Source: a virus
Direction: 5' to 3' (one strand)
IMG/VR virus record: IMGVR_UViG_3300022752_000030
Location: 32,001 to 96,000 of that record
Length of the DNA stretch: 64,000 bases
The notes below the pieces were generated by a model. That model saw only the letters and a list, made by a program, of their open reading frames with translations, had not been told where the DNA came from and ran no database searches. Every line of letters begins with the position of its first letter. Position 1 is the stretch's first letter. The position numbers were made by a program, and so were the translations under genes. Positions 1-64,000 of this stretch are shown piece after piece.

Positions 1-383
1 TCTTTGTTGGCAACTTTTCGCAAAGAATATGACCAATCTAAATTATTTTTTTCTATTGTTTCAACACAACTCTGTACGTGATTTTTTTCAAACCAATTAT
101 CTTGATCTAGATATAAAACATATTTTGTATTGATTAGATGTGAGAACGCAGCATAAACTCTATGTCCATAAAATCCATTAGCACCAACGTTAATAGGCAG
201 AGAACATATTTTTAAATTTTTGTTACCCATATAATCGCTGGCAATAGTTTTAGCTTTTGCTGAAAAATTATCTCCATCGATAACCAAATAACAAATAGTT
301 TCATATGTTTGATTCAACACACTCTCGATTGCATTACGCAATTCGCTAGCACCAGTTGTTGGTACGATCACAGTTGCAGTCAT
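1..383 (-). CDS. GT2-family glycosyltransferase (partial, runs off left edge)
   Basis: Manual translation from ATG at 383: MTATVIVPTTG...AIESVLNQTY...LVIDG...YLDQDNW, a GT-A N-terminus with a DxD motif. Confidence 0.8.
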   Translation of the reverse strand, partial: MTATVIVPTTGASELRNAIESVLNQTYETICYLVIDGDNFSAKAKTIASDYMGNKNLKICSLPINVGANGFYGHRVYAAFSHLINTKYVLYLDQDNWFEKNHVQSCVETIEKNNLDWSYSLRKVANK

Positions 384-385
384 AA

Positions 386-673
386 TTATTCCCTTGTCAG
401 TTTTAAAATCTTTTCAATTTGTTGTTCAATCGTAGGTTTTCGGTTTGGCCAGTAAATATACTCTTTATCTGCTGTAGTATATAGTTTTTGTAGGAAAGGA
501 ATTATTATTTTTTCCAACTGAGCCAATCTTTGTTTGTAATCATCCGCTGTTTGTGCAGTATCGTTAATTACACGATTATATTCTTCTTCAGAAACGGCTG
601 AGAATCCAAAATCATTGTCGGTGTTATGATCTTGGTATTCTTTTAAAATTTTATCAAAGTCAATTAATGGCAT
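386..673 (-). CDS. hypothetical protein
   Basis: 95 aa ORF tightly packed between neighbours; NDFGFS and YIYWPNR motifs. Confidence 0.7.
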   Translation of the reverse strand: MPLIDFDKILKEYQDHNTDNDFGFSAVSEEEYNRVINDTAQTADDYKQRLAQLEKIIIPFLQKLYTTADKEYIYWPNRKPTIEQQIEKILKLTRE

Positions 674-674
674 A

Positions 675-1424
675 TTAGGAGAAACAATTTAAATTTAAAT
701 CTTTTTTGATGATATTAACACTTTTACCGTCTACTGGTGCAATGTTAAAAGGAGATTTTTTACTTGATGGAATTGAAAATTGCATTTCAAATGTAAATTG
801 ATAGTTATCACTTCCTTTATATTGAACTCTTGCTCTGTATGTTGCTTTAGCTGAAGAACCAAATCTAGGCACATCTTTTAATTTTAAAGGATTTTTAGAT
901 CCTAACAGATAGAAACCGTGTGTACCTACGTTAACATAATAAGTATCTTTTCGATTGTAATATTGTTCAATTTTTGTTGATGGTATTTCACCTCGAATAT
1001 CATGAAATGTATCTCTATCTCTTTCGTACTGTTGTTTTTTTGTTAGTTTACCGGCTGTTGCTTCCCACAAATCATCTTTCTCTCTTTTAAATGGAATTTC
1101 TTTCCATTCTTTTTTTATAATATCAAATAATCCAACTTCATCGGCTAAATCTTTAATAAACATTTTTTCAGTATCATCATCTTTGATATCACCAAATTTC
1201 CAAGGATTGGACTTATCTTTCGTGTCATATTTCAATACAAGAGAACCAGCTGAAGCTGCTGTTATTTTTAACTCACATCCAGCTTTAATTTTTTTGTGTT
1301 CCAACATTAAATCTGGCTGATCACTACCAGCACCAGCAGGAGTAAAATTTTTAGGTACCAGGCCCATAGGTTTTAAAATGTTTGCTGCATTTTTTTCATA
1401 TTCAAAACCTTGTTGTGCCGCCAT
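675..1424 (-). CDS. putative PD-(D/E)XK nuclease
   Basis: GFEYE...QPDL...CELK fits the E...PD...ExK restriction-endonuclease-like motif; upstream GGAG and ATAAATA. Confidence 0.55.
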   Translation of the reverse strand: MAAQQGFEYEKNAANILKPMGLVPKNFTPAGAGSDQPDLMLEHKKIKAGCELKITAASAGSLVLKYDTKDKSNPWKFGDIKDDDTEKMFIKDLADEVGLFDIIKKEWKEIPFKREKDDLWEATAGKLTKKQQYERDRDTFHDIRGEIPSTKIEQYYNRKDTYYVNVGTHGFYLLGSKNPLKLKDVPRFGSSAKATYRARVQYKGSDNYQFTFEMQFSIPSSKKSPFNIAPVDGKSVNIIKKDLNLNCFS

Positions 1425-1442
1425 TTTAACTCCAAATCAAAC

Positions 1443-1449
1443 TATTTAT
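1443..1449 (-). promoter_or_regulatory. T4-like late promoter (ATAAATA)
   Basis: ATAAATA about 20 nt upstream of the ATG at 1424. Confidence 0.5.
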
Positions 1450-2552
1450 CTGATAATTTGTATGTCTTTACCTGAAGTCCAAACCTCAAGTTCGGAACGC
1501 AAGCGGTTTTCAACTTTTAATGTTTCATATCTATTTGACGCTTTATTTTTCCACCATTCTATTACATTTTCTAATTCAAATTTATCATAAGTTTCATCTT
1601 TGATTAGTTTGTCTGTCTTGCAACAAACATAGTCTATCATGTTTTTATAACCGTAATGTGAAATGTAATATCTTTTTTGTTCGGTTAGTTTTTTTGCATC
1701 ATCTATTGTTCTTTGAAACACTTCGGCTTCAACATCACCTTTTAGTGCAGATTTTGTTAAAGCAATAATTTTCATTGTTGTTTTCAATTTTTTGCTCGAT
1801 GAATCAGCATCAACAATATCACCAACTTTACTTTCAACAAAATTACGTAAATCTTCGTAGGGTTTTCCGTGCATCATGGGAATGAAATCACTTTCGGTGA
1901 GACCCTTATATCTTATAAAAGGCTTCATGCCATCATATTGTGAAACTTGTTTTGAACTACCATAAAGACTTGTAGTTTCAAATAAACAAAGATTCATATT
2001 ATATTTTTTATTGACAATTTCACGCACAGCATGTGAACAACAAATTGCAGCCAAAAGTTTACCACCAAGATAATTATAACCAAAAGGTTGTGATGGTACA
2101 ATTACAAATCCCATCATAGACGAATCGTTAAATCTTTTGGACCATTCAGGTTTTTGTGTAAACACTTGTCCAAGCATTTCATTTCGAGGTTTCATGTTGA
2201 TTACTGGTGAACCAAGTCTAATGAATCCAACGAACTTTCCTGTGTTCTTTTCTCTGACAGCAAGCCTGATTTGTCGACCAACAGGTGAGATATTAATATG
2301 TGACGATGTGATATTGAGTAATGTTTCCCAAGTTTCTTGTGGTATTTCACAAACTTCAAAATCCATATCTTTCGGATGAATTGAGAAATCCGAAAATAAA
2401 TCTTCTTCTATAGGAAACAAAGGATTTGAAGGCAAATCAGCCAAAGATGCCAATTTTTGATCCCGCATATAATCATCAACACGATTGAAACTCCCAAAAT
2501 ATTTTTTAAAAACCGATGAACAATGAAGCGCATCTTCTTTTGTCAACATCAT
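1446..2552 (-). CDS. DUF4338/DruA-like protein (paralog 1)
   Basis: GR...GFIRLGSPV...PR, VPSQPFGYNYLGGKLLA and ETTSLYG...SQYDG motifs. Confidence 0.6.
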   Translation of the reverse strand: MMLTKEDALHCSSVFKKYFGSFNRVDDYMRDQKLASLADLPSNPLFPIEEDLFSDFSIHPKDMDFEVCEIPQETWETLLNITSSHINISPVGRQIRLAVREKNTGKFVGFIRLGSPVINMKPRNEMLGQVFTQKPEWSKRFNDSSMMGFVIVPSQPFGYNYLGGKLLAAICCSHAVREIVNKKYNMNLCLFETTSLYGSSKQVSQYDGMKPFIRYKGLTESDFIPMMHGKPYEDLRNFVESKVGDIVDADSSSKKLKTTMKIIALTKSALKGDVEAEVFQRTIDDAKKLTEQKRYYISHYGYKNMIDYVCCKTDKLIKDETYDKFELENVIEWWKNKASNRYETLKVENRLRSELEVWTSGKDIQIIR

Positions 2553-3910
2553 ACTTTAAATCCATCAAATGATTTTTTATTTGGTTTAGAAATACCACTA
2601 TCAACGATATCATTTTGTGCAGATTGTTCAACATCATACAATCTCATCTTTGCACGATCAATACCCAAACTAAATCTTTTGTGTGTGGTTGGATCAGAGT
2701 ATCTATTTTTTAATTGTTTGACCATAATTTGACCCAGTTCTTCGAGTTCTTCAGAAGATATCAAAGCAAACATCAAGTCAGCGGTTGCTGGCAAACCAAA
2801 AGATTCACTTGTATCTTCGAGTCCTGGATCGGAAGAGGTATAACCACTTCTTGTTGTTTGTGTTGCAGAAACAATTGGTACTCCGAACTCAACGGCAAGA
2901 CCTCGCAATTCTTCTGCGATTGATTTGACATAGGTGTAAGAATTAACGCTAGCTCCTGCCTTAATTCTAGAAGAGCAACATATGTTAAGATAATCAACAA
3001 AAATAATATCAGGAACAAAAGATTTTTTAAGATTGAGTTCATTCAAAAGTGTCCTAAAGTGTGTTGTTGATGCTGATGCGGTTGGGTATTCTTTAATGAT
3101 CAATTTACCTATAGTTTTTTCTCTGAGTCTAGCAATTTTTTTATCGTACACATCTTTAGGCAACTCAATTAAGTCGTCTACGGTTACATTCAATAAATTT
3201 GCATCAATGCGTTCTGCAATTTTTTCTTCAGCCATTTCCAAAGTGATGTACAATACATTTTTACCTTGTACCATACAACTAGCAGCAACGTGACACATGA
3301 ATAGAGACTTACCAACGCCAGTGCCCGCCAAGGCAATGTTAAGAGTTTTAGCAGGAAGACCACCTTTAGTAATCTTATTGAAGTAATCCAAGTCGAATGG
3401 TATACGTTCTTCTTTGCGGTGATAAAATTCATAACGACTCTCCGAATTTTCTAGATAATCATGCCCTACTGAATTGTCAAAAGAAACAGATAAAGCATCA
3501 GATAATATTTTAGGAATAGAACCTTTATCATTAGTTTTGTCTTTACCATCTAGAATGGAAATCGATCCGAGAACTGCATTGTATATAGCTTTTTCTTGAC
3601 AGAACTTTTCTGTTTTATCAATAAGCCATTGTATTTCAGATTTTTCTTTTGCGGATTTTTCAATTTCCGTAAGAGAGGCTTCACATTTCTCTAATTCATC
3701 TTCTGTGAGGTGTCGATTTTCTTTAACTGCTAAATTAATTGCTTCTATAGTTGCAGATACATTATACTTATTTGTAAATGAATATATTTCATTATAGATT
3801 GTTCTATCAGTTCTGTCGGAAAAATACTCTTGTTTTAAAAATGGTAATACTTTGCGTAAATATTCCTCATTGCAAATTAAGTTTTTTAAGATTGTTTGTT
3901 CAAGTCGCAT
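2549..3910 (-). CDS. gp41: DnaB-like replicative helicase
   Basis: Walker A AGTGVGKS, TLEM, VDYLNIC, KQLKNRY; T4 synteny. Confidence 0.97.
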   Translation of the reverse strand: MRLEQTILKNLICNEEYLRKVLPFLKQEYFSDRTDRTIYNEIYSFTNKYNVSATIEAINLAVKENRHLTEDELEKCEASLTEIEKSAKEKSEIQWLIDKTEKFCQEKAIYNAVLGSISILDGKDKTNDKGSIPKILSDALSVSFDNSVGHDYLENSESRYEFYHRKEERIPFDLDYFNKITKGGLPAKTLNIALAGTGVGKSLFMCHVAASCMVQGKNVLYITLEMAEEKIAERIDANLLNVTVDDLIELPKDVYDKKIARLREKTIGKLIIKEYPTASASTTHFRTLLNELNLKKSFVPDIIFVDYLNICCSSRIKAGASVNSYTYVKSIAEELRGLAVEFGVPIVSATQTTRSGYTSSDPGLEDTSESFGLPATADLMFALISSEELEELGQIMVKQLKNRYSDPTTHKRFSLGIDRAKMRLYDVEQSAQNDIVDSGISKPNKKSFDGFKV

Positions 3911-3912
3911 AA

Positions 3913-3969
3913 TGTAATAAAATTGGTGGTTTTCCTCAAATGAAACAATGGCACTTCGATAAGTGTAAA
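3913..3969 (+). pseudogene. C-terminal remnant of a homing endonuclease
   Basis: Intergenic + strand reads CNKIGGFPQMKQWHFDKCK immediately after an in-frame TAA. Confidence 0.6.
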
Positions 3970-3974
3970 GTTAA

Positions 3975-4289
3975 TCAACTGTCTGTTCCAACTTCATCAA
4001 TTATTTCCTGTTCAACATTAGAAGACATTATTTCAACCAAAAGATCGCCGATATAATTTTTAAAATCGGTATCTTTTTCTAAAATTTTTGGTTTTTGTTT
4101 TTCAGATTCTAACACATCATATGCGAAAAGTAAATATACTTGATCGCCTTCTTCCTTAAATTTAACTTTTCCATATTTGAAAACTACACTTTTATATGGA
4201 CCTTCCAAAAATTTGATGTGTACGGAAGATTTATCATTTTTTGGGTAAATATAACAATAATCGACACCTTCAATCATTTTAAGTTCCAT
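3975..4289 (-). CDS. possible gp40-like head vertex assembly chaperone
   Basis: Lies between uvsX and gp41, as gp40 does in T4; FKYGKV and YIGDLLVEIM motifs. Confidence 0.45.
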   Translation of the reverse strand: MELKMIEGVDYCYIYPKNDKSSVHIKFLEGPYKSVVFKYGKVKFKEEGDQVYLLFAYDVLESEKQKPKILEKDTDFKNYIGDLLVEIMSSNVEQEIIDEVGTDS

Positions 4290-5349
4290 TCATTGTTTCA
4301 ACTTCAAAAGTTTCTTCAATTTCACCTTGAAGTATTTCGGATGATGCTACTCGATATTTATTTTCAACGAATTGGCGAAATCCAGCATCTGTGAGAATTG
4401 GCATCCAAAAATCTTTCGTATCAGTTTCTTTGATTCGATATTTCTTTTCAGAAACTTCACCCGTAGTCACATTTACACGTGAGTACCAACCATTGCTTGG
4501 CTTGATAACATGACCAGATTCAATTGCAAGATCAAGTAAGCCAGACCACCTGCTGATGCCACCATCAAAAGATACAGTAACAGGTATTTTAGATTTCTCT
4601 TTGACATATCTAGATTTTTCCACGTTAATGATAAAGTTGTAACCAACAATTTCTGTACCTTCTTTTTCTTGTTGACGACCAATAATGAAAATGTTATCTG
4701 CCGAATAATAAGAACCAGTGCCGCCACCAACAATATCTTTAGGAAACATTCCTATTTCTTTGTAAGTGTGATTCACTACAATCATAGGAATATCTTTCAA
4801 AGATAGATGTGGTGTCACCATTCTAAACAAAGATTTAACTTGTTTAGCTCTAGACATGTCAGCAACAGATTTTTGATCTAAAGCATCTTCAACTTCTTTC
4901 TTCGATGCAAGATTTCCAATAGAGTCAATAACAATAATCAACTTGTCACCACGTTCAAGATTTGTAAGTTGATTCATCACATCAAATTTTAATTGTTCAA
5001 TGTCCATGAGTGGAGTGTGCAATACACGTTCAGAATCAATACCAAAAGAATTAAAATAAGATTGTGGAGTTCCAAATTCAGAATCGTAAAAAAGAAGTGC
5101 GGCATCTGCATATTTTTCAAGATAAGATTTCGCCATCAACAACGAAAAAGCTGTCTTGAAGTGTTTAGAAGGACCTGCCCACATAGTAAGTCCTGGTGTC
5201 AATCCACCATCTAATTTACCAGACAATGCCACATTGATGATTGGCACAGACGTTTGAATCATATCTTTATTATTAAAGAATTTAGATTTCGATAGAATGG
5301 CAGAATCTTTAATACTACTATTCTTTTTAATTTTATCAAGTATGCTCAT
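4279..5349 (-). CDS. uvsX: RecA-like recombinase UvsX
   Basis: AGPSKHFKT, FYDSEFG, DSIGNLAS, GGGTG. Confidence 0.97.
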   Translation of the reverse strand: MSILDKIKKNSSIKDSAILSKSKFFNNKDMIQTSVPIINVALSGKLDGGLTPGLTMWAGPSKHFKTAFSLLMAKSYLEKYADAALLFYDSEFGTPQSYFNSFGIDSERVLHTPLMDIEQLKFDVMNQLTNLERGDKLIIVIDSIGNLASKKEVEDALDQKSVADMSRAKQVKSLFRMVTPHLSLKDIPMIVVNHTYKEIGMFPKDIVGGGTGSYYSADNIFIIGRQQEKEGTEIVGYNFIINVEKSRYVKEKSKIPVTVSFDGGISRWSGLLDLAIESGHVIKPSNGWYSRVNVTTGEVSEKKYRIKETDTKDFWMPILTDAGFRQFVENKYRVASSEILQGEIEETFEVETMNGT

Positions 5350-6320
5350 TTAGTATTTTCCTTTTCATGAAACGAATATGTGGCGTTATAATCATAGTTA
5401 GGTTCCAACTTTAAATCTGTTTTAGTTTTCCTTTTAGGAAATCCTCTTTTTTTTATTGTTGGTTCTTCTTCAACTTGAGGTTCTTCAACAACAACAATAT
5501 TTTCTTTTTGTATTTCAACACTTTCTTCTTTTGGTGTGATTTTACCGTCGCCATCTGTCGGCTCACTTTTTTTCTCAGATTGAACCTTTAGTGACATATT
5601 TGCAGCTATCAATAATAACACAGCTAGAGGATCAAATACAACCATTATTAATATGATTACCAGTCTAACTGCCTTATCTATGATGTCTTTTTCATTTGAT
5701 CCATATATTAGTTCTGCGACATATTTTATAGGCCCAAAATCAGACTCCGCTTTTTGTAATTCTATTGACATTGGAGTTTTTTCTTCAACCAAGTCATTGA
5801 TTTTTTTCTGTGAGATTTCAATTTCACTGCTTAATCTACTTCTCTCTTTTTGTTGAGATTTTCTTATTGCAACAGATTTATCCGCACCTTTTTCATCTGT
5901 ACTTCTTGCCATGATCTGATCAACGGCTTCGTTTAATTGATTAAGTGTTTTTCTATTATTCTCAATATTCTCTTTTTCTACTTTTATCTTTTCATCGATC
6001 AATAATATTTTATTTGCTAATGGAGCAAAATCTGAAGAATGTTCTAAGTGTGTTTTTGAAAGATAACCAAAAATACCCATAGATGTAATAATCATCAAAA
6101 CAATACAGGCTGAGGTAAGATAGGTTCTCATCAATAATGGACATTGTTTCCAATTTCTGTATAACCAAGATACGGTAACAAGTTTTGATGCCTCAAGCAC
6201 AGAACCCATAATTACTATGGGTAAAAATGATCCAGGAAATATTTGAGCAAGTCCAATAACAGAATAATAAGCAGCAACAGCCGATAAAGCAATTGCTGTA
6301 AAAAAAGTTATGAGATTCAT
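5346..6320 (-). CDS. membrane protein with long coiled coil
   Basis: Three N-terminal hydrophobic segments, a coiled coil, GPIKYVAE, and a C-terminal TM segment (VFDPLAV). Confidence 0.7.
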   Translation of the reverse strand: MNLITFFTAIALSAVAAYYSVIGLAQIFPGSFLPIVIMGSVLEASKLVTVSWLYRNWKQCPLLMRTYLTSACIVLMIITSMGIFGYLSKTHLEHSSDFAPLANKILLIDEKIKVEKENIENNRKTLNQLNEAVDQIMARSTDEKGADKSVAIRKSQQKERSRLSSEIEISQKKINDLVEEKTPMSIELQKAESDFGPIKYVAELIYGSNEKDIIDKAVRLVIILIMVVFDPLAVLLLIAANMSLKVQSEKKSEPTDGDGKITPKEESVEIQKENIVVVEEPQVEEEPTIKKRGFPKRKTKTDLKLEPNYDYNATYSFHEKENTK

Positions 6321-7672
6321 CCGAAAAAGTCCTCTAGTGAATTAATTTTTTCTGTTTTCCAATTCATACAATCTAATATGATACGAATTGGTTCTAAAAA
6401 TGATTTTTCAAATTGTAAATCATAATCGATAAAACTGTCAAGATTAAATTCTTTTGGTAATCTTGAAGGATAAGATATTACGGTATCTTTAAATGGATTA
6501 GGCATTTTCAGATAAGTAAATTTGATCTTTTCACCCTCTTGTATCAAAGGATATTTTTTAGTCAAATTCAGTTGTTTAATATTGTGATTATATAAAATAG
6601 CACCCTTAACATGAATAGGTGTTCCTTTTTTATATAGTAAAACCGAATCTGAATAAGTCTTCAATCCGTTCAATCCTCTCGGAAAAGATATATCTTCGGG
6701 TGGTAATTTTTTGAACGACTCTTTAAAATTTGCAATAAAATCTTGTACGTCAGATTCAGTACCAGTCATCATCAATTTAATGACATCTTTCATTTTTTCA
6801 CGAATCGATGATGGTGTTGAAGATTTGATCATTTCTAGACCCATAACCTTCATCTGAGGCTCGTTATACCGAACACCCTCATTATCATAAACATTTAAAA
6901 TATATCTCTTTTTAGCTGTCCAAACACCTTTGTTAGCTAACGCTTCACGTTTCATTTGCATTTTCTGATCATATGCATTTACGTATGTGGCCAGTTCTTG
7001 ATAAGACTTGTCGATATATGGTTGAATCTTATCTTCACAAACACGATCCATAAAGTCAATTATTTTTTTCGTATTTGTGGTATCATTATTGAACTTTTTG
7101 ACCAGAGAACCTAATTTTAGATAAATCGAATCCGTATCTGATGCAATCACATAATCATCATTTGTCTGTAAAAGTTTGTTCATGTAATCATTCAGTTTGC
7201 CTTCAATCCAACGAATTGATAACTGACCAGCAAGCGTAACAGCAAGCGCTTGTCTTAAATCATAAAAACGGAAATATTGTGATCCAAGAGCACCATAAGC
7301 TGAGTTAAGTGATACTTTTTTTGCTAGTTGAAGATTATTATATCGAGCAATCTTTTTTTCTAATTCAAATTTCTTACTTTCATCTTTTTCAACCTCATAT
7401 TCTTTTTTGGCCTGAATCATCATTTTTTTGAACTTACTTCTATCAACATACATTTCTTCCATCATCTTTGGTAAGAAACCTTGAATGTCTGTTCTGAACA
7501 ACTGGCCATTGGGTGTGATGGTACAATGCATTGGACCAAGAAAAGAAGTATCGACAGTTTTTTTCAACATACTTTCGACACTAACTTTATCAATTTCTCG
7601 TTCAAATAATTCTATAGCCCGAAGTTCTTCTTGTAGTTCTTCAGTTGTTAATTTTTTTACATTACGAAACAT
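6317..7672 (-). CDS. gp43: DNA polymerase gp43, C-terminal part (fingers/palm/thumb)
   Basis: PolB motif B KVSLNSAYG, motif C SDTDS, KKRY, KSSTP; clamp-binding SLEDFFG; own RBS (GAAGGT). Confidence 0.95.
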   Translation of the reverse strand: MFRNVKKLTTEELQEELRAIELFEREIDKVSVESMLKKTVDTSFLGPMHCTITPNGQLFRTDIQGFLPKMMEEMYVDRSKFKKMMIQAKKEYEVEKDESKKFELEKKIARYNNLQLAKKVSLNSAYGALGSQYFRFYDLRQALAVTLAGQLSIRWIEGKLNDYMNKLLQTNDDYVIASDTDSIYLKLGSLVKKFNNDTTNTKKIIDFMDRVCEDKIQPYIDKSYQELATYVNAYDQKMQMKREALANKGVWTAKKRYILNVYDNEGVRYNEPQMKVMGLEMIKSSTPSSIREKMKDVIKLMMTGTESDVQDFIANFKESFKKLPPEDISFPRGLNGLKTYSDSVLLYKKGTPIHVKGAILYNHNIKQLNLTKKYPLIQEGEKIKFTYLKMPNPFKDTVISYPSRLPKEFNLDSFIDYDLQFEKSFLEPIRIILDCMNWKTEKINSLEDFFG

Positions 7673-7709
7673 TCTATACCTTCATTTTAACCTTTTTTTG
7701 ATGCATCAT

Positions 7710-8243
7710 TTATTTCATCCACTTTTTTCTATTTTCAGTTTTACTCAATATTTGTAAATTGTCTGGATGATGTAAGCCGCCTTTTGCAATAGGTTGTATG
7801 TGGTCCACTTCATGTCCTTTAGGACAAATCAAATAATATTCCTGTAATTTTTTCTTTTCTTCTTTACTTAATTTTGGAGTTTGATTACGTATTCTTGCTC
7901 TCCGTCTTGCAGCAATTTCATTCCTAATTCTACGTTTATGATCTTCACCCAAATATTTACTCTTATTTGAGCAATAATAACTGCAATATTTTGAATTGTA
8001 CTTTTCACTTTCAGTTCTAAATTTTTGAGTTTGATATTCTTTACCGCAACATAGACATTTCAACAAAGATTTTCTCTCTTTATTTTTACATTCCAAATGA
8101 AAAGGTTTTTTAATATCAAATTTTTGTAAACACTTTTTAATATTAGCATCCGAACAACCAAAGTATTCAGCAACCTCACTTCTTCTCATATTTTTGTTAA
8201 TAAATAAATCGTAAAGTTTTTCTTTAGTGATATTATACTTCAT
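7710..8243 (-). mobile_element. free-standing HNH homing endonuclease inserted in gp43
   Basis: N-terminal HTH, CxxC Zn finger, EVDHIQP..KGGLH...NLQIL...EN..K. Confidence 0.9.
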
Positions 8244-8251
8244 TTATTTTC

Positions 8252-8280
8252 CTAATAAGTAACCGCACCCACTTATTTAG
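8252..8280 (-). promoter_or_regulatory. late promoter (CTAAATA) plus RBS-sequestering hairpin for the HNH gene
   Basis: Minus strand CTAAATAAGT-GGGTGCGGTT-ACTTATTAGGA; AATAAGT pairs with ACTTATT and the stem runs into the TAGGA RBS. Confidence 0.65.
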
Positions 8281-9568
8281 TATTTCTTAATTTTAACTCC
8301 TCAATTACTTTTCTCTTTCTTTCTGAAATATAACTTCTTTCAACAAGATTTTCTGGACTTATGGAGTATTGCATCATCAAATGTGGATAAAGTGAATTCA
8401 AGTCAAAACTTGCAACATATTCATGTAGACCAACTTGAACTTCTTTAACATAAGCACCCTCGAATGCTGAATCTTTTTCTTTGATGATTCTTGGAGGTAC
8501 AATAATATTTTGTTGTAACAAATATGAATATGTTAGAGAATCCCACATGCGTGTTTGAGCAAACACGTCTTCATAATTTGATTTTGTATCATACGCAAGA
8601 GTTAAAGCCAATTCAATCAGTTTTAACTTGTCTTCTAAACGTAAAATTAATTGCACGTCTTTGATGTTATACTCAATAAATTTTTGATAATTTAATTTAT
8701 ACAACTGATGCAGGTTTTCATATTCATCATATGAAATTTTACCTTCACCCAATTCAACGTTTGCAATATTATCAAGTCGATATGATTCTTGTGATTTTCC
8801 ACCCGGCGCATACCACTTATAAAGTTCAATATAATCGAGTGATGCGACACCAACAAGATCATAAGCAATCAATGGTCTTCCATTGATAACAGTTTTTCTT
8901 TCAAAAATAAAATTCCATGGTGACAGTTTTTTTGAACTGTCTTCACCTAAGATTTTTTTAAATCGATTGACAAGATATGGTATATCAAAAAACTTTGTAT
9001 TCCAACCAGTAATTACATCAGGACATTTAATTGACCAGACATCTATAAATTTTTTACACAATGTCCACTCATCACGACATTTGACATATGTAACATTTTC
9101 ATCGTTATTGTCAAATTCACCACAACCAAAAACATATGTGTGCCCGTTAATGTAAGTGATAGTGATAGCGGTAATGGGTTCGTTAGCTTCATAAGGATCA
9201 GGAAATCCATTTTCAGATCCAACTTCAATATCAACTACTGCAACCAAGACTTTATCTTGGTCCCAGTCAACCATACCAGAATGTTGTTCAGAAATAAATG
9301 CATATTCGAAACGAGAATTGCCGTGTATTACTGGAGCTCCAGATACATCCTCAAATTTTTTGATGTATTCTCTGGCTTCGTAAATCGTTTCGAATGTTTT
9401 CTTGTCGAGATAATTACCATCCAAATTTGTGTACTGTGTTACATTTTTGGATGGCAAATAAAGAGAAGGAGAGTAGTCAATTTTTTGTTTGACTCTTTTG
9501 CCGTCTAGAATTCCTCGATACAATATCTTACCACTAAGAGATTGTACGTTAGTATAAAAACTTGTCAT
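8273..9568 (-). CDS. gp43: DNA polymerase gp43, N-terminal part (N-domain, 3'-5' exonuclease, motif A)
   Basis: DIEV, GWNTKFFD, YNIKD exonuclease motifs; motif A SFDLNSLYP; stop about 30 codons later. Confidence 0.95.
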   Translation of the reverse strand: MTSFYTNVQSLSGKILYRGILDGKRVKQKIDYSPSLYLPSKNVTQYTNLDGNYLDKKTFETIYEAREYIKKFEDVSGAPVIHGNSRFEYAFISEQHSGMVDWDQDKVLVAVVDIEVGSENGFPDPYEANEPITAITITYINGHTYVFGCGEFDNNDENVTYVKCRDEWTLCKKFIDVWSIKCPDVITGWNTKFFDIPYLVNRFKKILGEDSSKKLSPWNFIFERKTVINGRPLIAYDLVGVASLDYIELYKWYAPGGKSQESYRLDNIANVELGEGKISYDEYENLHQLYKLNYQKFIEYNIKDVQLILRLEDKLKLIELALTLAYDTKSNYEDVFAQTRMWDSLTYSYLLQQNIIVPPRIIKEKDSAFEGAYVKEVQVGLHEYVASFDLNSLYPHLMMQYSISPENLVERSYISERKRKVIEELKLRNTK

Positions 9569-9879
9569 TAACCTGTGATGATTTCTTTTGCTTGTGGAAG
9601 AATAATACCCGAACCAAAAATTGAATTGTAATTGTTAATAAAATCTTGTGCGGGTGTATAGTAATACACTACATGTTTTTTGGCAATAGAAATTGTTTGA
9701 TCTTTTTGTTGTTCCGCGTGAATCGGAAAAGGAGAGAATCCTACATTTGGTTGTCCATTTTGACCTCGAACAATTGCAATTCCTACAGGATTAATTAATA
9801 CAAATTCTGATTCTGATTCGGACTCAATTTCACTAACGAGTTCTTCACCTGTAATTAATTTAAATGCTTGAATTTTCAT
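9568..9879 (-). CDS. conserved hypothetical protein (Sm-like fold)
   Basis: KLITGEEL...FGSGI pattern seen upstream of gp43 in T4-like phages. Confidence 0.65.
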   Translation of the reverse strand: MKIQAFKLITGEELVSEIESESESEFVLINPVGIAIVRGQNGQPNVGFSPFPIHAEQQKDQTISIAKKHVVYYYTPAQDFINNYNSIFGSGIILPQAKEIITG

Positions 9880-9967
9880 TTTTCGCTCCTATAAAACAAA
9901 CATTATAACATAAAATAATTTTTTGTAAAGTGTGTTTTACACTATATACCATTATAAGGAGAAAAAA

Positions 9968-10252
9968 ATGAAAAAACTATTTTCATTTATTATGTTGATT
10001 CCTTTATTATCTTTCGGACAAACTCAGAGTATTGAAGTTCAAATAACAACGACATGTTATAAACTAGATCAAATAAAAGATACATTAATAAAATTTGATG
10101 AAAAATTGATATTGAATTATCCTAATGATTTAACAAATAAAAAAACAAATATACAGCTTTTTACGAATAAAGAAACTGGTACTTGGACTTTATTTGAATT
10201 AATTGATGGATTGTATTGTTTATTAGGTACAGGCACAGTTTCAACACTATAA
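9968..10252 (+). CDS. small exported hypothetical protein
   Basis: AAGGAG RBS before ATG at 9968; signal-peptide-like MKKLFSFIMLIPLLSFG; two Cys. Confidence 0.7.
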   Translation: MKKLFSFIMLIPLLSFGQTQSIEVQITTTCYKLDQIKDTLIKFDEKLILNYPNDLTNKKTNIQLFTNKETGTWTLFELIDGLYCLLGTGTVSTL

Positions 10253-10351
10253 AAAATATGTACACTCTAGAAAATATCTTCGATCTATATGTATACTACT
10301 TTGTAATGATGTACTATATGCCGTATCGCATGATAGGATCTATGCCGTAAT

Positions 10352-10425
10352 TGGATGCGGGTCCAAGAGTCGAACAAGGAACTGAGGATTATGAGTCCTC
10401 TGTGATACCGTTTCACCAACCCGCG
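10352..10425 (-). tRNA. tRNA-Met(CAU), initiator-like, atypical T-stem
   Basis: CGCGGG 5' end, C1:A72 mismatch, GAGGA-CTCATAA-TCCTC, CCA end. Confidence 0.8.
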
Positions 10426-10433
10426 ATAAAAAG

Positions 10434-10511
10434 TGGTCTCCGATGAGAGATTCGAACTCCCGTTATTCTTCATCCCAAATGAAGTGCCATACCAGGCTAG
10501 GCGAATCGGAG
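10434..10511 (-). tRNA. tRNA-Pro(UGG)
   Basis: CTTCA-TTTGGGA-TGAAG, GTTCGAAT, CCA end. Confidence 0.9.
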
Positions 10512-10515
10512 ATTA

Positions 10516-10677
10516 TTATCTACCTCTACTTGATCTTCTAGTTGGTTTATTTACATTAACCTGAGAAGTAAATTTAGTTTGTTGTTTAGTTGCAATTTTT
10601 GAATTATTATTCGGTAATATTTTACCGGATTCACGAGCTAAATTTATAAAAGGATTTTTTGATTTTTTTTCATCCAT
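10516..10677 (-). CDS. small basic hypothetical protein (53 aa)
   Basis: GGAG RBS; MDEKKSKNPF...RRSSRGR. The longer predicted start overlaps a tRNA. Confidence 0.6.
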   Translation of the reverse strand: MDEKKSKNPFINLARESGKILPNNNSKIATKQQTKFTSQVNVNKPTRRSSRGR

Positions 10678-10695
10678 TATATTATCTCCTAAATT

Positions 10696-10769
10696 TGGAG
10701 CGGGATGACAGAATCGAACTGTCAACGGAAGATTGGAAATCTACAGTTTTACCATTAAACTAATCCCGC
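10696..10769 (-). tRNA. tRNA-Gly(UCC)
   Basis: GCGGGAT acceptor stem, TTTCCAA loop, CCA end. Confidence 0.9.
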
Positions 10770-10775
10770 ATTAAC

Positions 10776-10850
10776 TGGTGCCGGATGTCTGATTTGAACA
10801 GACGACCTACCGCTTACAAGGCGGTTGCTCTACCCCTGAGCTAAACCGGC
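10776..10850 (-). tRNA. tRNA-Thr(UGU)
   Basis: CCGC-CTTGTAA-GCGG, CCA end. Confidence 0.92.
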
Positions 10851-10853
10851 ATT

Positions 10854-10927
10854 TGGAGCGGGTACCGAGAATCGAACTCGGAAATAATCCTTGGCAAGGA
10901 TTTAGGTTACCTTTACATCATACCCGC
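10854..10927 (-). tRNA. tRNA-Gly(GCC)
   Basis: AATCC-TTGCCAA-GGATT, CCA end. Confidence 0.92.
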
Positions 10928-10934
10928 ACTTGTT

Positions 10935-10963
10935 ATTATATAGTATTTTTTTTACTATGTCAA
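10935..10963 (-). promoter_or_regulatory. sigma70-type promoter
   Basis: Perfect TTGACA-17 bp-TATAAT immediately upstream of tRNA-Gly(GCC). Confidence 0.85.
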
Positions 10964-10971
10964 CATTTTTT

Positions 10972-11057
10972 TGGTGCGAGAGGGGGGACTTGAACCCCCA
11001 ATCCCTTACGGGCGATTGATTTTAAGTCAATTGCGTATGCCTTTCCGCCACTCTCGC
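10972..11057 (-). tRNA. tRNA-Leu(UAA)
   Basis: ATTGA-CTTAAAA-TCAAT, long variable arm, CCA end. Confidence 0.92.
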
Positions 11058-11062
11058 TATAT

Positions 11063-11137
11063 TGGTCCGGTGACCAGGAATCGAACCTGGATTAATAGCT
11101 TAGAAGGCTACTGTTCTATCCATTGAACTATCACCAG
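11063..11137 (-). tRNA. tRNA-Arg(UCU)
   Basis: GTAGC-CTTCTAA-GCTAT, CCA end. Confidence 0.92.
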
Positions 11138-11214
11138 TGGTGCCTCAGGAGAGACTCGAACTCTCAAAATTTTGCTTCTAAGGCAAACACGTATACCAAT
11201 TCCGTCACCGAGGC
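11138..11214 (-). tRNA. tRNA-Leu(UAG) with short variable loop
   Basis: TTTGC-CTTAGAA-GCAAA, 77 nt, CCA end. Confidence 0.88.
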
Positions 11215-11220
11215 TTTATT

Positions 11221-11296
11221 TGGTGCTTTGTGACGGGTTCGAACCGCCGACCTACGCCTTGTAAGGGCGCCGCTCTACCAACTGAGCTAACAAAGC
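11221..11296 (-). tRNA. tRNA-Val(UAC)
   Basis: GCGCC-CTTACAA-GGCGT, CCA end. Confidence 0.93.
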
Positions 11297-11301
11297 AATA
11301 A

Positions 11302-13332
11302 TCAAAACATTTTCTTAAATACAGCAAACAATGATGATTTAACATCAGAACCAGCATTGTCTGATTGTAACACCAATCCTGTTTGCAATCTAGTCAATTT
11401 ATTAAAATTTTGAGTATATGCCAAACTTGTTGCGTACTGTCTATAACTATTTGAAAGTTCAATTTTTTCTTTTGAATTAATCGAGGTTACAGTTGCACCA
11501 TCTTCTGTTACATTTGAACTTGTATATCCGGTCACACCAGAAATTGTTGCACTACCACTAACAATTGCAGGAAGTTCAGTAACTTGGAAATTTAGATAAT
11601 CTTTTTCGTTAAAGATTTCTTTTTTCTGTAATCCCAGAGTCCAAGTTTGTGTAACAATATCACTCACATCACTAATCAACGAATCGGAAACAGTATTTGA
11701 TTTAGTAAATCCATAAGCCAAACTTCCATATACATTTACATTTTGATTCATATTTTTTGACAATTCCAAACCAGTCCAGTTTGTTGACGAATCACCTAAT
11801 GCAAATGCGCCGTTGCCTTTTGTTCCTAAGATTGATCCAAATTCTTTGGCTGTTCCAACTTCAACAGATAAACGATATTGATCATTTAGTTGATATCCAA
11901 ATTTCATTCCAGTAACATTATCACTCGAATAAACAGTATTAATTAGATTTTGTGTACCCAAATCGACATAGTTAATTGTCGAATTGCTAAGTGTAGAAAA
12001 TGCAGAAATTGGATTGTAATTCTGCATTGATGTTGTCATTCCGTTTGTCATATTGACAGTAAAATTTCTACCAATAGAATCAATAACTTGTGTGTTCTGT
12101 AATACAGAACTATTCACAAAACTTTGTTTGGTAATAATACCACCAGAAAGTCCACTTGATGAGAGTGACACCGGTCCAGCAGCAATTTGTGTCGTACTTG
12201 TGTTTGTAATTTTTGCAAGCGTGAGAGCACCAATTGGTTTTGTTGCAGCATCAAGATTCATTAAACCGTTACCGTAAACTTCATCAACTCCAGGTTTACC
12301 TAAATCCGTTGCTGTTTTAAGTAGAACTTGTACAATTTGTTCTGGTTTTAATGTTGGCCATGCTTGTTTGATTACAGCAATGCCACCTGATACAAAAGCA
12401 GCAGAAAGGCTTGTACCCTGATCAATCTTTAAATTAGTACCTGCATTTGCATTTGCGGCCCAAATTAAACCACCGCCAGGAGCAACTAAAAAATAATCTT
12501 TAATTTGAACAGTATCTTTACAAACATTGTTTACAAAATTCTGACAAATATTTCCCGCACGATTACTGAAACTAGCAATATTGTTATTGTTATCGACTGC
12601 ACCAACTATAACAGCGCGTCCACCAAGTAACAAATTTCCTTTCGTGTCTGTTTTCACTGCCAGGTTTGCAGGATTTGTTGGAACTGGATTTCCATCGTTT
12701 CCAGCTGCCATTACTACAATAGAACCTTTTGATGTTGCGTATTGCAATGAGGACAAAAATTGTGTTGATGAATAAGAATCTGCCGCACTTGTAATTTTTA
12801 CAAATGATCCATTATTTAAATTTTTATAATTTTTAGCAAATTCATTTTGACTCATCGATGAGCCCAAACTTAGATTGATAACATCTGCTTTATTGTCAGC
12901 GTTCCACCTAATGCCGTTGTTCACGTCAGTAACAAAAAGGAAACCAGCAAAGCCTCCTGCATAAATCATTGCATTTGCATTATAAGCAACACCCATAATT
13001 CCTGTGCCATCTTTTGCACCAGCAGCAAGAGAAATCATTTCAGTTCCATGACCACCGTTCACATCAATCATGTTTGTGTAATACGGACTTTTGGAAAGAA
13101 TCACATTTTTTAAATCTTTATTTTTAAGATCGGCACCAGTATCAACAAAACCAATGCGAGAATTTAGACCTGTATATCCACGCGACCAAGCAACCTTGGC
13201 ACCAATAGATGTAAGTGCAATATCGTTTGCTGCGGTTTCTGTGGGAGAAACGACTGCTGATAGACACACAGAGTTAATTGCCATCAATGATGCAATTGTA
13301 ATTAAATTTCTTTTAAAGAATTTCATAATCAA
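11302..13332 (-). CDS. S8 subtilisin-like serine protease with putative C-terminal beta-barrel
   Basis: Signal peptide; catalytic triad VDTG/GHGT/GTS; AAGN oxyanion motif; terminal Phe. Confidence 0.88.
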   Translation of the reverse strand: MIMKFFKRNLITIASLMAINSVCLSAVVSPTETAANDIALTSIGAKVAWSRGYTGLNSRIGFVDTGADLKNKDLKNVILSKSPYYTNMIDVNGGHGTEMISLAAGAKDGTGIMGVAYNANAMIYAGGFAGFLFVTDVNNGIRWNADNKADVINLSLGSSMSQNEFAKNYKNLNNGSFVKITSAADSYSSTQFLSSLQYATSKGSIVVMAAGNDGNPVPTNPANLAVKTDTKGNLLLGGRAVIVGAVDNNNNIASFSNRAGNICQNFVNNVCKDTVQIKDYFLVAPGGGLIWAANANAGTNLKIDQGTSLSAAFVSGGIAVIKQAWPTLKPEQIVQVLLKTATDLGKPGVDEVYGNGLMNLDAATKPIGALTLAKITNTSTTQIAAGPVSLSSSGLSGGIITKQSFVNSSVLQNTQVIDSIGRNFTVNMTNGMTTSMQNYNPISAFSTLSNSTINYVDLGTQNLINTVYSSDNVTGMKFGYQLNDQYRLSVEVGTAKEFGSILGTKGNGAFALGDSSTNWTGLELSKNMNQNVNVYGSLAYGFTKSNTVSDSLISDVSDIVTQTWTLGLQKKEIFNEKDYLNFQVTELPAIVSGSATISGVTGYTSSNVTEDGATVTSINSKEKIELSNSYRQYATSLAYTQNFNKLTRLQTGLVLQSDNAGSDVKSSLFAVFKKMF

Positions 13333-13349
13333 CTTTCATAATAAAAAAA

Positions 13350-13826
13350 TCAGGCAGCCATTGTCAATACATGCTTCAATCTGTCTGCTGCATATGTAGC
13401 AGCAAAAGCTTTTGGTTTTACCATTGGTGTAACATTACATGTTCCTTTGATATAACCAATTGCCTGTTGCACAACACACGATGATCCGTATTTTTCATTG
13501 GGATTTATATCCAAATGAACTTCAACGTGTCTGTCTTCCAAAACATCAGATAATGTTTGAAATAATTCTGCGACTTTAAAAACTTCATTCATTAAACGCA
13601 TAGATGGTTTATTTTTCTTTTGATCAAAGTCTCTCTCTCGAATAACTTCACCAAAAATTTTACAACCGTGTCGGCCATCAATATGAACAACAACCGCTAT
13701 TGTATAATCAGCATACCAGACATCATCAATAATAAATCTTTCCGAATCCGCACCAAGATATATCTTAGTTTGTGGACTTTGCGATGAAATAAATTTTTTC
13801 ACTTCATCGATGTCTATTTTTTTCAT
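13350..13826 (-). CDS. YkuK/DUF458 RNase H-like protein
   Basis: YLGADSE, RLMNEV, EVHLDIN, KPKAFAATYAAD. Confidence 0.8.
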   Translation of the reverse strand: MKKIDIDEVKKFISSQSPQTKIYLGADSERFIIDDVWYADYTIAVVVHIDGRHGCKIFGEVIRERDFDQKKNKPSMRLMNEVFKVAELFQTLSDVLEDRHVEVHLDINPNEKYGSSCVVQQAIGYIKGTCNVTPMVKPKAFAATYAADRLKHVLTMAA

Positions 13827-14338
13827 ACATTATTTTTATTGCTGATTGCTTCCCTTAGCGCTTTTTCGATTAATTGATTGAATGTGATATCCAGTTTGTG
13901 TGCTAGTTTCATATATTCAAAAAGGTCGTCATCTGAAAATTCAATTTCCATTTGAATACGAGTATCGTATTTTTCATTAGAAATAATCGCTCGAGCTTTC
14001 TCCAACCAATCATGTTCGACAGTCAGATCGATATATTTAACTTCATCCCATGCAGTATCGTCCAGACCTTTAGCATCCTTTTCACGAGCATAAGCATCAA
14101 CATATTCAGGATGAATCAGGCGATATGAGCGATCATGGGTATAATCACAAACATCTACCTCATAGACGATTTGTGTGTTGGTATCAAATACAATATTAGC
14201 ACTCCAACCACCTTCACCGTGGAGTCCATTCCATGAGGTTAAGTTATATGCATTTTCACCATAACAGTTCCATTGAAATTTATCGCCTTCTGTAATACGA
14301 TAATTAATTAATTCCATGAATGTTTTCAACTGTATCAT
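13823..14338 (-). CDS. hypothetical protein
   Basis: 171 aa ORF with GGAG RBS; possible C-terminal ribbon-helix-helix. Confidence 0.7.
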   Translation of the reverse strand: MIQLKTFMELINYRITEGDKFQWNCYGENAYNLTSWNGLHGEGGWSANIVFDTNTQIVYEVDVCDYTHDRSYRLIHPEYVDAYAREKDAKGLDDTAWDEVKYIDLTVEHDWLEKARAIISNEKYDTRIQMEIEFSDDDLFEYMKLAHKLDITFNQLIEKALREAISNKNNV

Positions 14339-14362
14339 AATATACTCCTAATAAAATTTTAT

Positions 14363-14437
14363 TGGTACCGAGTAGTGGGATTGAACCACTGACCAACGCC
14401 TTATCAAGACGCTGCTCTACCGCTGAGCTAACTCGGT
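14363..14437 (-). tRNA. tRNA-Ile(GAU)
   Basis: GCGTC-TTGATAA-GGCGT, CCA end. Confidence 0.92.
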
Positions 14438-14442
14438 AAAAG

Positions 14443-14518
14443 TGGTGGAGGATGACGGGATCGAACCGACGACCCCCTGCTTGCAAAGCAGGTGCTCTCC
14501 CAGCTGAGCTAATCCCCC
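14443..14518 (-). tRNA. tRNA-Ala(UGC), host-like
   Basis: GGGGGATTAGCTCAGCTGGGAGAGCACCTGCTTTGCAAGCAGG...TCCTCCACCA; G3:U70 pair. Confidence 0.96.
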
Positions 14519-14524
14519 ATTATT

Positions 14525-14650
14525 TTACCTACCTTGACCTCTGTATTTTTTAACTTTTTTTCTTGTTTTATTTAAAGTACTTGTTTTACTTCCGTTCTGA
14601 CAAGTCTTTTTGTGTACTGCTGTGTGTCCGGTATTTGTTTTTACGCTCAC
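14525..14650 (-). CDS. small basic peptide (41 aa) ending KKYRGQGR
   Basis: AGGAG RBS, GTG start; MSVKTNTGHTAVHKKTCQNGSKTSTLNKTRKKVKKYRGQGR; below the ORF-track cutoff. Confidence 0.7.
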   Translation of the reverse strand: MSVKTNTGHTAVHKKTCQNGSKTSTLNKTRKKVKKYRGQGR

Positions 14651-14668
14651 TTCAACTCCTTATAAAAT

Positions 14669-14744
14669 TGGCTCCTCGACCTGGGCTCGAACCAGGGACC
14701 TACGGATTAACAGTCCGGTGCTCTACCAACTGAGCTATCGAGGA
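14669..14744 (-). tRNA. tRNA-Asn(GUU)
   Basis: CGGA-CTGTTAA-TCCG, CCA end. Confidence 0.95.
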
Positions 14745-14778
14745 ATAATCATTATTCTATCTATATATGTTTATATTT

Positions 14779-14853
14779 TGGCGGTCCCAAGGAGAATCGA
14801 ACTCCTAACATCGGCGTGACAAGCCGAAATTATAACCATTTAACTATGGGACC
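14779..14853 (-). tRNA. tRNA-Asp(GUC)
   Basis: TCGGC-TTGTCAC-GCCGA, CCA end. Confidence 0.92.
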
Positions 14854-14858
14854 AAAAA

Positions 14859-14943
14859 TGGTGGAGAAGATTGGGATCGAACCAATTGTGACAAAAGTCG
14901 GAAGATTTACAGTCTCCTGCCATACCATTACGGCGGCTTCTCC
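14859..14943 (-). tRNA. tRNA-Tyr(GUA)
   Basis: GGAGA-CTGTAAA-TCTTC, long variable arm, CCA end. Confidence 0.92.
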
Positions 14944-14948
14944 AAATA

Positions 14949-15025
<77 letters not shown>

Positions 15026-15031
15026 ATACGT

Positions 15032-15110
15032 TACCATATAAAAACACATTGGATTGCCTACTGCTAAAATGTACCGGACTCGGTTTTTTGCAATGTGTTT
15101 TTATATGGTA
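15032..15110. repeat. 20-bp perfect inverted repeat overlapping the tRNA-Glu 3' end
   Basis: TACCATATAAAAACACATTG (15032-15051) and CAATGTGTTTTTATATGGTA (15091-15110). Confidence 0.9.
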
Positions 15111-15181
15111 CACCGTAGCGGATTCGAACCGCTGTGAATGCCGTGAAAGGGCACTATCCTAGGCCTCTAGATGAACGGTGC
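15106..15181 (-). tRNA. tRNA-Glu(UUC)
   Basis: GTGCC-CTTTCAC-GGCAT, CCA end. Confidence 0.92.
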
Positions 15182-15238
15182 ATAAAATACAATCCATTTT
15201 TTAATGAACAATGATTGATTTCTCAATCGATAGTACGT

Positions 15239-15289
15239 ATTGTACACGAATTAAAATGATTGTCAACACCTGTGTTGTTTTTTTACAAC
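15239..15289 (-). promoter_or_regulatory. sigma70-type promoter with upstream palindrome
   Basis: TTGACA-16 bp-TACAAT, preceded by GTTGT-N6-ACAAC. Confidence 0.65.
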
Positions 15290-15297
15290 TTGTTTTT

Positions 15298-15387
15298 TGG
15301 CGGTGCGACTGAGATTCGAACTCAGAAGCCGGTGTTAACCGACCGAAGGATTAGCAATCCTCTCCAATACCGTTATGGGACCGCACC
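15298..15387 (-). tRNA. tRNA-Ser(GCU)
   Basis: AGGA-TTGCTAA-TCCT, long variable arm, CCA end. Confidence 0.92.
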
Positions 15388-15514
15388 ATTGAAATGCTTT
15401 AACATTATCGGCTATTGAACAATATTTTCCTATTTGAATTTTTGTTCCTTCACCCCATTGAAAAATAGCTATGTGATTTGATCCATAAGTGTGATCACCA
15501 CATATTAATGACAT

Positions 15515-16024
15515 TTAAATATTTTTCCATTTGATTGGTGTTGATACTATCGGCAAAGCAGGATTTCTAAATTCTTCAAGTATTTCCCACAGATGTTCGG
15601 AAATTGCAAACTTAGTTAATAATCCAGATTCACGTCCATAAGCATCAATTTCCCACGGATGGGACCAATATTCAACTTTATCGGAATCTATTTTTTCTCC
15701 GCGCCACATAGAGAGTTGATCATTCGTTTCATTGAACGCAAATTGCTTTAAATGCACCATTTCGTGAGCCAAAGTTTCGAGTATTCTCCTCGCACCTATT
15801 CCTGGATGCAACTCTATTAAAAAATCTCTAGCTTGTTTTGCGGTATTATAATCTTCAACCAGACAATAACCATATTCTTGTAATTTTCCATCAAAACGAA
15901 TTTTGACAGAACAGTTATTTCGTATTCTGGTATTTTTGATTAATTCTTTTGAATAAAAAGAAGCGGCTCTTTCAACAAATGGTTTAAAGTCTTTGTCTGG
16001 ACAATTAAATACTTTAATTTGCAT
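15515..16024 (-). CDS. HExxH zinc metallopeptidase (SprT-like)
   Basis: TLAHEMVHLKQ and PWEIDA; CTAAATA at 16071-16077. Confidence 0.75.
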   Translation of the reverse strand: MQIKVFNCPDKDFKPFVERAASFYSKELIKNTRIRNNCSVKIRFDGKLQEYGYCLVEDYNTAKQARDFLIELHPGIGARRILETLAHEMVHLKQFAFNETNDQLSMWRGEKIDSDKVEYWSHPWEIDAYGRESGLLTKFAISEHLWEILEEFRNPALPIVSTPIKWKNI

Positions 16025-16079
16025 CTGACAACCTTTAAAATAACTGTTAAAATACTTAACACTCCTAATCTATTTAGAA

Positions 16080-16457
16080 TTATTGAATTTTTGTTCCTAA
16101 TTTCGCATCCCGATAAATGGTGGTGGTATGAATTAGTTCGGGTCTAAAGTATTCTTTTAATATATCAGTAACAACACTTTCGTCATATTCTTTACACGAA
16201 AAAACATCCAGATATAAGTCACCAGTATTATCCAAAAAATGACCCATAATATTTGAAGTTTCAATTAGTTGAATGACGGTCCATCCTGCTTTGTCTGTAC
16301 CATCAGCAAAATGAACAAGCTGAGGTTCACCGTAGGGTACCATATCAATTCTTTTAACTAAATCTTTTGTAAAATTTTTAATGTACAAAGAATCTTGTGC
16401 CTTATATCGATCACAATTTTTAGCATCTAACATCAGATGTTTTCCCCAATGCATCAT
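16080..16457 (-). CDS. speD: S-adenosylmethionine decarboxylase
   Basis: WGKHL, QLIETSNI(MGH) pyruvoyl site, YLDVFSCK. Confidence 0.8.
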   Translation of the reverse strand: MMHWGKHLMLDAKNCDRYKAQDSLYIKNFTKDLVKRIDMVPYGEPQLVHFADGTDKAGWTVIQLIETSNIMGHFLDNTGDLYLDVFSCKEYDESVVTDILKEYFRPELIHTTTIYRDAKLGTKIQ

Positions 16458-16945
16458 ATCTTTTTAACCTCAATTCCTGCTTTTTCTAGAAAATTTAGAC
16501 CACTTTCGTCCCTATAAGAATTTCTATAATAGAGAGAGTTAATACCTGATTGATAAACTAATTTTGCACATTCAATGCAAGGTGCATGTGTAACAAACAT
16601 TATCGAGTCTTGACCAGATTCATTACTTTTTGCTAACTTTGCAATTGCATTACTTTCAGCATGAATCACTTCTGGTTTTGTTTTGGTACCGTACCAAGCA
16701 TTTTTATTTGGACACCACTTCCAACCTCTCATGACAAAATTATTAGAACCTAATTCTGGATTATCTTTCGTCCATTCAATAGTTTCACAATCATTGTCCC
16801 AACCAGCTGGCGTTCCATTATAACCAATAGAAATGATACGATTATCTTTTACGATAACAGCACCAACTTTTAATCTTTTAGCTGAAGATAACTTACCGAA
16901 CCTTTCGGCAGTATCCATGAACGCTTCAATCCATTTTTGTTTCAT
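16454..16945 (-). CDS. cd: dCMP deaminase
   Basis: GYNGTP, HAE, PCIEC; ATG at 16945 overlaps the upstream stop (TAATG). Confidence 0.92.
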   Translation of the reverse strand: MKQKWIEAFMDTAERFGKLSSAKRLKVGAVIVKDNRIISIGYNGTPAGWDNDCETIEWTKDNPELGSNNFVMRGWKWCPNKNAWYGTKTKPEVIHAESNAIAKLAKSNESGQDSIMFVTHAPCIECAKLVYQSGINSLYYRNSYRDESGLNFLEKAGIEVKKI

Positions 16946-17124
16946 TACCATCTTCCATCATCAATGATGAGTCGAATCCAAAAAGGACCAAAATAAATTG
17001 CATTTTCAAAAACATAGCAATCAGAAGGAAATTCTTTCGTCCTATCTCTAATCCATTCGAATCTCCAGTGAAAAGGATTTAACACAAATCCAATCCAAAG
17101 TCCGGAATATTTTAACCATTTCAT
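16945..17124 (-). CDS. Trp-rich hypothetical protein (59 aa)
   Basis: MKWLKYSGLWIG...NPFHW...IIDDGRW; overlapping start/stop codons on both sides. Confidence 0.7.
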   Translation of the reverse strand: MKWLKYSGLWIGFVLNPFHWRFEWIRDRTKEFPSDCYVFENAIYFGPFWIRLIIDDGRW

Positions 17125-17309
17125 TTGATGAACTCCAAACTATCTTTTCGGATATAACGAACTGGAGTTTTATTTTGTGGTGTTTTTATGACAGGAAGAA
17201 AAGCAACACCATCAATCTCTTTGATTTCCCAATTCGAATAGGTAAAATATTCTTCCTGATTCGTGCGGACACGAACTTTTTTTAATACAGGTACTTTAAT
17301 GTTTTTCAT
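17121..17309 (-). CDS. hypothetical protein
   Basis: ORF just downstream of a sigma70 promoter; EIDGV.F motif. Confidence 0.6.
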   Translation of the reverse strand: MKNIKVPVLKKVRVRTNQEEYFTYSNWEIKEIDGVAFLPVIKTPQNKTPVRYIRKDSLEFIK

Positions 17310-17318
17310 AATGAATAA

Positions 17319-17356
17319 ATTATACAAAAAAGAAAGGGCTCTGTCAAGAGCCCTAT
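17319..17356 (-). terminator. intrinsic terminator overlapping a sigma70 promoter
   Basis: GGGCTCT-TGAC-AGAGCCC-TTTCTTTTT; TTGACA spans the loop, then 17 bp, then TATAAT. Confidence 0.8.
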
Positions 17357-17358
17357 TT

Positions 17359-17436
17359 TTATTTACCTTTGTTTTGGAATTTTTCAGGATTATTTAACTG
17401 ATCCCATTCCTCATCGGATACAGGCCACCAGTTCAT
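17359..17436 (-). CDS. mini-ORF (25 aa)
   Basis: MNWWPVSDEEWDQLNNPEKFQNKGK; ATGA overlap with the hsp20 stop; ends just before the terminator. Confidence 0.5.
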   Translation of the reverse strand: MNWWPVSDEEWDQLNNPEKFQNKGK

Positions 17437-17879
17437 TTTTCTTCCTTAATGGTAATTTTTTTGATAGCGTCTTGAGCTTTGATCATGTTCTCCAGCCAAA
17501 CCTTGAGCATACCATTTGCCAATTCTGCATCTTTAATTTCAACTTTATCAGCCAAAGTAAAAGTGCGTTCAAAAGAACGATTTGCAATGCCTTTGTATAG
17601 GTAATCACTTTCAGTATCATCTTTTGTTGCACCTTTGATGATAAGTTTATTACCCTCTAAAGTCATTTCAATATCAGATTTTGCAAATCCAGCAACAGCC
17701 ATTTCGATAACATATTTGTTATCTTTGACTTGTTTGATATTGTATGGAGGATACCCAGCGACTTTTGCAGATTGTTCTGCAATTTTTTTAAGTGTGTCTA
17801 GGGTTTGATCGAAGCCAACCGTGAATGGTTGAAATTGACCGAAAAGGTCTTTACCGAATACATCTTTCATGTATGTCAT
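17433..17879 (-). CDS. hsp20: small heat shock protein Hsp20
   Basis: YPPYNI, AVAGF, KGIA.R.F.R.F.LAD, NGML. Confidence 0.95.
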   Translation of the reverse strand: MTYMKDVFGKDLFGQFQPFTVGFDQTLDTLKKIAEQSAKVAGYPPYNIKQVKDNKYVIEMAVAGFAKSDIEMTLEGNKLIIKGATKDDTESDYLYKGIANRSFERTFTLADKVEIKDAELANGMLKVWLENMIKAQDAIKKITIKEEK

Positions 17880-18000
17880 TTGTTTCTCCTTAAAAAAGCG
17901 AAAAAGTTTTTAAAAAATCCAACCTAAAAAGCGTTGGACCGAGTAATTTATTACTAGCCTTAACCTCGGCACTGCTAGTTCCCATCCCTGAGAATATAAT

Positions 18001-18008
18001 TATTTATA
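18001..18008 (-). promoter_or_regulatory. T4 late promoter TATAAATA
   Basis: Exact consensus upstream of the hsp20 leader. Confidence 0.7.
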
Positions 18009-18009
18009 A

Positions 18010-18423
18010 TTATTCAGTATCTTTTTGTGGTTTTTTACCGATATTATATTTCGGAATTAATTGCCACTCAGACTTTTCTTTATGTGAAATAATTTTAATT
18101 TGAGACAAGAAAATAGGAACTGGATTTTCCGTTTGTTCTTTTCTCACAATTTCAATTAAACCCCAATCTTGTAATAAGTTTACAATAGCATTTCTTCTTG
18201 ATAAATCATTTTCAGAAATATCTGTTGGTTTTCCGTCTAATGCAAACAATTCTTTAAAGTGTACAATATAATATTGTCCTCTTTTGTGTAAAATATGGCA
18301 TGACTGATACAACATCTTTTCTTTTTTAGAAGCGACACCAATTCGTGTTAACGTTTCACGAACTTTTAAAAAATCATCTTTTTCTTTAAGTTTTACCTCA
18401 ACTAAGTCTTTAATTTCTAGCAT
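18010..18423 (-). CDS. regA: translational repressor RegA
   Basis: DDFLKVRETLTRIG, QSCHILHK, HFKELF.LDG. Confidence 0.97.
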   Translation of the reverse strand: MLEIKDLVEVKLKEKDDFLKVRETLTRIGVASKKEKMLYQSCHILHKRGQYYIVHFKELFALDGKPTDISENDLSRRNAIVNLLQDWGLIEIVRKEQTENPVPIFLSQIKIISHKEKSEWQLIPKYNIGKKPQKDTE

Positions 18424-18811
18424 TATTCTTGACTCCGCCTTTGTCTGTTTTTATTTTTATTTCAGCGATCTGTTCATCTGTGAGAATACTTAAAGCTTCC
18501 TTGGCTTTAGTATTAGAATAACCAAAATAGGTTTTCACAACGTCAATATTCTCGTCAACTTTAGATTTTTGCCACGGTTGAAATTTCCGTTTCATAGGTC
18601 TAATACTATTTAGAAGATATTGGTATTGCATGTCTTTATCTAGACTCGGCCATCTGTTCATTTCGTTGGCATACAAAACACAATCCAAATGATAAGACAA
18701 GGCACGGTTAACCAAGAAAGGATGATAGTCCTTTAAATCTAACTCATCATAGATTACAGATTTTTTAGTTGTGAGTATGGATGGAATAATTTCTTTGAAC
18801 AGGTCAGGCAT
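18410..18811 (-). CDS. gp62: clamp loader small subunit
   Basis: Y.PFLVNR.LS, ANEMN, YFGYS..KA; synteny. Confidence 0.9.
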   Translation of the reverse strand: MPDLFKEIIPSILTTKKSVIYDELDLKDYHPFLVNRALSYHLDCVLYANEMNRWPSLDKDMQYQYLLNSIRPMKRKFQPWQKSKVDENIDVVKTYFGYSNTKAKEALSILTDEQIAEIKIKTDKGGVKNNARN

Positions 18812-18812
18812 A

Positions 18813-19415
18813 TTAATTCATCCATTGCGTTATATCTTGTTTGTTAATTCTCTTTATATACTTCTGAGAAATAGAATCTTCTTTTTTTCTAGAATCACTA
18901 AAGTCATCGGCTTCTGCAAGATTTAAATAAGGTAAACGACCAAACATTTTTTGATATTGATAAATTTGTTCACTCTCAACCAATGATAGTAAATTTCTCA
19001 TACCAACTGCTGGAACATGACTTTTTGGTATTAGAAGTGCAATATAAAAAGTCTTTTCTGAGGTAGTGTCCTCACTATACAAACTGTGATATAGTTCATA
19101 CTTTCTCTTTTCAGAACCAAAATTACCATTGGGATTACTGAACCTAGGTAGATGTTGTTTCATTCTTGCATGTGGTGCAGTAGTCAAAGAAGGCTCTCTG
19201 TGTGCTTCTTTCCTATCTGCTGTATAGTTATCTTTTAGACCCCCAGCCATACCAAAATAAAAAGTTTCCTCTAACATGAAAGGCCATTGGTTCTGTGGTG
19301 GCATAGAATCCAACCAAGAAAAAGCATATACAACACTTGTCAAGTTTTTTGTGTAATCATAAACTTTTTCTTTTGTTGTCCAAAAGAGATTCATATTTTC
19401 GTTTGTATAAATCAT
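18813..19415 (-). CDS. GIY-YIG-like nuclease
   Basis: VVY...YFG...ARMKQH...ESEQI...LPYLN follows the GIY-YIG motif order. Confidence 0.5.
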   Translation of the reverse strand: MIYTNENMNLFWTTKEKVYDYTKNLTSVVYAFSWLDSMPPQNQWPFMLEETFYFGMAGGLKDNYTADRKEAHREPSLTTAPHARMKQHLPRFSNPNGNFGSEKRKYELYHSLYSEDTTSEKTFYIALLIPKSHVPAVGMRNLLSLVESEQIYQYQKMFGRLPYLNLAEADDFSDSRKKEDSISQKYIKRINKQDITQWMN

Positions 19416-20344
19416 TTAAATTCACTTTCAACCATAATTTCGGTCAAACAAGCCATTAAATTGATCTCATGATCCGCAACAAACGCTGCTTGGTATTGAT
19501 ACTTAGCAAGAATTAAAACCAATTGTGGTACAGAATTAGGTTTCAAGTTATCATATAATGCATCATAGATATTGCGGAAAATACGTGTTTGATCATTATC
19601 TAAATTATTGGTAACCCATTTACGACAAGACCCAAAATCTTTATCTTTCAAAGCACCAATTAATGATTCCATCTTAACGTCAGAAATGGCAGCTAAGATT
19701 CCTTTATCAATTTTTCCACTCACACCATATCTTTGCAATTCATTCAACACTCGCCTATTATCAGGAAAGTGTTTGGTGATTACAGAAGCGACTACTTCTT
19801 TTTCATATTCAATTTTTTCACTTTGTAATATGAACTCAACTCGACGGAAGAATTGAGAAGCCATTTTAGCTTTACTGCCATTGGCTTTAAAGTCAACTAC
19901 GGTGCAACGGGAATGAATTGGATCGATGATCCTATTCTTAAAATTACAGGTGAATATAAACGAACAATTGGATGCAAATTCTTCGATGCCTGCTCGTAGG
20001 ATCGCTTGAGCATTTGGTGTCAAATAGTCAGCTTCATCTAGAATAATGACTTTACGACCGCCCACCAAGGACATAGATGATGCATAGTTCTTGATTTTTA
20101 CACGAATCGTATCAACGCCGTTTTCATCAGAACCGTTGATGATGATATAATCACAACCTACTTCTTCACACATGGCACGTGCAACTGTTGTTTTACCGAC
20201 ACCAGCTGAACCTGCCAGAAGTAGATTGGGAATTTCTTTGCGATTTACATATTCCTGAAACGTAGACTTTAGTGTATCAGGAAGAATACAATCTTCGATT
20301 TTATTTGGGCGATATTTTTCCACCCACAACATGTGATCTATCAT
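19412..20344 (-). CDS. gp44: clamp loader large subunit
   Basis: LWVEKYRP, GSAGVGKT, DEAD, SRC. Confidence 0.97.
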   Translation of the reverse strand: MIDHMLWVEKYRPNKIEDCILPDTLKSTFQEYVNRKEIPNLLLAGSAGVGKTTVARAMCEEVGCDYIIINGSDENGVDTIRVKIKNYASSMSLVGGRKVIILDEADYLTPNAQAILRAGIEEFASNCSFIFTCNFKNRIIDPIHSRCTVVDFKANGSKAKMASQFFRRVEFILQSEKIEYEKEVVASVITKHFPDNRRVLNELQRYGVSGKIDKGILAAISDVKMESLIGALKDKDFGSCRKWVTNNLDNDQTRIFRNIYDALYDNLKPNSVPQLVLILAKYQYQAAFVADHEINLMACLTEIMVESEFK

Positions 20345-20374
20345 TCAAAAACTCCATAATATAAAAAAATAAAT

Positions 20375-20650
20375 TCACTTCACTTCATTCATCGATTCAA
20401 ACAAAGCTTCAAATTCTTTTGATTCAGCAATTTCAGTTTGAAATGAATTTTTATGTTGTGTTTTTGCCATACGTTTAAGAATCTTTTTAGGAATCTTCAA
20501 TTCGTCATATGCAATATCAACAATATCTTTGATTGCCATGTTGTTGCCATCATTTTTGTGCATATGTACAACAACTTCGTCAATATATCCTTTTAACTTT
20601 TTTAAAGCTTCTTCATCAAAAGAACCAAATAATGTATTCACTTTAGTCAA
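20375..20650 (-). CDS. DsbA-like dsDNA-binding protein
   Basis: IKDI...ELKIPKK...MAK..HK pattern. Confidence 0.65.
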   Translation of the reverse strand: MTKVNTLFGSFDEEALKKLKGYIDEVVVHMHKNDGNNMAIKDIVDIAYDELKIPKKILKRMAKTQHKNSFQTEIAESKEFEALFESMNEVK

Positions 20651-20652
20651 AA

Positions 20653-21324
20653 TTATTCTCCAAATTTTGAATGTTTAGCTTCAATTGCGATCCAATATTG
20701 CATAGAACCGTCTTCACTCTTGAATGATGCCAAACCTTTAGATGAAATCTCAACTTCATAGGTATTTGACATCAACTTTAAATTATCTGTCATAAAAACA
20801 GCTTTGAATGATTTACCATTGCCCTCTGCAATTTCTGTAGCATTGATGTGTGCAGAATCATCATCAGCGTTAAAAGTTGTAACGTTAATTGCATCACCGT
20901 CTGATTCAAATGCAATGTGGGGTGATTGCAACAAACTAGCGTTCTTTAATACAGACGCCAAATCATCAGATTTGAATGTAAAAGAAACATCAACAGAAGG
21001 AATGTTCAATTCTTTTTCTGGTGCGGTAACGATAGCAGTTTTCGCTGCGGTACGATACCATGTTTTACTTTTATTTGATTTGAAAATAACATGTTTCTCA
21101 TCAAAATCAATTTCACAATCTTTATTCACAGAATAAATTGATAAAAACTGATTCAAGTCGTAGATGCAAAAATCTTTAGGAAATTCATCTTTAATAGTGG
21201 CTTTAGCCAAAATTGTTTTAGTTGGTGCCATCGTAGCCAACTTATTTCCTTTTTTGAATTCAATGTTGTTATTAATTCCAACAAAGTTTTTCAACACAGT
21301 TAATGTTTCACTCGAAATTTTCAT
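20653..21324 (-). CDS. gp45: sliding clamp
   Basis: MKISSETL.VLKNF, IYDLNQFL, YWIA.E; GGAG RBS. Confidence 0.93.
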   Translation of the reverse strand: MKISSETLTVLKNFVGINNNIEFKKGNKLATMAPTKTILAKATIKDEFPKDFCIYDLNQFLSIYSVNKDCEIDFDEKHVIFKSNKSKTWYRTAAKTAIVTAPEKELNIPSVDVSFTFKSDDLASVLKNASLLQSPHIAFESDGDAINVTTFNADDDSAHINATEIAEGNGKSFKAVFMTDNLKLMSNTYEVEISSKGLASFKSEDGSMQYWIAIEAKHSKFGE

Positions 21325-21343
21325 AATATACTCCAAAAAATTT

Positions 21344-21372
21344 ATTGTACAATTTTTAATCAGTTTTGTCAA
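21344..21372 (-). promoter_or_regulatory. sigma70-type promoter
   Basis: TTGACA-17 bp-TACAAT upstream of gp45. Confidence 0.75.
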
Positions 21373-21700
21373 CTGAATATTTCACGTCATGTTCATACAA
21401 AAACATGAGACAACATAAAGCGTGTGCTAAGTGGTGAATACCGGATTCAGAATCAACTTGTTCACCTTTTTTCCAAGCCCACACGTGTCTTTGTAAAGCG
21501 TCAAAGTACCTACGTTTTGAATCTGGTACTTTTTGCCAATTATCACGTTCATACTTTTGAGCACCAAAAGTTAAAACTTTAACTGTTTCCTCTAAAGCAA
21601 GAGGAGGAAGTAAACCATATTCTAGTTTACCTCCATCAAATTTACGTCCTAAAGTAGTTGAAAGTGATTTTTCATAATCAACCATCTCCTCAAGAAACAT
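21356..21700 (-). CDS. dATP/dGTP diphosphohydrolase-domain protein (DUF5664-like)
   Basis: GRKFDGGK...LLP...GAQKY...NW...DSESGIHHLAHA. Confidence 0.85.
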   Translation of the reverse strand: MFLEEMVDYEKSLSTTLGRKFDGGKLEYGLLPPLALEETVKVLTFGAQKYERDNWQKVPDSKRRYFDALQRHVWAWKKGEQVDSESGIHHLAHALCCLMFLYEHDVKYSVDKTD

Positions 21701-22518
21701 TACATTTCTCCGACAAAATTTGCAACAGCTGGCATGTCTCCCGTAAAGTGATATGTTCCGATGTGTTGTGTTTTCATCCAAGGGCATAACCAAATCGTAC
21801 CGCCTAATTTTCTCCACAATTGACAGAACATATAGTCTTCTGAAAGATAACGATCTGATCCTCCGCCCGTTGCACTATCGATTGTATCAATCATTGTATC
21901 AAAGTATGCGTGAATATAACGTGAACCGTCAAAACTTGATTGTCCTACGTGATCTGGCCTATATCTAAGATGTGGATATGCAGCTTCAAATTTAGGAAAT
22001 ACCTCACGTTTAATCATCATAAATCCTGTTCCGATCTCCAGTACTTCTAGAGGCTCAGTAACACTAAATTTATCTGTACCTTTAACAGCATTGAATACGT
22101 AATCACCAGTTACTTTAGATAAATTGCTAGCGTCAATTTGTGGATTTCTTTCCATTGCTTTTTTGACTGCTTTCCATTTGATGGCTTTCTTTGGATAGGG
22201 ACCGCCAATAATATCTCTATCTAAAGCCAAAAGTGCAATTACATCATTTGGATTAAAGTGAATATCAGCGTCCAAGAAAAGCATGTGTGTGCAATCTGAT
22301 CGGTGAATAAATTCATCAACAAGATAATTTCTTGCTCGAGTAATTAAAGATTCATTGAAAAGAAATGAAAATTTAATTGTAATTCCATACTGAATAGCAA
22401 GAGCTTGCAAATCAAGGCAAGCTTTTGCATATAAACCATGATTCATTCCACCATACATTGGTGTTGCAACGAATATGCTTTTTTTGCGTAGTTCTTCTTT
22501 TTTAATTGAAATTTCCAT
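21700..22518 (-). CDS. GT-A fold glycosyltransferase-like protein
   Basis: ATPMYGG, ESLITRARN, FLDADI, GTGFM, SEDY.FC. Confidence 0.7.
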   Translation of the reverse strand: MEISIKKEELRKKSIFVATPMYGGMNHGLYAKACLDLQALAIQYGITIKFSFLFNESLITRARNYLVDEFIHRSDCTHMLFLDADIHFNPNDVIALLALDRDIIGGPYPKKAIKWKAVKKAMERNPQIDASNLSKVTGDYVFNAVKGTDKFSVTEPLEVLEIGTGFMMIKREVFPKFEAAYPHLRYRPDHVGQSSFDGSRYIHAYFDTMIDTIDSATGGGSDRYLSEDYMFCQLWRKLGGTIWLCPWMKTQHIGTYHFTGDMPAVANFVGEM

Positions 22519-22534
22519 TTTCTCTCCAAGAGTT

Positions 22535-22570
22535 AAAAAAAAGGAGATCCACTTTTGGTGGGTCTCCTTT
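22535..22570 (-). terminator. intrinsic terminator
   Basis: GGAGACCCAC-CAAAA-GTGGATCTCC followed by a T-run. Confidence 0.75.
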
Positions 22571-22582
22571 GCGTTTGCTTAA

Positions 22583-22852
22583 TTAAGCGTTAAAAGTGTA
22601 ACCAGCAGAAATAGCGGTGCGTACCATTGATTTGGTCGGTTTACCCAAACGATAAACAGCTACTTTGCTGCCGTCACGGCGTGTTTTAGTGTTTGTATAA
22701 ATTACGTGACCTTCTTTACGTAATTCTTCGATTCGAGCAGAAACATTTTGAATACCAAAACGTGCTCTTGCTTGTGCAACTGAAAGTGTGTTGTAACCTT
22801 CTGTTTTGCTCAAGAAGTTGAGGATTTTAGATTTAGCGGATAATTTAGTCAT
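22583..22852 (-). CDS. winged-helix DNA-binding protein
   Basis: RFGI.NVSARIEELRKEG.VIYTN. Confidence 0.75.
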   Translation of the reverse strand: MTKLSAKSKILNFLSKTEGYNTLSVAQARARFGIQNVSARIEELRKEGHVIYTNTKTRRDGSKVAVYRLGKPTKSMVRTAISAGYTFNA

Positions 22853-22906
22853 AATAATCTCCTAATGACAAAGTTTAACAAAATCTTGCGTATTGCAAGT
22901 TCACAA

Positions 22907-22935
22907 ATCATAACATTATATAGTGATCAAGTCAA
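22907..22935 (-). promoter_or_regulatory. sigma70-type promoter
   Basis: TTGACT-17 bp-TATGAT with extended TG. Confidence 0.6.
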
Positions 22936-22956
22936 GTACTTTTGTGGTACACTTGA

Positions 22957-24216
22957 TCATCTGCCAACTTGTGGCAGATATTTTTCCTTAGTTTGATCCC
23001 AATTCAAATAGATAAGGTCATCATAGAAAAGTGTTTCATATGAAACATTATTCTTTTTTTGTAATTGTCTGATTCGACCCTTAGCATACTTGGTTTTCCA
23101 AATATTGGCAAGAGTTTCTTCACTCGTATCGAAAGATTTTACCAATTTACCTTCACCAATTTCTTTTCGTAAGAAATCATTTGTATTATTATACAATGGT
23201 GAAAAATAAATTCCTCGCTGATGTTCGGTACGAATTAAATTTTTAGGAATACCAAGCTTTGAATAAGCAAAGTTTAAAGACCTATTTTTGTGATCACGTT
23301 TGAGTGGAAGACCTTGTTGATTTTTGGCTTCCCACCATTCAAAATATTTACGGGTATGATTTTCTTTGATCCAATCAAAAACCATTCTCATAGTTTTTTT
23401 ACTCGGTTCAAAAGCAACCGAACCACTAGAAAAACCCATTTTATTCCAGTGTTCTAGACCATCATATTGAGATAAACCTCCAGACTTGGTGTTACCATAT
23501 AATGAAGTAGTTGTAACTCCAACAAGGACATCACCATATTGTTTTTTCCAATCTTTTTGTACTGTATCAGATAAACACATCAATGCCAACAACTTACCAC
23601 CCATGTAATTAAAACCTAATGGTTGCAACGGCACAATTGTGGAACCAATTGCAGTATGGTTGATCATGTGTTGTTGAGTTTTTACATCACGAGCCCATCC
23701 TATTGCATTATCTCTTGGTGTCAAATCTAGAAAATCTGAAGAAATACAAATAACACCAAGATATTTTCCTGTCACTTCATCAGTAAGAGTGTAAAATAAA
23801 TTACGACCAATATTCGAATTATTCTTCATTGTTGAAGAAAATGTACGTATAGCATTCCATGTTTCCGCAAGTGGTCCGTTTGATAAGACCATAACCGGTT
23901 TTAATTTTTCAAAATCATCAGGTTCTTGTGGCATCCAAAAGTTTGATTTAACTTTCTGTATTAGTTTTTCTTGTTCTGTACTTTCCATCTGAAGTTCACT
24001 ACCAAAAAGAGTAGATACTTCTTTGACTGGGTACCGTTCTTTAACCTCACACCATTTTTGATATAACGTGTATTCACGAACATCCATTTTTGATGCGTAT
24101 GTTAAATCTTCAATGAGGATTTTTTTCATTGATTCCTCATCGATATGTTCAAACGAGCTGTTCTTTTCAGACCACTCTTTCCATTGTTTATCAACAAACT
24201 CTATCGGTGTTGCCAT
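22957..24216 (-). CDS. DUF4338/DruA-like protein (paralog 2)
   Basis: GRNL...GVICISS...PRD..IGW, VPLQPLGFNYMGGKLLA, TTTSLYG...SQYDG. Confidence 0.65.
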   Translation of the reverse strand: MATPIEFVDKQWKEWSEKNSSFEHIDEESMKKILIEDLTYASKMDVREYTLYQKWCEVKERYPVKEVSTLFGSELQMESTEQEKLIQKVKSNFWMPQEPDDFEKLKPVMVLSNGPLAETWNAIRTFSSTMKNNSNIGRNLFYTLTDEVTGKYLGVICISSDFLDLTPRDNAIGWARDVKTQQHMINHTAIGSTIVPLQPLGFNYMGGKLLALMCLSDTVQKDWKKQYGDVLVGVTTTSLYGNTKSGGLSQYDGLEHWNKMGFSSGSVAFEPSKKTMRMVFDWIKENHTRKYFEWWEAKNQQGLPLKRDHKNRSLNFAYSKLGIPKNLIRTEHQRGIYFSPLYNNTNDFLRKEIGEGKLVKSFDTSEETLANIWKTKYAKGRIRQLQKKNNVSYETLFYDDLIYLNWDQTKEKYLPQVGR

Positions 24217-24230
24217 TATATAAATTCCAT

Positions 24231-25949
24231 TTATTTTGCAATTTGCGAGAAATTATTCTTTTTCTCAAATTTAATTATGCTTCTAAATTTATCAAACAAT
24301 TGATCACCTTTGTGTGATATAACAAATACATTTGTATCTTGTCCCATTTCATGAATTAATTTTAAAAATTCTTCTGTACCAACTGTGTCTAAGCTTGAAT
24401 CAAAAACCTCATCCAAAATTAACAAGTTTGTATTTGTAGAGTTTTTGAGTTTTGCAATTTGACGCCATGTAAACAATAACGCCAAATCAATACGCATCTT
24501 TTCACCTTCTGAAAAATTAGCATAGGAAAATTCATCACGGTGACGACTCTTGATAGTTTCTTCAAAGTTTTCATTGATATTGAAATTAACAAAAAAGTCC
24601 ATTGCAGACAAATATTTGTTAATTAACTTGTTCATTATAGGCAAGTACTGTTTGATAATTTTAGTTTTGATGCCGGTATCTTTTAATAAAGATGAAGCAA
24701 ATTCATAATAGTGTTTTTGTATAGAAAGTTCTTCTTGAGATTTTTGTAATGATACTAAATCAATTTTTAATTGTTTAAGTTTTTCATTTTCTTCTTCAAG
24801 GTTATCTTTGCGATTTGACAATTCTCTAATTTCTTCATTCAACTTTGAAACATATTTCGTTATAGCTGTCATTGTTGACTGATGTTTAATGATTTCATTA
24901 TTGTGTTCATTTATATGTGTAATGATATCATTAATTGTTTTTATTTGTTTTGAAATTTTATCAAGCTCTTGCGTAATTTCCTCAAGACCCTTTTTCTGAT
25001 TATCGACTTTTTCTTTTCGTTCTCTAATTTGTTCTTCTCTGAAGTGTTCTTCGATGTGTTGTTTACAGGTTGGGCAATTATCATTTTGTTCATAAAATTC
25101 AATATCTTTTTCGTTCTTTTTAATGTTACTTTCAACTTTGGCTTCAATCTGAAAAAGTTTTTTGGATTTTTTATTTAAAGAATCTTTATTATTTCCAATT
25201 TTATTCTGCAATACAGATATATGTTTAGAAATCAATTCAACATCATAAATTAAATTGTTTAACTGTTCATTCGATTTTTCAATCTCATCTTTCTTTCTCT
25301 GAATTTCAGCATCATTATGTTTCTTATGTTCTTCAATATTTTGTTTCTGTAAATTAATTTTTTCTTCAGTTAAATTAACTTCATATTTAATTTTTGTTGT
25401 AGTATCTTTAAGTGTAGATACTCGATCCTTCAACAAAGAATTCATTGAAGAAAAAATTTGAATGTCTAGTAAATCTTCAATAATAGTTCTTCTATCTGAA
25501 GCCGATAATTGCATGAAAGGAACAAAAGATGCTGATCCTAATATAACAACTTGTGTGAAAGATTTATAGTTTAATTTAAGAATATTTTTTTCTAATACTT
25601 CTTGATAATCTTTAGATGCAGCGTCTTGATTAATTAAGATATCGTTTTGATATATTTCAAAGATATTTGGTTTGATGCCACGTATGACTTTATATCTTTT
25701 TTGACCGATATTGAATTCAATTTCAACCACACAATCACGCTGATTGATAGAATTTAATAAATTGGGTTTATTGATTTTTCGAAAAGGTTTACCAAACAAA
25801 CCGAAACATAGTGCATCCAAAATAGTACTTTTTCCTGCACCATTTTGTCCGATAATTAGTGTGTTAGTTGATTTGGTTAAGTTTATTTCCGTAAAAGAAT
25901 TACCAGTCGATAATAAATTACGCCATCTTACTTTTTGAAAAAGAATCAT
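24231..25949 (-). CDS. gp46: recombination endonuclease ATPase subunit (Rad50/SbcC-like)
   Basis: GQNGAGKS, CPTC hook, FSEGE, LILDE. Confidence 0.97.
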   Translation of the reverse strand: MILFQKVRWRNLLSTGNSFTEINLTKSTNTLIIGQNGAGKSTILDALCFGLFGKPFRKINKPNLLNSINQRDCVVEIEFNIGQKRYKVIRGIKPNIFEIYQNDILINQDAASKDYQEVLEKNILKLNYKSFTQVVILGSASFVPFMQLSASDRRTIIEDLLDIQIFSSMNSLLKDRVSTLKDTTTKIKYEVNLTEEKINLQKQNIEEHKKHNDAEIQRKKDEIEKSNEQLNNLIYDVELISKHISVLQNKIGNNKDSLNKKSKKLFQIEAKVESNIKKNEKDIEFYEQNDNCPTCKQHIEEHFREEQIRERKEKVDNQKKGLEEITQELDKISKQIKTINDIITHINEHNNEIIKHQSTMTAITKYVSKLNEEIRELSNRKDNLEEENEKLKQLKIDLVSLQKSQEELSIQKHYYEFASSLLKDTGIKTKIIKQYLPIMNKLINKYLSAMDFFVNFNINENFEETIKSRHRDEFSYANFSEGEKMRIDLALLFTWRQIAKLKNSTNTNLLILDEVFDSSLDTVGTEEFLKLIHEMGQDTNVFVISHKGDQLFDKFRSIIKFEKKNNFSQIAK

Positions 25950-27029
25950 GTTTGTTCAGAATTTAAGGACTCAATATAGAGTTCTTTTAATAAAGTTTTC
26001 AACTTGTTGTTATCAATGTTATCTTCTTTAATGGAATCAACATAACCATTTAAAATCGTCAATGTGTCTTCTGCTTGATCTACCATATCATCATCAACAC
26101 CTTCTGTCAATTCGGTAAAATCTTCAGCAATAGTAATATCGATAGGATTGACATTATACAAGTTATTCATGAACTTGTCAAACAGATACGGATTTGTTTT
26201 GTTTACAACTACCACTTTAACATATGTGTTGGTATATGTTGTTAGGTCTTTTTTTGTTATTTCCGAAATTGATTCGATTTTGTCATCGTAAACAATTCGA
26301 TGAAACATCCTGTTAGGATTTTCTATAAATTCTAATTCTTTTGTTTCGATATCAAAAAGATGAAATCCTCTTTTATCATTATAATCTTGCCAAGTAAGTT
26401 CATAAGGATTACCCAAATAATAAATGCCATCAGCACTAGATTTGTGATGGTAATGACCACTAAAGGTATGTTCGAATTTACGAAATATTGATCTATCAAG
26501 GCCTTCTTCACATGGCATACCACGATACATTGCGAATCCAGCAATTTCGAAATGTCCCATGCAAATATTTGCTGATGTGTTTTTAATTTCTTGCATAGAA
26601 TTTTCATAGTTCTCTGCACAAATCCAAGGAATCATACAAACATCGTGATTTGTATCCGAATATTTCAGATGAATAGTTTGTGGTGAATCAATCACGACTA
26701 TGTTTTGGTATTCACGCAATAACAAATCAACAGAATTTACATCATTAGTATTTTTGAAATACGTATCATGGTTTCCTGCCAACATGTAAACATCTATCAA
26801 TTCTTTTTCAAGAATATCAAAGAACATTTCTTTTGTTCTTTTAAGAGAGTAAAAATTTACATATTTTCGGCGATCAAAAGTATCACCAAGAATTAAAACA
26901 GTTTTAATGTTTTGTTCTTTTAATTTTGGAAAGAAGGTGTCTCGATAAAATTTTTCGTAAAAATCTAAAAAATGAACTGAATCATTCCTCGCACCGAAAA
27001 TGCTGGTCGGTTATTACTGCTACTTTCAT
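25946..27029 (-). CDS. gp47: recombination endonuclease nuclease subunit (Mre11/SbcD-like), with +1 frameshift near 26997-27000
   Basis: ITDQH then (frameshift) FGARND...LGDTFDRRK...GNHD...GHF...SGHYH. Confidence 0.9.
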
Positions 27030-27085
27030 TCCGACACCTCCTTTTTCAAAAAATAAATGTTAAAATTAAAATCAAAGAAACAATA

Positions 27086-27514
27086 TTATTGTTTTTTATT
27101 CATGATGTCACCAATTCTATTTCTAAGTTCAGTTGTGCTGAAACTGTGTTTTCTAGAATTGAAATAGACTTCCATCATTAAATTTGAACCAGTATATTGT
27201 TTACCTCTGTATTCTTCTCCTATGATTCTAACATCAATAGGATAGGATGTCAAGATATCCATCAATTCTTTTTCTGTGGCATATGGTATAATTTCATCAA
27301 CATATTTACAAGCATCAACTTGCACGTATCTTTCGAAAACGGATTGTATAGGTTTATTTTTCCATTCTCTGTCGATTGTAGGATCAGTTTGCAAACCTAC
27401 AATCAAATATTCACATTGCGTCTTTGCTTCTTTAAGCATCATTACGTGGCCCGCATGAAACAAATCAAACGCACTTGCAACAAAACCTATTTTTTTACCT
27501 TTTATGTTTGTCAT
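27086..27514 (-). CDS. cytidylyltransferase (TagD-like)
   Basis: FDLFHAGH HxGH motif, GLQTD, STTELR. Confidence 0.88.
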   Translation of the reverse strand: MTNIKGKKIGFVASAFDLFHAGHVMMLKEAKTQCEYLIVGLQTDPTIDREWKNKPIQSVFERYVQVDACKYVDEIIPYATEKELMDILTSYPIDVRIIGEEYRGKQYTGSNLMMEVYFNSRKHSFSTTELRNRIGDIMNKKQ

Positions 27515-27517
27515 CTT

Positions 27518-28057
27518 TTACTCCATGAATTTTTCAACACCCTTTGGTATCTTTAATAATTTCTTTTCTTCTTTTTTTGCATTTCTGCTCACTTCATAAG
27601 TCTCAATAAATTCTGCAATATTATCATACATTTCAAATTGTTTTGACGTACCATCTTCAAAGTCCATCATTTCAAATTCGTCTAAAACACCAACCTGTTC
27701 AGTAGCTTTGTATTTAATGTACAGTTGTTTCTTCTCTTTTTGAATTCTTCTAAGAAAAGCAAAGTAAATAATTTGAGTAAAATAAGCAAAAGGATTCTTT
27801 GATATTGTAGGATTAAAGTTATCAAAATACATCAAACAATTTTCAATACCATCAGAAATCATTTCATCTCTGTACGTATAATTAATAAAGTTTGGTTTAT
27901 GTGATAAACCTTCAGCTATTTTCATCCAACACTCACCAATATAATCCGGAATCTTCGGTGGAGGTAAATTTGATTTTTCAGCTTCAGAACAAGCGGCCTT
28001 GTACTCAACCAAAGCTTTTAAAAAATCTTCATTATTAATGTAATTTCGTTTATTCAT
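27518..28057 (-). CDS. gp55: late transcription sigma factor
   Basis: KPNFINYTY..EMI.DG.ENC, NPFAYFTQI, RRIQKEKKQ. Confidence 0.95.
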   Translation of the reverse strand: MNKRNYINNEDFLKALVEYKAACSEAEKSNLPPPKIPDYIGECWMKIAEGLSHKPNFINYTYRDEMISDGIENCLMYFDNFNPTISKNPFAYFTQIIYFAFLRRIQKEKKQLYIKYKATEQVGVLDEFEMMDFEDGTSKQFEMYDNIAEFIETYEVSRNAKKEEKKLLKIPKGVEKFME

Positions 28058-28079
28058 TCAAATATACCATAAAAAGTTG

Positions 28080-28108
28080 TTGACAAACGGCTTGACATAT
28101 CGTATAGT
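28080..28108 (+). promoter_or_regulatory. putative antisense sigma70 promoter
   Basis: TTGACA-17 bp-TATAGT on the + strand; a second TTGACA at 28092. Confidence 0.5.
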
Positions 28109-28142
28109 TCGGTATGTAGCCCTGATGATATAAATCCATATA

Positions 28143-28505
28143 TTAATGAACTGTTATTCCTTTATAAGTTTCCAGTTCTTCTACTGCTTTTAATATTTCC
28201 ATCATTTCTTCATTTTCTTTAGAAGCTTTTTGTTCTAAGAACTCATTCATTTTTTCTACTGTATTCAAATAATATTCTTCAAACGATTCATTAGGATCGT
28301 ACATACAAAGTACATCTTCCATTTTAACAACAACATGATTTGTTTTCATTAACGATAATGGAAGCCATTGATTCATAATCAGATTGCCGTTTCTCACTTC
28401 AAATACCATTGGATTTTTTATTTCCAACATGTTTTCGTATAAAAAATAAAAACAAATAACATCAAGCCCATCTTTAAATCTTACTATCTTAATGTTGTTT
28501 TCCAT
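28143..28505 (-). CDS. conserved hypothetical protein (Sm-like)
   Basis: Between uvsW and gp55; KIVRFKDG.D.I and WLP. Confidence 0.65.
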   Translation of the reverse strand: MENNIKIVRFKDGLDVICFYFLYENMLEIKNPMVFEVRNGNLIMNQWLPLSLMKTNHVVVKMEDVLCMYDPNESFEEYYLNTVEKMNEFLEQKASKENEEMMEILKAVEELETYKGITVH

Positions 28506-29982
28506 CTTTTAGTCCTATGTTATAAACTTTAAACGGGAACCTCTCCTCATTATATATCTTTACTCTTTCCACGAAATGTTGAAGTGTAAAATTCATATGT
28601 TTTTTATATCTCATATCATCAGCTATATCGTAAAGAGTTGCTTTATCTTTATTATTAGATTGTCGCAAACCTCTACCAATCGATTGCAAATTTCGCACCC
28701 TTGATTTTGACGGTGACGCAAATATAATGTTATGCAAATTCCTAATGTTGATTCCAGTAGAAAAAGTACCAAAACTAGCCACAACAATAGCTCCATTTTC
28801 ATTTTCCATTATTTTTCGTATTGATTCTCTATCTTCTGTATCTACACCGCCATGCACAAAAAAAACTTTACGACCATTTGCTTTTTCTGTAATCATATTA
28901 TATAATATTTTGCCATGTTTTTCAACCATTTGATATAATACAAGTGTATTTTTTTCTAAACTTATTGTTAAATTTCTTATAAATCTATTTCTATTTTCAT
29001 TAGATATTAAGTATTCGATTTCTTCTTGATAAGTCTTATCTTTCATATTTTCACAAGAATCGTCTGGATGTTTTAAAACTAGACATTTGATATCAAAAGA
29101 AACAAGTTGTTTTTTATCAATTAATTCTTTGGTCGTAATTACTTTTTCAACCGAACCGAACAATCCTTCTAAAACCAATTTGTGAGTTTTTGTTCCGTCA
29201 AGTGTTCCGGTTAATCCAATTCTATATTTTGTTTTATTCGCCGATGTCATTATTGTGGTCAATGACTGAGCCTTGAATAAGTGAGCTTCATCACCAATGA
29301 CGTATTCGAACTGTTCGAAATATTCTTTTGGTAGTTGGTACAGAGATTGCCAAGTTGAAATGATTAATTTTTTATCTGAATTTTTATCTCGCCCTTGATA
29401 AACTCTATGTACATTAGATTCAACGTCAAAATTATTTTCAGAAGAATAATCAACAAAGTCCGAATAAAGTTGTTCAACTAAAGACGTTGTTGGTACAATA
29501 ATTAAACCTTTTAGATTTTGAAATTCTAATAATTGTCTAAAAAGTAAGTATATTATGAGAGATTTACCTGACGCAGTTGGAGAAAGCATTAATGCTCGGC
29601 GTCTTTGTATTGCGTGTATGAACGCATTTTTTTGATGTTCTCTGACTTGTATCGGTTTACCTTGAGAATGTAGTTTTAAAGTATCTACAAATTTATTAAA
29701 ATGGTATACCGAATATTCATCTTGCAATTCTTCGTATTCGTATGTATAATTGCGTTCTGTGCAAAATTCACGGATATAATCGATGAGTCCTACGTAAATT
29801 TGATTGTTTTGTAAATTAAAAAGTCTTATGCGACCGTCCCATATTTTATTTCTATAGGCTGGGACAAATTGATATCCAGGGACAAAAAAAGTAAAATATT
29901 CTGATAATTCTTTTGCTATATGTTTTTCACAATTTATTTTAGCATAAACCTCATCAATTTTACTTATAATTAAATTATTCAT
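28489..29982 (-). CDS. uvsW: RNA-DNA/DNA helicase UvsW
   Basis: SPTASGKS, DEAH, TGT, QSIGRGLR. Confidence 0.96.
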   Translation of the reverse strand: MNNLIISKIDEVYAKINCEKHIAKELSEYFTFFVPGYQFVPAYRNKIWDGRIRLFNLQNNQIYVGLIDYIREFCTERNYTYEYEELQDEYSVYHFNKFVDTLKLHSQGKPIQVREHQKNAFIHAIQRRRALMLSPTASGKSLIIYLLFRQLLEFQNLKGLIIVPTTSLVEQLYSDFVDYSSENNFDVESNVHRVYQGRDKNSDKKLIISTWQSLYQLPKEYFEQFEYVIGDEAHLFKAQSLTTIMTSANKTKYRIGLTGTLDGTKTHKLVLEGLFGSVEKVITTKELIDKKQLVSFDIKCLVLKHPDDSCENMKDKTYQEEIEYLISNENRNRFIRNLTISLEKNTLVLYQMVEKHGKILYNMITEKANGRKVFFVHGGVDTEDRESIRKIMENENGAIVVASFGTFSTGINIRNLHNIIFASPSKSRVRNLQSIGRGLRQSNNKDKATLYDIADDMRYKKHMNFTLQHFVERVKIYNEERFPFKVYNIGLKDGKQH

Positions 29983-30134
29983 TTAAACTTTTCTTTATCA
30001 ATTCACTTATTTTCTTTTTATAATCAGGATTTTGCCAGTTTTTTTTTATTTTTTCTGATCTTTTTTTTGATCCTTGTTTTTGTTTTTCGGTCCTTTCAAC
30101 ACCTTTAAGTAAAGATTTAGGACTAATTGCTAAG
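29975..30134 (-). pseudogene. homing endonuclease DNA-binding-tail remnant
   Basis: Start-less frame ...KKRSEKIKKNWQNPDYKKKISELIKKSLNE*, NUMOD3-like. Confidence 0.55.
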
Positions 30135-30569
30135 TTACATACCTCCTATAAATTTTTCATAATCAATAAATGACCTGAGTTGCCATGTTCTTTGTTTCAA
30201 TTCAGACATAATAGATTCAATTACAGAAATTACTTCTTCGTGATATATTTTTTTCTCAAGTAATTTGATTAAATCTTTATCTGCTTCTAAGTATGTATTG
30301 ATATCGGATTTCAAAGCAAATTGAAATTGTTCCCATCCGTATTCATCAAGTTCTTCTTGGGACATTTTACCTGTGTAATATTCCCATTTAATTTTTCTGA
30401 TGCGTAGATAATCAAAATGTGCTTTCTTTGAAGCAATTTTGTGTTTCGTGAGTATACCCAAATATTTACTGTGATAAGTGGGTATTTTTAAAAGTTCTTT
30501 GCTTGGTTCGGTTTGATCGATAACCGAATCAGATTCCCACATTTTTAAAATTTGTTCAAGTGTTTCCAT
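30135..30569 (-). CDS. uvsY: recombination mediator UvsY
   Basis: W..DS.ID, HSKYL, EYYTGK, YLEADKD. Confidence 0.92.
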   Translation of the reverse strand: METLEQILKMWESDSVIDQTEPSKELLKIPTYHSKYLGILTKHKIASKKAHFDYLRIRKIKWEYYTGKMSQEELDEYGWEQFQFALKSDINTYLEADKDLIKLLEKKIYHEEVISVIESIMSELKQRTWQLRSFIDYEKFIGGM

Positions 30570-30596
30570 AATAATTAAAAATTAAATCAAAATAAC

Positions 30597-30625
30597 ATAA
30601 TAACACAAATCAGTTATAATGTCAA
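30597..30625 (-). promoter_or_regulatory. sigma70-type promoter
   Basis: TTGACA-17 bp-TATTAT upstream of uvsY. Confidence 0.7.
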
Positions 30626-30640
30626 TATAAAATATTAAAT

Positions 30641-31153
30641 TTATACCGTAATTACTTTATAATAGTCATATCGAAATGTTGCTCTTGCGGTGATAATAGT
30701 GTCTGCTGATAAAGTGGTATCAAAATTAATATCTGTAATGGTTGTGGGAAATGCATTTATAAATTGTATTCTAGCTACAGGGTTGTTTAATGCAGATAGA
30801 ATTGTCAGGTTTGCGTCCGACAGATTTTTATTAGTTTTATCTAATGACGTGTCGTAACGTTTCTCAAAACCCTCTGGTGATGCTATGGACGTGAACCAAT
30901 CGTGTAGATTTTTCCATCCAACTAATGCTTCATCGATAATGAAAGAAACTTCTAATGCATTGTATGTTAATTTTGTGCCGGGTGAATATGTGTCAATAAA
31001 AGGAGTTGATCTTGTAATTTCTTGCAATGAAAAGCCTGGTAAATTCACAGATTGACAAAAATATTGTACTGCACCTATTCTATTAAATGTTAATAGAAAT
31101 TTTGTTGGTTGTAAAATATTTGTATTTTGAGGATTTCTATTTAGAACAGACAT
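30641..31153 (-). CDS. gp3: tail tube terminator / tail completion protein
   Basis: QYFCQSVNLPG, IIDE, AFPT, ATFRY; follows gp23; CTAAATA at 31173-31179. Confidence 0.85.
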   Translation of the reverse strand: MSVLNRNPQNTNILQPTKFLLTFNRIGAVQYFCQSVNLPGFSLQEITRSTPFIDTYSPGTKLTYNALEVSFIIDEALVGWKNLHDWFTSIASPEGFEKRYDTSLDKTNKNLSDANLTILSALNNPVARIQFINAFPTTITDINFDTTLSADTIITARATFRYDYYKVITV

Positions 31154-31183
31154 TTAATTCTCCTTTGTTTACTATTTAGGAGA

Positions 31184-31213
31184 CAAAAAAAGAGGACACC
31201 TAAGTGTCCTCTC
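31184..31213 (-). terminator. intrinsic terminator after gp23
   Basis: AGAGGACAC-TTAG-GTGTCCTCT followed by a T-run. Confidence 0.85.
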
Positions 31214-31254
31214 TTAAATGTCACTCTTAACGGTGACTTAATCAATCAAATTGA

Positions 31255-32601
31255 TTACATCAAGTTACGTACACCGAAAATACGGTAGTAAACGTTGCTA
31301 CGTGCGTTCAATGCACCGTTGCCAGTTGTAAGACCTGTAGCGAATGGGTTTGCAACCATGCCGTAACGAGTCTTGAATCCAATTTTTGGTTGGAATGTGA
31401 ACTGGTCAACTGCACGAACCATTTGCAATGGAACGTATGGGCAGTAGAACAAACCAGCATCATATGGTGATGTACCCTTGTAGCCTACAGTTACCAATTC
31501 TTGGTTGGATGTGTAACCACCAAAATATGGATCGATGTAAACTTTGATACGACCGTGCAACATACCAGCAAATGTATTGCCTGTATCGTCAATTTGCAAA
31601 TCAGATTGCAAAGCAGGTGTATAAGAAAGAACACCAGCCATAGCCATAGCGGAAGCAACGTCTGAAGAAACGATCAAAACGTTACCTTTACCTCTACGTG
31701 TTTGTTTTGCAATAACGTTAGCATCACGTTCGATTTGGAAAATCAAACCTTTGAAACGTTCTACAGACCAACGACCGTTAGAGTCGGTGTCTAAATCGAA
31801 AGTACCTTGTGTAGTTGTACCATACATAGCACCTTTAACAGCACATGTGTAAATTGTACGAATAACTTCACGGTTAATTTCAGCCAAAATTTCTGTAGAA
31901 AGAATGTTTGACAACTCTGTTTCAGCGTCAAGACCGTGAACTGCTTTCAAGTCTTGTGCAAGTTCAAGAGAGTACTCTGCTTTCAAAGCACGTGATTGTG
32001 CAGTAACAGTAACTTTCTCGATGGAGAAAGCCATTTGATTGAACAAACCAGTTGATGTGTCAGCACCAAGACCTTCAGCAACGCTTGTTTGCATGCCGAT
32101 ACCAGTTGTAAATGAGTTAGCAGTAAAATCAGCAACAGGATTTGTAGAAATGTCTGTTGTGTTGTTACCAGCAAAACCGTACAAGTTTGTAGAAGAACCA
32201 GCACCAGAGAAGATTGTGTTAGCTTCGTTGAAGAAAGCTTCGTTTGTGTTACTAGGTGCACCAGATTGTGCGCTGTAACGAGCACGCATTGCAAAAATCA
32301 AACCTGTTGGGCCTGTCATTGGCTGAACGCCAGCAACATCATAAGCAATCAAGTTTGGCAATGAACGGCGAACCAAGCTAATTAAGATTGGGTCATAGTT
32401 CTGAACGCCACCAGCTACGTTAGTTGGTGTAGCAGAGTATGTAGTTTCGTTCAACTGTTGAGCAGCTTCACGCATTTCTCTTTGTTGGTTTTCCAAAACA
32501 AGAGCTGTAACAGCCTTTTTGTATGGATCCTTAATAGCTTCAAGTTCTGGATGCTCCAAAACTGGTTGCCATTTTTTTTGTAGTTCTTCGGTTAGATACA
32601 T
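31255..32601 (-). CDS. gp23: major capsid protein
   Basis: GVQPMTGPTGLIFAMR, ELAQDLKAVHGLDAE, FQPKIGFKTRYG. Confidence 0.99.
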   Translation of the reverse strand: MYLTEELQKKWQPVLEHPELEAIKDPYKKAVTALVLENQQREMREAAQQLNETTYSATPTNVAGGVQNYDPILISLVRRSLPNLIAYDVAGVQPMTGPTGLIFAMRARYSAQSGAPSNTNEAFFNEANTIFSGAGSSTNLYGFAGNNTTDISTNPVADFTANSFTTGIGMQTSVAEGLGADTSTGLFNQMAFSIEKVTVTAQSRALKAEYSLELAQDLKAVHGLDAETELSNILSTEILAEINREVIRTIYTCAVKGAMYGTTTQGTFDLDTDSNGRWSVERFKGLIFQIERDANVIAKQTRRGKGNVLIVSSDVASAMAMAGVLSYTPALQSDLQIDDTGNTFAGMLHGRIKVYIDPYFGGYTSNQELVTVGYKGTSPYDAGLFYCPYVPLQMVRAVDQFTFQPKIGFKTRYGMVANPFATGLTTGNGALNARSNVYYRIFGVRNLM

Positions 32602-32641
32602 TTAAAATTCTCCTTGTGAGTATCTATTAATGGTAATTTAT

Positions 32642-33883
32642 TTATTTTACCAAAGTTTTAGAAATAGTTTTTGCGTATTGTTCAATCATTGGATCAGAAG
32701 AACCATTTACTGATTTCTTTTCTTCCTCAATTTGAACTTCCTCGTTCAAAGCAGAACTATCGCCGGCTTTAACTGGAATCGTGAAATATGATTCTTTCAA
32801 TGTTTCCAATTTAGCAGCAAATTCTTCCTCAGTTGAAAACTCAATACTCTCTGCGAGTGATTTCATTTTTTCTACTTGAGTCTGCGTTAGGCCTTCACAA
32901 GCTGTGTGTATAGCCTCTAATTTTTTTTGTTCGTTTAATTCTTTTTTCAATTGAACTGAAGATTTGATTTGTTCATTTAGTGAAGATTCGAGTTCTTCTA
33001 CTTTTGATGTCAATTCTTCAACAATATCAACTTTTTCTTCTGGAATGTCAATATAATGTTCAATGAATAGATCACGCATACCACGAATAAAGTCTTCTAC
33101 GATTTCAGCGCGTAAACCTTTTGTGATTGCAATTTCATTTTCTCTATACCATTCTTCAGCCATATAATTGATATAGTCGTCTAATTTTTCTGCCAAATCA
33201 TTTTTGACTTCTTCAACGGCCAATTCAAATTGTTCTGTCAATTCTTGTTCTGCTTCGGCGATAACTTCTTCGGCACGTGCAATAACAGCAGATTCAAAAA
33301 TTGTAGTAGCCTTAGTTACGAATTCTTCTGAAAGATTTTCACCAGAAAGAAGAGCATCGATATCTTCTTTCATTTTTTCTTTCATTTTCTTATGCATTTT
33401 TTCTTTGCGTTCGTGTGCAGCAGACTCTTTATCTTCCATGCTTTCCATTTCTTCAATTACTTCACCGTCTTCTTCGGTTTCTTCGTAATGTTGGAAAGTA
33501 GCGCCTTTGTTCATGGACATAGTTTGAGTAGCAAGTTTTCCTGGTTTGCGATCACGCATGGAGTCCATGTCTGTTGCATCAGCTTGTATTGTAGATGCCA
33601 AATCTTTACGACCCATTGTTTCTTGTGGACCGGATAATTTGCCACCTGGTTGTGAACCTACTGGAGGTGTAGCACCTGGAGCTTTTGCTCTCGGAACACC
33701 TTTTGTGTAATCTGGATTTTCATCGTCCATTTTAACTGGATCATGACCAATAACTCCTGCATCTTTTGTACCGTAAGCTACAGATGTTGGCAATTTAGAA
33801 GGTTTGTCTTGGCCACCTTGTTTTGCAGATACGTTACCTTGCAAAATTTCTTTAGCGGCTTCTGTCAGATTAAATTTTCCCAT
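32642..33883 (-). CDS. gp22: prohead core scaffold protein
   Basis: Acidic coiled coil; TIFE.AV; LF.EHYIDIPEEK; synteny. Confidence 0.92.
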   Translation of the reverse strand: MGKFNLTEAAKEILQGNVSAKQGGQDKPSKLPTSVAYGTKDAGVIGHDPVKMDDENPDYTKGVPRAKAPGATPPVGSQPGGKLSGPQETMGRKDLASTIQADATDMDSMRDRKPGKLATQTMSMNKGATFQHYEETEEDGEVIEEMESMEDKESAAHERKEKMHKKMKEKMKEDIDALLSGENLSEEFVTKATTIFESAVIARAEEVIAEAEQELTEQFELAVEEVKNDLAEKLDDYINYMAEEWYRENEIAITKGLRAEIVEDFIRGMRDLFIEHYIDIPEEKVDIVEELTSKVEELESSLNEQIKSSVQLKKELNEQKKLEAIHTACEGLTQTQVEKMKSLAESIEFSTEEEFAAKLETLKESYFTIPVKAGDSSALNEEVQIEEEKKSVNGSSDPMIEQYAKTISKTLVK

Positions 33884-33911
33884 TTTGAGAATCTCCTTGA
33901 TTTATATTGGA

Positions 33912-33919
33912 TATTTATA
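33912..33919 (-). promoter_or_regulatory. T4 late promoter TATAAATA
   Basis: Exact consensus upstream of gp22. Confidence 0.75.
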
Positions 33920-33920
33920 A

Positions 33921-34565
33921 TTAAAGTTTTTTGACGAAGTTTTCGAAAATGCGTAGACTTACTTCTTCAATTTCTCTACGAGAAGCTTGACGAATTTCTT
34001 GCTTTGCCTGCTCGTAATGAACTTCAGTCCATACACCATTAACTATCATCCACTCTTTGCCCTCCATAATACCTTGCACAAATGCGTTAGGTGCAGAAGG
34101 GTCTGCTACAATATCTGCCGCTGTGGCCAGATGAAAATCATCTTGAACTATGTTTATGCCATTGACATTCTTGAGAGAACCTAAACCTCTAGAAGAAACA
34201 CCAACTTGTGCGCCTCCTTCGATAAGATTTCTAACAATGTTTCCCATTGGCGTTTCAAGAATTTTTGCTTTGCCTATCCAATCATTTCCATTTTGATGGA
34301 GACTCATTGTCAAATGTGAAACTCTATCTAAATTGATTGTTGGTGTGTCGGGATGTCCTAATTCACCAAAGGCACGATTTTTATTAATGTAATTTTCTGT
34401 ATATCTTTCAACTTCTTTGGTCATTGTTTCTCTTAGATACTTACGACCATTTCTATTAACCACTTCGCATTGCAAAAATGGTCCTTCTATAAAAAGAGTT
34501 TTTTTGCCGTCTTTTTCCTCGGCAATATAACTTAAAGTTTCTGTTACTTCTTTTATTAATTTCAT
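33921..34565 (-). CDS. gp21: prohead protease
   Basis: NRNGR.Y, GELGHP, GVSSRG, DIVADPSAP. Confidence 0.97.
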   Translation of the reverse strand: MKLIKEVTETLSYIAEEKDGKKTLFIEGPFLQCEVVNRNGRKYLRETMTKEVERYTENYINKNRAFGELGHPDTPTINLDRVSHLTMSLHQNGNDWIGKAKILETPMGNIVRNLIEGGAQVGVSSRGLGSLKNVNGINIVQDDFHLATAADIVADPSAPNAFVQGIMEGKEWMIVNGVWTEVHYEQAKQEIRQASRREIEEVSLRIFENFVKKL

Positions 34566-34576
34566 TTTTTGCCTTA

Positions 34577-35098
34577 TTACGGTGTAATGCCGTATGGTGG
34601 GTAGTTGAATGCTGCAGGATCAGCAAATTGACCAGCGCTGTAATAAGTATTATTTTTATGCAATTCAATGATCAATGTGTATGCAGAATTTGCTGTTGTA
34701 CCGACTGTTTTAATTGTAACATTTCCTGTTGGATTTACTGCGTTGTTTGTAATGACAGGTAGTTGATATTGAGGATTTGTGTCTGATGAACCAACACCAA
34801 ATGCAAAAGCGGTTTTACTATTTTGTGCAGTATTACCTTCCCATTTGATTTGTAAGTGGCCAACTTCAGCATCAACACTATAAACAATTCTAGAAATTGT
34901 GATTGCATTTGCACCAAAACCTGACGGTAAAGTATTTCCTGTTTGCCAAATATTTCCGTTGGCGTCTAAACAACCAGCCAAATATCTTGGATCAATAATA
35001 ACAGTTTCAGATTCATCAGAATCATTTAAACCAATTCTTTTGATTACTGTTCTTTTAGTCGTATCAATCAAAGTTTGTGTACTATTTGCAATTGCCAT
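34577..35098 (-). CDS. hypothetical protein in head module (probably structural)
   Basis: Beta-rich 173 aa ORF between gp20 and gp21. Confidence 0.6.
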   Translation of the reverse strand: MAIANSTQTLIDTTKRTVIKRIGLNDSDESETVIIDPRYLAGCLDANGNIWQTGNTLPSGFGANAITISRIVYSVDAEVGHLQIKWEGNTAQNSKTAFAFGVGSSDTNPQYQLPVITNNAVNPTGNVTIKTVGTTANSAYTLIIELHKNNTYYSAGQFADPAAFNYPPYGITP

Positions 35099-35110
35099 TT
35101 TTAAATCCTA

Positions 35111-35644
35111 TCATTTAAGATGTTTGTGAGCAAAGTCTACTACTTTACTGAAATGTTCTTTACTTTTGTGTGCCATATCTGAAATTTTTTTCTTGTTTTC
35201 ATCATTTAGTTGATTGTGCATTTTTAAAACAATATTTGCAGTCTGCACATCAACCTTCATAGTTTTTCCGTCTTTAAATTTAATAGACTTTGCACTATGA
35301 TTATCTACAATATTTTTCAAATGAGGAATAACACTTTCATCCATTGTTGACATTGGATACCAAGTATTTACACCATAAGGTACTGTTACATATTTATCTA
35401 ATTTATCCACATAATATAAAGCAACTTTTTGACCATTTGGATATTGGCGAATAGCTTTTCTACGCATAATTAAAATTGCTGGTAAATCGTGTGGTGTTGA
35501 AAACACACTTTCCTCCAGGTCACTAATATCCAAAGAGTCTTTTAACTCTAAAGGTACTTCAACCTCATTTTTTTGTACTTCTGATTGAGGTTGAAGATTT
35601 TCTTTTTTTATTACATCACTAATGTAATCTTTAAGTGTTTTCAA
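35111..35644 (-). CDS. hypothetical protein in head module
   Basis: 177 aa ORF; KFKDGK.MKVD..TA motif. Confidence 0.6.
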   Translation of the reverse strand: MKTLKDYISDVIKKENLQPQSEVQKNEVEVPLELKDSLDISDLEESVFSTPHDLPAILIMRRKAIRQYPNGQKVALYYVDKLDKYVTVPYGVNTWYPMSTMDESVIPHLKNIVDNHSAKSIKFKDGKTMKVDVQTANIVLKMHNQLNDENKKKISDMAHKSKEHFSKVVDFAHKHLK

Positions 35645-35807
35645 CTTCTGTTTCCTGCGGTTGAGTAATTAAACTTCTTGCAACTTCAACTTTATGATTT
35701 TCAATATGAGCCATCACTCTATCGTGAATAGCTGAATAAAGAGCGTCACGAACTCCTTTAGCGTCATCGTTATGTGCATAATCTATAATTGCTCTTGCTT
35801 GTTCCAT
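35631..35807 (-). CDS. gp67-like prohead core protein (58 aa)
   Basis: MEQARAIIDYA...KVEVARSL; GGAG RBS; directly after gp20; TATAAATA at 35829-35836. Confidence 0.65.
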   Translation of the reverse strand: MEQARAIIDYAHNDDAKGVRDALYSAIHDRVMAHIENHKVEVARSLITQPQETEVENT

Positions 35808-35831
35808 AATTTTTTCTCCAAATTAAACTAT

Positions 35832-37469
35832 TTATAGAATTCTTTTAATCTTACTAAAAGTTCCAATTTCTTCATCTTGTTGTTCTTGGTCTTGTGTATT
35901 TTGACCAAGTTCTTGTTGCACTTGTCCCATCATTTGTTGTTGTGCAACAGAAGTGGTTACACTTGTGGGTAAACCTAAACCAATTTCTTTTTCTTCATCA
36001 ATTTCTATTTGCATTTCTTTAATTTGATCATCAGTCAAACGCAATACATTTCTTTGAATCCATGCTTGTGAAAAGTATCGACCAGTGTATGGATCAACAG
36101 AACTCAACAATGACAAACGTTCTTTCATTAACTCAGCTTCTTTAAGTTCTGAGAAATTATTATCTTTAATAAAGTCGAAATAAACGTTTTCTTTAAATAC
36201 TTCCCATTCATCTTCGGTACAAATACCTTTGAGTACACATTGCACACGCAAAGCTTGGTCAAAAACATCCGAAAATTTGTTTCTTAATCTATCAACAAAT
36301 TTTGAAAATTTTAATTCGTCACGGGTAACTTCAGCTACACGACCAATCGAAAAACCTTGATTTGGTTCTAAACGAGAAATAGGAACGTTTAATGATTTAT
36401 ACAGTTTTCTTTCAAAATATTTAACGTCTTCCAATTCACCTAGATTTTGTCCGCCAGGAAGTGTAGTGATTTCAGTTCCTTTACCGCCTTCTCTACGTGG
36501 TAACCAAAAATCTTCCATCATTGATAAGAATTTACGATCATCACGAACTTCACCTGTATTTGCATCATACACAAGTTTATTTTTATACTTGACCATAATA
36601 TCACGCAGATATTGTTCGGCTTTTAATTTAGGTAAGTTACCTACATCAATGTAAAAAATACGTCTTTCTGGAGCACGTGAGATTCTGTAAATTACAGTAG
36701 CATCTTCAATCATACGCAATTGATTGAGTGGTTTAATTGCTTTATGTAAATATGATAAAACAACTGCTCTACGTGAATCCATCAATCCTGAGACAACAGA
36801 TATAATCGAGTCTGTGGTGATACGAACACCTACAGGGCCGTAATTGGATGAACTTCCTGTGACAACCTTATCATTGTAAATGTAGTATTCATTAACCACA
36901 TTCATAATATCAACGCCAGTACGTTCATCTTTTTTCTTTTTAATCTCACGAACTTTTCTTATTTTACGTGGATCAATATATCTTAATTCTTTAATGCCTT
37001 GTTGTGGATTATCTCTGTCAATAATAATGTGGTAATATAATCGACCATCAACGTAGTATCTACGAAAAATGTCTTGTGCCATGTTATTATAATTCATCAA
37101 ACGAAGCACGGTTTGAAATTCTTCTTTGATGGCTTTTTTGATTTTATCTGATTGTTTTAATTGATCTAAAACAATTTGAATGATTTTACCGTCATCGTCT
37201 TGGCAGATTGCTTCATTAACTATATCGTCTATCGCAGATTCAATTTCTGGCTGCATAGCCATTTCTCGATACCTTGATATTAGTTCAACTTCGTTTTTTG
37301 CTGTACCGTCAAGATCAACATATGTGCCATAATAAGCGGCAGACGTAATAGTTAATGCGCCATCGTCTTGTGTTGGTGGCGTAAAAGATTGTTGAACAGA
37401 TTGATCCTGTTCGTTCTTTTCACGGGATATTTGAAATCCAAAAAGTGAAAATTTATTTAAAGATGCCAT
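35832..37469 (-). CDS. gp20: portal protein
   Basis: RAPERRIFYIDVGNLPK, EDFWLPRREGGKGTEI. Confidence 0.98.
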   Translation of the reverse strand: MASLNKFSLFGFQISREKNEQDQSVQQSFTPPTQDDGALTITSAAYYGTYVDLDGTAKNEVELISRYREMAMQPEIESAIDDIVNEAICQDDDGKIIQIVLDQLKQSDKIKKAIKEEFQTVLRLMNYNNMAQDIFRRYYVDGRLYYHIIIDRDNPQQGIKELRYIDPRKIRKVREIKKKKDERTGVDIMNVVNEYYIYNDKVVTGSSSNYGPVGVRITTDSIISVVSGLMDSRRAVVLSYLHKAIKPLNQLRMIEDATVIYRISRAPERRIFYIDVGNLPKLKAEQYLRDIMVKYKNKLVYDANTGEVRDDRKFLSMMEDFWLPRREGGKGTEITTLPGGQNLGELEDVKYFERKLYKSLNVPISRLEPNQGFSIGRVAEVTRDELKFSKFVDRLRNKFSDVFDQALRVQCVLKGICTEDEWEVFKENVYFDFIKDNNFSELKEAELMKERLSLLSSVDPYTGRYFSQAWIQRNVLRLTDDQIKEMQIEIDEEKEIGLGLPTSVTTSVAQQQMMGQVQQELGQNTQDQEQQDEEIGTFSKIKRIL

Positions 37470-37506
37470 ATTTTTTATACAATTCCAAAATCAAAAAGAA
37501 ACATAA

Positions 37507-37529
37507 AGGAGGGTTAAAAATAACCCTCC
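37507..37529 (-). terminator. intrinsic terminator after gp19
   Basis: GGAGGGTTA...TAACCCTCC hairpin. Confidence 0.7.
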
Positions 37530-37537
37530 ATAAAAAA

Positions 37538-38080
37538 TCAAGAAGTGGTGTCGGTTTCCCACCATTGATACGCAAATGTGACTGAATATTCTTCAATCTC
37601 ATCATTTGATGCCCAATTTAAATCAATTGGAGCTAAATCTAATGGAAATAAACCAACAAATTTATATTTTTTCAACTCTTGTCCAGCTTTACCGTACTGT
37701 GTAACAGAAGCATCAACAGAATAACCTGTGTTATTTACTGCTGCACCATTACGTACATTTCCTGCATGGCTGTTGATTGCGTTCATCCAAGATTCTACTG
37801 AATTTCGGATTGCAAAATCTTCATCATTGATAATGTTTAATGTCCAGTCTGAAAACGATCTGTTTCCAGCAAACTTTAATTCACGACCAAAATAATAAAC
37901 AGGAACTGTTCCGATTGATGAACCTGGAAGTTGTGCCGCTTTTGCCATAAATGTTACTTTTTGACCAGCTACATTTCCGTTTGCCGCAACCGTTGGAAAA
38001 ACTAGAGAAACCGAAAATAGATTGGGACGAGCGCCGTCACCAATCATATTTGCTCTAAATTCTGTTACATTGAATGCCAT
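37538..38080 (-). CDS. gp19: tail tube protein
   Basis: GARPNLF, AGNRSFSDW, INDEDF. Confidence 0.95.
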   Translation of the reverse strand: MAFNVTEFRANMIGDGARPNLFSVSLVFPTVAANGNVAGQKVTFMAKAAQLPGSSIGTVPVYYFGRELKFAGNRSFSDWTLNIINDEDFAIRNSVESWMNAINSHAGNVRNGAAVNNTGYSVDASVTQYGKAGQELKKYKFVGLFPLDLAPIDLNWASNDEIEEYSVTFAYQWWETDTTS

Positions 38081-38108
38081 TTTGTTTTCTCCTATTCGTT
38101 AGTATTTA

Positions 38109-39803
38109 TTAGAACTGACCAACGACTGTTGTGAAGTCAACACCAGTTCCAACAGCAACGAAATTCAACTGAATGAAGTTAATTGAACGAGCAGGCTTGA
38201 TGTAAATATCACCAATAAATCTATTGGTATCAATAACTTGTGGTGTGTTATTTGTTGTGTCACAAACAACTTTAAAGTCAGTAATACCACGGCGACCTTG
38301 GATATCACGTAAGAATGGAGTTACAAGAGCAACAAATTGAGCGCGGGTAAATTCATCATTCAATTCAAACAATGAATATTGTGCAGCTCTTGAAATTGCT
38401 TTTTCTAAAATGATAAACAATCTACGTACATTAATTCTATCAAATGCGGAAGGCTTAGCTTGTAATGTTTTATCTCCAAACAATACAGTTCCTTGTCCTG
38501 GGAAAGAAACCACAGGATTTACACCAGCAGAATACAATGCATCACGATAAGTCTTTGATGGATTCCAAGCTAACTTGATGCTATTTTTAATAGCGCCTCT
38601 GTTATAACCTGCGGGTGAGAACCATGGATCTCTTATGGTATCTGTGTATACACATAAACCAGCAATATCAGCATTTAGAGGAATCCAACGGTATACATTA
38701 TTGTATTTGTCGAATTGATATTTCCAACCAGAATCAACAACAACATATGAAGAAGAACGTGATAGTGATGTTAACCAACTATTAATATTAGTAGTTTCGT
38801 TACCAGCTTGGTTCACAACGCTTGAATATGGTGGAGAAATAAATGCAACGCAATCCATACGAGTTGTTGCAATATTATCGATTACATATTGTTGTATTGT
38901 GACACTAGCATTACCAGTCATCAACAAAGAAATATCAACGGATTCTTTGTTTGCGAAATTTGAATATGCATTTTGTAAATTAGCGTCAGAAGGAACTTCA
39001 TCGGTACCGCCAGCCAAACTAACCAATTCATTTGAGGTTAATCTTGCAAAAGTTGTATTTGCAGCAGGTTGACCCCAAGTTGAACTTGTAATCGAGTAAC
39101 TTACTGGATCTACAGCATAAACGTACTTAGAGTTATTAAAAATTACTTGTTTGTAGTAATTTGTAGAACCGTTTAAAGAAGCATCACTTGCAGCTGAAAC
39201 AAAAGCATATGTTTCCAAAACTGTATTTGCTGTTCCTGTGAATAAACCACCACGATCAACAATAACAATGTGCATTTCATCATTTGAACCGTTGGCAGCA
39301 GAAACGTAATCTGAAGTGCCTGGTGCGCTAGTAAAGTATGATTTATATGTCCATGTACTAAATGTTGAGTTGTTTGCACAAACCGCAACATCAATAGAAT
39401 TTCCTAAAACTCCAGGATATCTAGAAATAAAAGCGCCATATAAATTGTTTTGACTGACATTTAAATATGAAGCTTCAAAAACATCCTCATTTGTTATCTG
39501 AACGTTTGTAGCTGATGTGTTTGCGTCAGCATTGAATGAATTTGCACCAACAGCACGAACAATTTGAATATTGTTTCCGTAAGCTAAGAAGTTTGCAGAT
39601 GTAAAGAAAGATACTGCTGAATTTGAATCGGGTTCACCAAAAGTTTTTGTTAAGGTGATCTCACTATCAATTAATTTAAGTTTATTTGCAGGACCCCATT
39701 GAAATGTACCAGCAAAAGCACCAGCTGTAGATTGAACTGAAGGAACTACTGTCGTTAAGTCAATTTCAGATACGTTTACGCCTGGAGAGATTTGAAATGC
39801 CAT
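38109..39803 (-). CDS. gp18: tail sheath protein
   Basis: SPGV.V.EID, PWFSPAG..RG, FDRINVRRLF. Confidence 0.98.
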   Translation of the reverse strand: MAFQISPGVNVSEIDLTTVVPSVQSTAGAFAGTFQWGPANKLKLIDSEITLTKTFGEPDSNSAVSFFTSANFLAYGNNIQIVRAVGANSFNADANTSATNVQITNEDVFEASYLNVSQNNLYGAFISRYPGVLGNSIDVAVCANNSTFSTWTYKSYFTSAPGTSDYVSAANGSNDEMHIVIVDRGGLFTGTANTVLETYAFVSAASDASLNGSTNYYKQVIFNNSKYVYAVDPVSYSITSSTWGQPAANTTFARLTSNELVSLAGGTDEVPSDANLQNAYSNFANKESVDISLLMTGNASVTIQQYVIDNIATTRMDCVAFISPPYSSVVNQAGNETTNINSWLTSLSRSSSYVVVDSGWKYQFDKYNNVYRWIPLNADIAGLCVYTDTIRDPWFSPAGYNRGAIKNSIKLAWNPSKTYRDALYSAGVNPVVSFPGQGTVLFGDKTLQAKPSAFDRINVRRLFIILEKAISRAAQYSLFELNDEFTRAQFVALVTPFLRDIQGRRGITDFKVVCDTTNNTPQVIDTNRFIGDIYIKPARSINFIQLNFVAVGTGVDFTTVVGQF

Positions 39804-39874
39804 TTGATTCTCCTTGAATTATTATGTTATTTTGGCAACTAAAATACCATAAAGATATTTATCAAACACTAAAT

Positions 39875-41554
39875 TTACATTCTTTGTAATGTTTTCTTAA
39901 TAAAGTTTGAGTAAATTTGACCGGAGTCGGCTTTTTCCCAAACATCTCCATCATATATTTCAAAATCGTGTTCTAAACCATCCTCAATGATTGGTGCTGG
40001 TAAAGATTCTTCATCTACCTGATTCATATTTTCCAATTGAATTTGTTTTCTCAGATCGTGATTTACAATTTCTTTGAAATATTTTTGTGTAGCAACCCAA
40101 GAAAAAATTACTAAAGTCATTACCAAATCATCATTTGCATCTTCTTCAGCAGAAAAAGAATTCTTTTGTGCAACAAAAGTTGTCAATTCCGAGTAGGTGT
40201 CAAAGTCGTTAATTAATAATTTATCACCTTCAATTAACGTTTTTAAGTTTGAACAACCTATTTTTTTAACCTGCGGTGACATTTTGAGACCCATTTGAAT
40301 GCCACGTGCAAAACCAGCGGAAAGTTGTTGAGGTTTTTTATTACCCGTAAATACTTTCCATAAGTTTTCATATTCAAAGTCTGCATGTAAAGAATCTGCA
40401 ACTTGAGGATTGTTGTTAATTTCCACCAAAACATATGCATCATTATACAATTTTGCTGCATTGTAGATAATTGTCGGAAATAAAATTGGAGAAATCGATG
40501 AACTTTTATAGGTTGCCACTTGTTTATATGGCGTCTGTGAAATATCAATTACCGAAAATGCTGAACTGTCTAAATTCCTACCTTCAGAAACGTCAACGCA
40601 AATACAATATAAGTGGTCTTTTTTATTACTTTCACCATCATCTTTAATAGGCCTCTCGTAAATCTTCATCATATCGTGTTGTGCAATAGGATCGATATAG
40701 ACAATTTGTTGAAGTTTATTGCCTGAAATGAGTGTATTTGATGAACCTAAGAATTCTGTTTCAAATTCTTGTGCAAACTGTCTTTCTGATGTGTTTCTTA
40801 TTGTTTCTTCTTTCCATTCATCTGTTCTTCCTGGAACATTTGACCAGTGAATTTCAAAAGGAACGTAATTATTTTTTCTGTTGATTGAATCCATCCAAAG
40901 TTTATAAAACAAGTTCATACCATTTGGTGTTGAAACAATAATGATTTTAGTTGTTTTACCAGAAGAAATAACAGGATAAACAGAGTTAAAAAACTCATTT
41001 GCGATATTTGCAGGAACGAAAGCAAATTCATCCAAGAAAACAATATTGAAAGATCCACCACGAACAGCAGAAGATGATGTTGACGCTGCAATTATTTTTG
41101 AACCATTCTCTAATTCAACATTACCTTTATTCCATGTGATCACGCCTTGTTGCAACCACATAGGTAAATTTTCATATGCAAGTTGGTATTTTGCTAGAAT
41201 ATCTCTAGCTAAAGAACCTTTGTTTGCTAAAACAGCACAGTTTTGAGAATCTGTAAAAAGAGTTGCCCATAAAAGATAAGCAACAGTAGTTGTTGTTTTT
41301 CCGACCTGTCGTGGACATTTTGTAATTACAAAACGATTATCTTTAAAAAGTTTAATCATTTTTTCTTGAAAGTCCCACATCTTAAAATTTATGAGGCCTT
41401 CATCAACGTTAACAATTTTTACATAATTTTTTGCAAAGTAAATTGGATCTTTAGAACATTTTACATATTCATCAACTTGTTCTTGTGTGTATTCAACTTG
41501 AACACCAGATCGTTTAAGTAAAGGATTATCACGGTAAGAATCTTTATTGTCCAT
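39875..41554 (-). CDS. gp17: terminase large subunit
   Basis: RQVGKTT, LDEFAF, STPNG, DDLVM. Confidence 0.98.
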   Translation of the reverse strand: MDNKDSYRDNPLLKRSGVQVEYTQEQVDEYVKCSKDPIYFAKNYVKIVNVDEGLINFKMWDFQEKMIKLFKDNRFVITKCPRQVGKTTTTVAYLLWATLFTDSQNCAVLANKGSLARDILAKYQLAYENLPMWLQQGVITWNKGNVELENGSKIIAASTSSSAVRGGSFNIVFLDEFAFVPANIANEFFNSVYPVISSGKTTKIIIVSTPNGMNLFYKLWMDSINRKNNYVPFEIHWSNVPGRTDEWKEETIRNTSERQFAQEFETEFLGSSNTLISGNKLQQIVYIDPIAQHDMMKIYERPIKDDGESNKKDHLYCICVDVSEGRNLDSSAFSVIDISQTPYKQVATYKSSSISPILFPTIIYNAAKLYNDAYVLVEINNNPQVADSLHADFEYENLWKVFTGNKKPQQLSAGFARGIQMGLKMSPQVKKIGCSNLKTLIEGDKLLINDFDTYSELTTFVAQKNSFSAEEDANDDLVMTLVIFSWVATQKYFKEIVNHDLRKQIQLENMNQVDEESLPAPIIEDGLEHDFEIYDGDVWEKADSGQIYSNFIKKTLQRM

Positions 41555-41963
41555 CTTTACCTTTTAATATTTTAGATAGTTCGGCAGTTGAACCTACAAA
41601 AATAGCTTTATCGATATTTGTATTGCCTTCTTTTTTATTATTTTTGTCCATATCACGCATTTGTTTTTGTATATTCAATAACTCTTTATTAGCGTCTACC
41701 ATGTTTTTAAGTAGAGTTCCATAAACTTCAAATGCTCTTGGATGTTGACCTGCCTTGGCAATTTGTAATATTTCTTCCATTGCCTCTTTACCTTGATCAA
41801 TTAAATCTTGAAGATTATCTTTAGATTGTTGATATGCATCAACCAAATCCTCTTTAAGATCAGGTTCACCAATTTCTTTTTTAACTGGAACTAATGTAGT
41901 TTCTGTTTTTGTTACAGGAGTTACATCAAATATTTTTTCCATATTCTTATCAAAAGTACTCAT
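41544..41963 (-). CDS. gp16: terminase small subunit
   Basis: HPRAFEV, FVGSTAEL. Confidence 0.93.
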   Translation of the reverse strand: MSTFDKNMEKIFDVTPVTKTETTLVPVKKEIGEPDLKEDLVDAYQQSKDNLQDLIDQGKEAMEEILQIAKAGQHPRAFEVYGTLLKNMVDANKELLNIQKQMRDMDKNNKKEGNTNIDKAIFVGSTAELSKILKGKDGQ

Positions 41964-42943
41964 ACGTCAAATTCAGTAATAATTGTGTTAGCTACATATG
42001 GAGTTGTTGCGTTTGCGTTAGCTGGATTTGGAGTAATATCAATTTGAACAAACTTTTTAGGTGCCAAATTATAAGAAGTAAATTTATAATTTGCTCTTGT
42101 GTTTATTCCATAAATTGGTTGTGAAGAAACGAAATTACCGTTAACTTGTTTGAGTTTTAAAATATTGTTCTTGAAGGATACAACTATTGCAGTTGCAGTT
42201 GATACTTTCTGTGAATAACCTTGATAAACAGATTCTCCTATTTGATATGTTCCTGTACCACTTGAAGAATTTATTATAAAATCAACCACATCATCTTCTG
42301 TAATTTCATTATAAATTGAAGTGATTGAATGTGTAATAACATTTGCTGTAGATGATTTACCAAAAATAAAACCTTTAGCTGTAAAATTTAAAGTCCAGAT
42401 AATCATTCTGGTTTCATTTTCTCTCACACCTTCATAAATTATTTCGTGACTTGTCGAATTCAAAATAATAGGTATTTCTTTAATTATACCCATTTCTGGA
42501 ATTAAATTTAATTTGATTGTATAATCTGGTGTAAAAAATGGTACAATATGTTCGATAATTTCTGTTGCATCTTCAATATTACGAACATACAAGTACAGAT
42601 TAAAATCATAATCGTAGGGTACTGGATTATACTGAGATAAAATTCCAGTATTTGTTGATGCAAAGTTTTTTATATTTGTGTTTTGTTTTCGACTCGAATC
42701 ATATTTCAAACCTGTCATTTCAAAAGAAAATCTAGGTAAAGTAGTTTGAACTTTTTTGTTTAAGTTTAAATCTTCTTCCAACCTCATCACATATCTTTCT
42801 TTTGTAGCATATGCAATAGGTACGAGAAAGCGATTAGATTGTGTTCCGTCAGGATTATATCTAATTAAAGTGATGTTGTCGAATAAATTACCAAATCCGA
42901 TAATTGTTTTTCGGATTATTCTATTATGTTCAGTTGTTGACAT
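41960..42943 (-). CDS. gp15: tail sheath stabiliser/terminator
   Basis: FG.LF..I, VPIAY, LPR.SFEM, PVPY, WTLNF. Confidence 0.93.
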   Translation of the reverse strand: MSTTEHNRIIRKTIIGFGNLFDNITLIRYNPDGTQSNRFLVPIAYATKERYVMRLEEDLNLNKKVQTTLPRFSFEMTGLKYDSSRKQNTNIKNFASTNTGILSQYNPVPYDYDFNLYLYVRNIEDATEIIEHIVPFFTPDYTIKLNLIPEMGIIKEIPIILNSTSHEIIYEGVRENETRMIIWTLNFTAKGFIFGKSSTANVITHSITSIYNEITEDDVVDFIINSSSGTGTYQIGESVYQGYSQKVSTATAIVVSFKNNILKLKQVNGNFVSSQPIYGINTRANYKFTSYNLAPKKFVQIDITPNPANANATTPYVANTIITEFDV

Positions 42944-43827
42944 TAGAGTTTTCCGAAAGGATTAATTTCTGAGAGGTCGATGATATTATTAGCTTGATTG
43001 TCAATATACTTATTATCATAAGTTTCATTCTCAGTATCATCTTCAAGTGTATCAAAATTTACTGGCTTATAAACTGCTCCACTGCTTGCTCCATACACAT
43101 CAACGTTTGCTTTAAATTCTCCTACTATCGAATGTACACTCAATACATTTGATGTTGGATTCCAAAGCTTTGACATTGCAACAACAGAAGCATTTGCATA
43201 TGTTGTGTCTGGTGATTGATATACAATTTCGCCGTGTGTATACCAATAACCATTGCCTGCGTTCATATTTAATAATAAAGTATAAGCTGACTGGTGCATA
43301 ACTTGATCAATTTGTGCAACACCTGTAGCAATACTTTCTTGAGAAAATTTGTATTTTTCCAATTCTAATTCGTAAAAGTAAGGTACGCTTCTTCCTAACA
43401 TAAAGAAATCTTTTGTCTGATTTACAAATTTAATTTCATATAATTCACCAGTTCCATTTAAAAATGGAACATAAATCAAATCACCCTCTAATGGTCTAGG
43501 TAGAGTATTTGGTGGTATTCTTTGATTAAAAGAACGTTTCGATAAAACCACGTTTACATTATTTTTAATTTCAAGACCAAATTTTGAGAAGAATTCTTTT
43601 TCACCCATATATTCTAAAGAATTGGATAGATAAAATTCTATTGCATATGCAGATTTAAAGTTTTTAACAGGATCTTCACCAAACAATGTATCTCTCGAAA
43701 TATCATTTGTGTTAGGTACGTAATAAGCATCGAAACCCATAATTTTAATGGATTCGACAATTAAATCCTCAATTACTCTTTGTTCAGCATTTGAGTTATA
43801 ATTATTAAAATAGTGTGAGGTTGCCAT
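42943..43827 (-). CDS. gp14: neck protein
   Basis: ESIKI.G, SKFGLEI, EGDLIY.P, NPFG. Confidence 0.93.
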   Translation of the reverse strand: MATSHYFNNYNSNAEQRVIEDLIVESIKIMGFDAYYVPNTNDISRDTLFGEDPVKNFKSAYAIEFYLSNSLEYMGEKEFFSKFGLEIKNNVNVVLSKRSFNQRIPPNTLPRPLEGDLIYVPFLNGTGELYEIKFVNQTKDFFMLGRSVPYFYELELEKYKFSQESIATGVAQIDQVMHQSAYTLLLNMNAGNGYWYTHGEIVYQSPDTTYANASVVAMSKLWNPTSNVLSVHSIVGEFKANVDVYGASSGAVYKPVNFDTLEDDTENETYDNKYIDNQANNIIDLSEINPFGKL

Positions 43828-43828
43828 T

Positions 43829-44605
43829 TTAGTTCAAGAAGAATTCTAGTGGAGCACCATAATTCTTTTCCATTTCAGCTTCTAATCTTTCAATTTCATT
43901 GACCGCTTCTTGATAGATTTTATCACCATTTAAAGTAACACCACCTGGAAGTTGCATACCAGCAAACTTCTTTAGGTTATTACCCCAAGTTCTTTTGATT
44001 AATTCTGTGGCATATTCTTTTAACCAACGATCATTCCAAACTTTTGAATAAACATCGGGATTAATAACCGCATAACATTCTGCAATTACTACTGTTCCTG
44101 CTGGTGCTTCTGATTGACCCCAAGCCCAATCAATATACAGTCTTTGCATATGTCGTTGAAATCGTATAGGAACTTCACCCGTAAACATTAATTCTAAAGA
44201 ACGTAAATGTTGTTGTGTTAACGTGTAGTTGATATATGATGCAGACGTAAAATCATACAATTCGTTTAATCTAAGTTGATATCTTAAATCAAACATATTA
44301 ACTGTTGACTGTGAATCTGAGATTGGAAATATACGAGTAACACCAACAATTTCCATTGCATTGTTGGCTTCATCTTTAGATTCACTCAAGTCAAGATACT
44401 TATTTGTTATATCTTGTTGTTGAACTGCTTTGATGTAATATACTTTTTGTAGACCATCAAAATGGTAATCTTGCCAGTATTGCAAAGCATCGTCAATACG
44501 ATCTTCTATTTGATCATCATCAACGTTAATTTCAATAACTGGAAAACCTAGTCTTCTTAAACAATAGTCTTTAAAAGTATATCTGTCGGTAATTGGATTT
44601 GCCAT
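43829..44605 (-). CDS. gp13: neck protein
   Basis: YCLRRLG.PVIEINV, LPGGVTLNG; TATAAATA at 44634-44641. Confidence 0.95.
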   Translation of the reverse strand: MANPITDRYTFKDYCLRRLGFPVIEINVDDDQIEDRIDDALQYWQDYHFDGLQKVYYIKAVQQQDITNKYLDLSESKDEANNAMEIVGVTRIFPISDSQSTVNMFDLRYQLRLNELYDFTSASYINYTLTQQHLRSLELMFTGEVPIRFQRHMQRLYIDWAWGQSEAPAGTVVIAECYAVINPDVYSKVWNDRWLKEYATELIKRTWGNNLKKFAGMQLPGGVTLNGDKIYQEAVNEIERLEAEMEKNYGAPLEFFLN

Positions 44606-44636
44606 GACGTTATTTACCCATAGTTTTATTGGCTAT

Positions 44637-45896
44637 TTATATTCTCAATTGTCCGGGTAGTCTAGGCATGCCGTCTTTAATTGCAACTAACCATGCGGAT
44701 GTAACACAAACATTTAAATTTTTCATCCATTCGTTTGGAAAATACGTTTCTTTTCTGTATTCTTGAAATCTAATTGTTTTGTTATCTATAAAATTTGCTA
44801 GATATGCATCTGTGTAATACAGAAAACTATTTTCGTTCCAGTAACTTACATGTGTTGGATCTTGAAAAGCGCCACGACCATCTGTACTAGGAACCTCAAT
44901 AAATGTCCAACCACCTGGTGCCAAAACACGATGTATCTCAGACATTATTTTTGTTTTATCTGTTAAATGTTCCAAAATATGACTTGCATTTAATACACCA
45001 ACAGAATTGTCAGGTAAAGGAATTCCTTTATTTAAATCGTATACAATATCAGCATCAGGTCGTAAATCAACAGAAATGTAATTTGGATATGGATTCAAAC
45101 CACCGCCAATATCTACCTTTAAAAGATTTCTATCGAGTGCATCTTTTTCTGCCAATTCTCTTGCATATTGATTAAACAATTCTTTTGTTTTTATTTGAAT
45201 TGCTTCATTTCTGGCTATGAATGTGTTGTCTCCAGTAATTCTGTAAAGATAAAGAACTTTTGGTATTCTGACCATTTTTGTTTTTAAATAAGTTCGAATA
45301 CACAATTCGTGATCATCACAAATAGAAAGTTCTACATTATGGCCACCCAACTCTTTATATACAGATGTTCTCCATGATCTCACGTGATCTGGTGCCCACC
45401 AAATATATCCTAAACTATGACTGGTGGGCTCAAAACTATTCATTGCAATAAGTTTTTTTCCTTTCCATTCAAAATCTCTGTAAGTCCATCCATATTCTGA
45501 TCCGTAAGGAATAAAATTATCTTCCATGTGCAACATTGCATCATCACTATAAACAAAACCAACATCTGGATTTTGATAGGCTTTATACAATTCTTCTAAA
45601 CAATCCGGTGTGATAATGTCGTCATGATCCAATTCGACAAGAACATCTCCTGTTCCACTATTAAAGGCCGCATTTTTAACTGCACCGACATTTGTATTTT
45701 TTTCTTTTGCACAAATGATTACAACACGGTTATCATTTTTAATTTTTTCTGGTATGTGTTGCGGTGTGCATTTGTTGTTTAGATAAAGAATCCATTCCCA
45801 ATTCTCATAGGTTTGATTACAAATACTTTCGTATAATTCTACTAAAAAAGGAATGTTTTCTGGACTGTGTTCTGGAGTTATTAAACTAAATTTCAT
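44637..45896 (-). CDS. GT2 glycosyltransferase fused to SAM-dependent methyltransferase
   Basis: ELDHDD DxD, CDD, then DIGGG, HILEH, RVLAPGG, DPTH. Confidence 0.85.
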   Translation of the reverse strand: MKFSLITPEHSPENIPFLVELYESICNQTYENWEWILYLNNKCTPQHIPEKIKNDNRVVIICAKEKNTNVGAVKNAAFNSGTGDVLVELDHDDIITPDCLEELYKAYQNPDVGFVYSDDAMLHMEDNFIPYGSEYGWTYRDFEWKGKKLIAMNSFEPTSHSLGYIWWAPDHVRSWRTSVYKELGGHNVELSICDDHELCIRTYLKTKMVRIPKVLYLYRITGDNTFIARNEAIQIKTKELFNQYARELAEKDALDRNLLKVDIGGGLNPYPNYISVDLRPDADIVYDLNKGIPLPDNSVGVLNASHILEHLTDKTKIMSEIHRVLAPGGWTFIEVPSTDGRGAFQDPTHVSYWNENSFLYYTDAYLANFIDNKTIRFQEYRKETYFPNEWMKNLNVCVTSAWLVAIKDGMPRLPGQLRI

Positions 45897-45898
45897 AA

Positions 45899-47620
45899 TT
45901 AATCAAAGAAAAATAAATGTGTTAATCTTCCGTCTTCTATTCCTTGACCAAAATAAGGTCCGGCCGAATGTATGCATCGTGCATCCATAATGACGAGTCT
46001 ATTGTATATATTTGCTGCTGAATCCGTCACATCAAATTTTGTGCTGTCATAGAAACCTCCAGCAAAAGCACCGGACGAATCATTATCCGTTGAATGTCTT
46101 GTGCCGTTAAGTTTTGATTGATGTAATCTGGTACCACTTTCTAAAGGCGCATTTGGAGTTAAATAAATCATTGCGGCCCATTTTTGTAAATCGTAGTGAT
46201 AAACTTGTGGATCTTCTGCTGTTGTTATTTGAAAACAACCATTATAATCATGATTTTCAAAATTGAAAATTTCTTCACCAATAATTTTTTCAAAAGCTTC
46301 TTTGAGTCCTTTGGGTCTATATGGTACAACCGAACGTAATCCTTTGTACCAACGAATGTCTGATTTATATTCAACATTCAGTGCAAATTCTCTTACTTCG
46401 TCCGGATTTTGATAAAAATTATCTACGATAAAAAATCTTTTATTTGTGTTGGTGTTGATAAAGAAAGGTAAAGAATTTTTGTTTTCTTCTTCTACTTTTT
46501 GTTTTGCTAACTCATGCAATTTCTGAACTCTGCCTGTAGGACTATCATGATATAATGACGTATCAATCATCACGACAAACCTAGGAAATACATTTGTTCT
46601 TTCTGGTTGCATCATTCTTGTGGTGCAACTCAACATACTTTTGTAATCACCTAAATTGTTATATATTTGAGCCAAAGCAAAAAGGTGATCGTTTCTTTCT
46701 GGAGCAAATTTTTCAGAAAGATTATAAGTGTTTATCGCATTGTTTACATCACCAATAAAGTTATAACATTCTCCTGCAAAAAATAATGCCATGTAACACA
46801 TTTCATCAACTTCATTTTCGCCAATTTGTACTGGAAATTTAGTAGATTGTTTGTGTCTTACAAATTCTTCAAAGTAATATATCGATCTTTTTGCGTATTC
46901 TTTTTTTTGCGTTTCACCTAATGGAAATGAACTTGATTGGTATGCGTCCGTATAACTTTTACCAATGTACCAAAAATGATACAAGTCAGTAGTAAATGAT
47001 TTTTCTTTGATCATTTTTTCTTCAAGAATCAAAGCGTCACTAATAAATTTTACAGGATTTGACCAACTCTGACCCTCATTGTATCCAACTTGTCTAAATT
47101 TTGGTGACAAATCGATTCTTTCAAAGTTTTCACCAATACCTTCAATATCACAATAAACTGTTTCGTGACAAGTATCGTGATTGAATCTCCAGGGAAGATT
47201 TGCGTTCCACATCCAAGCTCTATGATAAATGCATGTACCACTTACTGCTGGTATGTGAAAAGCTTGTGTGTTTTTATTTTCTAGTGGTGACCAGTCGAAA
47301 TCGTCATCAATTTCTAAAACTTCATCACAATCCATTTTTAAAATCCAATCGCAACCGTGATCTGTTTTTTGGCAGTATTGAATCAAGTGGTCACGATTCC
47401 ATCCGAAACCAACCCAACCTTCTTCTACATCATACAATTCACCTGAAAGTTTATTGTTGATTAAAAAATCTTTGACTATTTGGTCTGTACCATCAGTTGA
47501 TCCATTATTCTGTAATACATAATAATCAACATATGGTAAACAAGAATCTAACATTCTTTTGATAACCGATGCTTCATTTTTAAACATTGTTATCATTACA
47601 ATTTTACAATTTTTCTTCAT
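45899..47620 (-). CDS. GT2 glycosyltransferase + TPR + 2OG-Fe(II) oxygenase-like fusion
   Basis: KNEA...GSTDGT...DCDE...HE; TPR-like helices; C-terminal VDNFY.NPD...HYD...HSA...RL. Confidence 0.8.
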   Translation of the reverse strand: MKKNCKIVMITMFKNEASVIKRMLDSCLPYVDYYVLQNNGSTDGTDQIVKDFLINNKLSGELYDVEEGWVGFGWNRDHLIQYCQKTDHGCDWILKMDCDEVLEIDDDFDWSPLENKNTQAFHIPAVSGTCIYHRAWMWNANLPWRFNHDTCHETVYCDIEGIGENFERIDLSPKFRQVGYNEGQSWSNPVKFISDALILEEKMIKEKSFTTDLYHFWYIGKSYTDAYQSSSFPLGETQKKEYAKRSIYYFEEFVRHKQSTKFPVQIGENEVDEMCYMALFFAGECYNFIGDVNNAINTYNLSEKFAPERNDHLFALAQIYNNLGDYKSMLSCTTRMMQPERTNVFPRFVVMIDTSLYHDSPTGRVQKLHELAKQKVEEENKNSLPFFINTNTNKRFFIVDNFYQNPDEVREFALNVEYKSDIRWYKGLRSVVPYRPKGLKEAFEKIIGEEIFNFENHDYNGCFQITTAEDPQVYHYDLQKWAAMIYLTPNAPLESGTRLHQSKLNGTRHSTDNDSSGAFAGGFYDSTKFDVTDSAANIYNRLVIMDARCIHSAGPYFGQGIEDGRLTHLFFFD

Positions 47621-48327
47621 AATGTTCTCTGTTGTATAAATTTTAAAATTTCAGGATCATTTTTTTGATCTTCAGTTGGAGCATATAATGCTCTATTTCT
47701 AGTATCTATAACACCTCCAGGTTCAACCATATAGTACATTGCAATACTTTTTCTATAAACTCCTTCAGGACATTTAATAGGATCATTAAATCCGTGCCAT
47801 GAATTTTGTGAAGTGTCAAATAACAAAGCACGATTAAATTTATTTTCAATCGTTATTATTTTTTCTTTTGGTAAATTTGTGGTACTATCGTGTGACCAAA
47901 ATTCAAGATTGCCTCCCCAATTGGTATTCCAATCTGGTGTCAGGTAAAAAATTAAATTGAATTTTCTTAGTAGATTTAATTTTGGATGCATCGAATAATC
48001 AAGATGCACATTTAGTTTACTGTCTTTACCCTGAATGTGCCAACCAGAACCGTGAAGTCCTAAATCTGGATATACTTTATTTGTACCTGTTATATCTTGA
48101 ATTTTTTTTATAAATTCCGATGAATTTAAATATTGAAAAAATTGATATGTTTTTGGTGGAAAAAAATACCAATTATTACTTGCTTTTTTGATTTCAAGTG
48201 GATTGTTGTAAACAAACCAATTAGGTGAATTATAATCTATAAATTCTTCTGATAATTGTTTTGCGTGATCGTGTTCTAAAAAATTATCAATCACATAATA
48301 TTTGAAAGGTGAATCACCAACAATCAT
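47617..48327 (-). CDS. 2OG-Fe(II) oxygenase
   Basis: HLD...WGG.LE...FNR...SWHG...RKS. Confidence 0.88.
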   Translation of the reverse strand: MIVGDSPFKYYVIDNFLEHDHAKQLSEEFIDYNSPNWFVYNNPLEIKKASNNWYFFPPKTYQFFQYLNSSEFIKKIQDITGTNKVYPDLGLHGSGWHIQGKDSKLNVHLDYSMHPKLNLLRKFNLIFYLTPDWNTNWGGNLEFWSHDSTTNLPKEKIITIENKFNRALLFDTSQNSWHGFNDPIKCPEGVYRKSIAMYYMVEPGGVIDTRNRALYAPTEDQKNDPEILKFIQQRTL

Positions 48328-48899
48328 TTCCACTTAGGACCTTCAAACCATGCAGCAATACTATATCTGGTTCCTTTTGTTACCGGATATGCTCTGTGTC
48401 TTAACATTGAGGGAAAGAAAATGATTGAGCCTTGCTCCTTTGTTTCTTTTGAATCCAAAGGAGTGCCAGCATCTGTAATTTCGAAATTGCCACCTTCGTA
48501 ATCTTTTGGATCAGAAAGTTGAATTATACAAGATAGTTTTCTATGATATAATGGATCATTATTCATCCAAAAAACGTCATGATGTTCTTTATATTCACCG
48601 AAATAACTACTATCATATTCAGCCAATTGAACAAAATTTAAATGTGTGATGTGTATATTAAAGAAATCTTTATTCGCTTGTATACCTGTTTTCCACAACA
48701 AATCAAAAAGGTAGGTGAATCTCCAGTCTGAAGAATTGATAAATTTTACTTTACTCTTTCTTATACTGGAGTCCACTCTACCATTATCATTTAATCCAAC
48801 AACAGCATCTTGTGTAGGTATTGCATTTGCATCACGGATAATTTTTTCACAAGTCGCTTTATCAATATACGATTTAAAATAACACCACTCACCATTCAT
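48324..48899 (-). CDS. 2OG-Fe(II) oxygenase (prolyl hydroxylase-like)
   Basis: HHD...RKLS...YEGG...FPS..H...PVTKG.RYS..W. Confidence 0.9.
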   Translation of the reverse strand: MNGEWCYFKSYIDKATCEKIIRDANAIPTQDAVVGLNDNGRVDSSIRKSKVKFINSSDWRFTYLFDLLWKTGIQANKDFFNIHITHLNFVQLAEYDSSYFGEYKEHHDVFWMNNDPLYHRKLSCIIQLSDPKDYEGGNFEITDAGTPLDSKETKEQGSIIFFPSMLRHRAYPVTKGTRYSIAAWFEGPKWK

Positions 48900-48917
48900 A
48901 AACAAACTCCTAAAAGA

Positions 48918-50003
48918 TTATAATTTAGATTTTATATATTCAATCTGTGATTTTTGTTCTTTTAATGCTTGTACTAATAATGGAACAATTTTTTCATACA
49001 TAACAGTCAAATATTTTTCACCTGATTTACTATTTCCATATTTATCAGTGTCAAAAGGAGCAATTGCGGTTGCTTCAGGTAAAACAGATTCAACTTCTTG
49101 TGCAATTAAACCAATTTGTGGGCCGTCAATAGTAACACCAAGCTCTTTAGCTTGTTCTGTAAATTCATAATAAACGCCATTTAATTGTTGAATTTTTTCT
49201 AGAGAATTTTCAATAACACCAGAAATATCTTTCAATCTTTTATCTGAATAATTCGCTACAATATTTCCTGTAGCTCGGACACTACCAGTTGGACCTGCTA
49301 CGGTATTTACACCCAATGCAGCAACTTGAGTTACTGCACCGGAAGAACCACCTGTCGGACCTGTTGGACCTGTTGGACCTGTTGGTCCAGTTGGACCTGT
49401 TGGACCACTTGTTCCTGTTGGACCTGTTGGTCCTTGAACGCCTTGAAAACCTTGTAAACCTGTCGCAGCTGCAGGACCTGTAGGACCTTGAGCACCTGGT
49501 ACACCAGTTGGTCCAGTAGAACCTGTTGCACCAGTAGAACCTTGAGCACCTTGTCTACCTTGGAAACCTGTAGCACCTTGAGTACCTGCTGCACCTTGAG
49601 CACCTGGTACACCAGTTGGTCCAGTAGAACCTGTTGCGCCAGTAGAACCTTGAGCACCTTGAAAACCTTGAGCACCCTGAACACCAGGAACTCCAATAGA
49701 ACCTTGAACACCTGTTGGTCCTGTTGGTCCTTGAACCCCTTGTAAACCCTGAGCGCCTTGAGCACCTTGAAAACCTTGAGCTCCTTGAACACCAGAAACG
49801 CCTGTTGCACCTTGAGCGCCTGGTACACCAGTTGGTCCTTGAGTACCTGTAGCACCTTGAACGCCCTGAGCACCTTGTGAGCCCGCTAAACCTTGTGGTC
49901 CTTTAATGCCGGATTGTGGTCCAATCCAATTACCATTAGAGTCTAAAACATCTGTTGAACCAACAGTTAGTCCGTTTTTAACGATGAAATTGCTTGTTGC
50001 CAT
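48918..50003 (-). CDS. collagen-like fibre with peptidase S74 intramolecular chaperone
   Basis: About 60 Gly-X-Y triplets; YS|DKRLK; GLIAQEV. Confidence 0.9.
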
Positions 50004-51097
50004 TACTTACCTCTATTTTCTAATTTTGTTAGTAACGCAGAAATTTGTTTCTGTTGTTCTTTAATTGCTTCGATCACAATAGGAACAACCTTTTCATACT
50101 GAACTGTAAGATAATTTTCTCCAGTTTTACTATTTCCATTTGCGTCAATATCAAAAGGAGCAGGCGAAACAATTTCAGGTGCTGAAGTTTTAACTTGTTG
50201 TGCAATTAAACCCACTTGTTTACTATAATCATTGTAACCAAAACTTTCAGCCAATTTGCTCTGAGTGTAATAAATTCCACTCCACGCTTGAATTTTTTCC
50301 AAACAATTTTCTATTGTACCTGAAATATCTTTCAATCTTTTATCGGATGCACCAGCCGTAATATTTCCTGATGCTTGAATTGTGCCTGTTGGGCCTACAG
50401 CAGCATTGATGCCTAAAGCTGAAACGTTTGGTGTTGATGTTGTGCCTCCACTTGCTGAAGGACCTTGAGGTCCTTGTGGACCTGTTGGTCCTGTACCTCC
50501 TTGTGGACCTGTTGGTCCTGGAGAACCTTGTGGACCTGTTGATCCTGCACCACCTTGTGGTCCTCTAGGACCTTGTGCTCCAGTTCCACCAGTTGGCCCA
50601 GTTGGTCCCTGAGCACCTTGGAAACCCGAAGCACCTTGAGCACCTACTGGTGATGAACCTTGTGGACCCTGTGGACCTTGAGGTCCTGTAGCACCTTGAG
50701 CACCTGTTGCACCTTGAGCACCTTGGAAACCCGAAGCACCTTGAGCACCTACTGGTGATGAACCTTGTGGCCCTTGAATGCCAGCAGCACCTTGAGCACC
50801 AGTTCGACCTTGTGGACCCTGAGCACCAGTAGCACCCTGCACGCCTTGAGCACCTATTGGTGATGAACCTTGTGGCCCTTGAGTACCAGCAGCACCTTGA
50901 GCACCTTGAAAACCAGTGGCACCTTGAGCGCCTTGGAAACCAGAAGCGCCTTGATCACCAGCAGAACCTTGAAAACCTGTTGGTCCTTGAACACCTTGAT
51001 AAGAAGATGCTGGACCAGTCCAAGTTCCACTTGAGTTAATGACATCTGTTGATCCAACAGTTAGTCCGTTTTTAACGATGAAATTGCTTGTTGCCAT
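50003..51097 (-). CDS. collagen-like fibre with peptidase S74 intramolecular chaperone
   Basis: Gly-X-Y tract with three GSSP interruptions; AS|DKRLK. Confidence 0.9.
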
Positions 51098-51098
51098 A

Positions 51099-52295
51099 TT
51101 AGTTCAAAGCTCCTTCTAATTGTTCTATTTCTTTTTGTTGTTCTTTAATCGTTTCAACAATTAGAGGTATTAATCTTTCATACTGAACTGTCAAATAAAA
51201 CTCACCTGTTTTACTGCCATTTCCCTCTGTTACATCAAATGGAGCAGGCTTAACAATTTCAGGCATAACTTTTTGAACTTCTTGTGCAATCAAACCAACT
51301 TGATTTTTATAATTATTGTAACCAAAAATTTCAGCTAACTTATTTTGTCTATAAAATACACCGTTTAATTGATATAATTTTTCACCTGCATTTTTAATTG
51401 TTTCGATATTATCTTTAAGTCTAATATCGGAATAACCTGCTATAATTGATCCTGTGGCTTGTAATGTACCTGTTGGACCTGCTGCAATATTTACACCAAG
51501 AGCGGTTGCTTGAGTACCCAATGAACCGCCAGTGCCAGATGGACCTTGTGGTCCAGTACCTCCAGGTGAACCTGTTGGGCCAGTACCTCCAGGTGATCCT
51601 GTAGGACCTTGGGCTCCTGGTACACCATTTGGTCCTGGTGAACCTGTTGGTCCTGTTGGACTCGTTGGACCTGTAGGGCCTGTACTTCCTGCTGGTCCTT
51701 GAGAACCTTGTGGTCCTGTTGGTCCTGTTGCTCCAGTCACACCGGTTGTACCAGTACCTCCTGTTGATCCTTGAACACCAGCTGGTCCTTGAACACCAGC
51801 TGGTCCTTGAGAACCTTGTGGTCCTGTTGGTCCTGTTGCTCCAGTCACACCAGTTGTACCAGTACCTCCTGTTGATCCTTGAACACCAGCTGGTCCTTGA
51901 ACACCAGCTGGTCCTTGAGAACCTTGTGGTCCTGTTGGTCCTGTTGCTCCAGTTGTACCTTGAAAACCTGCTGGTCCTTGAACACCAACAGTTCCTTGAG
52001 TTCCCTGTGGACCTGTTGATCCTTGAACGCCGGCTGGTCCTGTTGGTCCTGTTGCACCAGTTGTACCTTGAAAACCTGCTGGTCCTTGAACACCAACAGT
52101 TCCTTGTGATCCTTGAGCGCCCACAGTTCCTTGTGAACCCTGAGTGCCGGATATACCCGAAAAGCCTTGCGGACCTTGAGCGCCCGCAAGACCTTTCACG
52201 TTGGATTGTGATCCTATCCAGTTACCTGAAGAATCTATGACGTTTGTTGTTCCAACAGTTACGCCATTTTTAACGATGAAATTTGAATTAGCCAA
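51099..52295 (-). CDS. collagen-like fibre with peptidase S74 intramolecular chaperone
   Basis: TTG start after GGGGAG; Gly-X-Y tract with about 108-bp tandem duplications; YS|DIRLK. Confidence 0.9.
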
Positions 52296-52331
52296 GGTTC
52301 ATTCTCCCCTTTTTAAGTGTTATTTTGCTAA

Positions 52332-54848
52332 TCAAACAGCGATTAATGTAGCAACAATTTTCGCAGTTGTTGTACTGTTTGTTGGAGTAAACAATACATT
52401 CAAATTACCAGATGTGATTGATGCATCAAAAGTTCCTAATGATGAACCAGACTTAACTTCACCGTATTGTGCAACGTATGCTGTTGTACCATCGTGAATA
52501 ATATTTAATTCAATCATATGATAAGAAGAACCACTTGTCATTTGTGCCAATATTTTTGCTGAGCGATATGTTGCTATTGCAAAAGAAAATGCTGTAACTT
52601 GTGATGTTGTAGAAGTCGTATATGATGTTGAAGTCATATATGAACTTGTATTGATAGTTACAGATGTATTGGATGACAATGCAGAAGCATAAATTGGGCT
52701 GTTAGATGAAATTGCACCAGTTACTACACCACCAGATTTTGCTAAAGAATTTGTTGTTGCAGTATTAGCAGCAGCAAATGCAGAGTTAGCATAAGAACCA
52801 GCTGTTACTGCTTTGGAGTCTGCTGTAGCTGCATTAGTTGTAGCAGTATTTGCTTGAGCATATGCAGAGTTAGCATAAGAACCAGCTGTTACTGCTTTAG
52901 AATCAGCTGTATTAGCAGCAGCAAATGCTGAGTTAGCATAAGAACCAGCTGTTACTGCTTTAGAGTCTGCTGTAGCTGCATTAGTTGTAGCAGTATTTGC
53001 TTGAGCGTATGCTGAATTTGCATAAGAACCAGCTGTTACTGCTTTAGAATCAGCTGTATTAGCAGCAGTAAATGCAGAGTTAGCTTGAGTGAATACTACG
53101 TTAAGTTGTGGTGTTGAAGCTATGTTAACTTCCGAACCAGTTGGTCCCATAACAAAAGTACCGTTAGTTTCATTCCAAACGACACGAACATTTGGTTGAT
53201 CGCCACGAATAACTTGGAAACCAGAATATGTTCTAGATACGCCTGAACCAGACTCACCTTTATTTAAATCGATGATGTTATCATCAACGTTTAAGTTTGT
53301 TGTGTGTACAGTAGTCGTTGTACCATTGATTGTTAAATTACCAGTAATCGTTGCATCACCAGTAACAGTTTGATTGCCAGAAATTTGTACTGTTGGTGCA
53401 GTCAATGTAACTTGTGTATTGGAAGTAATTCTTGCTAAAGAACCTAATCCTGATGCTTCAACAATAACATCACCGTTTTGACCTGTTGTTTGAATTCTTG
53501 TTGTTGAATTTGATGTTAATGTAATATTACCTGTACCATAAGTTTGTAATTGTATACCTTGATTTGTATTAGCGGTAAAAGTAATATTTTCAGCACTAGA
53601 TCCTAAAACTGGACTACCATCAACATAAAGAGTATTTGCACCAAGGTGTAAGTCGTTTGCATAGATACTTGCAAATTTTAAAGTTGGTGATCCAATATTT
53701 GTTGTATTGCTTGTTTTTGGTAAAATATTACCATTAACTGTAACTGTACCACCAATTGTACCACCTGATGTTACAAATGTATTTCCTACGTTAGCAGCAG
53801 CATATGCAGAGTTAGCATAAGAACCAGCTGTTACTGCTTTGGAATCAGCTGTAGCTGCATTGGTTGTTGCTGTATTAGCTTGACCATATGCAGAGTTAGC
53901 ATAAGAACCAGCTGTTACTGCTTTGGAGTCTGCTGTATTGGCTGCTGTATATGCAGAGTTAGCATAAGAACCAGCTGTTACTGCTTTGGAGTCTGCTGTA
54001 TTGGCTGCTGTATATGCTGAATTTGCATAATAACCAGCTGTTACTGCTTTGGAGTCTGCTGTAGCAGCATTAGTTGTAGCGGTATTTGCTTGATCATACG
54101 CAGAATTGGCTTTTGTAAATGCTGGAGCAATCTGTGGTGCCACGTTATTAGCTGCAGCAAATGCTGAGTTTGCAACATTAAATGCTGAGTTAGCATAAGA
54201 AATTGCACCCAAATCAACATAAGTATTTCCGTTACCGTCAACGCCTGTAATATTATTTAATACTTCCAACATTGCTGGACTAATTTGTGCAACGTTTGAA
54301 GATAATGTAGAAACAGTATTTGTTAGTGAAAGAAGGTCAGTTTGATAAGCTAATGTTCCACCATTTACAGATAAACGATTGTCTGTGTTTGCAACTGTCA
54401 AACCACCAATAACAACTGTATTTGAAGCATTAACTGTATTAACGCTTAATTTTCTTGTGCTAAAAAATACAGCTGTACCAGTAATTGCTTCTGTTAATAA
54501 GACTCTTGCTGTATTGTTATTTACAATTTCAATATTAGCAACTTGTAAATTATGATTGGCATCATATACAAAAAAACCTAGGTCAGAAGAACCTAGGTCG
54601 TGTGTTACTGTCCAGGTATTGGATGCAACACCTTGTGTGTGCAAATATGCTGATTGTGCGGTACCAATTGGTTGCCAAGTCCAATAATTGCTACCGTAAT
54701 TTAATTCGGTGTAAATGTATGGCGTTCCTTGTTGTACAATAATTGTTCTTGGTGCTGGATTTGCTGGAAAACCATTATAATCCGTTTCGAAAATTAGGCC
54801 GGCTGTTAGATTCAAGCCTCCTAAAACTCTAATTTGATTTGATGCCAT
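52332..54848 (-). CDS. tail fibre-like structural protein with Ala/Asn coiled-coil repeats
   Basis: ADSKAVTAGSYANSA repeats; C-terminal YRSAK...IHDG...YG domain. Confidence 0.8.
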   Translation of the reverse strand: MASNQIRVLGGLNLTAGLIFETDYNGFPANPAPRTIIVQQGTPYIYTELNYGSNYWTWQPIGTAQSAYLHTQGVASNTWTVTHDLGSSDLGFFVYDANHNLQVANIEIVNNNTARVLLTEAITGTAVFFSTRKLSVNTVNASNTVVIGGLTVANTDNRLSVNGGTLAYQTDLLSLTNTVSTLSSNVAQISPAMLEVLNNITGVDGNGNTYVDLGAISYANSAFNVANSAFAAANNVAPQIAPAFTKANSAYDQANTATTNAATADSKAVTAGYYANSAYTAANTADSKAVTAGSYANSAYTAANTADSKAVTAGSYANSAYGQANTATTNAATADSKAVTAGSYANSAYAAANVGNTFVTSGGTIGGTVTVNGNILPKTSNTTNIGSPTLKFASIYANDLHLGANTLYVDGSPVLGSSAENITFTANTNQGIQLQTYGTGNITLTSNSTTRIQTTGQNGDVIVEASGLGSLARITSNTQVTLTAPTVQISGNQTVTGDATITGNLTINGTTTTVHTTNLNVDDNIIDLNKGESGSGVSRTYSGFQVIRGDQPNVRVVWNETNGTFVMGPTGSEVNIASTPQLNVVFTQANSAFTAANTADSKAVTAGSYANSAYAQANTATTNAATADSKAVTAGSYANSAFAAANTADSKAVTAGSYANSAYAQANTATTNAATADSKAVTAGSYANSAFAAANTATTNSLAKSGGVVTGAISSNSPIYASALSSNTSVTINTSSYMTSTSYTTSTTSQVTAFSFAIATYRSAKILAQMTSGSSYHMIELNIIHDGTTAYVAQYGEVKSGSSLGTFDASITSGNLNVLFTPTNSTTTAKIVATLIAV

Positions 54849-55077
54849 GTTTTTTTCCTTTTTTGTTCTTTTTAATTATTTTGTTGGGAGGTTTAGCACC
54901 AACAAAAATTACTTGTCCGTTCAATGCTCTATGTATAAGCATAACCAAGTGATACTGGTGACTAATAAATTCTAGTTTTTCATCATCATTCGTATCTTCT
55001 TGACTTTTAAAATTCTTTATGTTTTCTTCAATTTTTTCTATCCAATCGTGTAAATATTGATTAAGTCTACTTGTCAT
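54829..55077 (-). CDS. hypothetical protein
   Basis: 82 aa ORF overlapping both neighbours. Confidence 0.55.
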   Translation of the reverse strand: MTSRLNQYLHDWIEKIEENIKNFKSQEDTNDDEKLEFISHQYHLVMLIHRALNGQVIFVGAKPPNKIIKKNKKGKKHGIKSN

Positions 55078-55298
55078 ATTCTTTTTCTCAATATTAATTC
55101 AGCACGTTCAAAAAATTGTTTCATGTACATAACATCTTTACAATACTGATTTTTAATCTCACCATCACTAAAATCAGCTTCTAATGCATTTTTTTTTAAA
55201 ACCTTCAAACACTTTGATAATTTAACCATAGAGGTTTCAAAATCATTAATACTATACAAATCAATATTTGGCATATTATCCATAATTATTAATCTCAA
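55074..55298 (-). CDS. hypothetical protein
   Basis: About 70 aa ORF following a terminator. Confidence 0.55.
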   Translation of the reverse strand: MRLIIMDNMPNIDLYSINDFETSMVKLSKCLKVLKKNALEADFSDGEIKNQYCKDVMYMKQFFERAELILRKRI

Positions 55299-55305
55299 AA
55301 ATTAT

Positions 55306-55329
55306 GGAGGGAGATTTTACTCTCCCTCC
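55306..55329 (-). terminator. intrinsic terminator
   Basis: GGAGGGAGA...TCTCCCTCC hairpin after the 55353-57023 gene. Confidence 0.7.
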
Positions 55330-55352
55330 TGGCTCAGTTACAAAAAAACAAA

Positions 55353-57023
55353 TTACAACGTAACAAACGACTCGATAGCCGCTTTGATGTTGTTTGCTTC
55401 AGTCAAGTAAACAGTCAATGTGTTTGCGGTTGTTTGTTCTACTGATACGATATCGTTGTAGAAATAACCATTAGCACGTTCGACCAAAACTGTGAATGAA
55501 ACGTATGTAGAATTCAAGTTGTGGTTAATTGTGTGTGTTGTTGCGCCAACGTTTGAACCGTAAGTGAAACGGCGAGCATTGTAGTCAGAACGAATTCCAC
55601 TTTCAGCTGTGTTAGCAGCTGCGAAAGCAGCATTTGCCTGTGTAAATGAAGCAGCAATACTTGTGTTCTGAGTTGTGTTAATACCGTCAAGTCTTAAAAC
55701 TTCAGTATTAGCATAACCATAAGCAGCATTTGCTTGTGTAAATGAAGCAGCAATACTTGTGTTCTGAGTTGTGTTAATACCGTCAAGTCTTAAAACTTCA
55801 GTATTAGCATAACCATAAGCAGCATTTGCGTGGCCAAATGAAGCATTTGCTTGTAAGAAAGAAGCAGCAATACTTGTATTTTGAGTTGTGTTAATACCGT
55901 CAAGTCTTAAAACTTCAGTATTAGCATAACCATAAGCAGCATTTGCTTGTGTAAATGCAGCAGCAATACTTGTGTTCTGAGTTGTGTTAATGCCGTCAAT
56001 TCTAGAAACTTCATTATTAGCATATGTGTAAGCTGAATTTGCTTGTGTAAATGCAGCAGCAATACTTGTATTTTGTTCTACATTGATGCCATCAAGTCTT
56101 AAAACTTCAGTATTAGCATAACCATAAGCAGCATTTGCTTGTGTAAATGAAGCAGCAATACTTGTGTTTTGTTCTGTATTGATGCCATCAAGTCTTAAAA
56201 CTTCAGTATTGGCGTAACCGTAAGCAGCATTTGCGTGGCCAAATGAAGCATTTGCTTGTAAGAAAGAAGCAGCAATACTTGTGTTTTGTTCTACATTGAT
56301 GCCATTAAGTCTTAAAACTTCAGTATTAGCATATGTGTAAGCTGAATTTGCTTGTAAGAAAGAAGCAGCAATACTTGTGTTTTGTTCTGTATTGATGCCA
56401 TCAAGTCTTAAAACTTCAGTATTAGCATAACCATAAGCAGCATTTGCTTGTACGAAAGCGGCATTTGCGTACTGACCTGCACTGTTAGCAGCAGTAAATG
56501 CTGGCTGAATTTGGTCGCTTACGTTATTAGCACGCTCATAAGCAGCATTTGCGTGACCAAATGAAGCATCAATTCTTGTATTTTGCCATACGTCAACACC
56601 ACGAACTAAAGTAATTTCTGTGTTAACAGCGCTATAAACGTTAGCGAGGTTAGAATTTACACCAGAAACTAAGTTGATAACTGTGTTTGCAAAATTAGGA
56701 TCATCACCAATCGCATCAGCTAATTCTCTTAATGTATCAAGTAATACAGGAGCAGAATTAATTAAAGCTGCAATAGAATTATCTGTATAAGAAGTTGCGC
56801 TGTTTAATGTGTCTGTAAGATCCTGATCTACAGGTACATATTTTACTGCAACAGCACCAGTTGCATCTAATGTACTGAACTTTAGACGTTTTTGTGTTGT
56901 GTTGTACCAAATACGACCAGCACTGACCGGTATTGGATCAGAAGCTAAGCGCTCTACGTGTAAGTTTTCTACGAAAGCGCCATTCGCTAACGTAATTCCG
57001 TGAAATACTGGATAATTTGCCAT
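55353..57023 (-). CDS. fibre-like structural protein with 32-aa tandem repeats
   Basis: AP..LDTL.ELA.A.GDDPNF fibre motif; ANTEVLRLDGINT.QNTSIAASF repeats. Confidence 0.8.
   Translation of the reverse strand: MANYPVFHGITLANGAFVENLHVERLASDPIPVSAGRIWYNTTQKRLKFSTLDATGAVAVKYVPVDQDLTDTLNSATSYTDNSIAALINSAPVLLDTLRELADAIGDDPNFANTVINLVSGVNSNLANVYSAVNTEITLVRGVDVWQNTRIDASFGHANAAYERANNVSDQIQPAFTAANSAGQYANAAFVQANAAYGYANTEVLRLDGINTEQNTSIAASFLQANSAYTYANTEVLRLNGINVEQNTSIAASFLQANASFGHANAAYGYANTEVLRLDGINTEQNTSIAASFTQANAAYGYANTEVLRLDGINVEQNTSIAAAFTQANSAYTYANNEVSRIDGINTTQNTSIAAAFTQANAAYGYANTEVLRLDGINTTQNTSIAASFLQANASFGHANAAYGYANTEVLRLDGINTTQNTSIAASFTQANAAYGYANTEVLRLDGINTTQNTSIAASFTQANAAFAAANTAESGIRSDYNARRFTYGSNVGATTHTINHNLNSTYVSFTVLVERANGYFYNDIVSVEQTTANTLTVYLTEANNIKAAIESFVTL
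55620..56460. repeat. coding tandem repeat (about 96/117 bp units, about 8 copies)
   Basis: Recurrent gtcttaaaacttcagtattagcataaccataagcagcatttgc. Confidence 0.85.
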
Positions 57024-57098
57024 TTGATTCCTCTTTTTTTTGTTTTTAAAGTTTAGCTAAACATAACAAAATTTCAATCAATCTTTTTCTATTAAGAA

Positions 57099-57407
57099 TT
57101 ATATATCAAATACTTCGATTGGACCGATATAGAAAATAACATCAACAAAACCTGTAATAGCTTCCGTCAAATCAATTTGAAAAGCATTTTTATCAATAAT
57201 CGTAATCAAAGCATAAAATTCTTGATTATCACTATCTCTCAATGTAACCTGAATCCTGTCCGAGTTTACATTATGTCGAATATACCATTGCAAGGAAGGA
57301 GTCTTTACATTATATCTCCTATAAACAAAATTCGCAGCCGCAACATTCTTGTTAATAGGTGCAAAGTTAACAACTTTACTTGATGCTGGGGATACAGAGA
57401 CCTTCAT
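57099..57407 (-). CDS. small structural protein (HN..LTEA module)
   Basis: WYIRHNVNS...LTEAITG; TATAAATA at 57425-57432. Confidence 0.65.
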   Translation of the reverse strand: MKVSVSPASSKVVNFAPINKNVAAANFVYRRYNVKTPSLQWYIRHNVNSDRIQVTLRDSDNQEFYALITIIDKNAFQIDLTEAITGFVDVIFYIGPIEVFDI

Positions 57408-57445
57408 TTTTTAGTCAACAAATATATTTATACGAAGCGTATCTG

Positions 57446-57802
57446 TTACGGTACTGTTACACTTGGAGATACATTGACAATTCCTTCCATAACTCTTGTT
57501 ATGATGGTATTAGCGGCATCTAAAGGATCGTCCAACACTATTACATCATAAACATACCTACCTGGAGATATGTTTGCTGTATTAGCATTATTTATTCTAA
57601 GTGTAATTCCTCCATTTAATGGATCGGTTATAGTTGCTTGAAATTCAGCAACCAAAGAATTGGTATAATAAGACCTTCTGATTTGGCTTTTACAACCGTA
57701 ACCAGTTAAATTTAAAGGAACGTCATAATTATCCGTAACATATATTGATGTTGAATAATCTGCGCCTTGTTCTACAAATAATTCTTGATATGCTGCTGAC
57801 AT
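57446..57802 (-). CDS. BppU-N-like baseplate/fibre adaptor
   Basis: EQGADY...LNLTGY..SQIRRSY...GRYVYD...RV.EG...P.VT. Confidence 0.7.
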   Translation of the reverse strand: MSAAYQELFVEQGADYSTSIYVTDNYDVPLNLTGYGCKSQIRRSYYTNSLVAEFQATITDPLNGGITLRINNANTANISPGRYVYDVIVLDDPLDAANTIITRVMEGIVNVSPSVTVP

Positions 57803-57803
57803 G

Positions 57804-60119
57804 TTATTTATTTTTCTTTAATTCGTCTATTTGTTTTTTAAGCTCTTTAATCGATTCGATTACCAAAGGCAAAAGTCTTTCATATTGAACTGTCATATAT
57901 TTTTCATCTACCGGTGCCGGAACAACAATTTCCGGCATAACTTTTTTAACTTCCTGTGCGGAAACACCAACAGATCGTTTAATTGGATAACCTAAATCTT
58001 GTGCAACTTTGTTTGGTTCATAGTAAAAACCAGTGAGTGACAATAATTTATCCAAAGCATTATCAATAGCACCTAATCTGTTTTTTAATCTATCGTCCGA
58101 GTATCCTGATGAAATGCTATCTGTGGCGCGAATTTCTCCGGGATTACCTGAAGCAGGAGTATTCACACCTATCGAATTAAAACGAACATCACTTGAAGTT
58201 GCAACAGCTTGACCAATAGATAGTGTAAATGATGATCCTGTTCCACCACCGGAAATTCCTGTTCCGTTATTAATTGTGACGGAAGAAATTTTAGAGTTTG
58301 CAGTAGAAAACGCAGAGTTGGCATAAGAACCAGCTGTTACTGCTTTGGAGTCTGCTGTAGCAGCATTAGTTGTAGCAGTATTTGCTTGAGCGTATGCTGA
58401 GTTTGCTTGAGTAAATGCTGGAGCAATCTGTGGTGCCACATTATTAGCAGCAGCAAATGCTGAGTTGGCTTTTGTAAATGCAGAGTTAGCGTAAGAACCA
58501 GCACTATTAGCTGATGTAAATGCAGAGTTAGCGTAAGAACTAGCTGCTGCAGCATTAGTAGTAGCGGTATTTGCTTGAGTGTAAGCAGAGTTAGCATAAG
58601 AACCAGCTGTTACTGCTTTGGAGTCTGCTGTAGCAGCATTGGTTGTTGCTGTATTAGCTTGAGCGTATGCTGAGTTTGCTTGAGTAAATGCTGGAGCAAT
58701 CTGTGGTGCCACGTTATTAGCAGCAGCAAATGCAGAGTTAGCATAAGAACTAGCTGCTGCAGCATTAGTTGTAGCAGTATTTGCTTGTGTGTATGCTGAG
58801 TTTGCATATGTTCCTGTTGTATTTTGACTAGAATATGCAGAATTAGCCCTTAAGAAGGCAGAATTAGCATAAGAACCGGCTGATGCGACAGCTGCTTGTA
58901 AAAACGTATTTGCAGCAGTAATTACATTATTTAAATTATTTGCAACATTTGCTGTAGCTACATCTGTTGTGCTTGTCGATAATAGTGTATCATTTAAATA
59001 TTCATTTGTTATTATTCTATAATAGTTGTTTGACGTTACATTGATAATATCAAAATATTTTGATGGTTCATTCCAACGAATTATGGCATTCGCTCCAGAA
59101 GAACCTCTATTTACACCAATATAACTTAACTGTGCTGTTCCAGAACCCGCATTTATTGTAAATACATTTGAGTTGTATACAGTAGTTCCGTTAATAACAA
59201 AGTTACCACCTACACTTAATTGCCCTGTTGTTTGTAATGTATTAAAAAAAGCAGCTGCTGAAGTTCCATTTAAAGAACTTGTGACATTAATTACCGGCGT
59301 TGTGAAAGTTACGTTTGCGGTAATGGAATTAGCTAATATTGAAGTTCTAGCATTGATTGAATTATTGGCTAATACATTATTTGCAATCAAATTATTTGTT
59401 ACGGAAATTGTTGCTGTATTTACTGATACATTGGATTGTAATGTATTTACAAATGAATCACCCGTAACACTTAAAGTTGATGTATTTACTGATACATTGG
59501 ATTGTAACACATTAACGAAACTATTACCTGTAACACTTAAAGTTGATGTATTTACTCTGGTATTTGCTTGTAATATATCAACAAAACTATTACCTGTAAC
59601 ACTTAAAGTTGCGGTGTTTACACTTGTATTTCCTTGTAGAATATTTGTGTATGTTGTTCCTACAATACTTGCATTTGAAGTATTTACTGTACTATTTGCT
59701 TGTAAATTTGTTGTTATTGTGTCGTTAACAATTGTGGTATTTCCACCAACAAACGCATTATTTGCAACATTTAAACCAATGTCTGATCCTAATGCATAAA
59801 GTAAACCACCAACATTGGCTTGACCTGAAGTAACTAAACTGAGAGTTGAATTTGTTAAATAAACTTGTCCACCTACAGTAAGATTATTTTGTATTGTAGC
59901 GGAAGAACCTAAGCCTTGAACTAAAAGTTGTTTTTGTATAACAATATTTCCATTCGCCTGTAATGAATTTTGTGTTGTTTCATTTAAATATAAAGTTCCT
60001 GAATTCTTTACGTAGTCTGCGGCCGCAAGTGAATTATTCTCGACAATTAGAGCATCGGTCGCAACTAACCAATCACCAAAAGTGTTTGCATAACTTAATG
60101 TTGTAATTGTATTAGCCAT
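57804..60119 (-). CDS. tail fibre with S74 chaperone
   Basis: NTF..W N-terminus, 20-aa beta repeats, ANSA repeats, YS|DDRLK. Confidence 0.85.
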   Translation of the reverse strand: MANTITTLSYANTFGDWLVATDALIVENNSLAAADYVKNSGTLYLNETTQNSLQANGNIVIQKQLLVQGLGSSATIQNNLTVGGQVYLTNSTLSLVTSGQANVGGLLYALGSDIGLNVANNAFVGGNTTIVNDTITTNLQANSTVNTSNASIVGTTYTNILQGNTSVNTATLSVTGNSFVDILQANTRVNTSTLSVTGNSFVNVLQSNVSVNTSTLSVTGDSFVNTLQSNVSVNTATISVTNNLIANNVLANNSINARTSILANSITANVTFTTPVINVTSSLNGTSAAAFFNTLQTTGQLSVGGNFVINGTTVYNSNVFTINAGSGTAQLSYIGVNRGSSGANAIIRWNEPSKYFDIINVTSNNYYRIITNEYLNDTLLSTSTTDVATANVANNLNNVITAANTFLQAAVASAGSYANSAFLRANSAYSSQNTTGTYANSAYTQANTATTNAAAASSYANSAFAAANNVAPQIAPAFTQANSAYAQANTATTNAATADSKAVTAGSYANSAYTQANTATTNAAAASSYANSAFTSANSAGSYANSAFTKANSAFAAANNVAPQIAPAFTQANSAYAQANTATTNAATADSKAVTAGSYANSAFSTANSKISSVTINNGTGISGGGTGSSFTLSIGQAVATSSDVRFNSIGVNTPASGNPGEIRATDSISSGYSDDRLKNRLGAIDNALDKLLSLTGFYYEPNKVAQDLGYPIKRSVGVSAQEVKKVMPEIVVPAPVDEKYMTVQYERLLPLVIESIKELKKQIDELKKNK

Positions 60120-60339
60120 TATTTTTATCCAATAGTTTTAACATCAACTGTTTTATTTCCAACATATCGTTTTTGATGTTATCGATTTCTGACATTACTT
60201 TATTTATTTCTCTTTTTTGGCTCTCTATCATACGGCGTTTCATATTATATTCTTCTAAGCCAGAAGTATCTTTACTGACTAAAGCCATGGTGTTTGTATC
60301 ACGATATAATTCTGTTCCTGGTATTTGTACGAGTGCCAT
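60112..60339 (-). CDS. conserved small coiled-coil protein
   Basis: LYRD..T.AL...EI..IK.D..EIK.L. Confidence 0.7.
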   Translation of the reverse strand: MALVQIPGTELYRDTNTMALVSKDTSGLEEYNMKRRMIESQKREINKVMSEIDNIKNDMLEIKQLMLKLLDKNNG

Positions 60340-60341
60340 GA

Positions 60342-63300
60342 TTATACTGATGCATTTACATTAGATGGTAGTGCTAAAGCACGTAAATCTGTCAGGAAAG
60401 GAACATAAGTGTGATCTGAAGATGTCAAAACAACTTTAATTGCAAATTGACCAAAAGTTGTATAAGTCTGGCCAGTTGTGCTTGTATAAGAAACATAACC
60501 TTGCGACACACCAGATGTGCCTGGAGCAAAAGAATATTCATACAAATCATTTCTTGTCTGTGAATAAACAGGATCAGAACTATTAATTTTAGTCATCAAT
60601 TGCCAAGAACCATCTTCAAATTTTTGCGTATCATTTCTGTTCAATATCTTGTAATAAACATTAATGTCAGTATTCACAGGACGATAAGCAGTTAAGTAAA
60701 CATTTAAATCACCAGAATCAAAACCTGGTTGTAAAATAACCTTCTTCGTTACATATTTAGCGAGCACATTTCCACCATTAGGTGAAGTTTCTCCTATAAC
60801 AACAACAGTTGCACCTGTTCCTGGAGTTGTATTTGAATCTGCAATTGTAATTGTTGGTGTTGTAATATAACCAGAACCGTTACTTGTAAAATAAACAGAC
60901 TGTATTATACCACCAGATATATTTGCCGCAGCGTATGCTTGTGAACCACCAACTCCTGTTGGAGATGAAACTGATACTGTGGTTGTATTAACATTATAAC
61001 CACTTCCACCACTACTTAAAGTGATCATACTGTTAGAACATTCTGCATTGTTTATATTCCAAGTAATTGCATAAACTGAAAGTCCTGCATCCGAAATTAC
61101 TGGACTAACCGCATCATCGGAAGATATTAATTGAGAATATAAAGAAAAAGATGTATTTGAGTTGGCTAAAAGTATACGTTCACCCTTACCGTCACTCAAG
61201 TAAATATCATCTTGTGTTGGAGTACCAAATTTTCCTGGATTAACATTTATTAATCCTGCAGCTGTACCATTAACTAATGTTGCATTGTATGAATAATTTG
61301 CAGAAGTCGTTGTTGGAATAAAATCTGTAGTGGTTATATTAAATGCATCAACAAGAACATCAGTTGTAGATATACTATCAATTGTACTTGACACATTATT
61401 TGCGTTCAGATAGTAATCAATACTTTGATCGATCAATGTTCTTTGTGGTAATTTATTTGGTACTACATATTGAATTGTCGGAGTTAATGCGGTATTGAAC
61501 ACACATCGATCTACAACAAACATTAAACTTTGATTTTGATCAGCATTCCATGTTATTGCGTTTTGTGAAATGAATAAACCACCAACATATGGAGCTGAAG
61601 CAATCTTTGTTATAGTTGATGGTGTAGGATCTGTTGGTAAATTTTTTGTTGAAGAAACAAGAGCAGTATCACCATTCAAAGCCGTCCATAATGTATATTC
61701 TTTCGAATTTGATTTCAACATGAAAGCATATAATACATTAGATTGTATATAAACAGGAACATCAAACGTAAAGGTTGTTGATGTAGTTGAATCCAAATAT
61801 TGGGGTGATGATGATGTCTTTATTTGATTTGGTGTCAAAGTAACAATTGAATAATCCAATGTTTGGCCGTTTGGATAACCATTTTGTGTGCCAATAATAG
61901 ACAACGTGATTGGTGAATTGTCTGATACTGGTTTTGAAGCAAAGAAAAACTTAACCGACTTTATAAACATTCCATTAGGATAATTATCTTTGTCGATAAT
62001 AAATGATTGTGCAACGGGATCGCCCCCTGCTGGCGGTGGCGGTGTCGTATCTACTGTTCTTGTACTAATTAACGTATTATTTGCGTAGTTTGTTCTTACA
62101 AAAGTATTTTTTGCGCCGGCAGGAGATGCTCCAAAATCTAATTTTTGTGATGTTGTCTGTAAACCTTCTGCATAATAAGTTCCTTGAACAAACGTTGTTG
62201 CTGTTCCTTTATTATTGTTTATTGAGTTATCTACACGGAAAGTTCTTTGACCATTATGGAAAGTATTTGCTGGAATATTAAATATTCCATAAAAAGAACC
62301 TTCTTCGTCTGTCGTAAATGTTCCTATAGAATAAATGTCACTATTTGCAGTATTTAATGAAGTTGATAGTGTTGCAACTTTAGTTACACCATTATAAGAA
62401 GAAATATTAGCGGATAAACCAATACCTGTACCCGAATTAATAAAGATTGTATTTCCGTTATAATAGTTATTTGCAGAAGATGCTAATGGTGATAACTTTA
62501 TCTGTGTACTTGACACTACATTTTTGATTTGTCCCGCAAAGTGACTTGTGTTCAAAATAGTACCTGATGCTGTTGTTGAGCTGTATAAACCATTAGTATC
62601 AAAGTAACCATTTTGTAATTGGTTTCCACCACCTGCATAACTGGAAGGTGTGCCGTCAGCAGCAACATAAAGTCTTACTTTTGTTGTGTCTGGATACGTA
62701 TAAATTCCAATAATTCGTCCAGTTGGATAAAAAGTACCACTTGAGTAATATCCGATAATATCATCTTCTTTAAAAGTACCAGAAACACTTGAAAGTTCGA
62801 TAATATTTGATTTTCTAAAATACGGATTGACATTCAAATCATCAAAGAAAGTATTGACCGGAGTCAATAACAACATACCTTTTGCTCTAATAACAGTTTG
62901 TTGTGGTCGAATAAAAGGTAAAACACTTATATCTGTGATATAATTATTATCAAATGCATATGTGTTATTAATTTTTTCGTAAGCACCAACTAAATTTTCC
63001 TGTGAACGATTTGCATATGTATTTGTTGTTTGTAAAAAACCTTGATTGGTTACAGTTTGATATGTTGTTCCCGGAATAGTTTTCCAATCACCAACAGTAA
63101 GTGTATTAATTGTGCTTGTTTGACGATAAACTGTTAAATTAGGATCAACTATCAATAAGGCTGGATTGTATTTTGTGTCCACCCAGTTATCTACGTTAGG
63201 TGATAAAGATATAACACCTTCTCTCAATGAAACGGCAAAAGGATTAACATTAACCGTTCTAGATGCAAATTTTTGAGAAATTGCATTTGCTGTTGAATAT

Positions 63301-64000
63301 GGTAAACTCAAATAGTTGATGTAACCGTCAGAATCAATTGCATATCCTAATGATGATGAGGAAGTAGATGATAATTTGTTTGCACTATAGGCTACAGCCA
63401 AAGGTTTTAAAGGATAATTTTGAATTGACTGTGAAGCTGTCATTATCCTTTCTCTACGGTTAATAGTTGCAAAATAATCGGTACTGAATGTGTCAGCAGC
63501 AGCATAACTTGAAAAATCATCAACCAGAATACCATTTTTAAATCTATTCAGACCATACGCATCAGAAATTTGTAAGTTTTTAGTTTTTTGTTCTAATAGA
63601 TTTAGTGATGTGTAATACTGCAAGTTGTTAATGCGTTCTTCTAATCCTGCAATGTCTTTCATTGTATATCGTTTGTGTCGAACCTTTTCAATAGAAAGAT
63701 CAGGAGTCGTACCTGTGGGTGCCTCAGTTGGAATATACGCAGTATAAGGATTGTGGTTTAATTTTGCAACAACCAATGATCCGTCTGGTTCTGATGGTAA
63801 TAAAGGTGTCAAAGAGGGTGAACCTTCTATAATCTGAAAGCTTCTATCTTTGGTTAACACTAATTTGTCTTTTCTACCCAAGTAATATGAATAGTCGGTG
63901 GTAAATGTTGATAGATCAGTAGGAATAAAAATACCCTGCCTGTTATCGCCTGTTGTATTGTATTTGTAAGTAAAAGATGTTGTTGCATTAACTCTTGCGG
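60342..64000 (-). CDS. large virion structural protein (VrlC/DUF4815-like; partial, frame open to right edge)
   Basis: RYTMKDI..LE.RI..L.YYTSL.LLE, RFKNG..VD.F, DPVAQSF. Confidence 0.8.
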   Translation of the reverse strand, partial: ARVNATTSFTYKYNTTGDNRQGIFIPTDLSTFTTDYSYYLGRKDKLVLTKDRSFQIIEGSPSLTPLLPSEPDGSLVVAKLNHNPYTAYIPTEAPTGTTPDLSIEKVRHKRYTMKDIAGLEERINNLQYYTSLNLLEQKTKNLQISDAYGLNRFKNGILVDDFSSYAAADTFSTDYFATINRRERIMTASQSIQNYPLKPLAVAYSANKLSSTSSSSLGYAIDSDGYINYLSLPYSTANAISQKFASRTVNVNPFAVSLREGVISLSPNVDNWVDTKYNPALLIVDPNLTVYRQTSTINTLTVGDWKTIPGTTYQTVTNQGFLQTTNTYANRSQENLVGAYEKINNTYAFDNNYITDISVLPFIRPQQTVIRAKGMLLLTPVNTFFDDLNVNPYFRKSNIIELSSVSGTFKEDDIIGYYSSGTFYPTGRIIGIYTYPDTTKVRLYVAADGTPSSYAGGGNQLQNGYFDTNGLYSSTTASGTILNTSHFAGQIKNVVSSTQIKLSPLASSANNYYNGNTIFINSGTGIGLSANISSYNGVTKVATLSTSLNTANSDIYSIGTFTTDEEGSFYGIFNIPANTFHNGQRTFRVDNSINNNKGTATTFVQGTYYAEGLQTTSQKLDFGASPAGAKNTFVRTNYANNTLISTRTVDTTPPPPAGGDPVAQSFIIDKDNYPNGMFIKSVKFFFASKPVSDNSPITLSIIGTQNGYPNGQTLDYSIVTLTPNQIKTSSSPQYLDSTTSTTFTFDVPVYIQSNVLYAFMLKSNSKEYTLWTALNGDTALVSSTKNLPTDPTPSTITKIASAPYVGGLFISQNAITWNADQNQSLMFVVDRCVFNTALTPTIQYVVPNKLPQRTLIDQSIDYYLNANNVSSTIDSISTTDVLVDAFNITTTDFIPTTTSANYSYNATLVNGTAAGLINVNPGKFGTPTQDDIYLSDGKGERILLANSNTSFSLYSQLISSDDAVSPVISDAGLSVYAITWNINNAECSNSMITLSSGGSGYNVNTTTVSVSSPTGVGGSQAYAAANISGGIIQSVYFTSNGSGYITTPTITIADSNTTPGTGATVVVIGETSPNGGNVLAKYVTKKVILQPGFDSGDLNVYLTAYRPVNTDINVYYKILNRNDTQKFEDGSWQLMTKINSSDPVYSQTRNDLYEYSFAPGTSGVSQGYVSYTSTTGQTYTTFGQFAIKVVLTSSDHTYVPFLTDLRALALPSNVNASV

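Follow-up and report, generated by a model that had tools for sequence, protein, structure and literature searches.

A T4-type DNA polymerase gene divided by a free-standing HNH endonuclease gene, with charged helices on both sides of the break

Fragmented essential genes in phages

Tail-mediated assembly of an enzyme fragmented by a mobile endonuclease gene has been demonstrated for the nrdA/mobE system of Aeh1, in which the upstream part carries a basic C-terminal tail and the downstream part an acidic N-terminal tail, both being attributed to the mobile element and essential for activity (Friedrich 2007; Crona 2011, PMC3045599). Tail-like extensions with a similar charge distribution are present in T4 gp39/gp60 (PMC3045599). 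In Aeromonas phages 25 and 44RR, gp43 is encoded as two cistrons, 43A and 43B (Petrov, Ratnayaka and Karam 2010, via PMC2988022), and, as far as the account in PMC2988022 goes, phage 25 has a free-standing endonuclease gene between the two cistrons, and the polymerase fragments are active and are recovered together on purification. Environmental phage-like DNA also contains fractured genes in which split inteins accompany a free-standing endonuclease (Dassa et al. 2009, PMC2677866). Only for the Aeh1 ribonucleotide reductase has it been established by experiment how a protein fragmented by an endonuclease gene stays functional.

The locus described here, found in a window of 64,000 nucleotides (the whole stretch of viral DNA analysed), poses the same problem in a replicative polymerase, with motif A parted from motifs B and C. 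Its principle has been published before, for the Aeh1 tails and the split gp43 of phage 25; what is new is this site. As in Aeh1 NrdA-a/MobE/NrdA-b, the gene of an essential enzyme is interrupted between active-site elements by a free-standing endonuclease gene of the HNH family, without splicing, and new, oppositely charged tails with the same basic-tail/acidic-head polarity stand at the break, a distant relative (L099) being the exception. In contrast to Aeh1, where the host gene is a ribonucleotide reductase and one instance is known, a DNA polymerase is affected here, many split and unsplit alleles exist with tails that track the endonuclease, and the tail partly takes the place of a native helix.

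The split gp43 of phage 25 belongs to the same enzyme family (T4-type PolB) and shares the basic 43A tail and acidic 43B head, whereas its break, placed from its GenBank record, lies at the tip of the fingers (43A has 498 aa), ~70 residues beyond the break here; its endonuclease has a GIY-YIG-type N-terminus and is not of the HNH type, and its 43B contains a group I intron. This fingers site is also used within the present clade, in other members (L095, L108-L111), and L095 and L108 carry the sequence AAGGTG-TCA-CTT-TAA-C, a candidate site of +1 frameshifting. The precedents that an earlier note on this DNA had invoked, split gp43 and endonuclease-split nrdA, exist, but were stated imprecisely, the published gp43 split being at another position and with another type of endonuclease. 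T4 gp39/MobA/gp60 is likewise a case in which an essential replication enzyme is split in association with an endonuclease, although the enzyme is a topoisomerase and gene 60 additionally has translational bypass. The fractured genes of Dassa et al. show the same order of N-part, hairpin, endonuclease gene and C-part, but they rely on trans-splicing split inteins, of which neither domains nor junction residues are present here. Two further candidates for comparison were rejected: the "DNA polymerase x3" of metaG-MbCM1, whose metagenome assembly is riddled with frameshifts, and the "split DNA polymerase" of T7-like cyanophages (PMC12695635), which belongs to a different enzyme family.

Two polymerase genes around an HNH gene

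The open reading frames and Pfam matches agree with the earlier description of the polymerase as two separately translated genes around a free-standing HNH gene (Table 1). DNA_pol_B_exo1 (PF03104) and the start of DNA_pol_B (PF00136) were matched by gp43A, and DNA_pol_B (PF00136) by gp43B. Both halves are collinear with the RB69 and T4 gp43 structures (2e-64 and 2e-69, phmmer), and Exo I-III, motifs A, B and C, and KKRY are all present, as expected for a T4-type family-B polymerase. As the earlier note had also stated, catalytic motif A is on one polypeptide and motifs B and C are on the other. The exonuclease and motif A residues of gp43A, as well as the catalytic residues of gp43B, are invariant among 71 split homologues.

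Table 1. Features of the split polymerase locus (positions in the window)
Feature	Position	Strand	Description
gp43A	8273..9568	-	431 aa; N-terminal domain, 3'-5' exonuclease domain, first palm part including motif A
Motif A, DLNSLYPH	8381-8404	-	gp43A residues 389-396
gp43A C-terminal tail	8276..8341	-	residues 410-431; from AF2 helix, conservation and alignment to unsplit relatives
Co-transferred cassette	7499..8350	-	sole block with fixed split/unsplit differences; ISPE(T>N) to TPNGQ(F>L)
Hairpin over gp43A stop codon	8251..8280	-	extends to HNH RBS; arms ATAAGT/ACTTAT
gp43A-HNH spacer	8244-8272	-	29 nt; RBS-like purine run ahead of HNH ATG
Free-standing HNH endonuclease gene, presumed homing endonuclease	7710..8243	-	177 aa; Pfam HNH, phrog_1271
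11-codon mini-ORF in 37-nt spacer	7674-7709	-	
HNH-gp43B spacer	7673..7709	-	37 nt; GAAGGT RBS for gp43B
gp43B	6317..7672	-	451 aa; remaining palm, fingers, thumb; motifs B and C
gp43B N-terminal head	7586..7672	-	29 extra residues, acidic amphipathic helix; from alignment and AF2
Motif B, KKVSLNSAYG	7292-7321	-	gp43B residues 118-127
Motif C, DTDS	7130-7138	-	gp43B residues 179-182

The DNA comes from a metagenome and its record is incomplete, which could point to a dead pseudogene or to a split created by assembly; a misassembly was among the refutations named in the earlier note. Against this, misassembly is excluded because the identical layout was found again both among viral contigs (at least 13 independent ones) and among protein clusters (about 85 for the N-part and 99 for the C-part); the catalytic residues are invariant, the gene is under purifying selection, and no other PolB was detected in the 111 kb of the record. 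Because the record is only ~67% complete, a second polymerase is not fully excludable; nevertheless, the probability of a pseudogene or artefact is considered minimal. With regard to annotation, the "DNA polymerase" fragments of ~430 and ~450 aa from T4-like phages in metagenomes are genuine subunits and not errors.

The HNH gene scored 22.5 bits against the Pfam HNH profile (cut-off 21.4) and matched the phrog_1271 HNH endonuclease at 2.5e-13; its HNH catalytic motif is present, with a C-terminal ..EVDHIQPIAKGG..H..DNLQ..EN motif. At pN/pS 0.13 it is under purifying selection. Copies at least 79% identical were found in viral contigs exclusively between gp43A and gp43B. The hairpin arms are kept in all split loci, and the fold itself is weak evidence because its dG is -7 kcal/mol with a z of only -1.6. 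The RBS that the earlier note had assigned to gp43B was located in the 37-nt spacer; in the majority of relatives this spacer is replaced by an overlap of the HNH stop with the gp43B start (TAATG). A scan for promoters and terminators inside the locus gave nothing above chance expectation.

T4-like phages have introns and the gene 60 bypass, and such a return to a single polypeptide, through RNA splicing, protein splicing or translational bypass, had to be weighed here. Split inteins also flank endonuclease genes in metagenomic sequences (PMC2677866). At this locus, however, no Rfam match was obtained at E<=1 in positions 6000-10000, and no group I intron core was present; such a core cannot fit, since the only non-coding sequences are the 29- and 37-nt spacers. 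No intein or Hint domain was matched in Pfam, and intein junction residues (Cys/Ser; His-Asn) are absent, the tails starting with Glu or Asp and the heads ending in Lys followed by Val, which agrees with the earlier conclusion that neither an intein nor a group I intron is involved. In one relative, L114, the HNH gene has undergone an in-frame deletion, yet tail, head and split all persist. Non-coding sequence between its halves is zero, gp43A and gp43B being joined only by a TAATG overlap, and two codons upstream of its start the gp43B frame is already closed. Splicing is ruled out because this allele is still split without the HNH gene, and the chance that one polypeptide is regained by any of the three routes is regarded as negligible. 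A metagenome scan for further HNH-deleted derivatives returned none.

Transfer of the cassette among polymerase alleles

Because the gene is unsplit in 78 of the 80 closest viral contigs, the exact position of the break could be defined. The comparison with intact gp43 proteins that the earlier note had proposed, made with these 78 unsplit relatives, places it ~20 residues past motif A, in a variable linker at the surface of the palm. On the polymerase tree, split and unsplit alleles are intermingled: in the N-region tree, eight split rows correspond to eight changes, at least five of which are forced by supported branches. This scatter, together with the restriction of fixed differences to the ISPE(N)-TPNGQ(L) block, indicates that tail, HNH gene and head travel as one cassette, the extent of which was also delimited by comparing the DNA of L006 and L022. 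The element occupies one gp43 site, sporadically and independently of phylogeny, as would be expected of a homing endonuclease, which presumably cleaves unsplit alleles. A homologous HNH gene and head were also found in a polymerase merely 46% identical.

These results are most naturally accommodated by a scheme, considered likely as a whole, in which an HNH cassette splits the polymerase and the separately translated halves reassemble with the cassette helices as a stabilising clasp. A cassette with the presumed HNH homing endonuclease lies as a single unit in the palm linker of a T4-type family-B polymerase. Its 5' part comprises the native helix in a basic form, ~6 further residues, the stop codon and a 29-nt spacer with the hairpin and an RBS; its 3' part comprises the HNH gene, the gp43B restart, the 29-residue acidic helix and, in a diverged form, the native helix that follows. 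To judge by the analogous cases of phage 25 gp43A/B and Aeh1 NrdA, gp43A and gp43B, made as separate translation products, would join non-covalently into one active polymerase with a composite active site. The selected helices would most likely pair as an antiparallel helical clasp steadying the cut palm; such a clasp could make the insertion nearly neutral and leave the element free to spread via homing among related phages.

The charged helices and the proposed reassembly of the halves

The limits of tail and head were set by alignment to the 78 unsplit close relatives. The earlier note had taken the tail for a basic extension; a basic helix it is, but mostly a re-charged native one rather than an add-on. 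Only ~6 of its residues are truly new (426-431, KLRNTK), because residues 410-425 align with the native acidic helix of unsplit relatives (..EPENYTDEMRxILSQG). The acidic helical head, by contrast, was described correctly: its 29 residues have no counterpart in unsplit relatives, native sequence restarting at VSVE. AF2 predicts helices at residues 411-430 of gp43A and 10-29 of gp43B (pLDDT 83-89), both amphipathic and both beginning and finishing at the loop opened by the break. The palm portion stranded in gp43A folds poorly when predicted alone. The possibility that tail and head are duplicates of one native segment, suggested by an alignment with cyanophage gp43, was rejected, as the two show no significant similarity in a direct comparison at the protein or DNA level; the idea was dropped because closer unsplit relatives show that the cyanophages merely lack an 11-residue helix.

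At this locus the tail carries a net charge of +4 and the 29-residue head one of -2 (-5 for head residues 8-29). Mean charges are +3.4 for tails (n=85) and -3.4 for heads (n=99), against -2.1 for the native segment displaced by the tail. Basic tails accompany acidic heads in 11 of 12 same-contig pairs, so the charge complementarity claimed in the earlier note applies to nearly all close relatives; it fails in L099, which has a homologous cassette with a tail of about -1 and a head of about +1, and electrostatic pairing is therefore not universal.

Tail and head might be mere passengers of the endonuclease, either hitch-hiking with its co-conversion tract or overlapping expression and immunity signals (the stop-codon hairpin, the RBS, an altered target site), with proteins that do not need them. 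Synonymous divergence is indeed lowered beside the HNH gene (pS 0.35-0.54 vs 0.58-0.78), the conserved hairpin contains the gp43A stop, and the presumed target region is where the fixed differences are located. However, pN/pS is well under 1 in both segments (about 0.47 in the tail and about 0.3, 0.29-0.31, in the head; approximate values from ungapped comparison of short segments), the head keeps its length of 29 residues in 92 of 99 variants and conserves hydrophobic as well as acidic positions, and L114 keeps both helices intact despite the loss of its HNH gene. Judged from these substitution patterns, tail, head and HNH gene are kept by purifying selection, and a passenger role is very improbable. 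The helical end-pieces of the cassette probably help the halves to reassemble.

Whether they do so by touching each other is a closer matter. Direct contact between tail and head, which the earlier note had pictured as a coiled-coil zipper, is proposed tentatively, its chance being put a little below even. Tail and head could also matter for reassembly without binding each other, by packing against the body of the polymerase or against a partner (DNA, the clamp, the other part of the palm) or by replacing the native helix; this is thought rather unlikely, although gp43A residues 410-425 do occupy the native helix position, the charges of L099 are not complementary, and the Aeh1 NrdA tails are needed for a higher-order step rather than for heterodimer formation (PMC3045599). 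Pairing is favoured instead by the recurrence of the basic-tail/acidic-head polarity in the same-contig pairs, at the fingers site within this clade as well as in phage 25, and by the amphipathic character of two helices that begin and end at one cut loop. A complex prediction of full gp43A with gp43B head residues 1-32 scored 0.06 (mark 0.32), a result that speaks neither for nor against pairing, and no tail-head covariation was detectable among paired loci too few for a proper test.

The locus offers a natural experiment, with ~100 split alleles, many near-identical unsplit ones, one endonuclease-deleted derivative and three-piece variants, and these natural variants make the origin of the tail from the element, tail pairing and the endonuclease target directly testable. 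Such alleles may also offer split points and clasps for engineered two-piece family-B polymerases. More speculatively, and with somewhat less confidence than direct contact, the HNH element may be a portable "cut-and-clasp" module that brings its own heterodimerising helices and invades polymerases as far apart as 46% identity; if so, endonuclease-borne protein clasps would be a general, transferable neutraliser of gene fragmentation. The same design was seen again at a second hotspot, in the fingers, where other members of the clade (L095, L108-L111) are split; there one piece ends in a basic helix and the next begins with an acidic (S/T)xxEEL helix.

Organization of the split polymerase locus

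The locus belongs to an uncultured T4-like myovirus represented by an IMG/VR record of 111 kb, and the gp43 of this virus has 46-57% amino-acid identity to its nearest named relatives, the cyanophage, pelagiphage and Methylophilales-phage genomes. Three consecutive ORFs follow one another in the order gp43A (N-terminal part of the T4-type family-B DNA polymerase), an HNH gene and gp43B (C-terminal part), with non-coding gaps of 29 and 37 nt. Because both halves were collinear with the solved RB69 and T4 gp43 structures, the alignment of gp43A reaching approximately RB69 residue 431 and that of gp43B beginning at approximately T4 residue 452, motif A could be assigned to gp43A, and the thumb together with motifs B and C to gp43B.

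Features of the split gp43 locus and of related viral contigs (L numbers); positions without an L prefix refer to the window
Feature	Position	Strand	Remarks
Promoter	9929-9902		good, sigma-70-like
gp43A	8273-9568	minus	431 aa; exonuclease domain and start of DNA_pol_B (Pfam)
HNH gene	7710-8243	minus	177 aa
Mini-ORF	7674-7709	minus	11 codons
gp43B	6317-7672	minus	451 aa; remainder of DNA_pol_B (Pfam)
Mobile unit	~7499-8350
324-aa ORF	5346-6320	minus	4-nt overlap with gp43B stop
Counterpart of 324-aa ORF	L108:5025-5936
Extra ORF ahead of gp43B	L006:2648-2844		~60 codons
Extra ORF ahead of gp43B	L093:4034-4218		~60 codons
Cys-rich ORF	L099:4054-4227		57 aa; two CxxC pairs
Split gp43, HNH gene deleted	L114:2764-5450	minus
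Fingers-tip split	L108:7130-8620	minus
Fingers-tip split	L111:4021-5069	minus
Fingers-tip split	L095:4034-5260
Three-piece polymerase	L095:2173-6251
Candidate +1 frameshift site	L095:5218-5271
Candidate +1 frameshift site	L108:6964-6993	minus

No RNA family matched the split locus at E ≤ 1, no intein domain was found there with Pfam, and intein junction residues were absent: tails (the basic C-terminal ends of gp43A) start with Glu or Asp, and heads (the N-terminal extensions of gp43B) finish in Lys-Val. A natural derivative was detected in L114, in which the HNH gene has gone through an in-frame deletion, so that the normal tail of gp43A runs directly into the final nine codons of HNH. Its gp43A stop overlaps the gp43B start (TAATG coupling kept), the head is intact, the reading frame of gp43B is closed two codons before its ATG, and no remnant able to serve as an intron or intein is present at the junction. 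Judging from this arrangement, the two-piece polymerase evidently needs neither the endonuclease gene nor rejoining in order to work. The earlier note's account of the ORFs, motif partition and gaps was confirmed by ORF, Pfam and structure-alignment checks, and its claim that neither intron nor intein is involved was upheld by RNA-family and intein searches, the junction residues and the L114 layout. No second family-B polymerase was found within the 111 kb of this record, which is ~67% complete.

The 324-aa ORF has hydrophobic N-terminal and C-proximal segments flanking a charged central stretch, and no credible Pfam family was found for it. Its counterpart is kept at the equivalent position in a relative, whereas cyanophages carry merely a small ORF between gp43 and uvsX.

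Tail and head segments and their mobile cassette

An unsplit polymerase is encoded by 78 of the 80 viral contigs with the highest similarity to gp43B, and the other two (L006 and L007) carry the same HNH gene at the same place. Compared with the unsplit consensus (..ISPETLIEPxNYTDEMRxILSQG/VSVDKLLKK.VDTS..TITPNG, slash at the junction), gp43A residues 410-425 (ERSYISERKRKVIEEL) occupy the native helix position with a basic rather than an acidic sequence, the gp43A end is longer by ~6 residues (KLRNTK), and 29 residues at the gp43B start have no counterpart, the native sequence coming back at VSVE. The break site is a palm stretch of variable length among T4-like polymerases, at which cyanophages are 11 residues short and RB69 and T4 even shorter. 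The impression from the cyanophage alignment that tail and head are duplicates of one native segment was dropped after comparison of the two with each other and with unsplit relatives.

In a large protein collection, ~85 gp43A-sized and 99 gp43B-sized homologues (63-80% identity) showed a near-constant gp43A end (..ENLVERSYIxxRKxKLIxELKxRN(TK)) and gp43B start (MFRNVKELTTEELQKELQAIELFEQEIGK), with a head of exactly 29 residues in 92 of the latter. Tails averaged a net charge of +3.4 and heads one of -3.4, compared with -2.1 for the native segment replaced by the tail; in 11 of 12 loci with both ends on one contig, the tail charge lay between +2 and +6 and the head charge between -2 and -5. Both segments appear to be under selection, their pN/pS values, ~0.47 in the tail and 0.3 in the head (ungapped estimates on short segments), being comparable to those of adjacent polymerase sequence. 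AlphaFold2 modelled residues 411-430 of gp43A and 10-29 of gp43B (pLDDT 83-89) as helices and left the orphan palm segment, gp43A 362-414, unfolded, as would be the case for a segment that depends on gp43B. Since the predicted helices start from opposite ends of a single cut loop, are both amphipathic and have opposite charges, geometry favours a candidate antiparallel two-helix clasp.

HNH copies with at least 79% identity were found at 13 further loci, exclusively between gp43A and gp43B. They are 79-89% alike, often exceeding the flanking polymerase halves (66-84%), and a pN/pS of 0.13 indicates strong purifying selection. On a polymerase tree of the N-terminal 385 residues (tail excluded, quick IQ-TREE search), the eight split alleles require eight state changes, at least five of them forced by well-supported branches, and split L006 groups with unsplit L022 and L036. 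All positions that distinguish every split allele from every unsplit one fall within a single block, which is bounded by ISPE(T>N) on its left side and by TPNGQ(F>L) on its right. As these fixed differences are confined to one block, the mobile unit consists of the re-charged tail, spacer, HNH gene, head and diverged next helix.

The cassette family also crosses polymerase lineages, because L099, which has a cyanophage-type polymerase (46% identical), carries a homologous HNH gene (50% identical) at the same site and a clearly homologous head (MWKDVRKMTREEIEDELKAL..); its tail is amphipathic. The net charges in L099 are about -1 and +1, and thus charge complementarity of tail and head is not universal. 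Of the coiled-coil zipper proposed in the earlier note, the two predicted, apparently selected helices and, at most loci, their opposite charges are supported. The L099 exception, together with the finding that the Aeh1 tails worked at a step other than fragment pairing, keeps alternatives to direct tail-head pairing plausible beside the candidate clasp.

Known systems and expression layout

In phage Aeh1, the HNH-family mobE splits nrdA, and the resulting fragments bear a C-tail that is basic (pI 10.4) and an N-tail that is acidic (pI 3.8). Both tails originated with the insertion, and activity depends on them; Crona et al. proposed such tails as a general way of neutralising fragmentation, similar ones being present on T4 gp39 and gp60 (PMC3045599). 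Aeromonas phages 44RR and 25 were reported to have a split gp43, the fragments of which, in phage 25, are active and purify together (PMC2988022). Mapping from the GenBank record placed the phage 25 break at the fingers tip, ~70 residues past that of the window; the gene found there is of GIY-YIG type, and the fragments have the same charge polarity. Given these known cases, the window split is a further example of an already described kind. What is new is the gp43 break point between motifs A and B, an endonuclease family other than that known for gp43 splits, and population-scale evidence of end-pieces travelling with the endonuclease; no publication on this particular split was found, the literature coverage being incomplete. 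Overall, the observation in the earlier note holds and its interpretation is supported in part, and the main value of the locus is its wealth of natural variants, with which the question of assembly can be tested.

The promoter is located upstream of a small ORF preceding gp43A, and no promoter or terminator signal above chance was found inside the locus. A hairpin in the 29-nt spacer, with the gp43A stop in its 5' arm and a 3' arm that reaches the HNH RBS, has modest stability (dG -7 kcal/mol, z -1.6) and arms kept in all split loci; it resembles hairpins reported upstream of endonuclease genes in fractured genes (PMC2677866) and for mobE (PMC3045599). The HNH stop overlaps the gp43B ATG in most relatives, whereas the window has the 37-nt gap with the mini-ORF and its own GAAGGT RBS. 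Extra ORFs also precede gp43B in L006 and L093, and the Cys-rich ORF of L099 occupies the same interval, after the HNH stop and ahead of gp43B. Since each small ORF ends at or beside the gp43B ATG, their placement suggests translational coupling.

A second split site and a candidate frameshift in relatives

Within this phage clade, the polymerase has a second split hotspot at the fingers tip, corresponding to the break site of Aeromonas phage 25. The N' proteins (~496-503 aa) end in ..EYENVLTELEKRGL, and the C' heads begin M..(S/T)xxEEL. The gap holds a GIY-YIG-like homing endonuclease in L111 (phrog_314, 1e-35), a 258-aa ORF with weak matches to phrog_503 (PHROG, unknown function), HNH and DNA-binding families in L095, and ~75 nt with nothing more in L108. 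The L095 polymerase is in three pieces: it is split by the HNH gene after motif A and again at the fingers tip, where a second endonuclease-like gene is present, and it also contains a candidate motif-B frameshift site.

This candidate programmed +1 frameshift within motif B, potentially more novel than the polymerase split, was also observed in L109, L110 and L118-L122 and is absent from the window. The site reads GCGAAAAAGGTGTC(A/T)CTT TAA C in eight viral contigs (at least six distinct sequences); frame 0 stops after ..AKKVSL, and the +1 frame goes on with NSAYGALGSQYF.., giving back KKVSLNSAYG. Its layout is that of the RF2 (prfB) site, with SD-like AAGGTG, a 3-nt spacer and CUU U-stop C, and synonymous positions variable in unshifted relatives are invariant here.

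Follow-up and report, generated by a model that had tools for sequence, protein, structure and literature searches.

Our analysis indicates that seven adjacent genes of a T4-like phage probably form a fibre-plus-tailoring cassette, in which three collagen-like fibre chains are encoded together with four enzymes: two stand-alone 2OG-Fe(II) oxygenases and two fusion proteins, one GT2-TPR-oxygenase and one GT2-methyltransferase. Since fibres and enzymes are gained and lost together in relatives, the phage probably decorates its own fibres. An earlier note on this DNA had proposed a self-contained pathway that would hydroxylate, glycosylate and methylate virion collagens; the co-occurrence in relatives, the kinds of enzyme, the packing in the late fibre region and the S74 dyad speak for such a pathway, while self-containment and a general prolyl hydroxylation had to be given up.

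The block (44637-52295 of the 64,000-nt window, the whole stretch of viral DNA that was analysed) lies entirely on the minus strand, with the three collagen/S74 genes (48918-52295) ahead of the four enzyme genes, which run in the order oxy1, oxy2, GT2-TPR-oxygenase fusion and GT2-methyltransferase fusion and are followed by a T4-type gp13 (Table 1). The carrier is an uncultured T4-like water phage. From col1 to the GT2-methyltransferase gene, neighbours are spaced by +1, -1, +12, -10, -4 and +2 nt, the col3-oxy1 gap rising to +18 nt if oxy1 starts at ATG 48899, which is the probable start because it is better placed behind AGGAG. The tandem paralogous collagens and four enzyme genes, first described as separated by overlaps or gaps of 20 nt or less, are hence never more than 18 nt apart, and gp13, expected directly downstream, is indeed the next gene after 31 nt. 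Its product is 52% identical to gp13 of Caulobacter phage Cr30. The presence of this neck gene places the block at the wac position of T4, and homologues of gp13, gp14 and gp15 (phrog_211; PF11649/phrog_460; phrog_227), identified by PHROGs, Pfam and tblastn, stand immediately downstream in T4 order. The T4-type late-promoter motif TATAAATA lies just upstream of gp13 and shares nucleotides with the stop codon that ends the GT2-methyltransferase gene. The neighbouring fibre (52332-54848) is Ser- and Thr-rich. As judged from the sequence, the whole set is one co-oriented, packed run in the late structural region. The tightly packed block holds no small peptide gene or sugar-synthesis gene, no flippase, polymerase or sugar-activation genes were found in the cassette, and its enzymes, free of membrane segments, are predicted to be soluble.

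Table 1. Positions of the cassette genes, their predicted domains and adjoining features in the window
Feature	Position	Strand	Basis
gp13 neck protein (head-tail adaptor)	43829..44605	-	phrog_211; tblastn
TATAAATA, T4-type late-promoter motif	44634..44641	-	sequence motif
GT2-methyltransferase fusion, 419 aa	44637..45896	-	Pfam Glycos_transf_2 + Methyltransf_11
Class I SAM methyltransferase domain of GT2-methyltransferase fusion, ~aa 250-419	44640..45149	-	Pfam, motif
GT2 domain of GT2-methyltransferase fusion, ~aa 1-240	45177..45896	-	Pfam
GT2-TPR-oxygenase fusion, 573 aa	45899..47620	-	Pfam Glycos_transf_2 + DUF6445
DUF6445 domain, 2OG-Fe(II) oxygenase, aa 386-573 of the fusion	45902..46465	-	Pfam, motif, model
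TPR-like helical repeat domain of GT2-TPR-oxygenase fusion, ~aa 190-385	46466..47053	-	AlphaFold model
GT-A (GT2) domain of GT2-TPR-oxygenase fusion, ~aa 1-185	47066..47620	-	Pfam, model
oxy2, 2OG-Fe(II) oxygenase, OGFOD1/PHD-like	47617..48333	-	Pfam, profile matches
oxy1, 2OG-Fe(II) oxygenase, PKHD/PiuC and P4H-like type	48324..48905	-	Pfam, profile matches
col3, collagen-like fibre chain, 361 aa	48918..50003	-	Pfam Collagen + Peptidase_S74
S74 chaperone of col3, from S253	48921..49247	-	
col2, collagen-like fibre chain, 364 aa	50003..51097	-	Pfam Collagen + Peptidase_S74
S74 chaperone of col2, from S251	50006..50347	-	
col1, collagen-like fibre chain, 398 aa	51099..52295	-	Pfam Collagen + Peptidase_S74
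S74 chaperone of col1, from S289	51102..51431	-	

The three chains are length-matched, and each is predicted to end in an S74 intramolecular chaperone whose Ser-Lys dyad is intact. Pfam Collagen (PF01391) scored 104, 74 and 100 bits for col1, col2 and col3 (cut-off 27), and Peptidase_S74 (PF13884) 52, 29 and 48 bits (cut-off 22). Col1, whose TTG start codon is preceded by AAGGGGAG, begins with an N-terminal domain of 34 aa, followed by 75 Gly-X-Y triplets and the chaperone; col2 has 58 triplets split over four blocks, and col3 has 62. The Ser-Lys motif SDxRxK (SDIRLK or SDKRLK) begins at S289, S251 and S253, respectively, is kept in 65 of 70 related collagen C-termini and would fit the role suggested for S74, that of a C-terminal trimerisation unit which is then cut off. 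Triplet counts likewise agree with the composition first described, with Y mainly Gln and Thr and Pro mainly at X: across the three chains Gln occupies 32-55% and Thr 22-37% of Y positions, and Pro appears mostly at X (16-25 per chain) and seldom at Y (1-4 per chain). The triple-helical parts of the three chains together contain one Lys in 195 triplets and no Asp or Glu, Cys is absent from the collagen regions and Gly-Pro-Pro from the collagens. In most cassette-linked collagens of relatives Lys amounts to 0-1%. With almost no Lys in the collagens, the lysyl chemistry of animals and mimivirus does not fit, and hydroxylation/glycosylation of the PLOD3/L230 type was rejected on substrate.

In the GT2-TPR-oxygenase fusion, Glycos_transf_2 scored 34 bits and the DxD motif of the GT-A domain (D97, D99) is invariant among homologues. 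The TPR signal is weak in Pfam (E 0.002), and the AlphaFold model confirmed a helical-repeat domain matching TPR structures, with Z about 13 for that domain alone. The modelled GT-A+TPR part (pLDDT 90.8) folds most like the peptide glycosyltransferases SunS (Z 21.2, rmsd 3.1 Å over 274 residues and both domains) and ThuS (Z 20.0), the next family matching at Z 16.7 over the GT-A domain alone. Stand-alone forms of this phage enzyme measure about 370 aa. The family is almost confined to phages: among 185,579 species genomes it gave three matches, all of them low-GC MAG contigs, and in both of the two that are long enough to include a neighbour gene, the enzymes adjoin a collagen ORF. As for the GT2-methyltransferase fusion, its Glycos_transf_2 domain scored 58 bits and Methyltransf_11 35.6 bits (cut-off 21.2), with VDIGGG as the Gly-rich motif I.

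The three oxygenase domains appear to belong to the prolyl-hydroxylase-like branch with the HxD...H...R centre intact. H108, D110, H170 and R180 of oxy1 are invariant in an alignment of 30 homologues, as are H110, D112, H180 and R194 of oxy2 among 36 and the corresponding motif of the DUF6445 domain among 16. Pfam 2OG-FeII_Oxy_3 scored 57 bits for oxy1 and 58 for oxy2, and DUF6445 24.7 bits in the fusion. Profile matches of oxy1 include PiuC/Sbal_3634 (1e-10), an algal (Chlamydomonas) P4H (1e-4) and, weakly, P3H1; oxy2 matches OGFOD1 (4e-14), a Dictyostelium PHD (6T8M) is among the matches of both, and PHD2 is among the profile/fold matches of the oxygenases. The DUF6445 model resembles OGFOD1 with Z 14.3, SnoN and BesD-type small-molecule oxygenases lying within 1-1.3 Z of that value. 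These resemblances, and those of the glycosyltransferase to SunS/ThuS and SgtA, are consistent with the view that the enzymes would be of protein-modifying kinds. Pro per triplet has a median of 31% in cassettes with oxy1 (below 5% in 2/49) and 9% in those without it (below 5% in 7/16), a comparison confounded by phylogeny. Collagens with less than 5% Pro occur in three oxy2 cassettes and eight DUF6445 cassettes, and both enzymes accompany collagens with 0-2% Pro, among them that of the cultured phage DSL-LC02 (1 Pro in 116 triplets). Prolyl hydroxylation is hence to be considered at most for oxy1; claimed at first for the fibres in general, it might hold for that enzyme but would not for oxy2 and the DUF6445 oxygenase. 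Thr at Y does not track the presence of the glycosyltransferases.

One argument for joint function comes from relatives. Dozens of viral contigs repeat the order of three collagens, oxy1, oxy2, GT-TPR-oxygenase, GT-methyltransferase and gp13, with enzyme identities down to about 50%. A collagen gene remains next to the enzymes in rearranged cassettes as well, whether GT-TPR and oxygenase are separate genes, the gene order differs or the set is reduced to DUF6445 oxygenase and GT-methyltransferase. In the cultured Synechococcus phage DSL-LC02, a collagen-like protein adjoins a mannosyltransferase, an FkbM methyltransferase and a DUF6445 protein, and this set sits among tail-fibre genes. Where both traits could be scored, 28 contigs had both, 21 neither, 5 collagens only and none enzymes only, while in a control anchored on gp13 only, most nearest relatives lacked collagens and enzymes alike. 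The gp13 tree (55 rows) requires at least 13 changes of the enzyme state and at least 12 of the collagen state. Among independent pairs, the collagen state went along with the enzyme state in about five cases and never against it (median p 0.06, underpowered). The test of co-occurrence came out in favour. One recombination event in the hypervariable fibre region can, however, move adjacent genes together without joint function. Collagen-free relatives carry fibres of other kinds, in part with S74, and lack the enzymes. The same comparison bears on the possibility that capsid, tail or upstream Ala/Ser/Thr-rich fibres are modified and the collagens are not the main target. A late-operon placement would suit any structural target, the neighbouring fibre offers Ser and Thr in abundance, and the capsid proteins of mycobacteriophages are assumed to be glycosylated by phage-encoded glycosyltransferases (work cited in PMC11256854). 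Nevertheless, collagen-free relatives with similar other fibres and core virion genes are enzyme-free too, and the enzymes lie directly behind collagen genes in several distinct arrangements, which makes this alternative unlikely.

The linkage is looser at the edges. The contigs of loci L057 and L062 carry the two glycosyltransferase genes beside thyX and ribonucleotide reductase, in a nucleotide-metabolism region, and their 54-62 kb contain no collagen; S74 and neck genes are missing as well from these fragments, which are 31-37% complete. A distant DUF6445 relative of phage S-SSM7 (29% identity) lies in a glycan-synthesis island that includes an epimerase and UDP-glucose dehydrogenase, not beside collagen genes, and a TPR-DUF6445 protein of S-SCSM2R adjoins nrdAB. 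Homologues of oxy2 occur in Bacteroidota chromosomes (19/301 genomes), where they adjoin methyltransferases of O-methyltransferase type or, at one locus, a GT2, with no collagen gene within 1.5 kb; oxy1-like genes were found alone near gp13, without collagens. Conversely, collagen-S74 fibres of this same Gln/Thr composition also occur where the cassette is missing, T4-like loci (L309, L320) included, so the enzymes are not needed for such fibres in general.

Enzymes lying away from structural genes in L057/L062, and the island of S-SSM7, would also suit a role at the host surface, in which O-antigen or envelope glycans are remodelled during infection, for instance to block superinfection, and placement among fibre genes only reflects a hypervariable island. 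Glycosyltransferases in the pelagimyophage host-recognition cluster have been interpreted in this way (PMC7029224), and GT2 enzymes commonly make polysaccharides. We nonetheless consider it unlikely here, given a cassette without membrane segments, flippase, polymerase or sugar-activation genes, a GT-TPR family nearest in fold to peptide glycosyltransferases and almost confined to phages, and the presence of the enzymes, among close relatives with the same region type, only where collagens are present. That the oxygenases and methyltransferase have no functional link to the fibres and instead modify a sugar nucleotide, a small molecule or a small glycocin-like peptide is less likely still: bacterial oxy2 homologues do pair with O-methyltransferase-type genes and SunS and ThuS modify small peptides, but the tightly packed block has neither a small peptide gene nor a sugar-synthesis gene, and the collagen association recurs over distant, rearranged lineages.

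If the seven genes act as a fibre-plus-tailoring cassette, chains and enzymes would be made together late in infection in the host cytoplasm. The GT-A+TPR unit would add a first sugar to side-chain hydroxyls while Gly-X-Y is still unfolded, with Thr in G-X-T as the most likely site, in the manner of SgtA on BclA3; the second GT2 might then lengthen the glycan and its fused methyltransferase cap it. Oxy1 could hydroxylate proline, and oxy2 and the DUF6445 oxygenase a non-proline target, either another residue or the glycan. Trimerisation would finally start at the C-terminus, nucleated by the S74 domains, which would release themselves by cleavage at S289, S251 and S253, leaving chains of 250-288 aa with 58-75 triplets and a triple helix of roughly 50-65 nm. 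What the phage would probably gain is a triple helix that stays stable without charged residues, or else a fibre coated with glycans. Sugar-activation genes are absent from the block, so the pathway would not be self-contained and host UDP-sugars are needed; 2-oxoglutarate, iron and SAM would have to be drawn from the host as well. It is conceivable, if doubtful, that the core (DUF6445 oxygenase and GT2-methyltransferase, often with oxy2) modifies collagen without involvement of proline or lysine, by hydroxylating another residue of Gly-X-Gln/Thr or by building an unusual methylated glycan, in which case a third, undescribed mode of stabilising or coating triple helices would be widespread in aquatic phages.

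No publication describing such a phage collagen-tailoring cassette was found in the literature. Should the enzymes act on the fibres, tailed phages would possess a compact, soluble, cytoplasmic form of post-translational collagen tailoring, a machinery that has so far been described for animals, for giant viruses and for spore coats. Many fibre-region glycosyltransferases of marine and freshwater T4-like phages, currently taken as host-surface modifiers, would have to be re-read, and glycan coats would join the factors that shape phage adsorption. The system is compact (one chain plus four enzymes) and directly tractable in E. coli, and in that case could provide bacterial-expression tools for modified recombinant collagens.

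Several known systems resemble parts of the proposed cassette. In mycobacteriophages, glycosyltransferases encoded close to structural genes are assumed to modify virion proteins (work cited in PMC11256854), namely those of the capsid and tail tube, and no collagen, oxygenase or methyltransferase takes part. SunS and ThuS (PDB 7MSN, 7MSP, 7MSK) give the best structural match, with ~275-280 aligned residues over both domains, but only 15% sequence identity, and their substrates are small Cys/Ser-bearing bacteriocin precursors, whereas the phage collagen regions lack Cys. Mimivirus, with the lysyl hydroxylase/glucosyltransferase L230 and R699, shows that virus collagens can be hydroxylated and glycosylated (PMC9546862, PMC5802723). 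It encodes both collagens and their modifying enzymes, as this phage is proposed to do, and L230 and LH3-PLOD3 join an oxygenase and a glycosyltransferase in one polypeptide. However, L230/PLOD3 chemistry needs Lys at Y, of which the phage collagens have one in 195 triplets at most, the oxygenases here are PHD/OGFOD1/PiuC-like rather than PLOD-like, and the domain order is reversed. By analogy with animal procollagen (C-P4H, P3H, C-propeptide), unfolded Gly-X-Y would be modified before C-to-N trimerisation and removal of a terminal domain, although in the phage Gly-Pro-Pro is absent, Pro is rare at Y, the setting would be cytoplasmic, and a self-cleaving S74 would trimerise and leave. In the Skp1 pathway of Dictyostelium and Toxoplasma (PhyA, Gnt1, PgtA), a cytoplasmic PHD-type prolyl hydroxylase is followed by soluble glycosyltransferases, a GT2 domain among them, which build a glycan on the new hydroxyl, of a single Pro in one regulatory protein and not of a repetitive fibre. 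Finally, SgtA of C. difficile, a 358-aa protein with a GT-A domain followed by TPR, is encoded beside bclA3 and adds O-GlcNAc to Thr of the GPT collagen repeats of BclA3 (PMC7157674). The likeness, drawn from architecture and not from sequence, lies in the GT-A+TPR arrangement and in the gene beside a GPT-type collagen; BclA3, as the glycosylated BclA collagen of Bacillus spores, belongs to the spore surface rather than to a phage, and unlike SgtA the phage unit shares its polypeptide with a 2OG oxygenase and is accompanied by two more oxygenases and a GT2-methyltransferase.

All the elements that the earlier note had listed for a collagen-modifying system, namely three collagen fibres followed by hydroxylases, glycosyltransferases and a methyltransferase, were found at the positions collected in the table below. 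Each fibre protein scored above cut-off with the Pfam models Collagen and Peptidase_S74, 2OG-FeII_Oxy_3 was assigned to both oxy1 and oxy2, and Glycos_transf_2 was accompanied by DUF6445 in the 573-aa fusion and by Methyltransf_11 in the 419-aa one; none of the enzymes matched NCBIfam above cut-off. The window belongs to a 111-kb IMG/VR viral contig, approximately 67% complete, whose source is a T4-like phage. Its neck protein gp13 shares 52% identity with the homologue in Caulobacter phage Cr30 and 43-46% with gp13 from pelagimyophages and from Methylophilales phages; a nucleotide search against isolated phages returned nothing similar, so the phage lacks a close cultured relative. The minus strand carries all genes around the cassette, transcribed in the order large baseplate-type protein, three non-collagen fibre proteins, three collagens, four enzyme genes and gp13, after which come gp14, gp15, both terminase subunits, sheath, portal and major head protein. 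From this gene order, the collagen-enzyme block occupies what we take, from the T4 map, to be the place of wac (fibritin).

Positions of the main features in the window
Feature	Position	Strand	Remark
col1	51099-52295	-	collagen with C-terminal S74 chaperone
col2	50003-51097	-	collagen with C-terminal S74 chaperone
col3	48918-50003	-	collagen with C-terminal S74 chaperone
oxy1	48324-48905	-	2OG-Fe(II) oxygenase
oxy2	47617-48333	-	2OG-Fe(II) oxygenase
GT2-TPR-oxygenase fusion	45899-47620	-	573 aa; GT-TPR followed by DUF6445
GT2-methyltransferase fusion	44637-45896	-	419 aa
gp13	43829-44605	-	T4-type neck protein
TATAAATA copies	18001, 33912, 35829, 44634, 57425	-	T4-type late-promoter motif
Hairpin	55306-55329		
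Third GT2-family gene	3-383		left edge, distant from the fibre block

Neighbouring genes of the block overlap by up to 10 nt or stand up to 12 nt apart, the largest distance becoming 18 nt if oxy1 starts at ATG 48899. That start is probably the right one, rather than the TTG 48905 chosen in the ORF list: an AGGAG lies 1 nt ahead of the TTG and 7 nt ahead of the ATG, and oxy1 homologues begin M-x-G-E-W. The stretch from the hairpin to gp13 showed no terminator-like site whose T-tail was convincing, which is consistent with a single late transcript for fibres and enzymes. Just ahead of gp13, one copy of TATAAATA overlaps the GT2-methyltransferase stop codon. Each of the five copies sits at a gene boundary and on the coding strand, as T4 late promoters do, and the motif is not enriched in the window as a whole (5 observed, 8 expected by chance).

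The association between these enzymes and collagens extends well beyond this phage. Searches of viral contigs anchored on each fusion protein returned 80 loci each, and wherever enough upstream sequence was available collagen-S74 genes, usually three, preceded the enzymes. Collagens also stay nearby in rearranged lineages, examples of which read either collagen, GT-methyltransferase, oxy2 and then split GT-TPR and oxygenase genes, or collagen, fusion, GT-methyltransferase, oxy1 and gp13; a minimal lineage combines collagens with a stand-alone DUF6445 oxygenase and a GT-methyltransferase. As a control, the nearest relatives of gp13 were taken whatever their enzyme content, and in the majority the region upstream of gp13 was free of both collagens and enzymes, with other fibres, including non-collagen S74 proteins, in some of them. 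After removal of duplicate gp13 sequences, and with collagen absence called only when at least 8 kb of upstream sequence existed (70 were not scorable), the co-occurrence that the earlier note had proposed to check was borne out: 28 loci had both, 21 neither, five collagen only and none enzymes only. One contig (L170, 10001-16939) holds two gp13-gp14-gp15 sets in opposite orientation, through either inverted duplication or chimeric assembly.

A gp13 tree built from the 55 scorable rows requires no fewer than 13 changes of enzyme state and 12 of collagen state, and even close sisters differ in both, such as L086, with three collagens and enzymes, versus L195, with neither. Among independent pairs the collagen state followed the enzyme state about five times, opposed it never and stayed unchanged about three times, giving a median sign-test p of 0.06 that is limited by the small number of pairs. 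Joint gain and loss could, nevertheless, arise from linkage alone, since collagens and enzymes are adjacent in a recombination-prone region. A scan of 185,579 prokaryote species (one genome per species) gave three matches to the GT-TPR family, all on low-GC MAG contigs resembling phage DNA, and a collagen ORF lay beside the enzymes in both contigs long enough to show the neighbouring gene. When the search was anchored on collagens, the closest relatives had the cassette, and remoter Gly-X-Gln collagens mostly lacked it within 8 kb, among them two T4-like loci with a collagen-S74 gene directly before gp13; Gln at Y was hence not supported as a marker of the cassette. At L250 (the contig of L111, ~4160-19126) two giant Gly-X-Gln collagens precede three proteins rich in Pro, Thr and Ser; next come a rhamnosyl-O-methyltransferase-like protein, a sulfotransferase and a 2OG oxygenase, and the glycosyltransferase pair lies downstream of all these, in what resembles a fibre-tailoring region of much greater extent.

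The N-terminal 385 residues of the 573-aa fusion contain an invariant DxD motif, and their structural model (pLDDT 90.8) consists of a GT-A domain and, C-terminal to it, eight helices, which on their own match TPR domains. The nearest folds are those of SunS (Z 21.2, rmsd 3.1 A over 274 residues) and ThuS (Z 20.0), two enzymes that glycosylate peptides in glycocin pathways and that align over both domains; the next family (Z 16.7) covers the GT-A domain alone. The same build, GT-A then TPR, is found in SgtA of C. difficile (residues 1-260 and 262-358), whose gene adjoins bclA3 and which adds beta-O-GlcNAc to Thr in GPT collagen repeats (PMC7157674). GT-TPR occurs as a separate protein of ~370 aa in some related phages. 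Extended GT-TPR-oxygenase proteins of 770-1000 aa (P0035, P0047, P0087, P0097) bear an additional domain of the Methyltransf_24 or rhamnosyl-O-methyltransferase type, making methyltransferases a recurrent partner of this enzyme. The second fusion joins an ordinary GT2 to a class I methyltransferase domain with motif I VDIGGG. No membrane-spanning stretch was found in any cassette enzyme.

Alignments of 30 (oxy1), 36 (oxy2) and 16 (DUF6445) diverse homologues from related contigs retain an invariant HxD...H...R centre, so the three oxygenase domains are likely active. The oxy1 profile scored best with the PKHD-type hydroxylases PiuC and Sbal_3634 (1e-10), followed by a Chlamydomonas prolyl 4-hydroxylase (1e-4) and P3H1; a literature search on PiuC gave no result. 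For oxy2, the ribosomal-protein prolyl hydroxylase OGFOD1 came first (4e-14), ahead of HIF prolyl hydroxylases. DUF6445 had no PDB match by single-sequence or profile search, but its AlphaFold model (pLDDT 89.6) resembles OGFOD1 (Z 14.3), PHD2, PiuC and a Pseudomonas P4H. Since oxygenases that act on small molecules come within roughly one Z unit of these matches, the fold identifies the branch, not the substrate.

Gln and Thr dominate the Y position of the collagens, as the earlier note stated, and Pro, Ala, Ser and Val the X position, with Pro at Y in 4.6% of triplets. The regions span 75, 58 and 62 Gly-X-Y triplets in col1, col2 and col3, are devoid of Asp and Glu, and contain one Lys across all three, a composition that rules out a lysine-dependent chemistry like that of animal LH3 or mimivirus L230. 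The S74 domains start with SDIRLK or SDKRLK, with the Ser-Lys spacing typical of the family, and the motif is kept in 65 of 70 related collagen C-termini; predicted self-cleavage would leave chains of 288, 250 and 252 aa. Across the window and loci L003-L096, the three collagens of one genome are nearly equal in length (median spread 2.7%), whereas mean length varies from 254 to 795 aa between genomes, with pairwise length correlations of 0.95-0.98. Such matching is what one would expect of a heterotrimer, or of a set of fibres required to agree in length.

The proposal that the collagens undergo prolyl hydroxylation would apply to oxy1 at most. In its favour, oxy1 goes with Pro-containing collagens: the median is 31% Pro per triplet in cassettes with oxy1 (2 of 49 below 5%) versus 9% in those lacking it (7 of 16), and Pro at Y is almost confined to the former (raw p 0.001), a lead rather than a test because the oxy1 state changes only four times on the tree. 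On the other hand, oxy2, DUF6445 and GT-TPR also accompany collagens of 0-2% Pro. In the cultured freshwater Synechococcus phage DSL-LC02, a possible bench system, a collagen-like protein with one Pro in 116 triplets (Thr/Ala at X, Gln/Thr at Y) adjoins a mannosyltransferase, an FkbM methyltransferase and a DUF6445 protein (L353, record positions 44755-51199), the last of which its record labels "methyltransferase". Judging from these compositions, oxy2 and DUF6445 cannot be only collagen prolyl hydroxylases. Thr at Y showed no relation to the presence of GT-TPR, and neither Thr nor Gln at this position sets cassette-linked collagens apart from the rest.

Several observations limit or count against the collagen reading. 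The only paper found to treat glycosyltransferases of this genomic region in related phages ascribes to them a modification of the host O-antigen (PMC7029224). Cyanophage S-SSM7 has a distant DUF6445 relative inside a sugar-synthesis island, a TPR-DUF6445 protein adjoins nrdAB in S-SCSM2R, and solitary oxy1-like genes occur near gp13 in collagen-less relatives. In Bacteroidota, the sole phylum covered, DUF6445 was present in 3 of 401 genomes, oxy2 homologues in 19 of 301 and oxy1 homologues in 3 of 301; none of the oxy2 loci examined had a Gly-X-Y gene within 1.5 kb, nor did the oxy1 homologues adjoin one (one adjoins a TPR-protein-methyltransferase fusion), and the enzyme-beside-collagen arrangement was thus not borne out in these 300-400 bacterial genomes. 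Strong chromosomal oxy2 homologues (E ~1e-60; L252, L255, L257, L258, L259) have SAM methyltransferases of the TylF, Methyltransf_23 or Methyltransf_11 types as neighbours in four of five loci, which suggests a conserved hydroxylase-methyltransferase pair, and a GT2 in the fifth. Two fragments of 54-62 kb (L057 and L062), in which the glycosyltransferase pair lies beside thyX and ribonucleotide reductase and collagen is absent, do not demonstrate a collagen-free carrier, since each represents about a third of a genome and S74 and neck genes are missing too; they indicate non-adjacency only.

We consider it fairly probable that some or all of the enzymes have the collagens as their main substrate, and we place far less confidence in any given residue or sugar as the target. 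In such a pathway, tailoring would take place in the cytoplasm on chains still unfolded: the SgtA/SunS-like GT-TPR would glycosylate them, the GT2-methyltransferase would lengthen the glycan and cap it with a methyl group, oxy1 would hydroxylate proline, and oxy2 and DUF6445 would perform hydroxylation at an unspecified target, before the S74 domains drive trimerisation and then cleave themselves off. Our literature search found no paper on hydroxylase/glycosyltransferase cassettes tied to phage collagen fibres; the known relatives in kind of this phage cassette are the collagen modification of mimivirus, the spore collagen glycosyltransferase SgtA and the virion glycosylation of mycobacteriophages.
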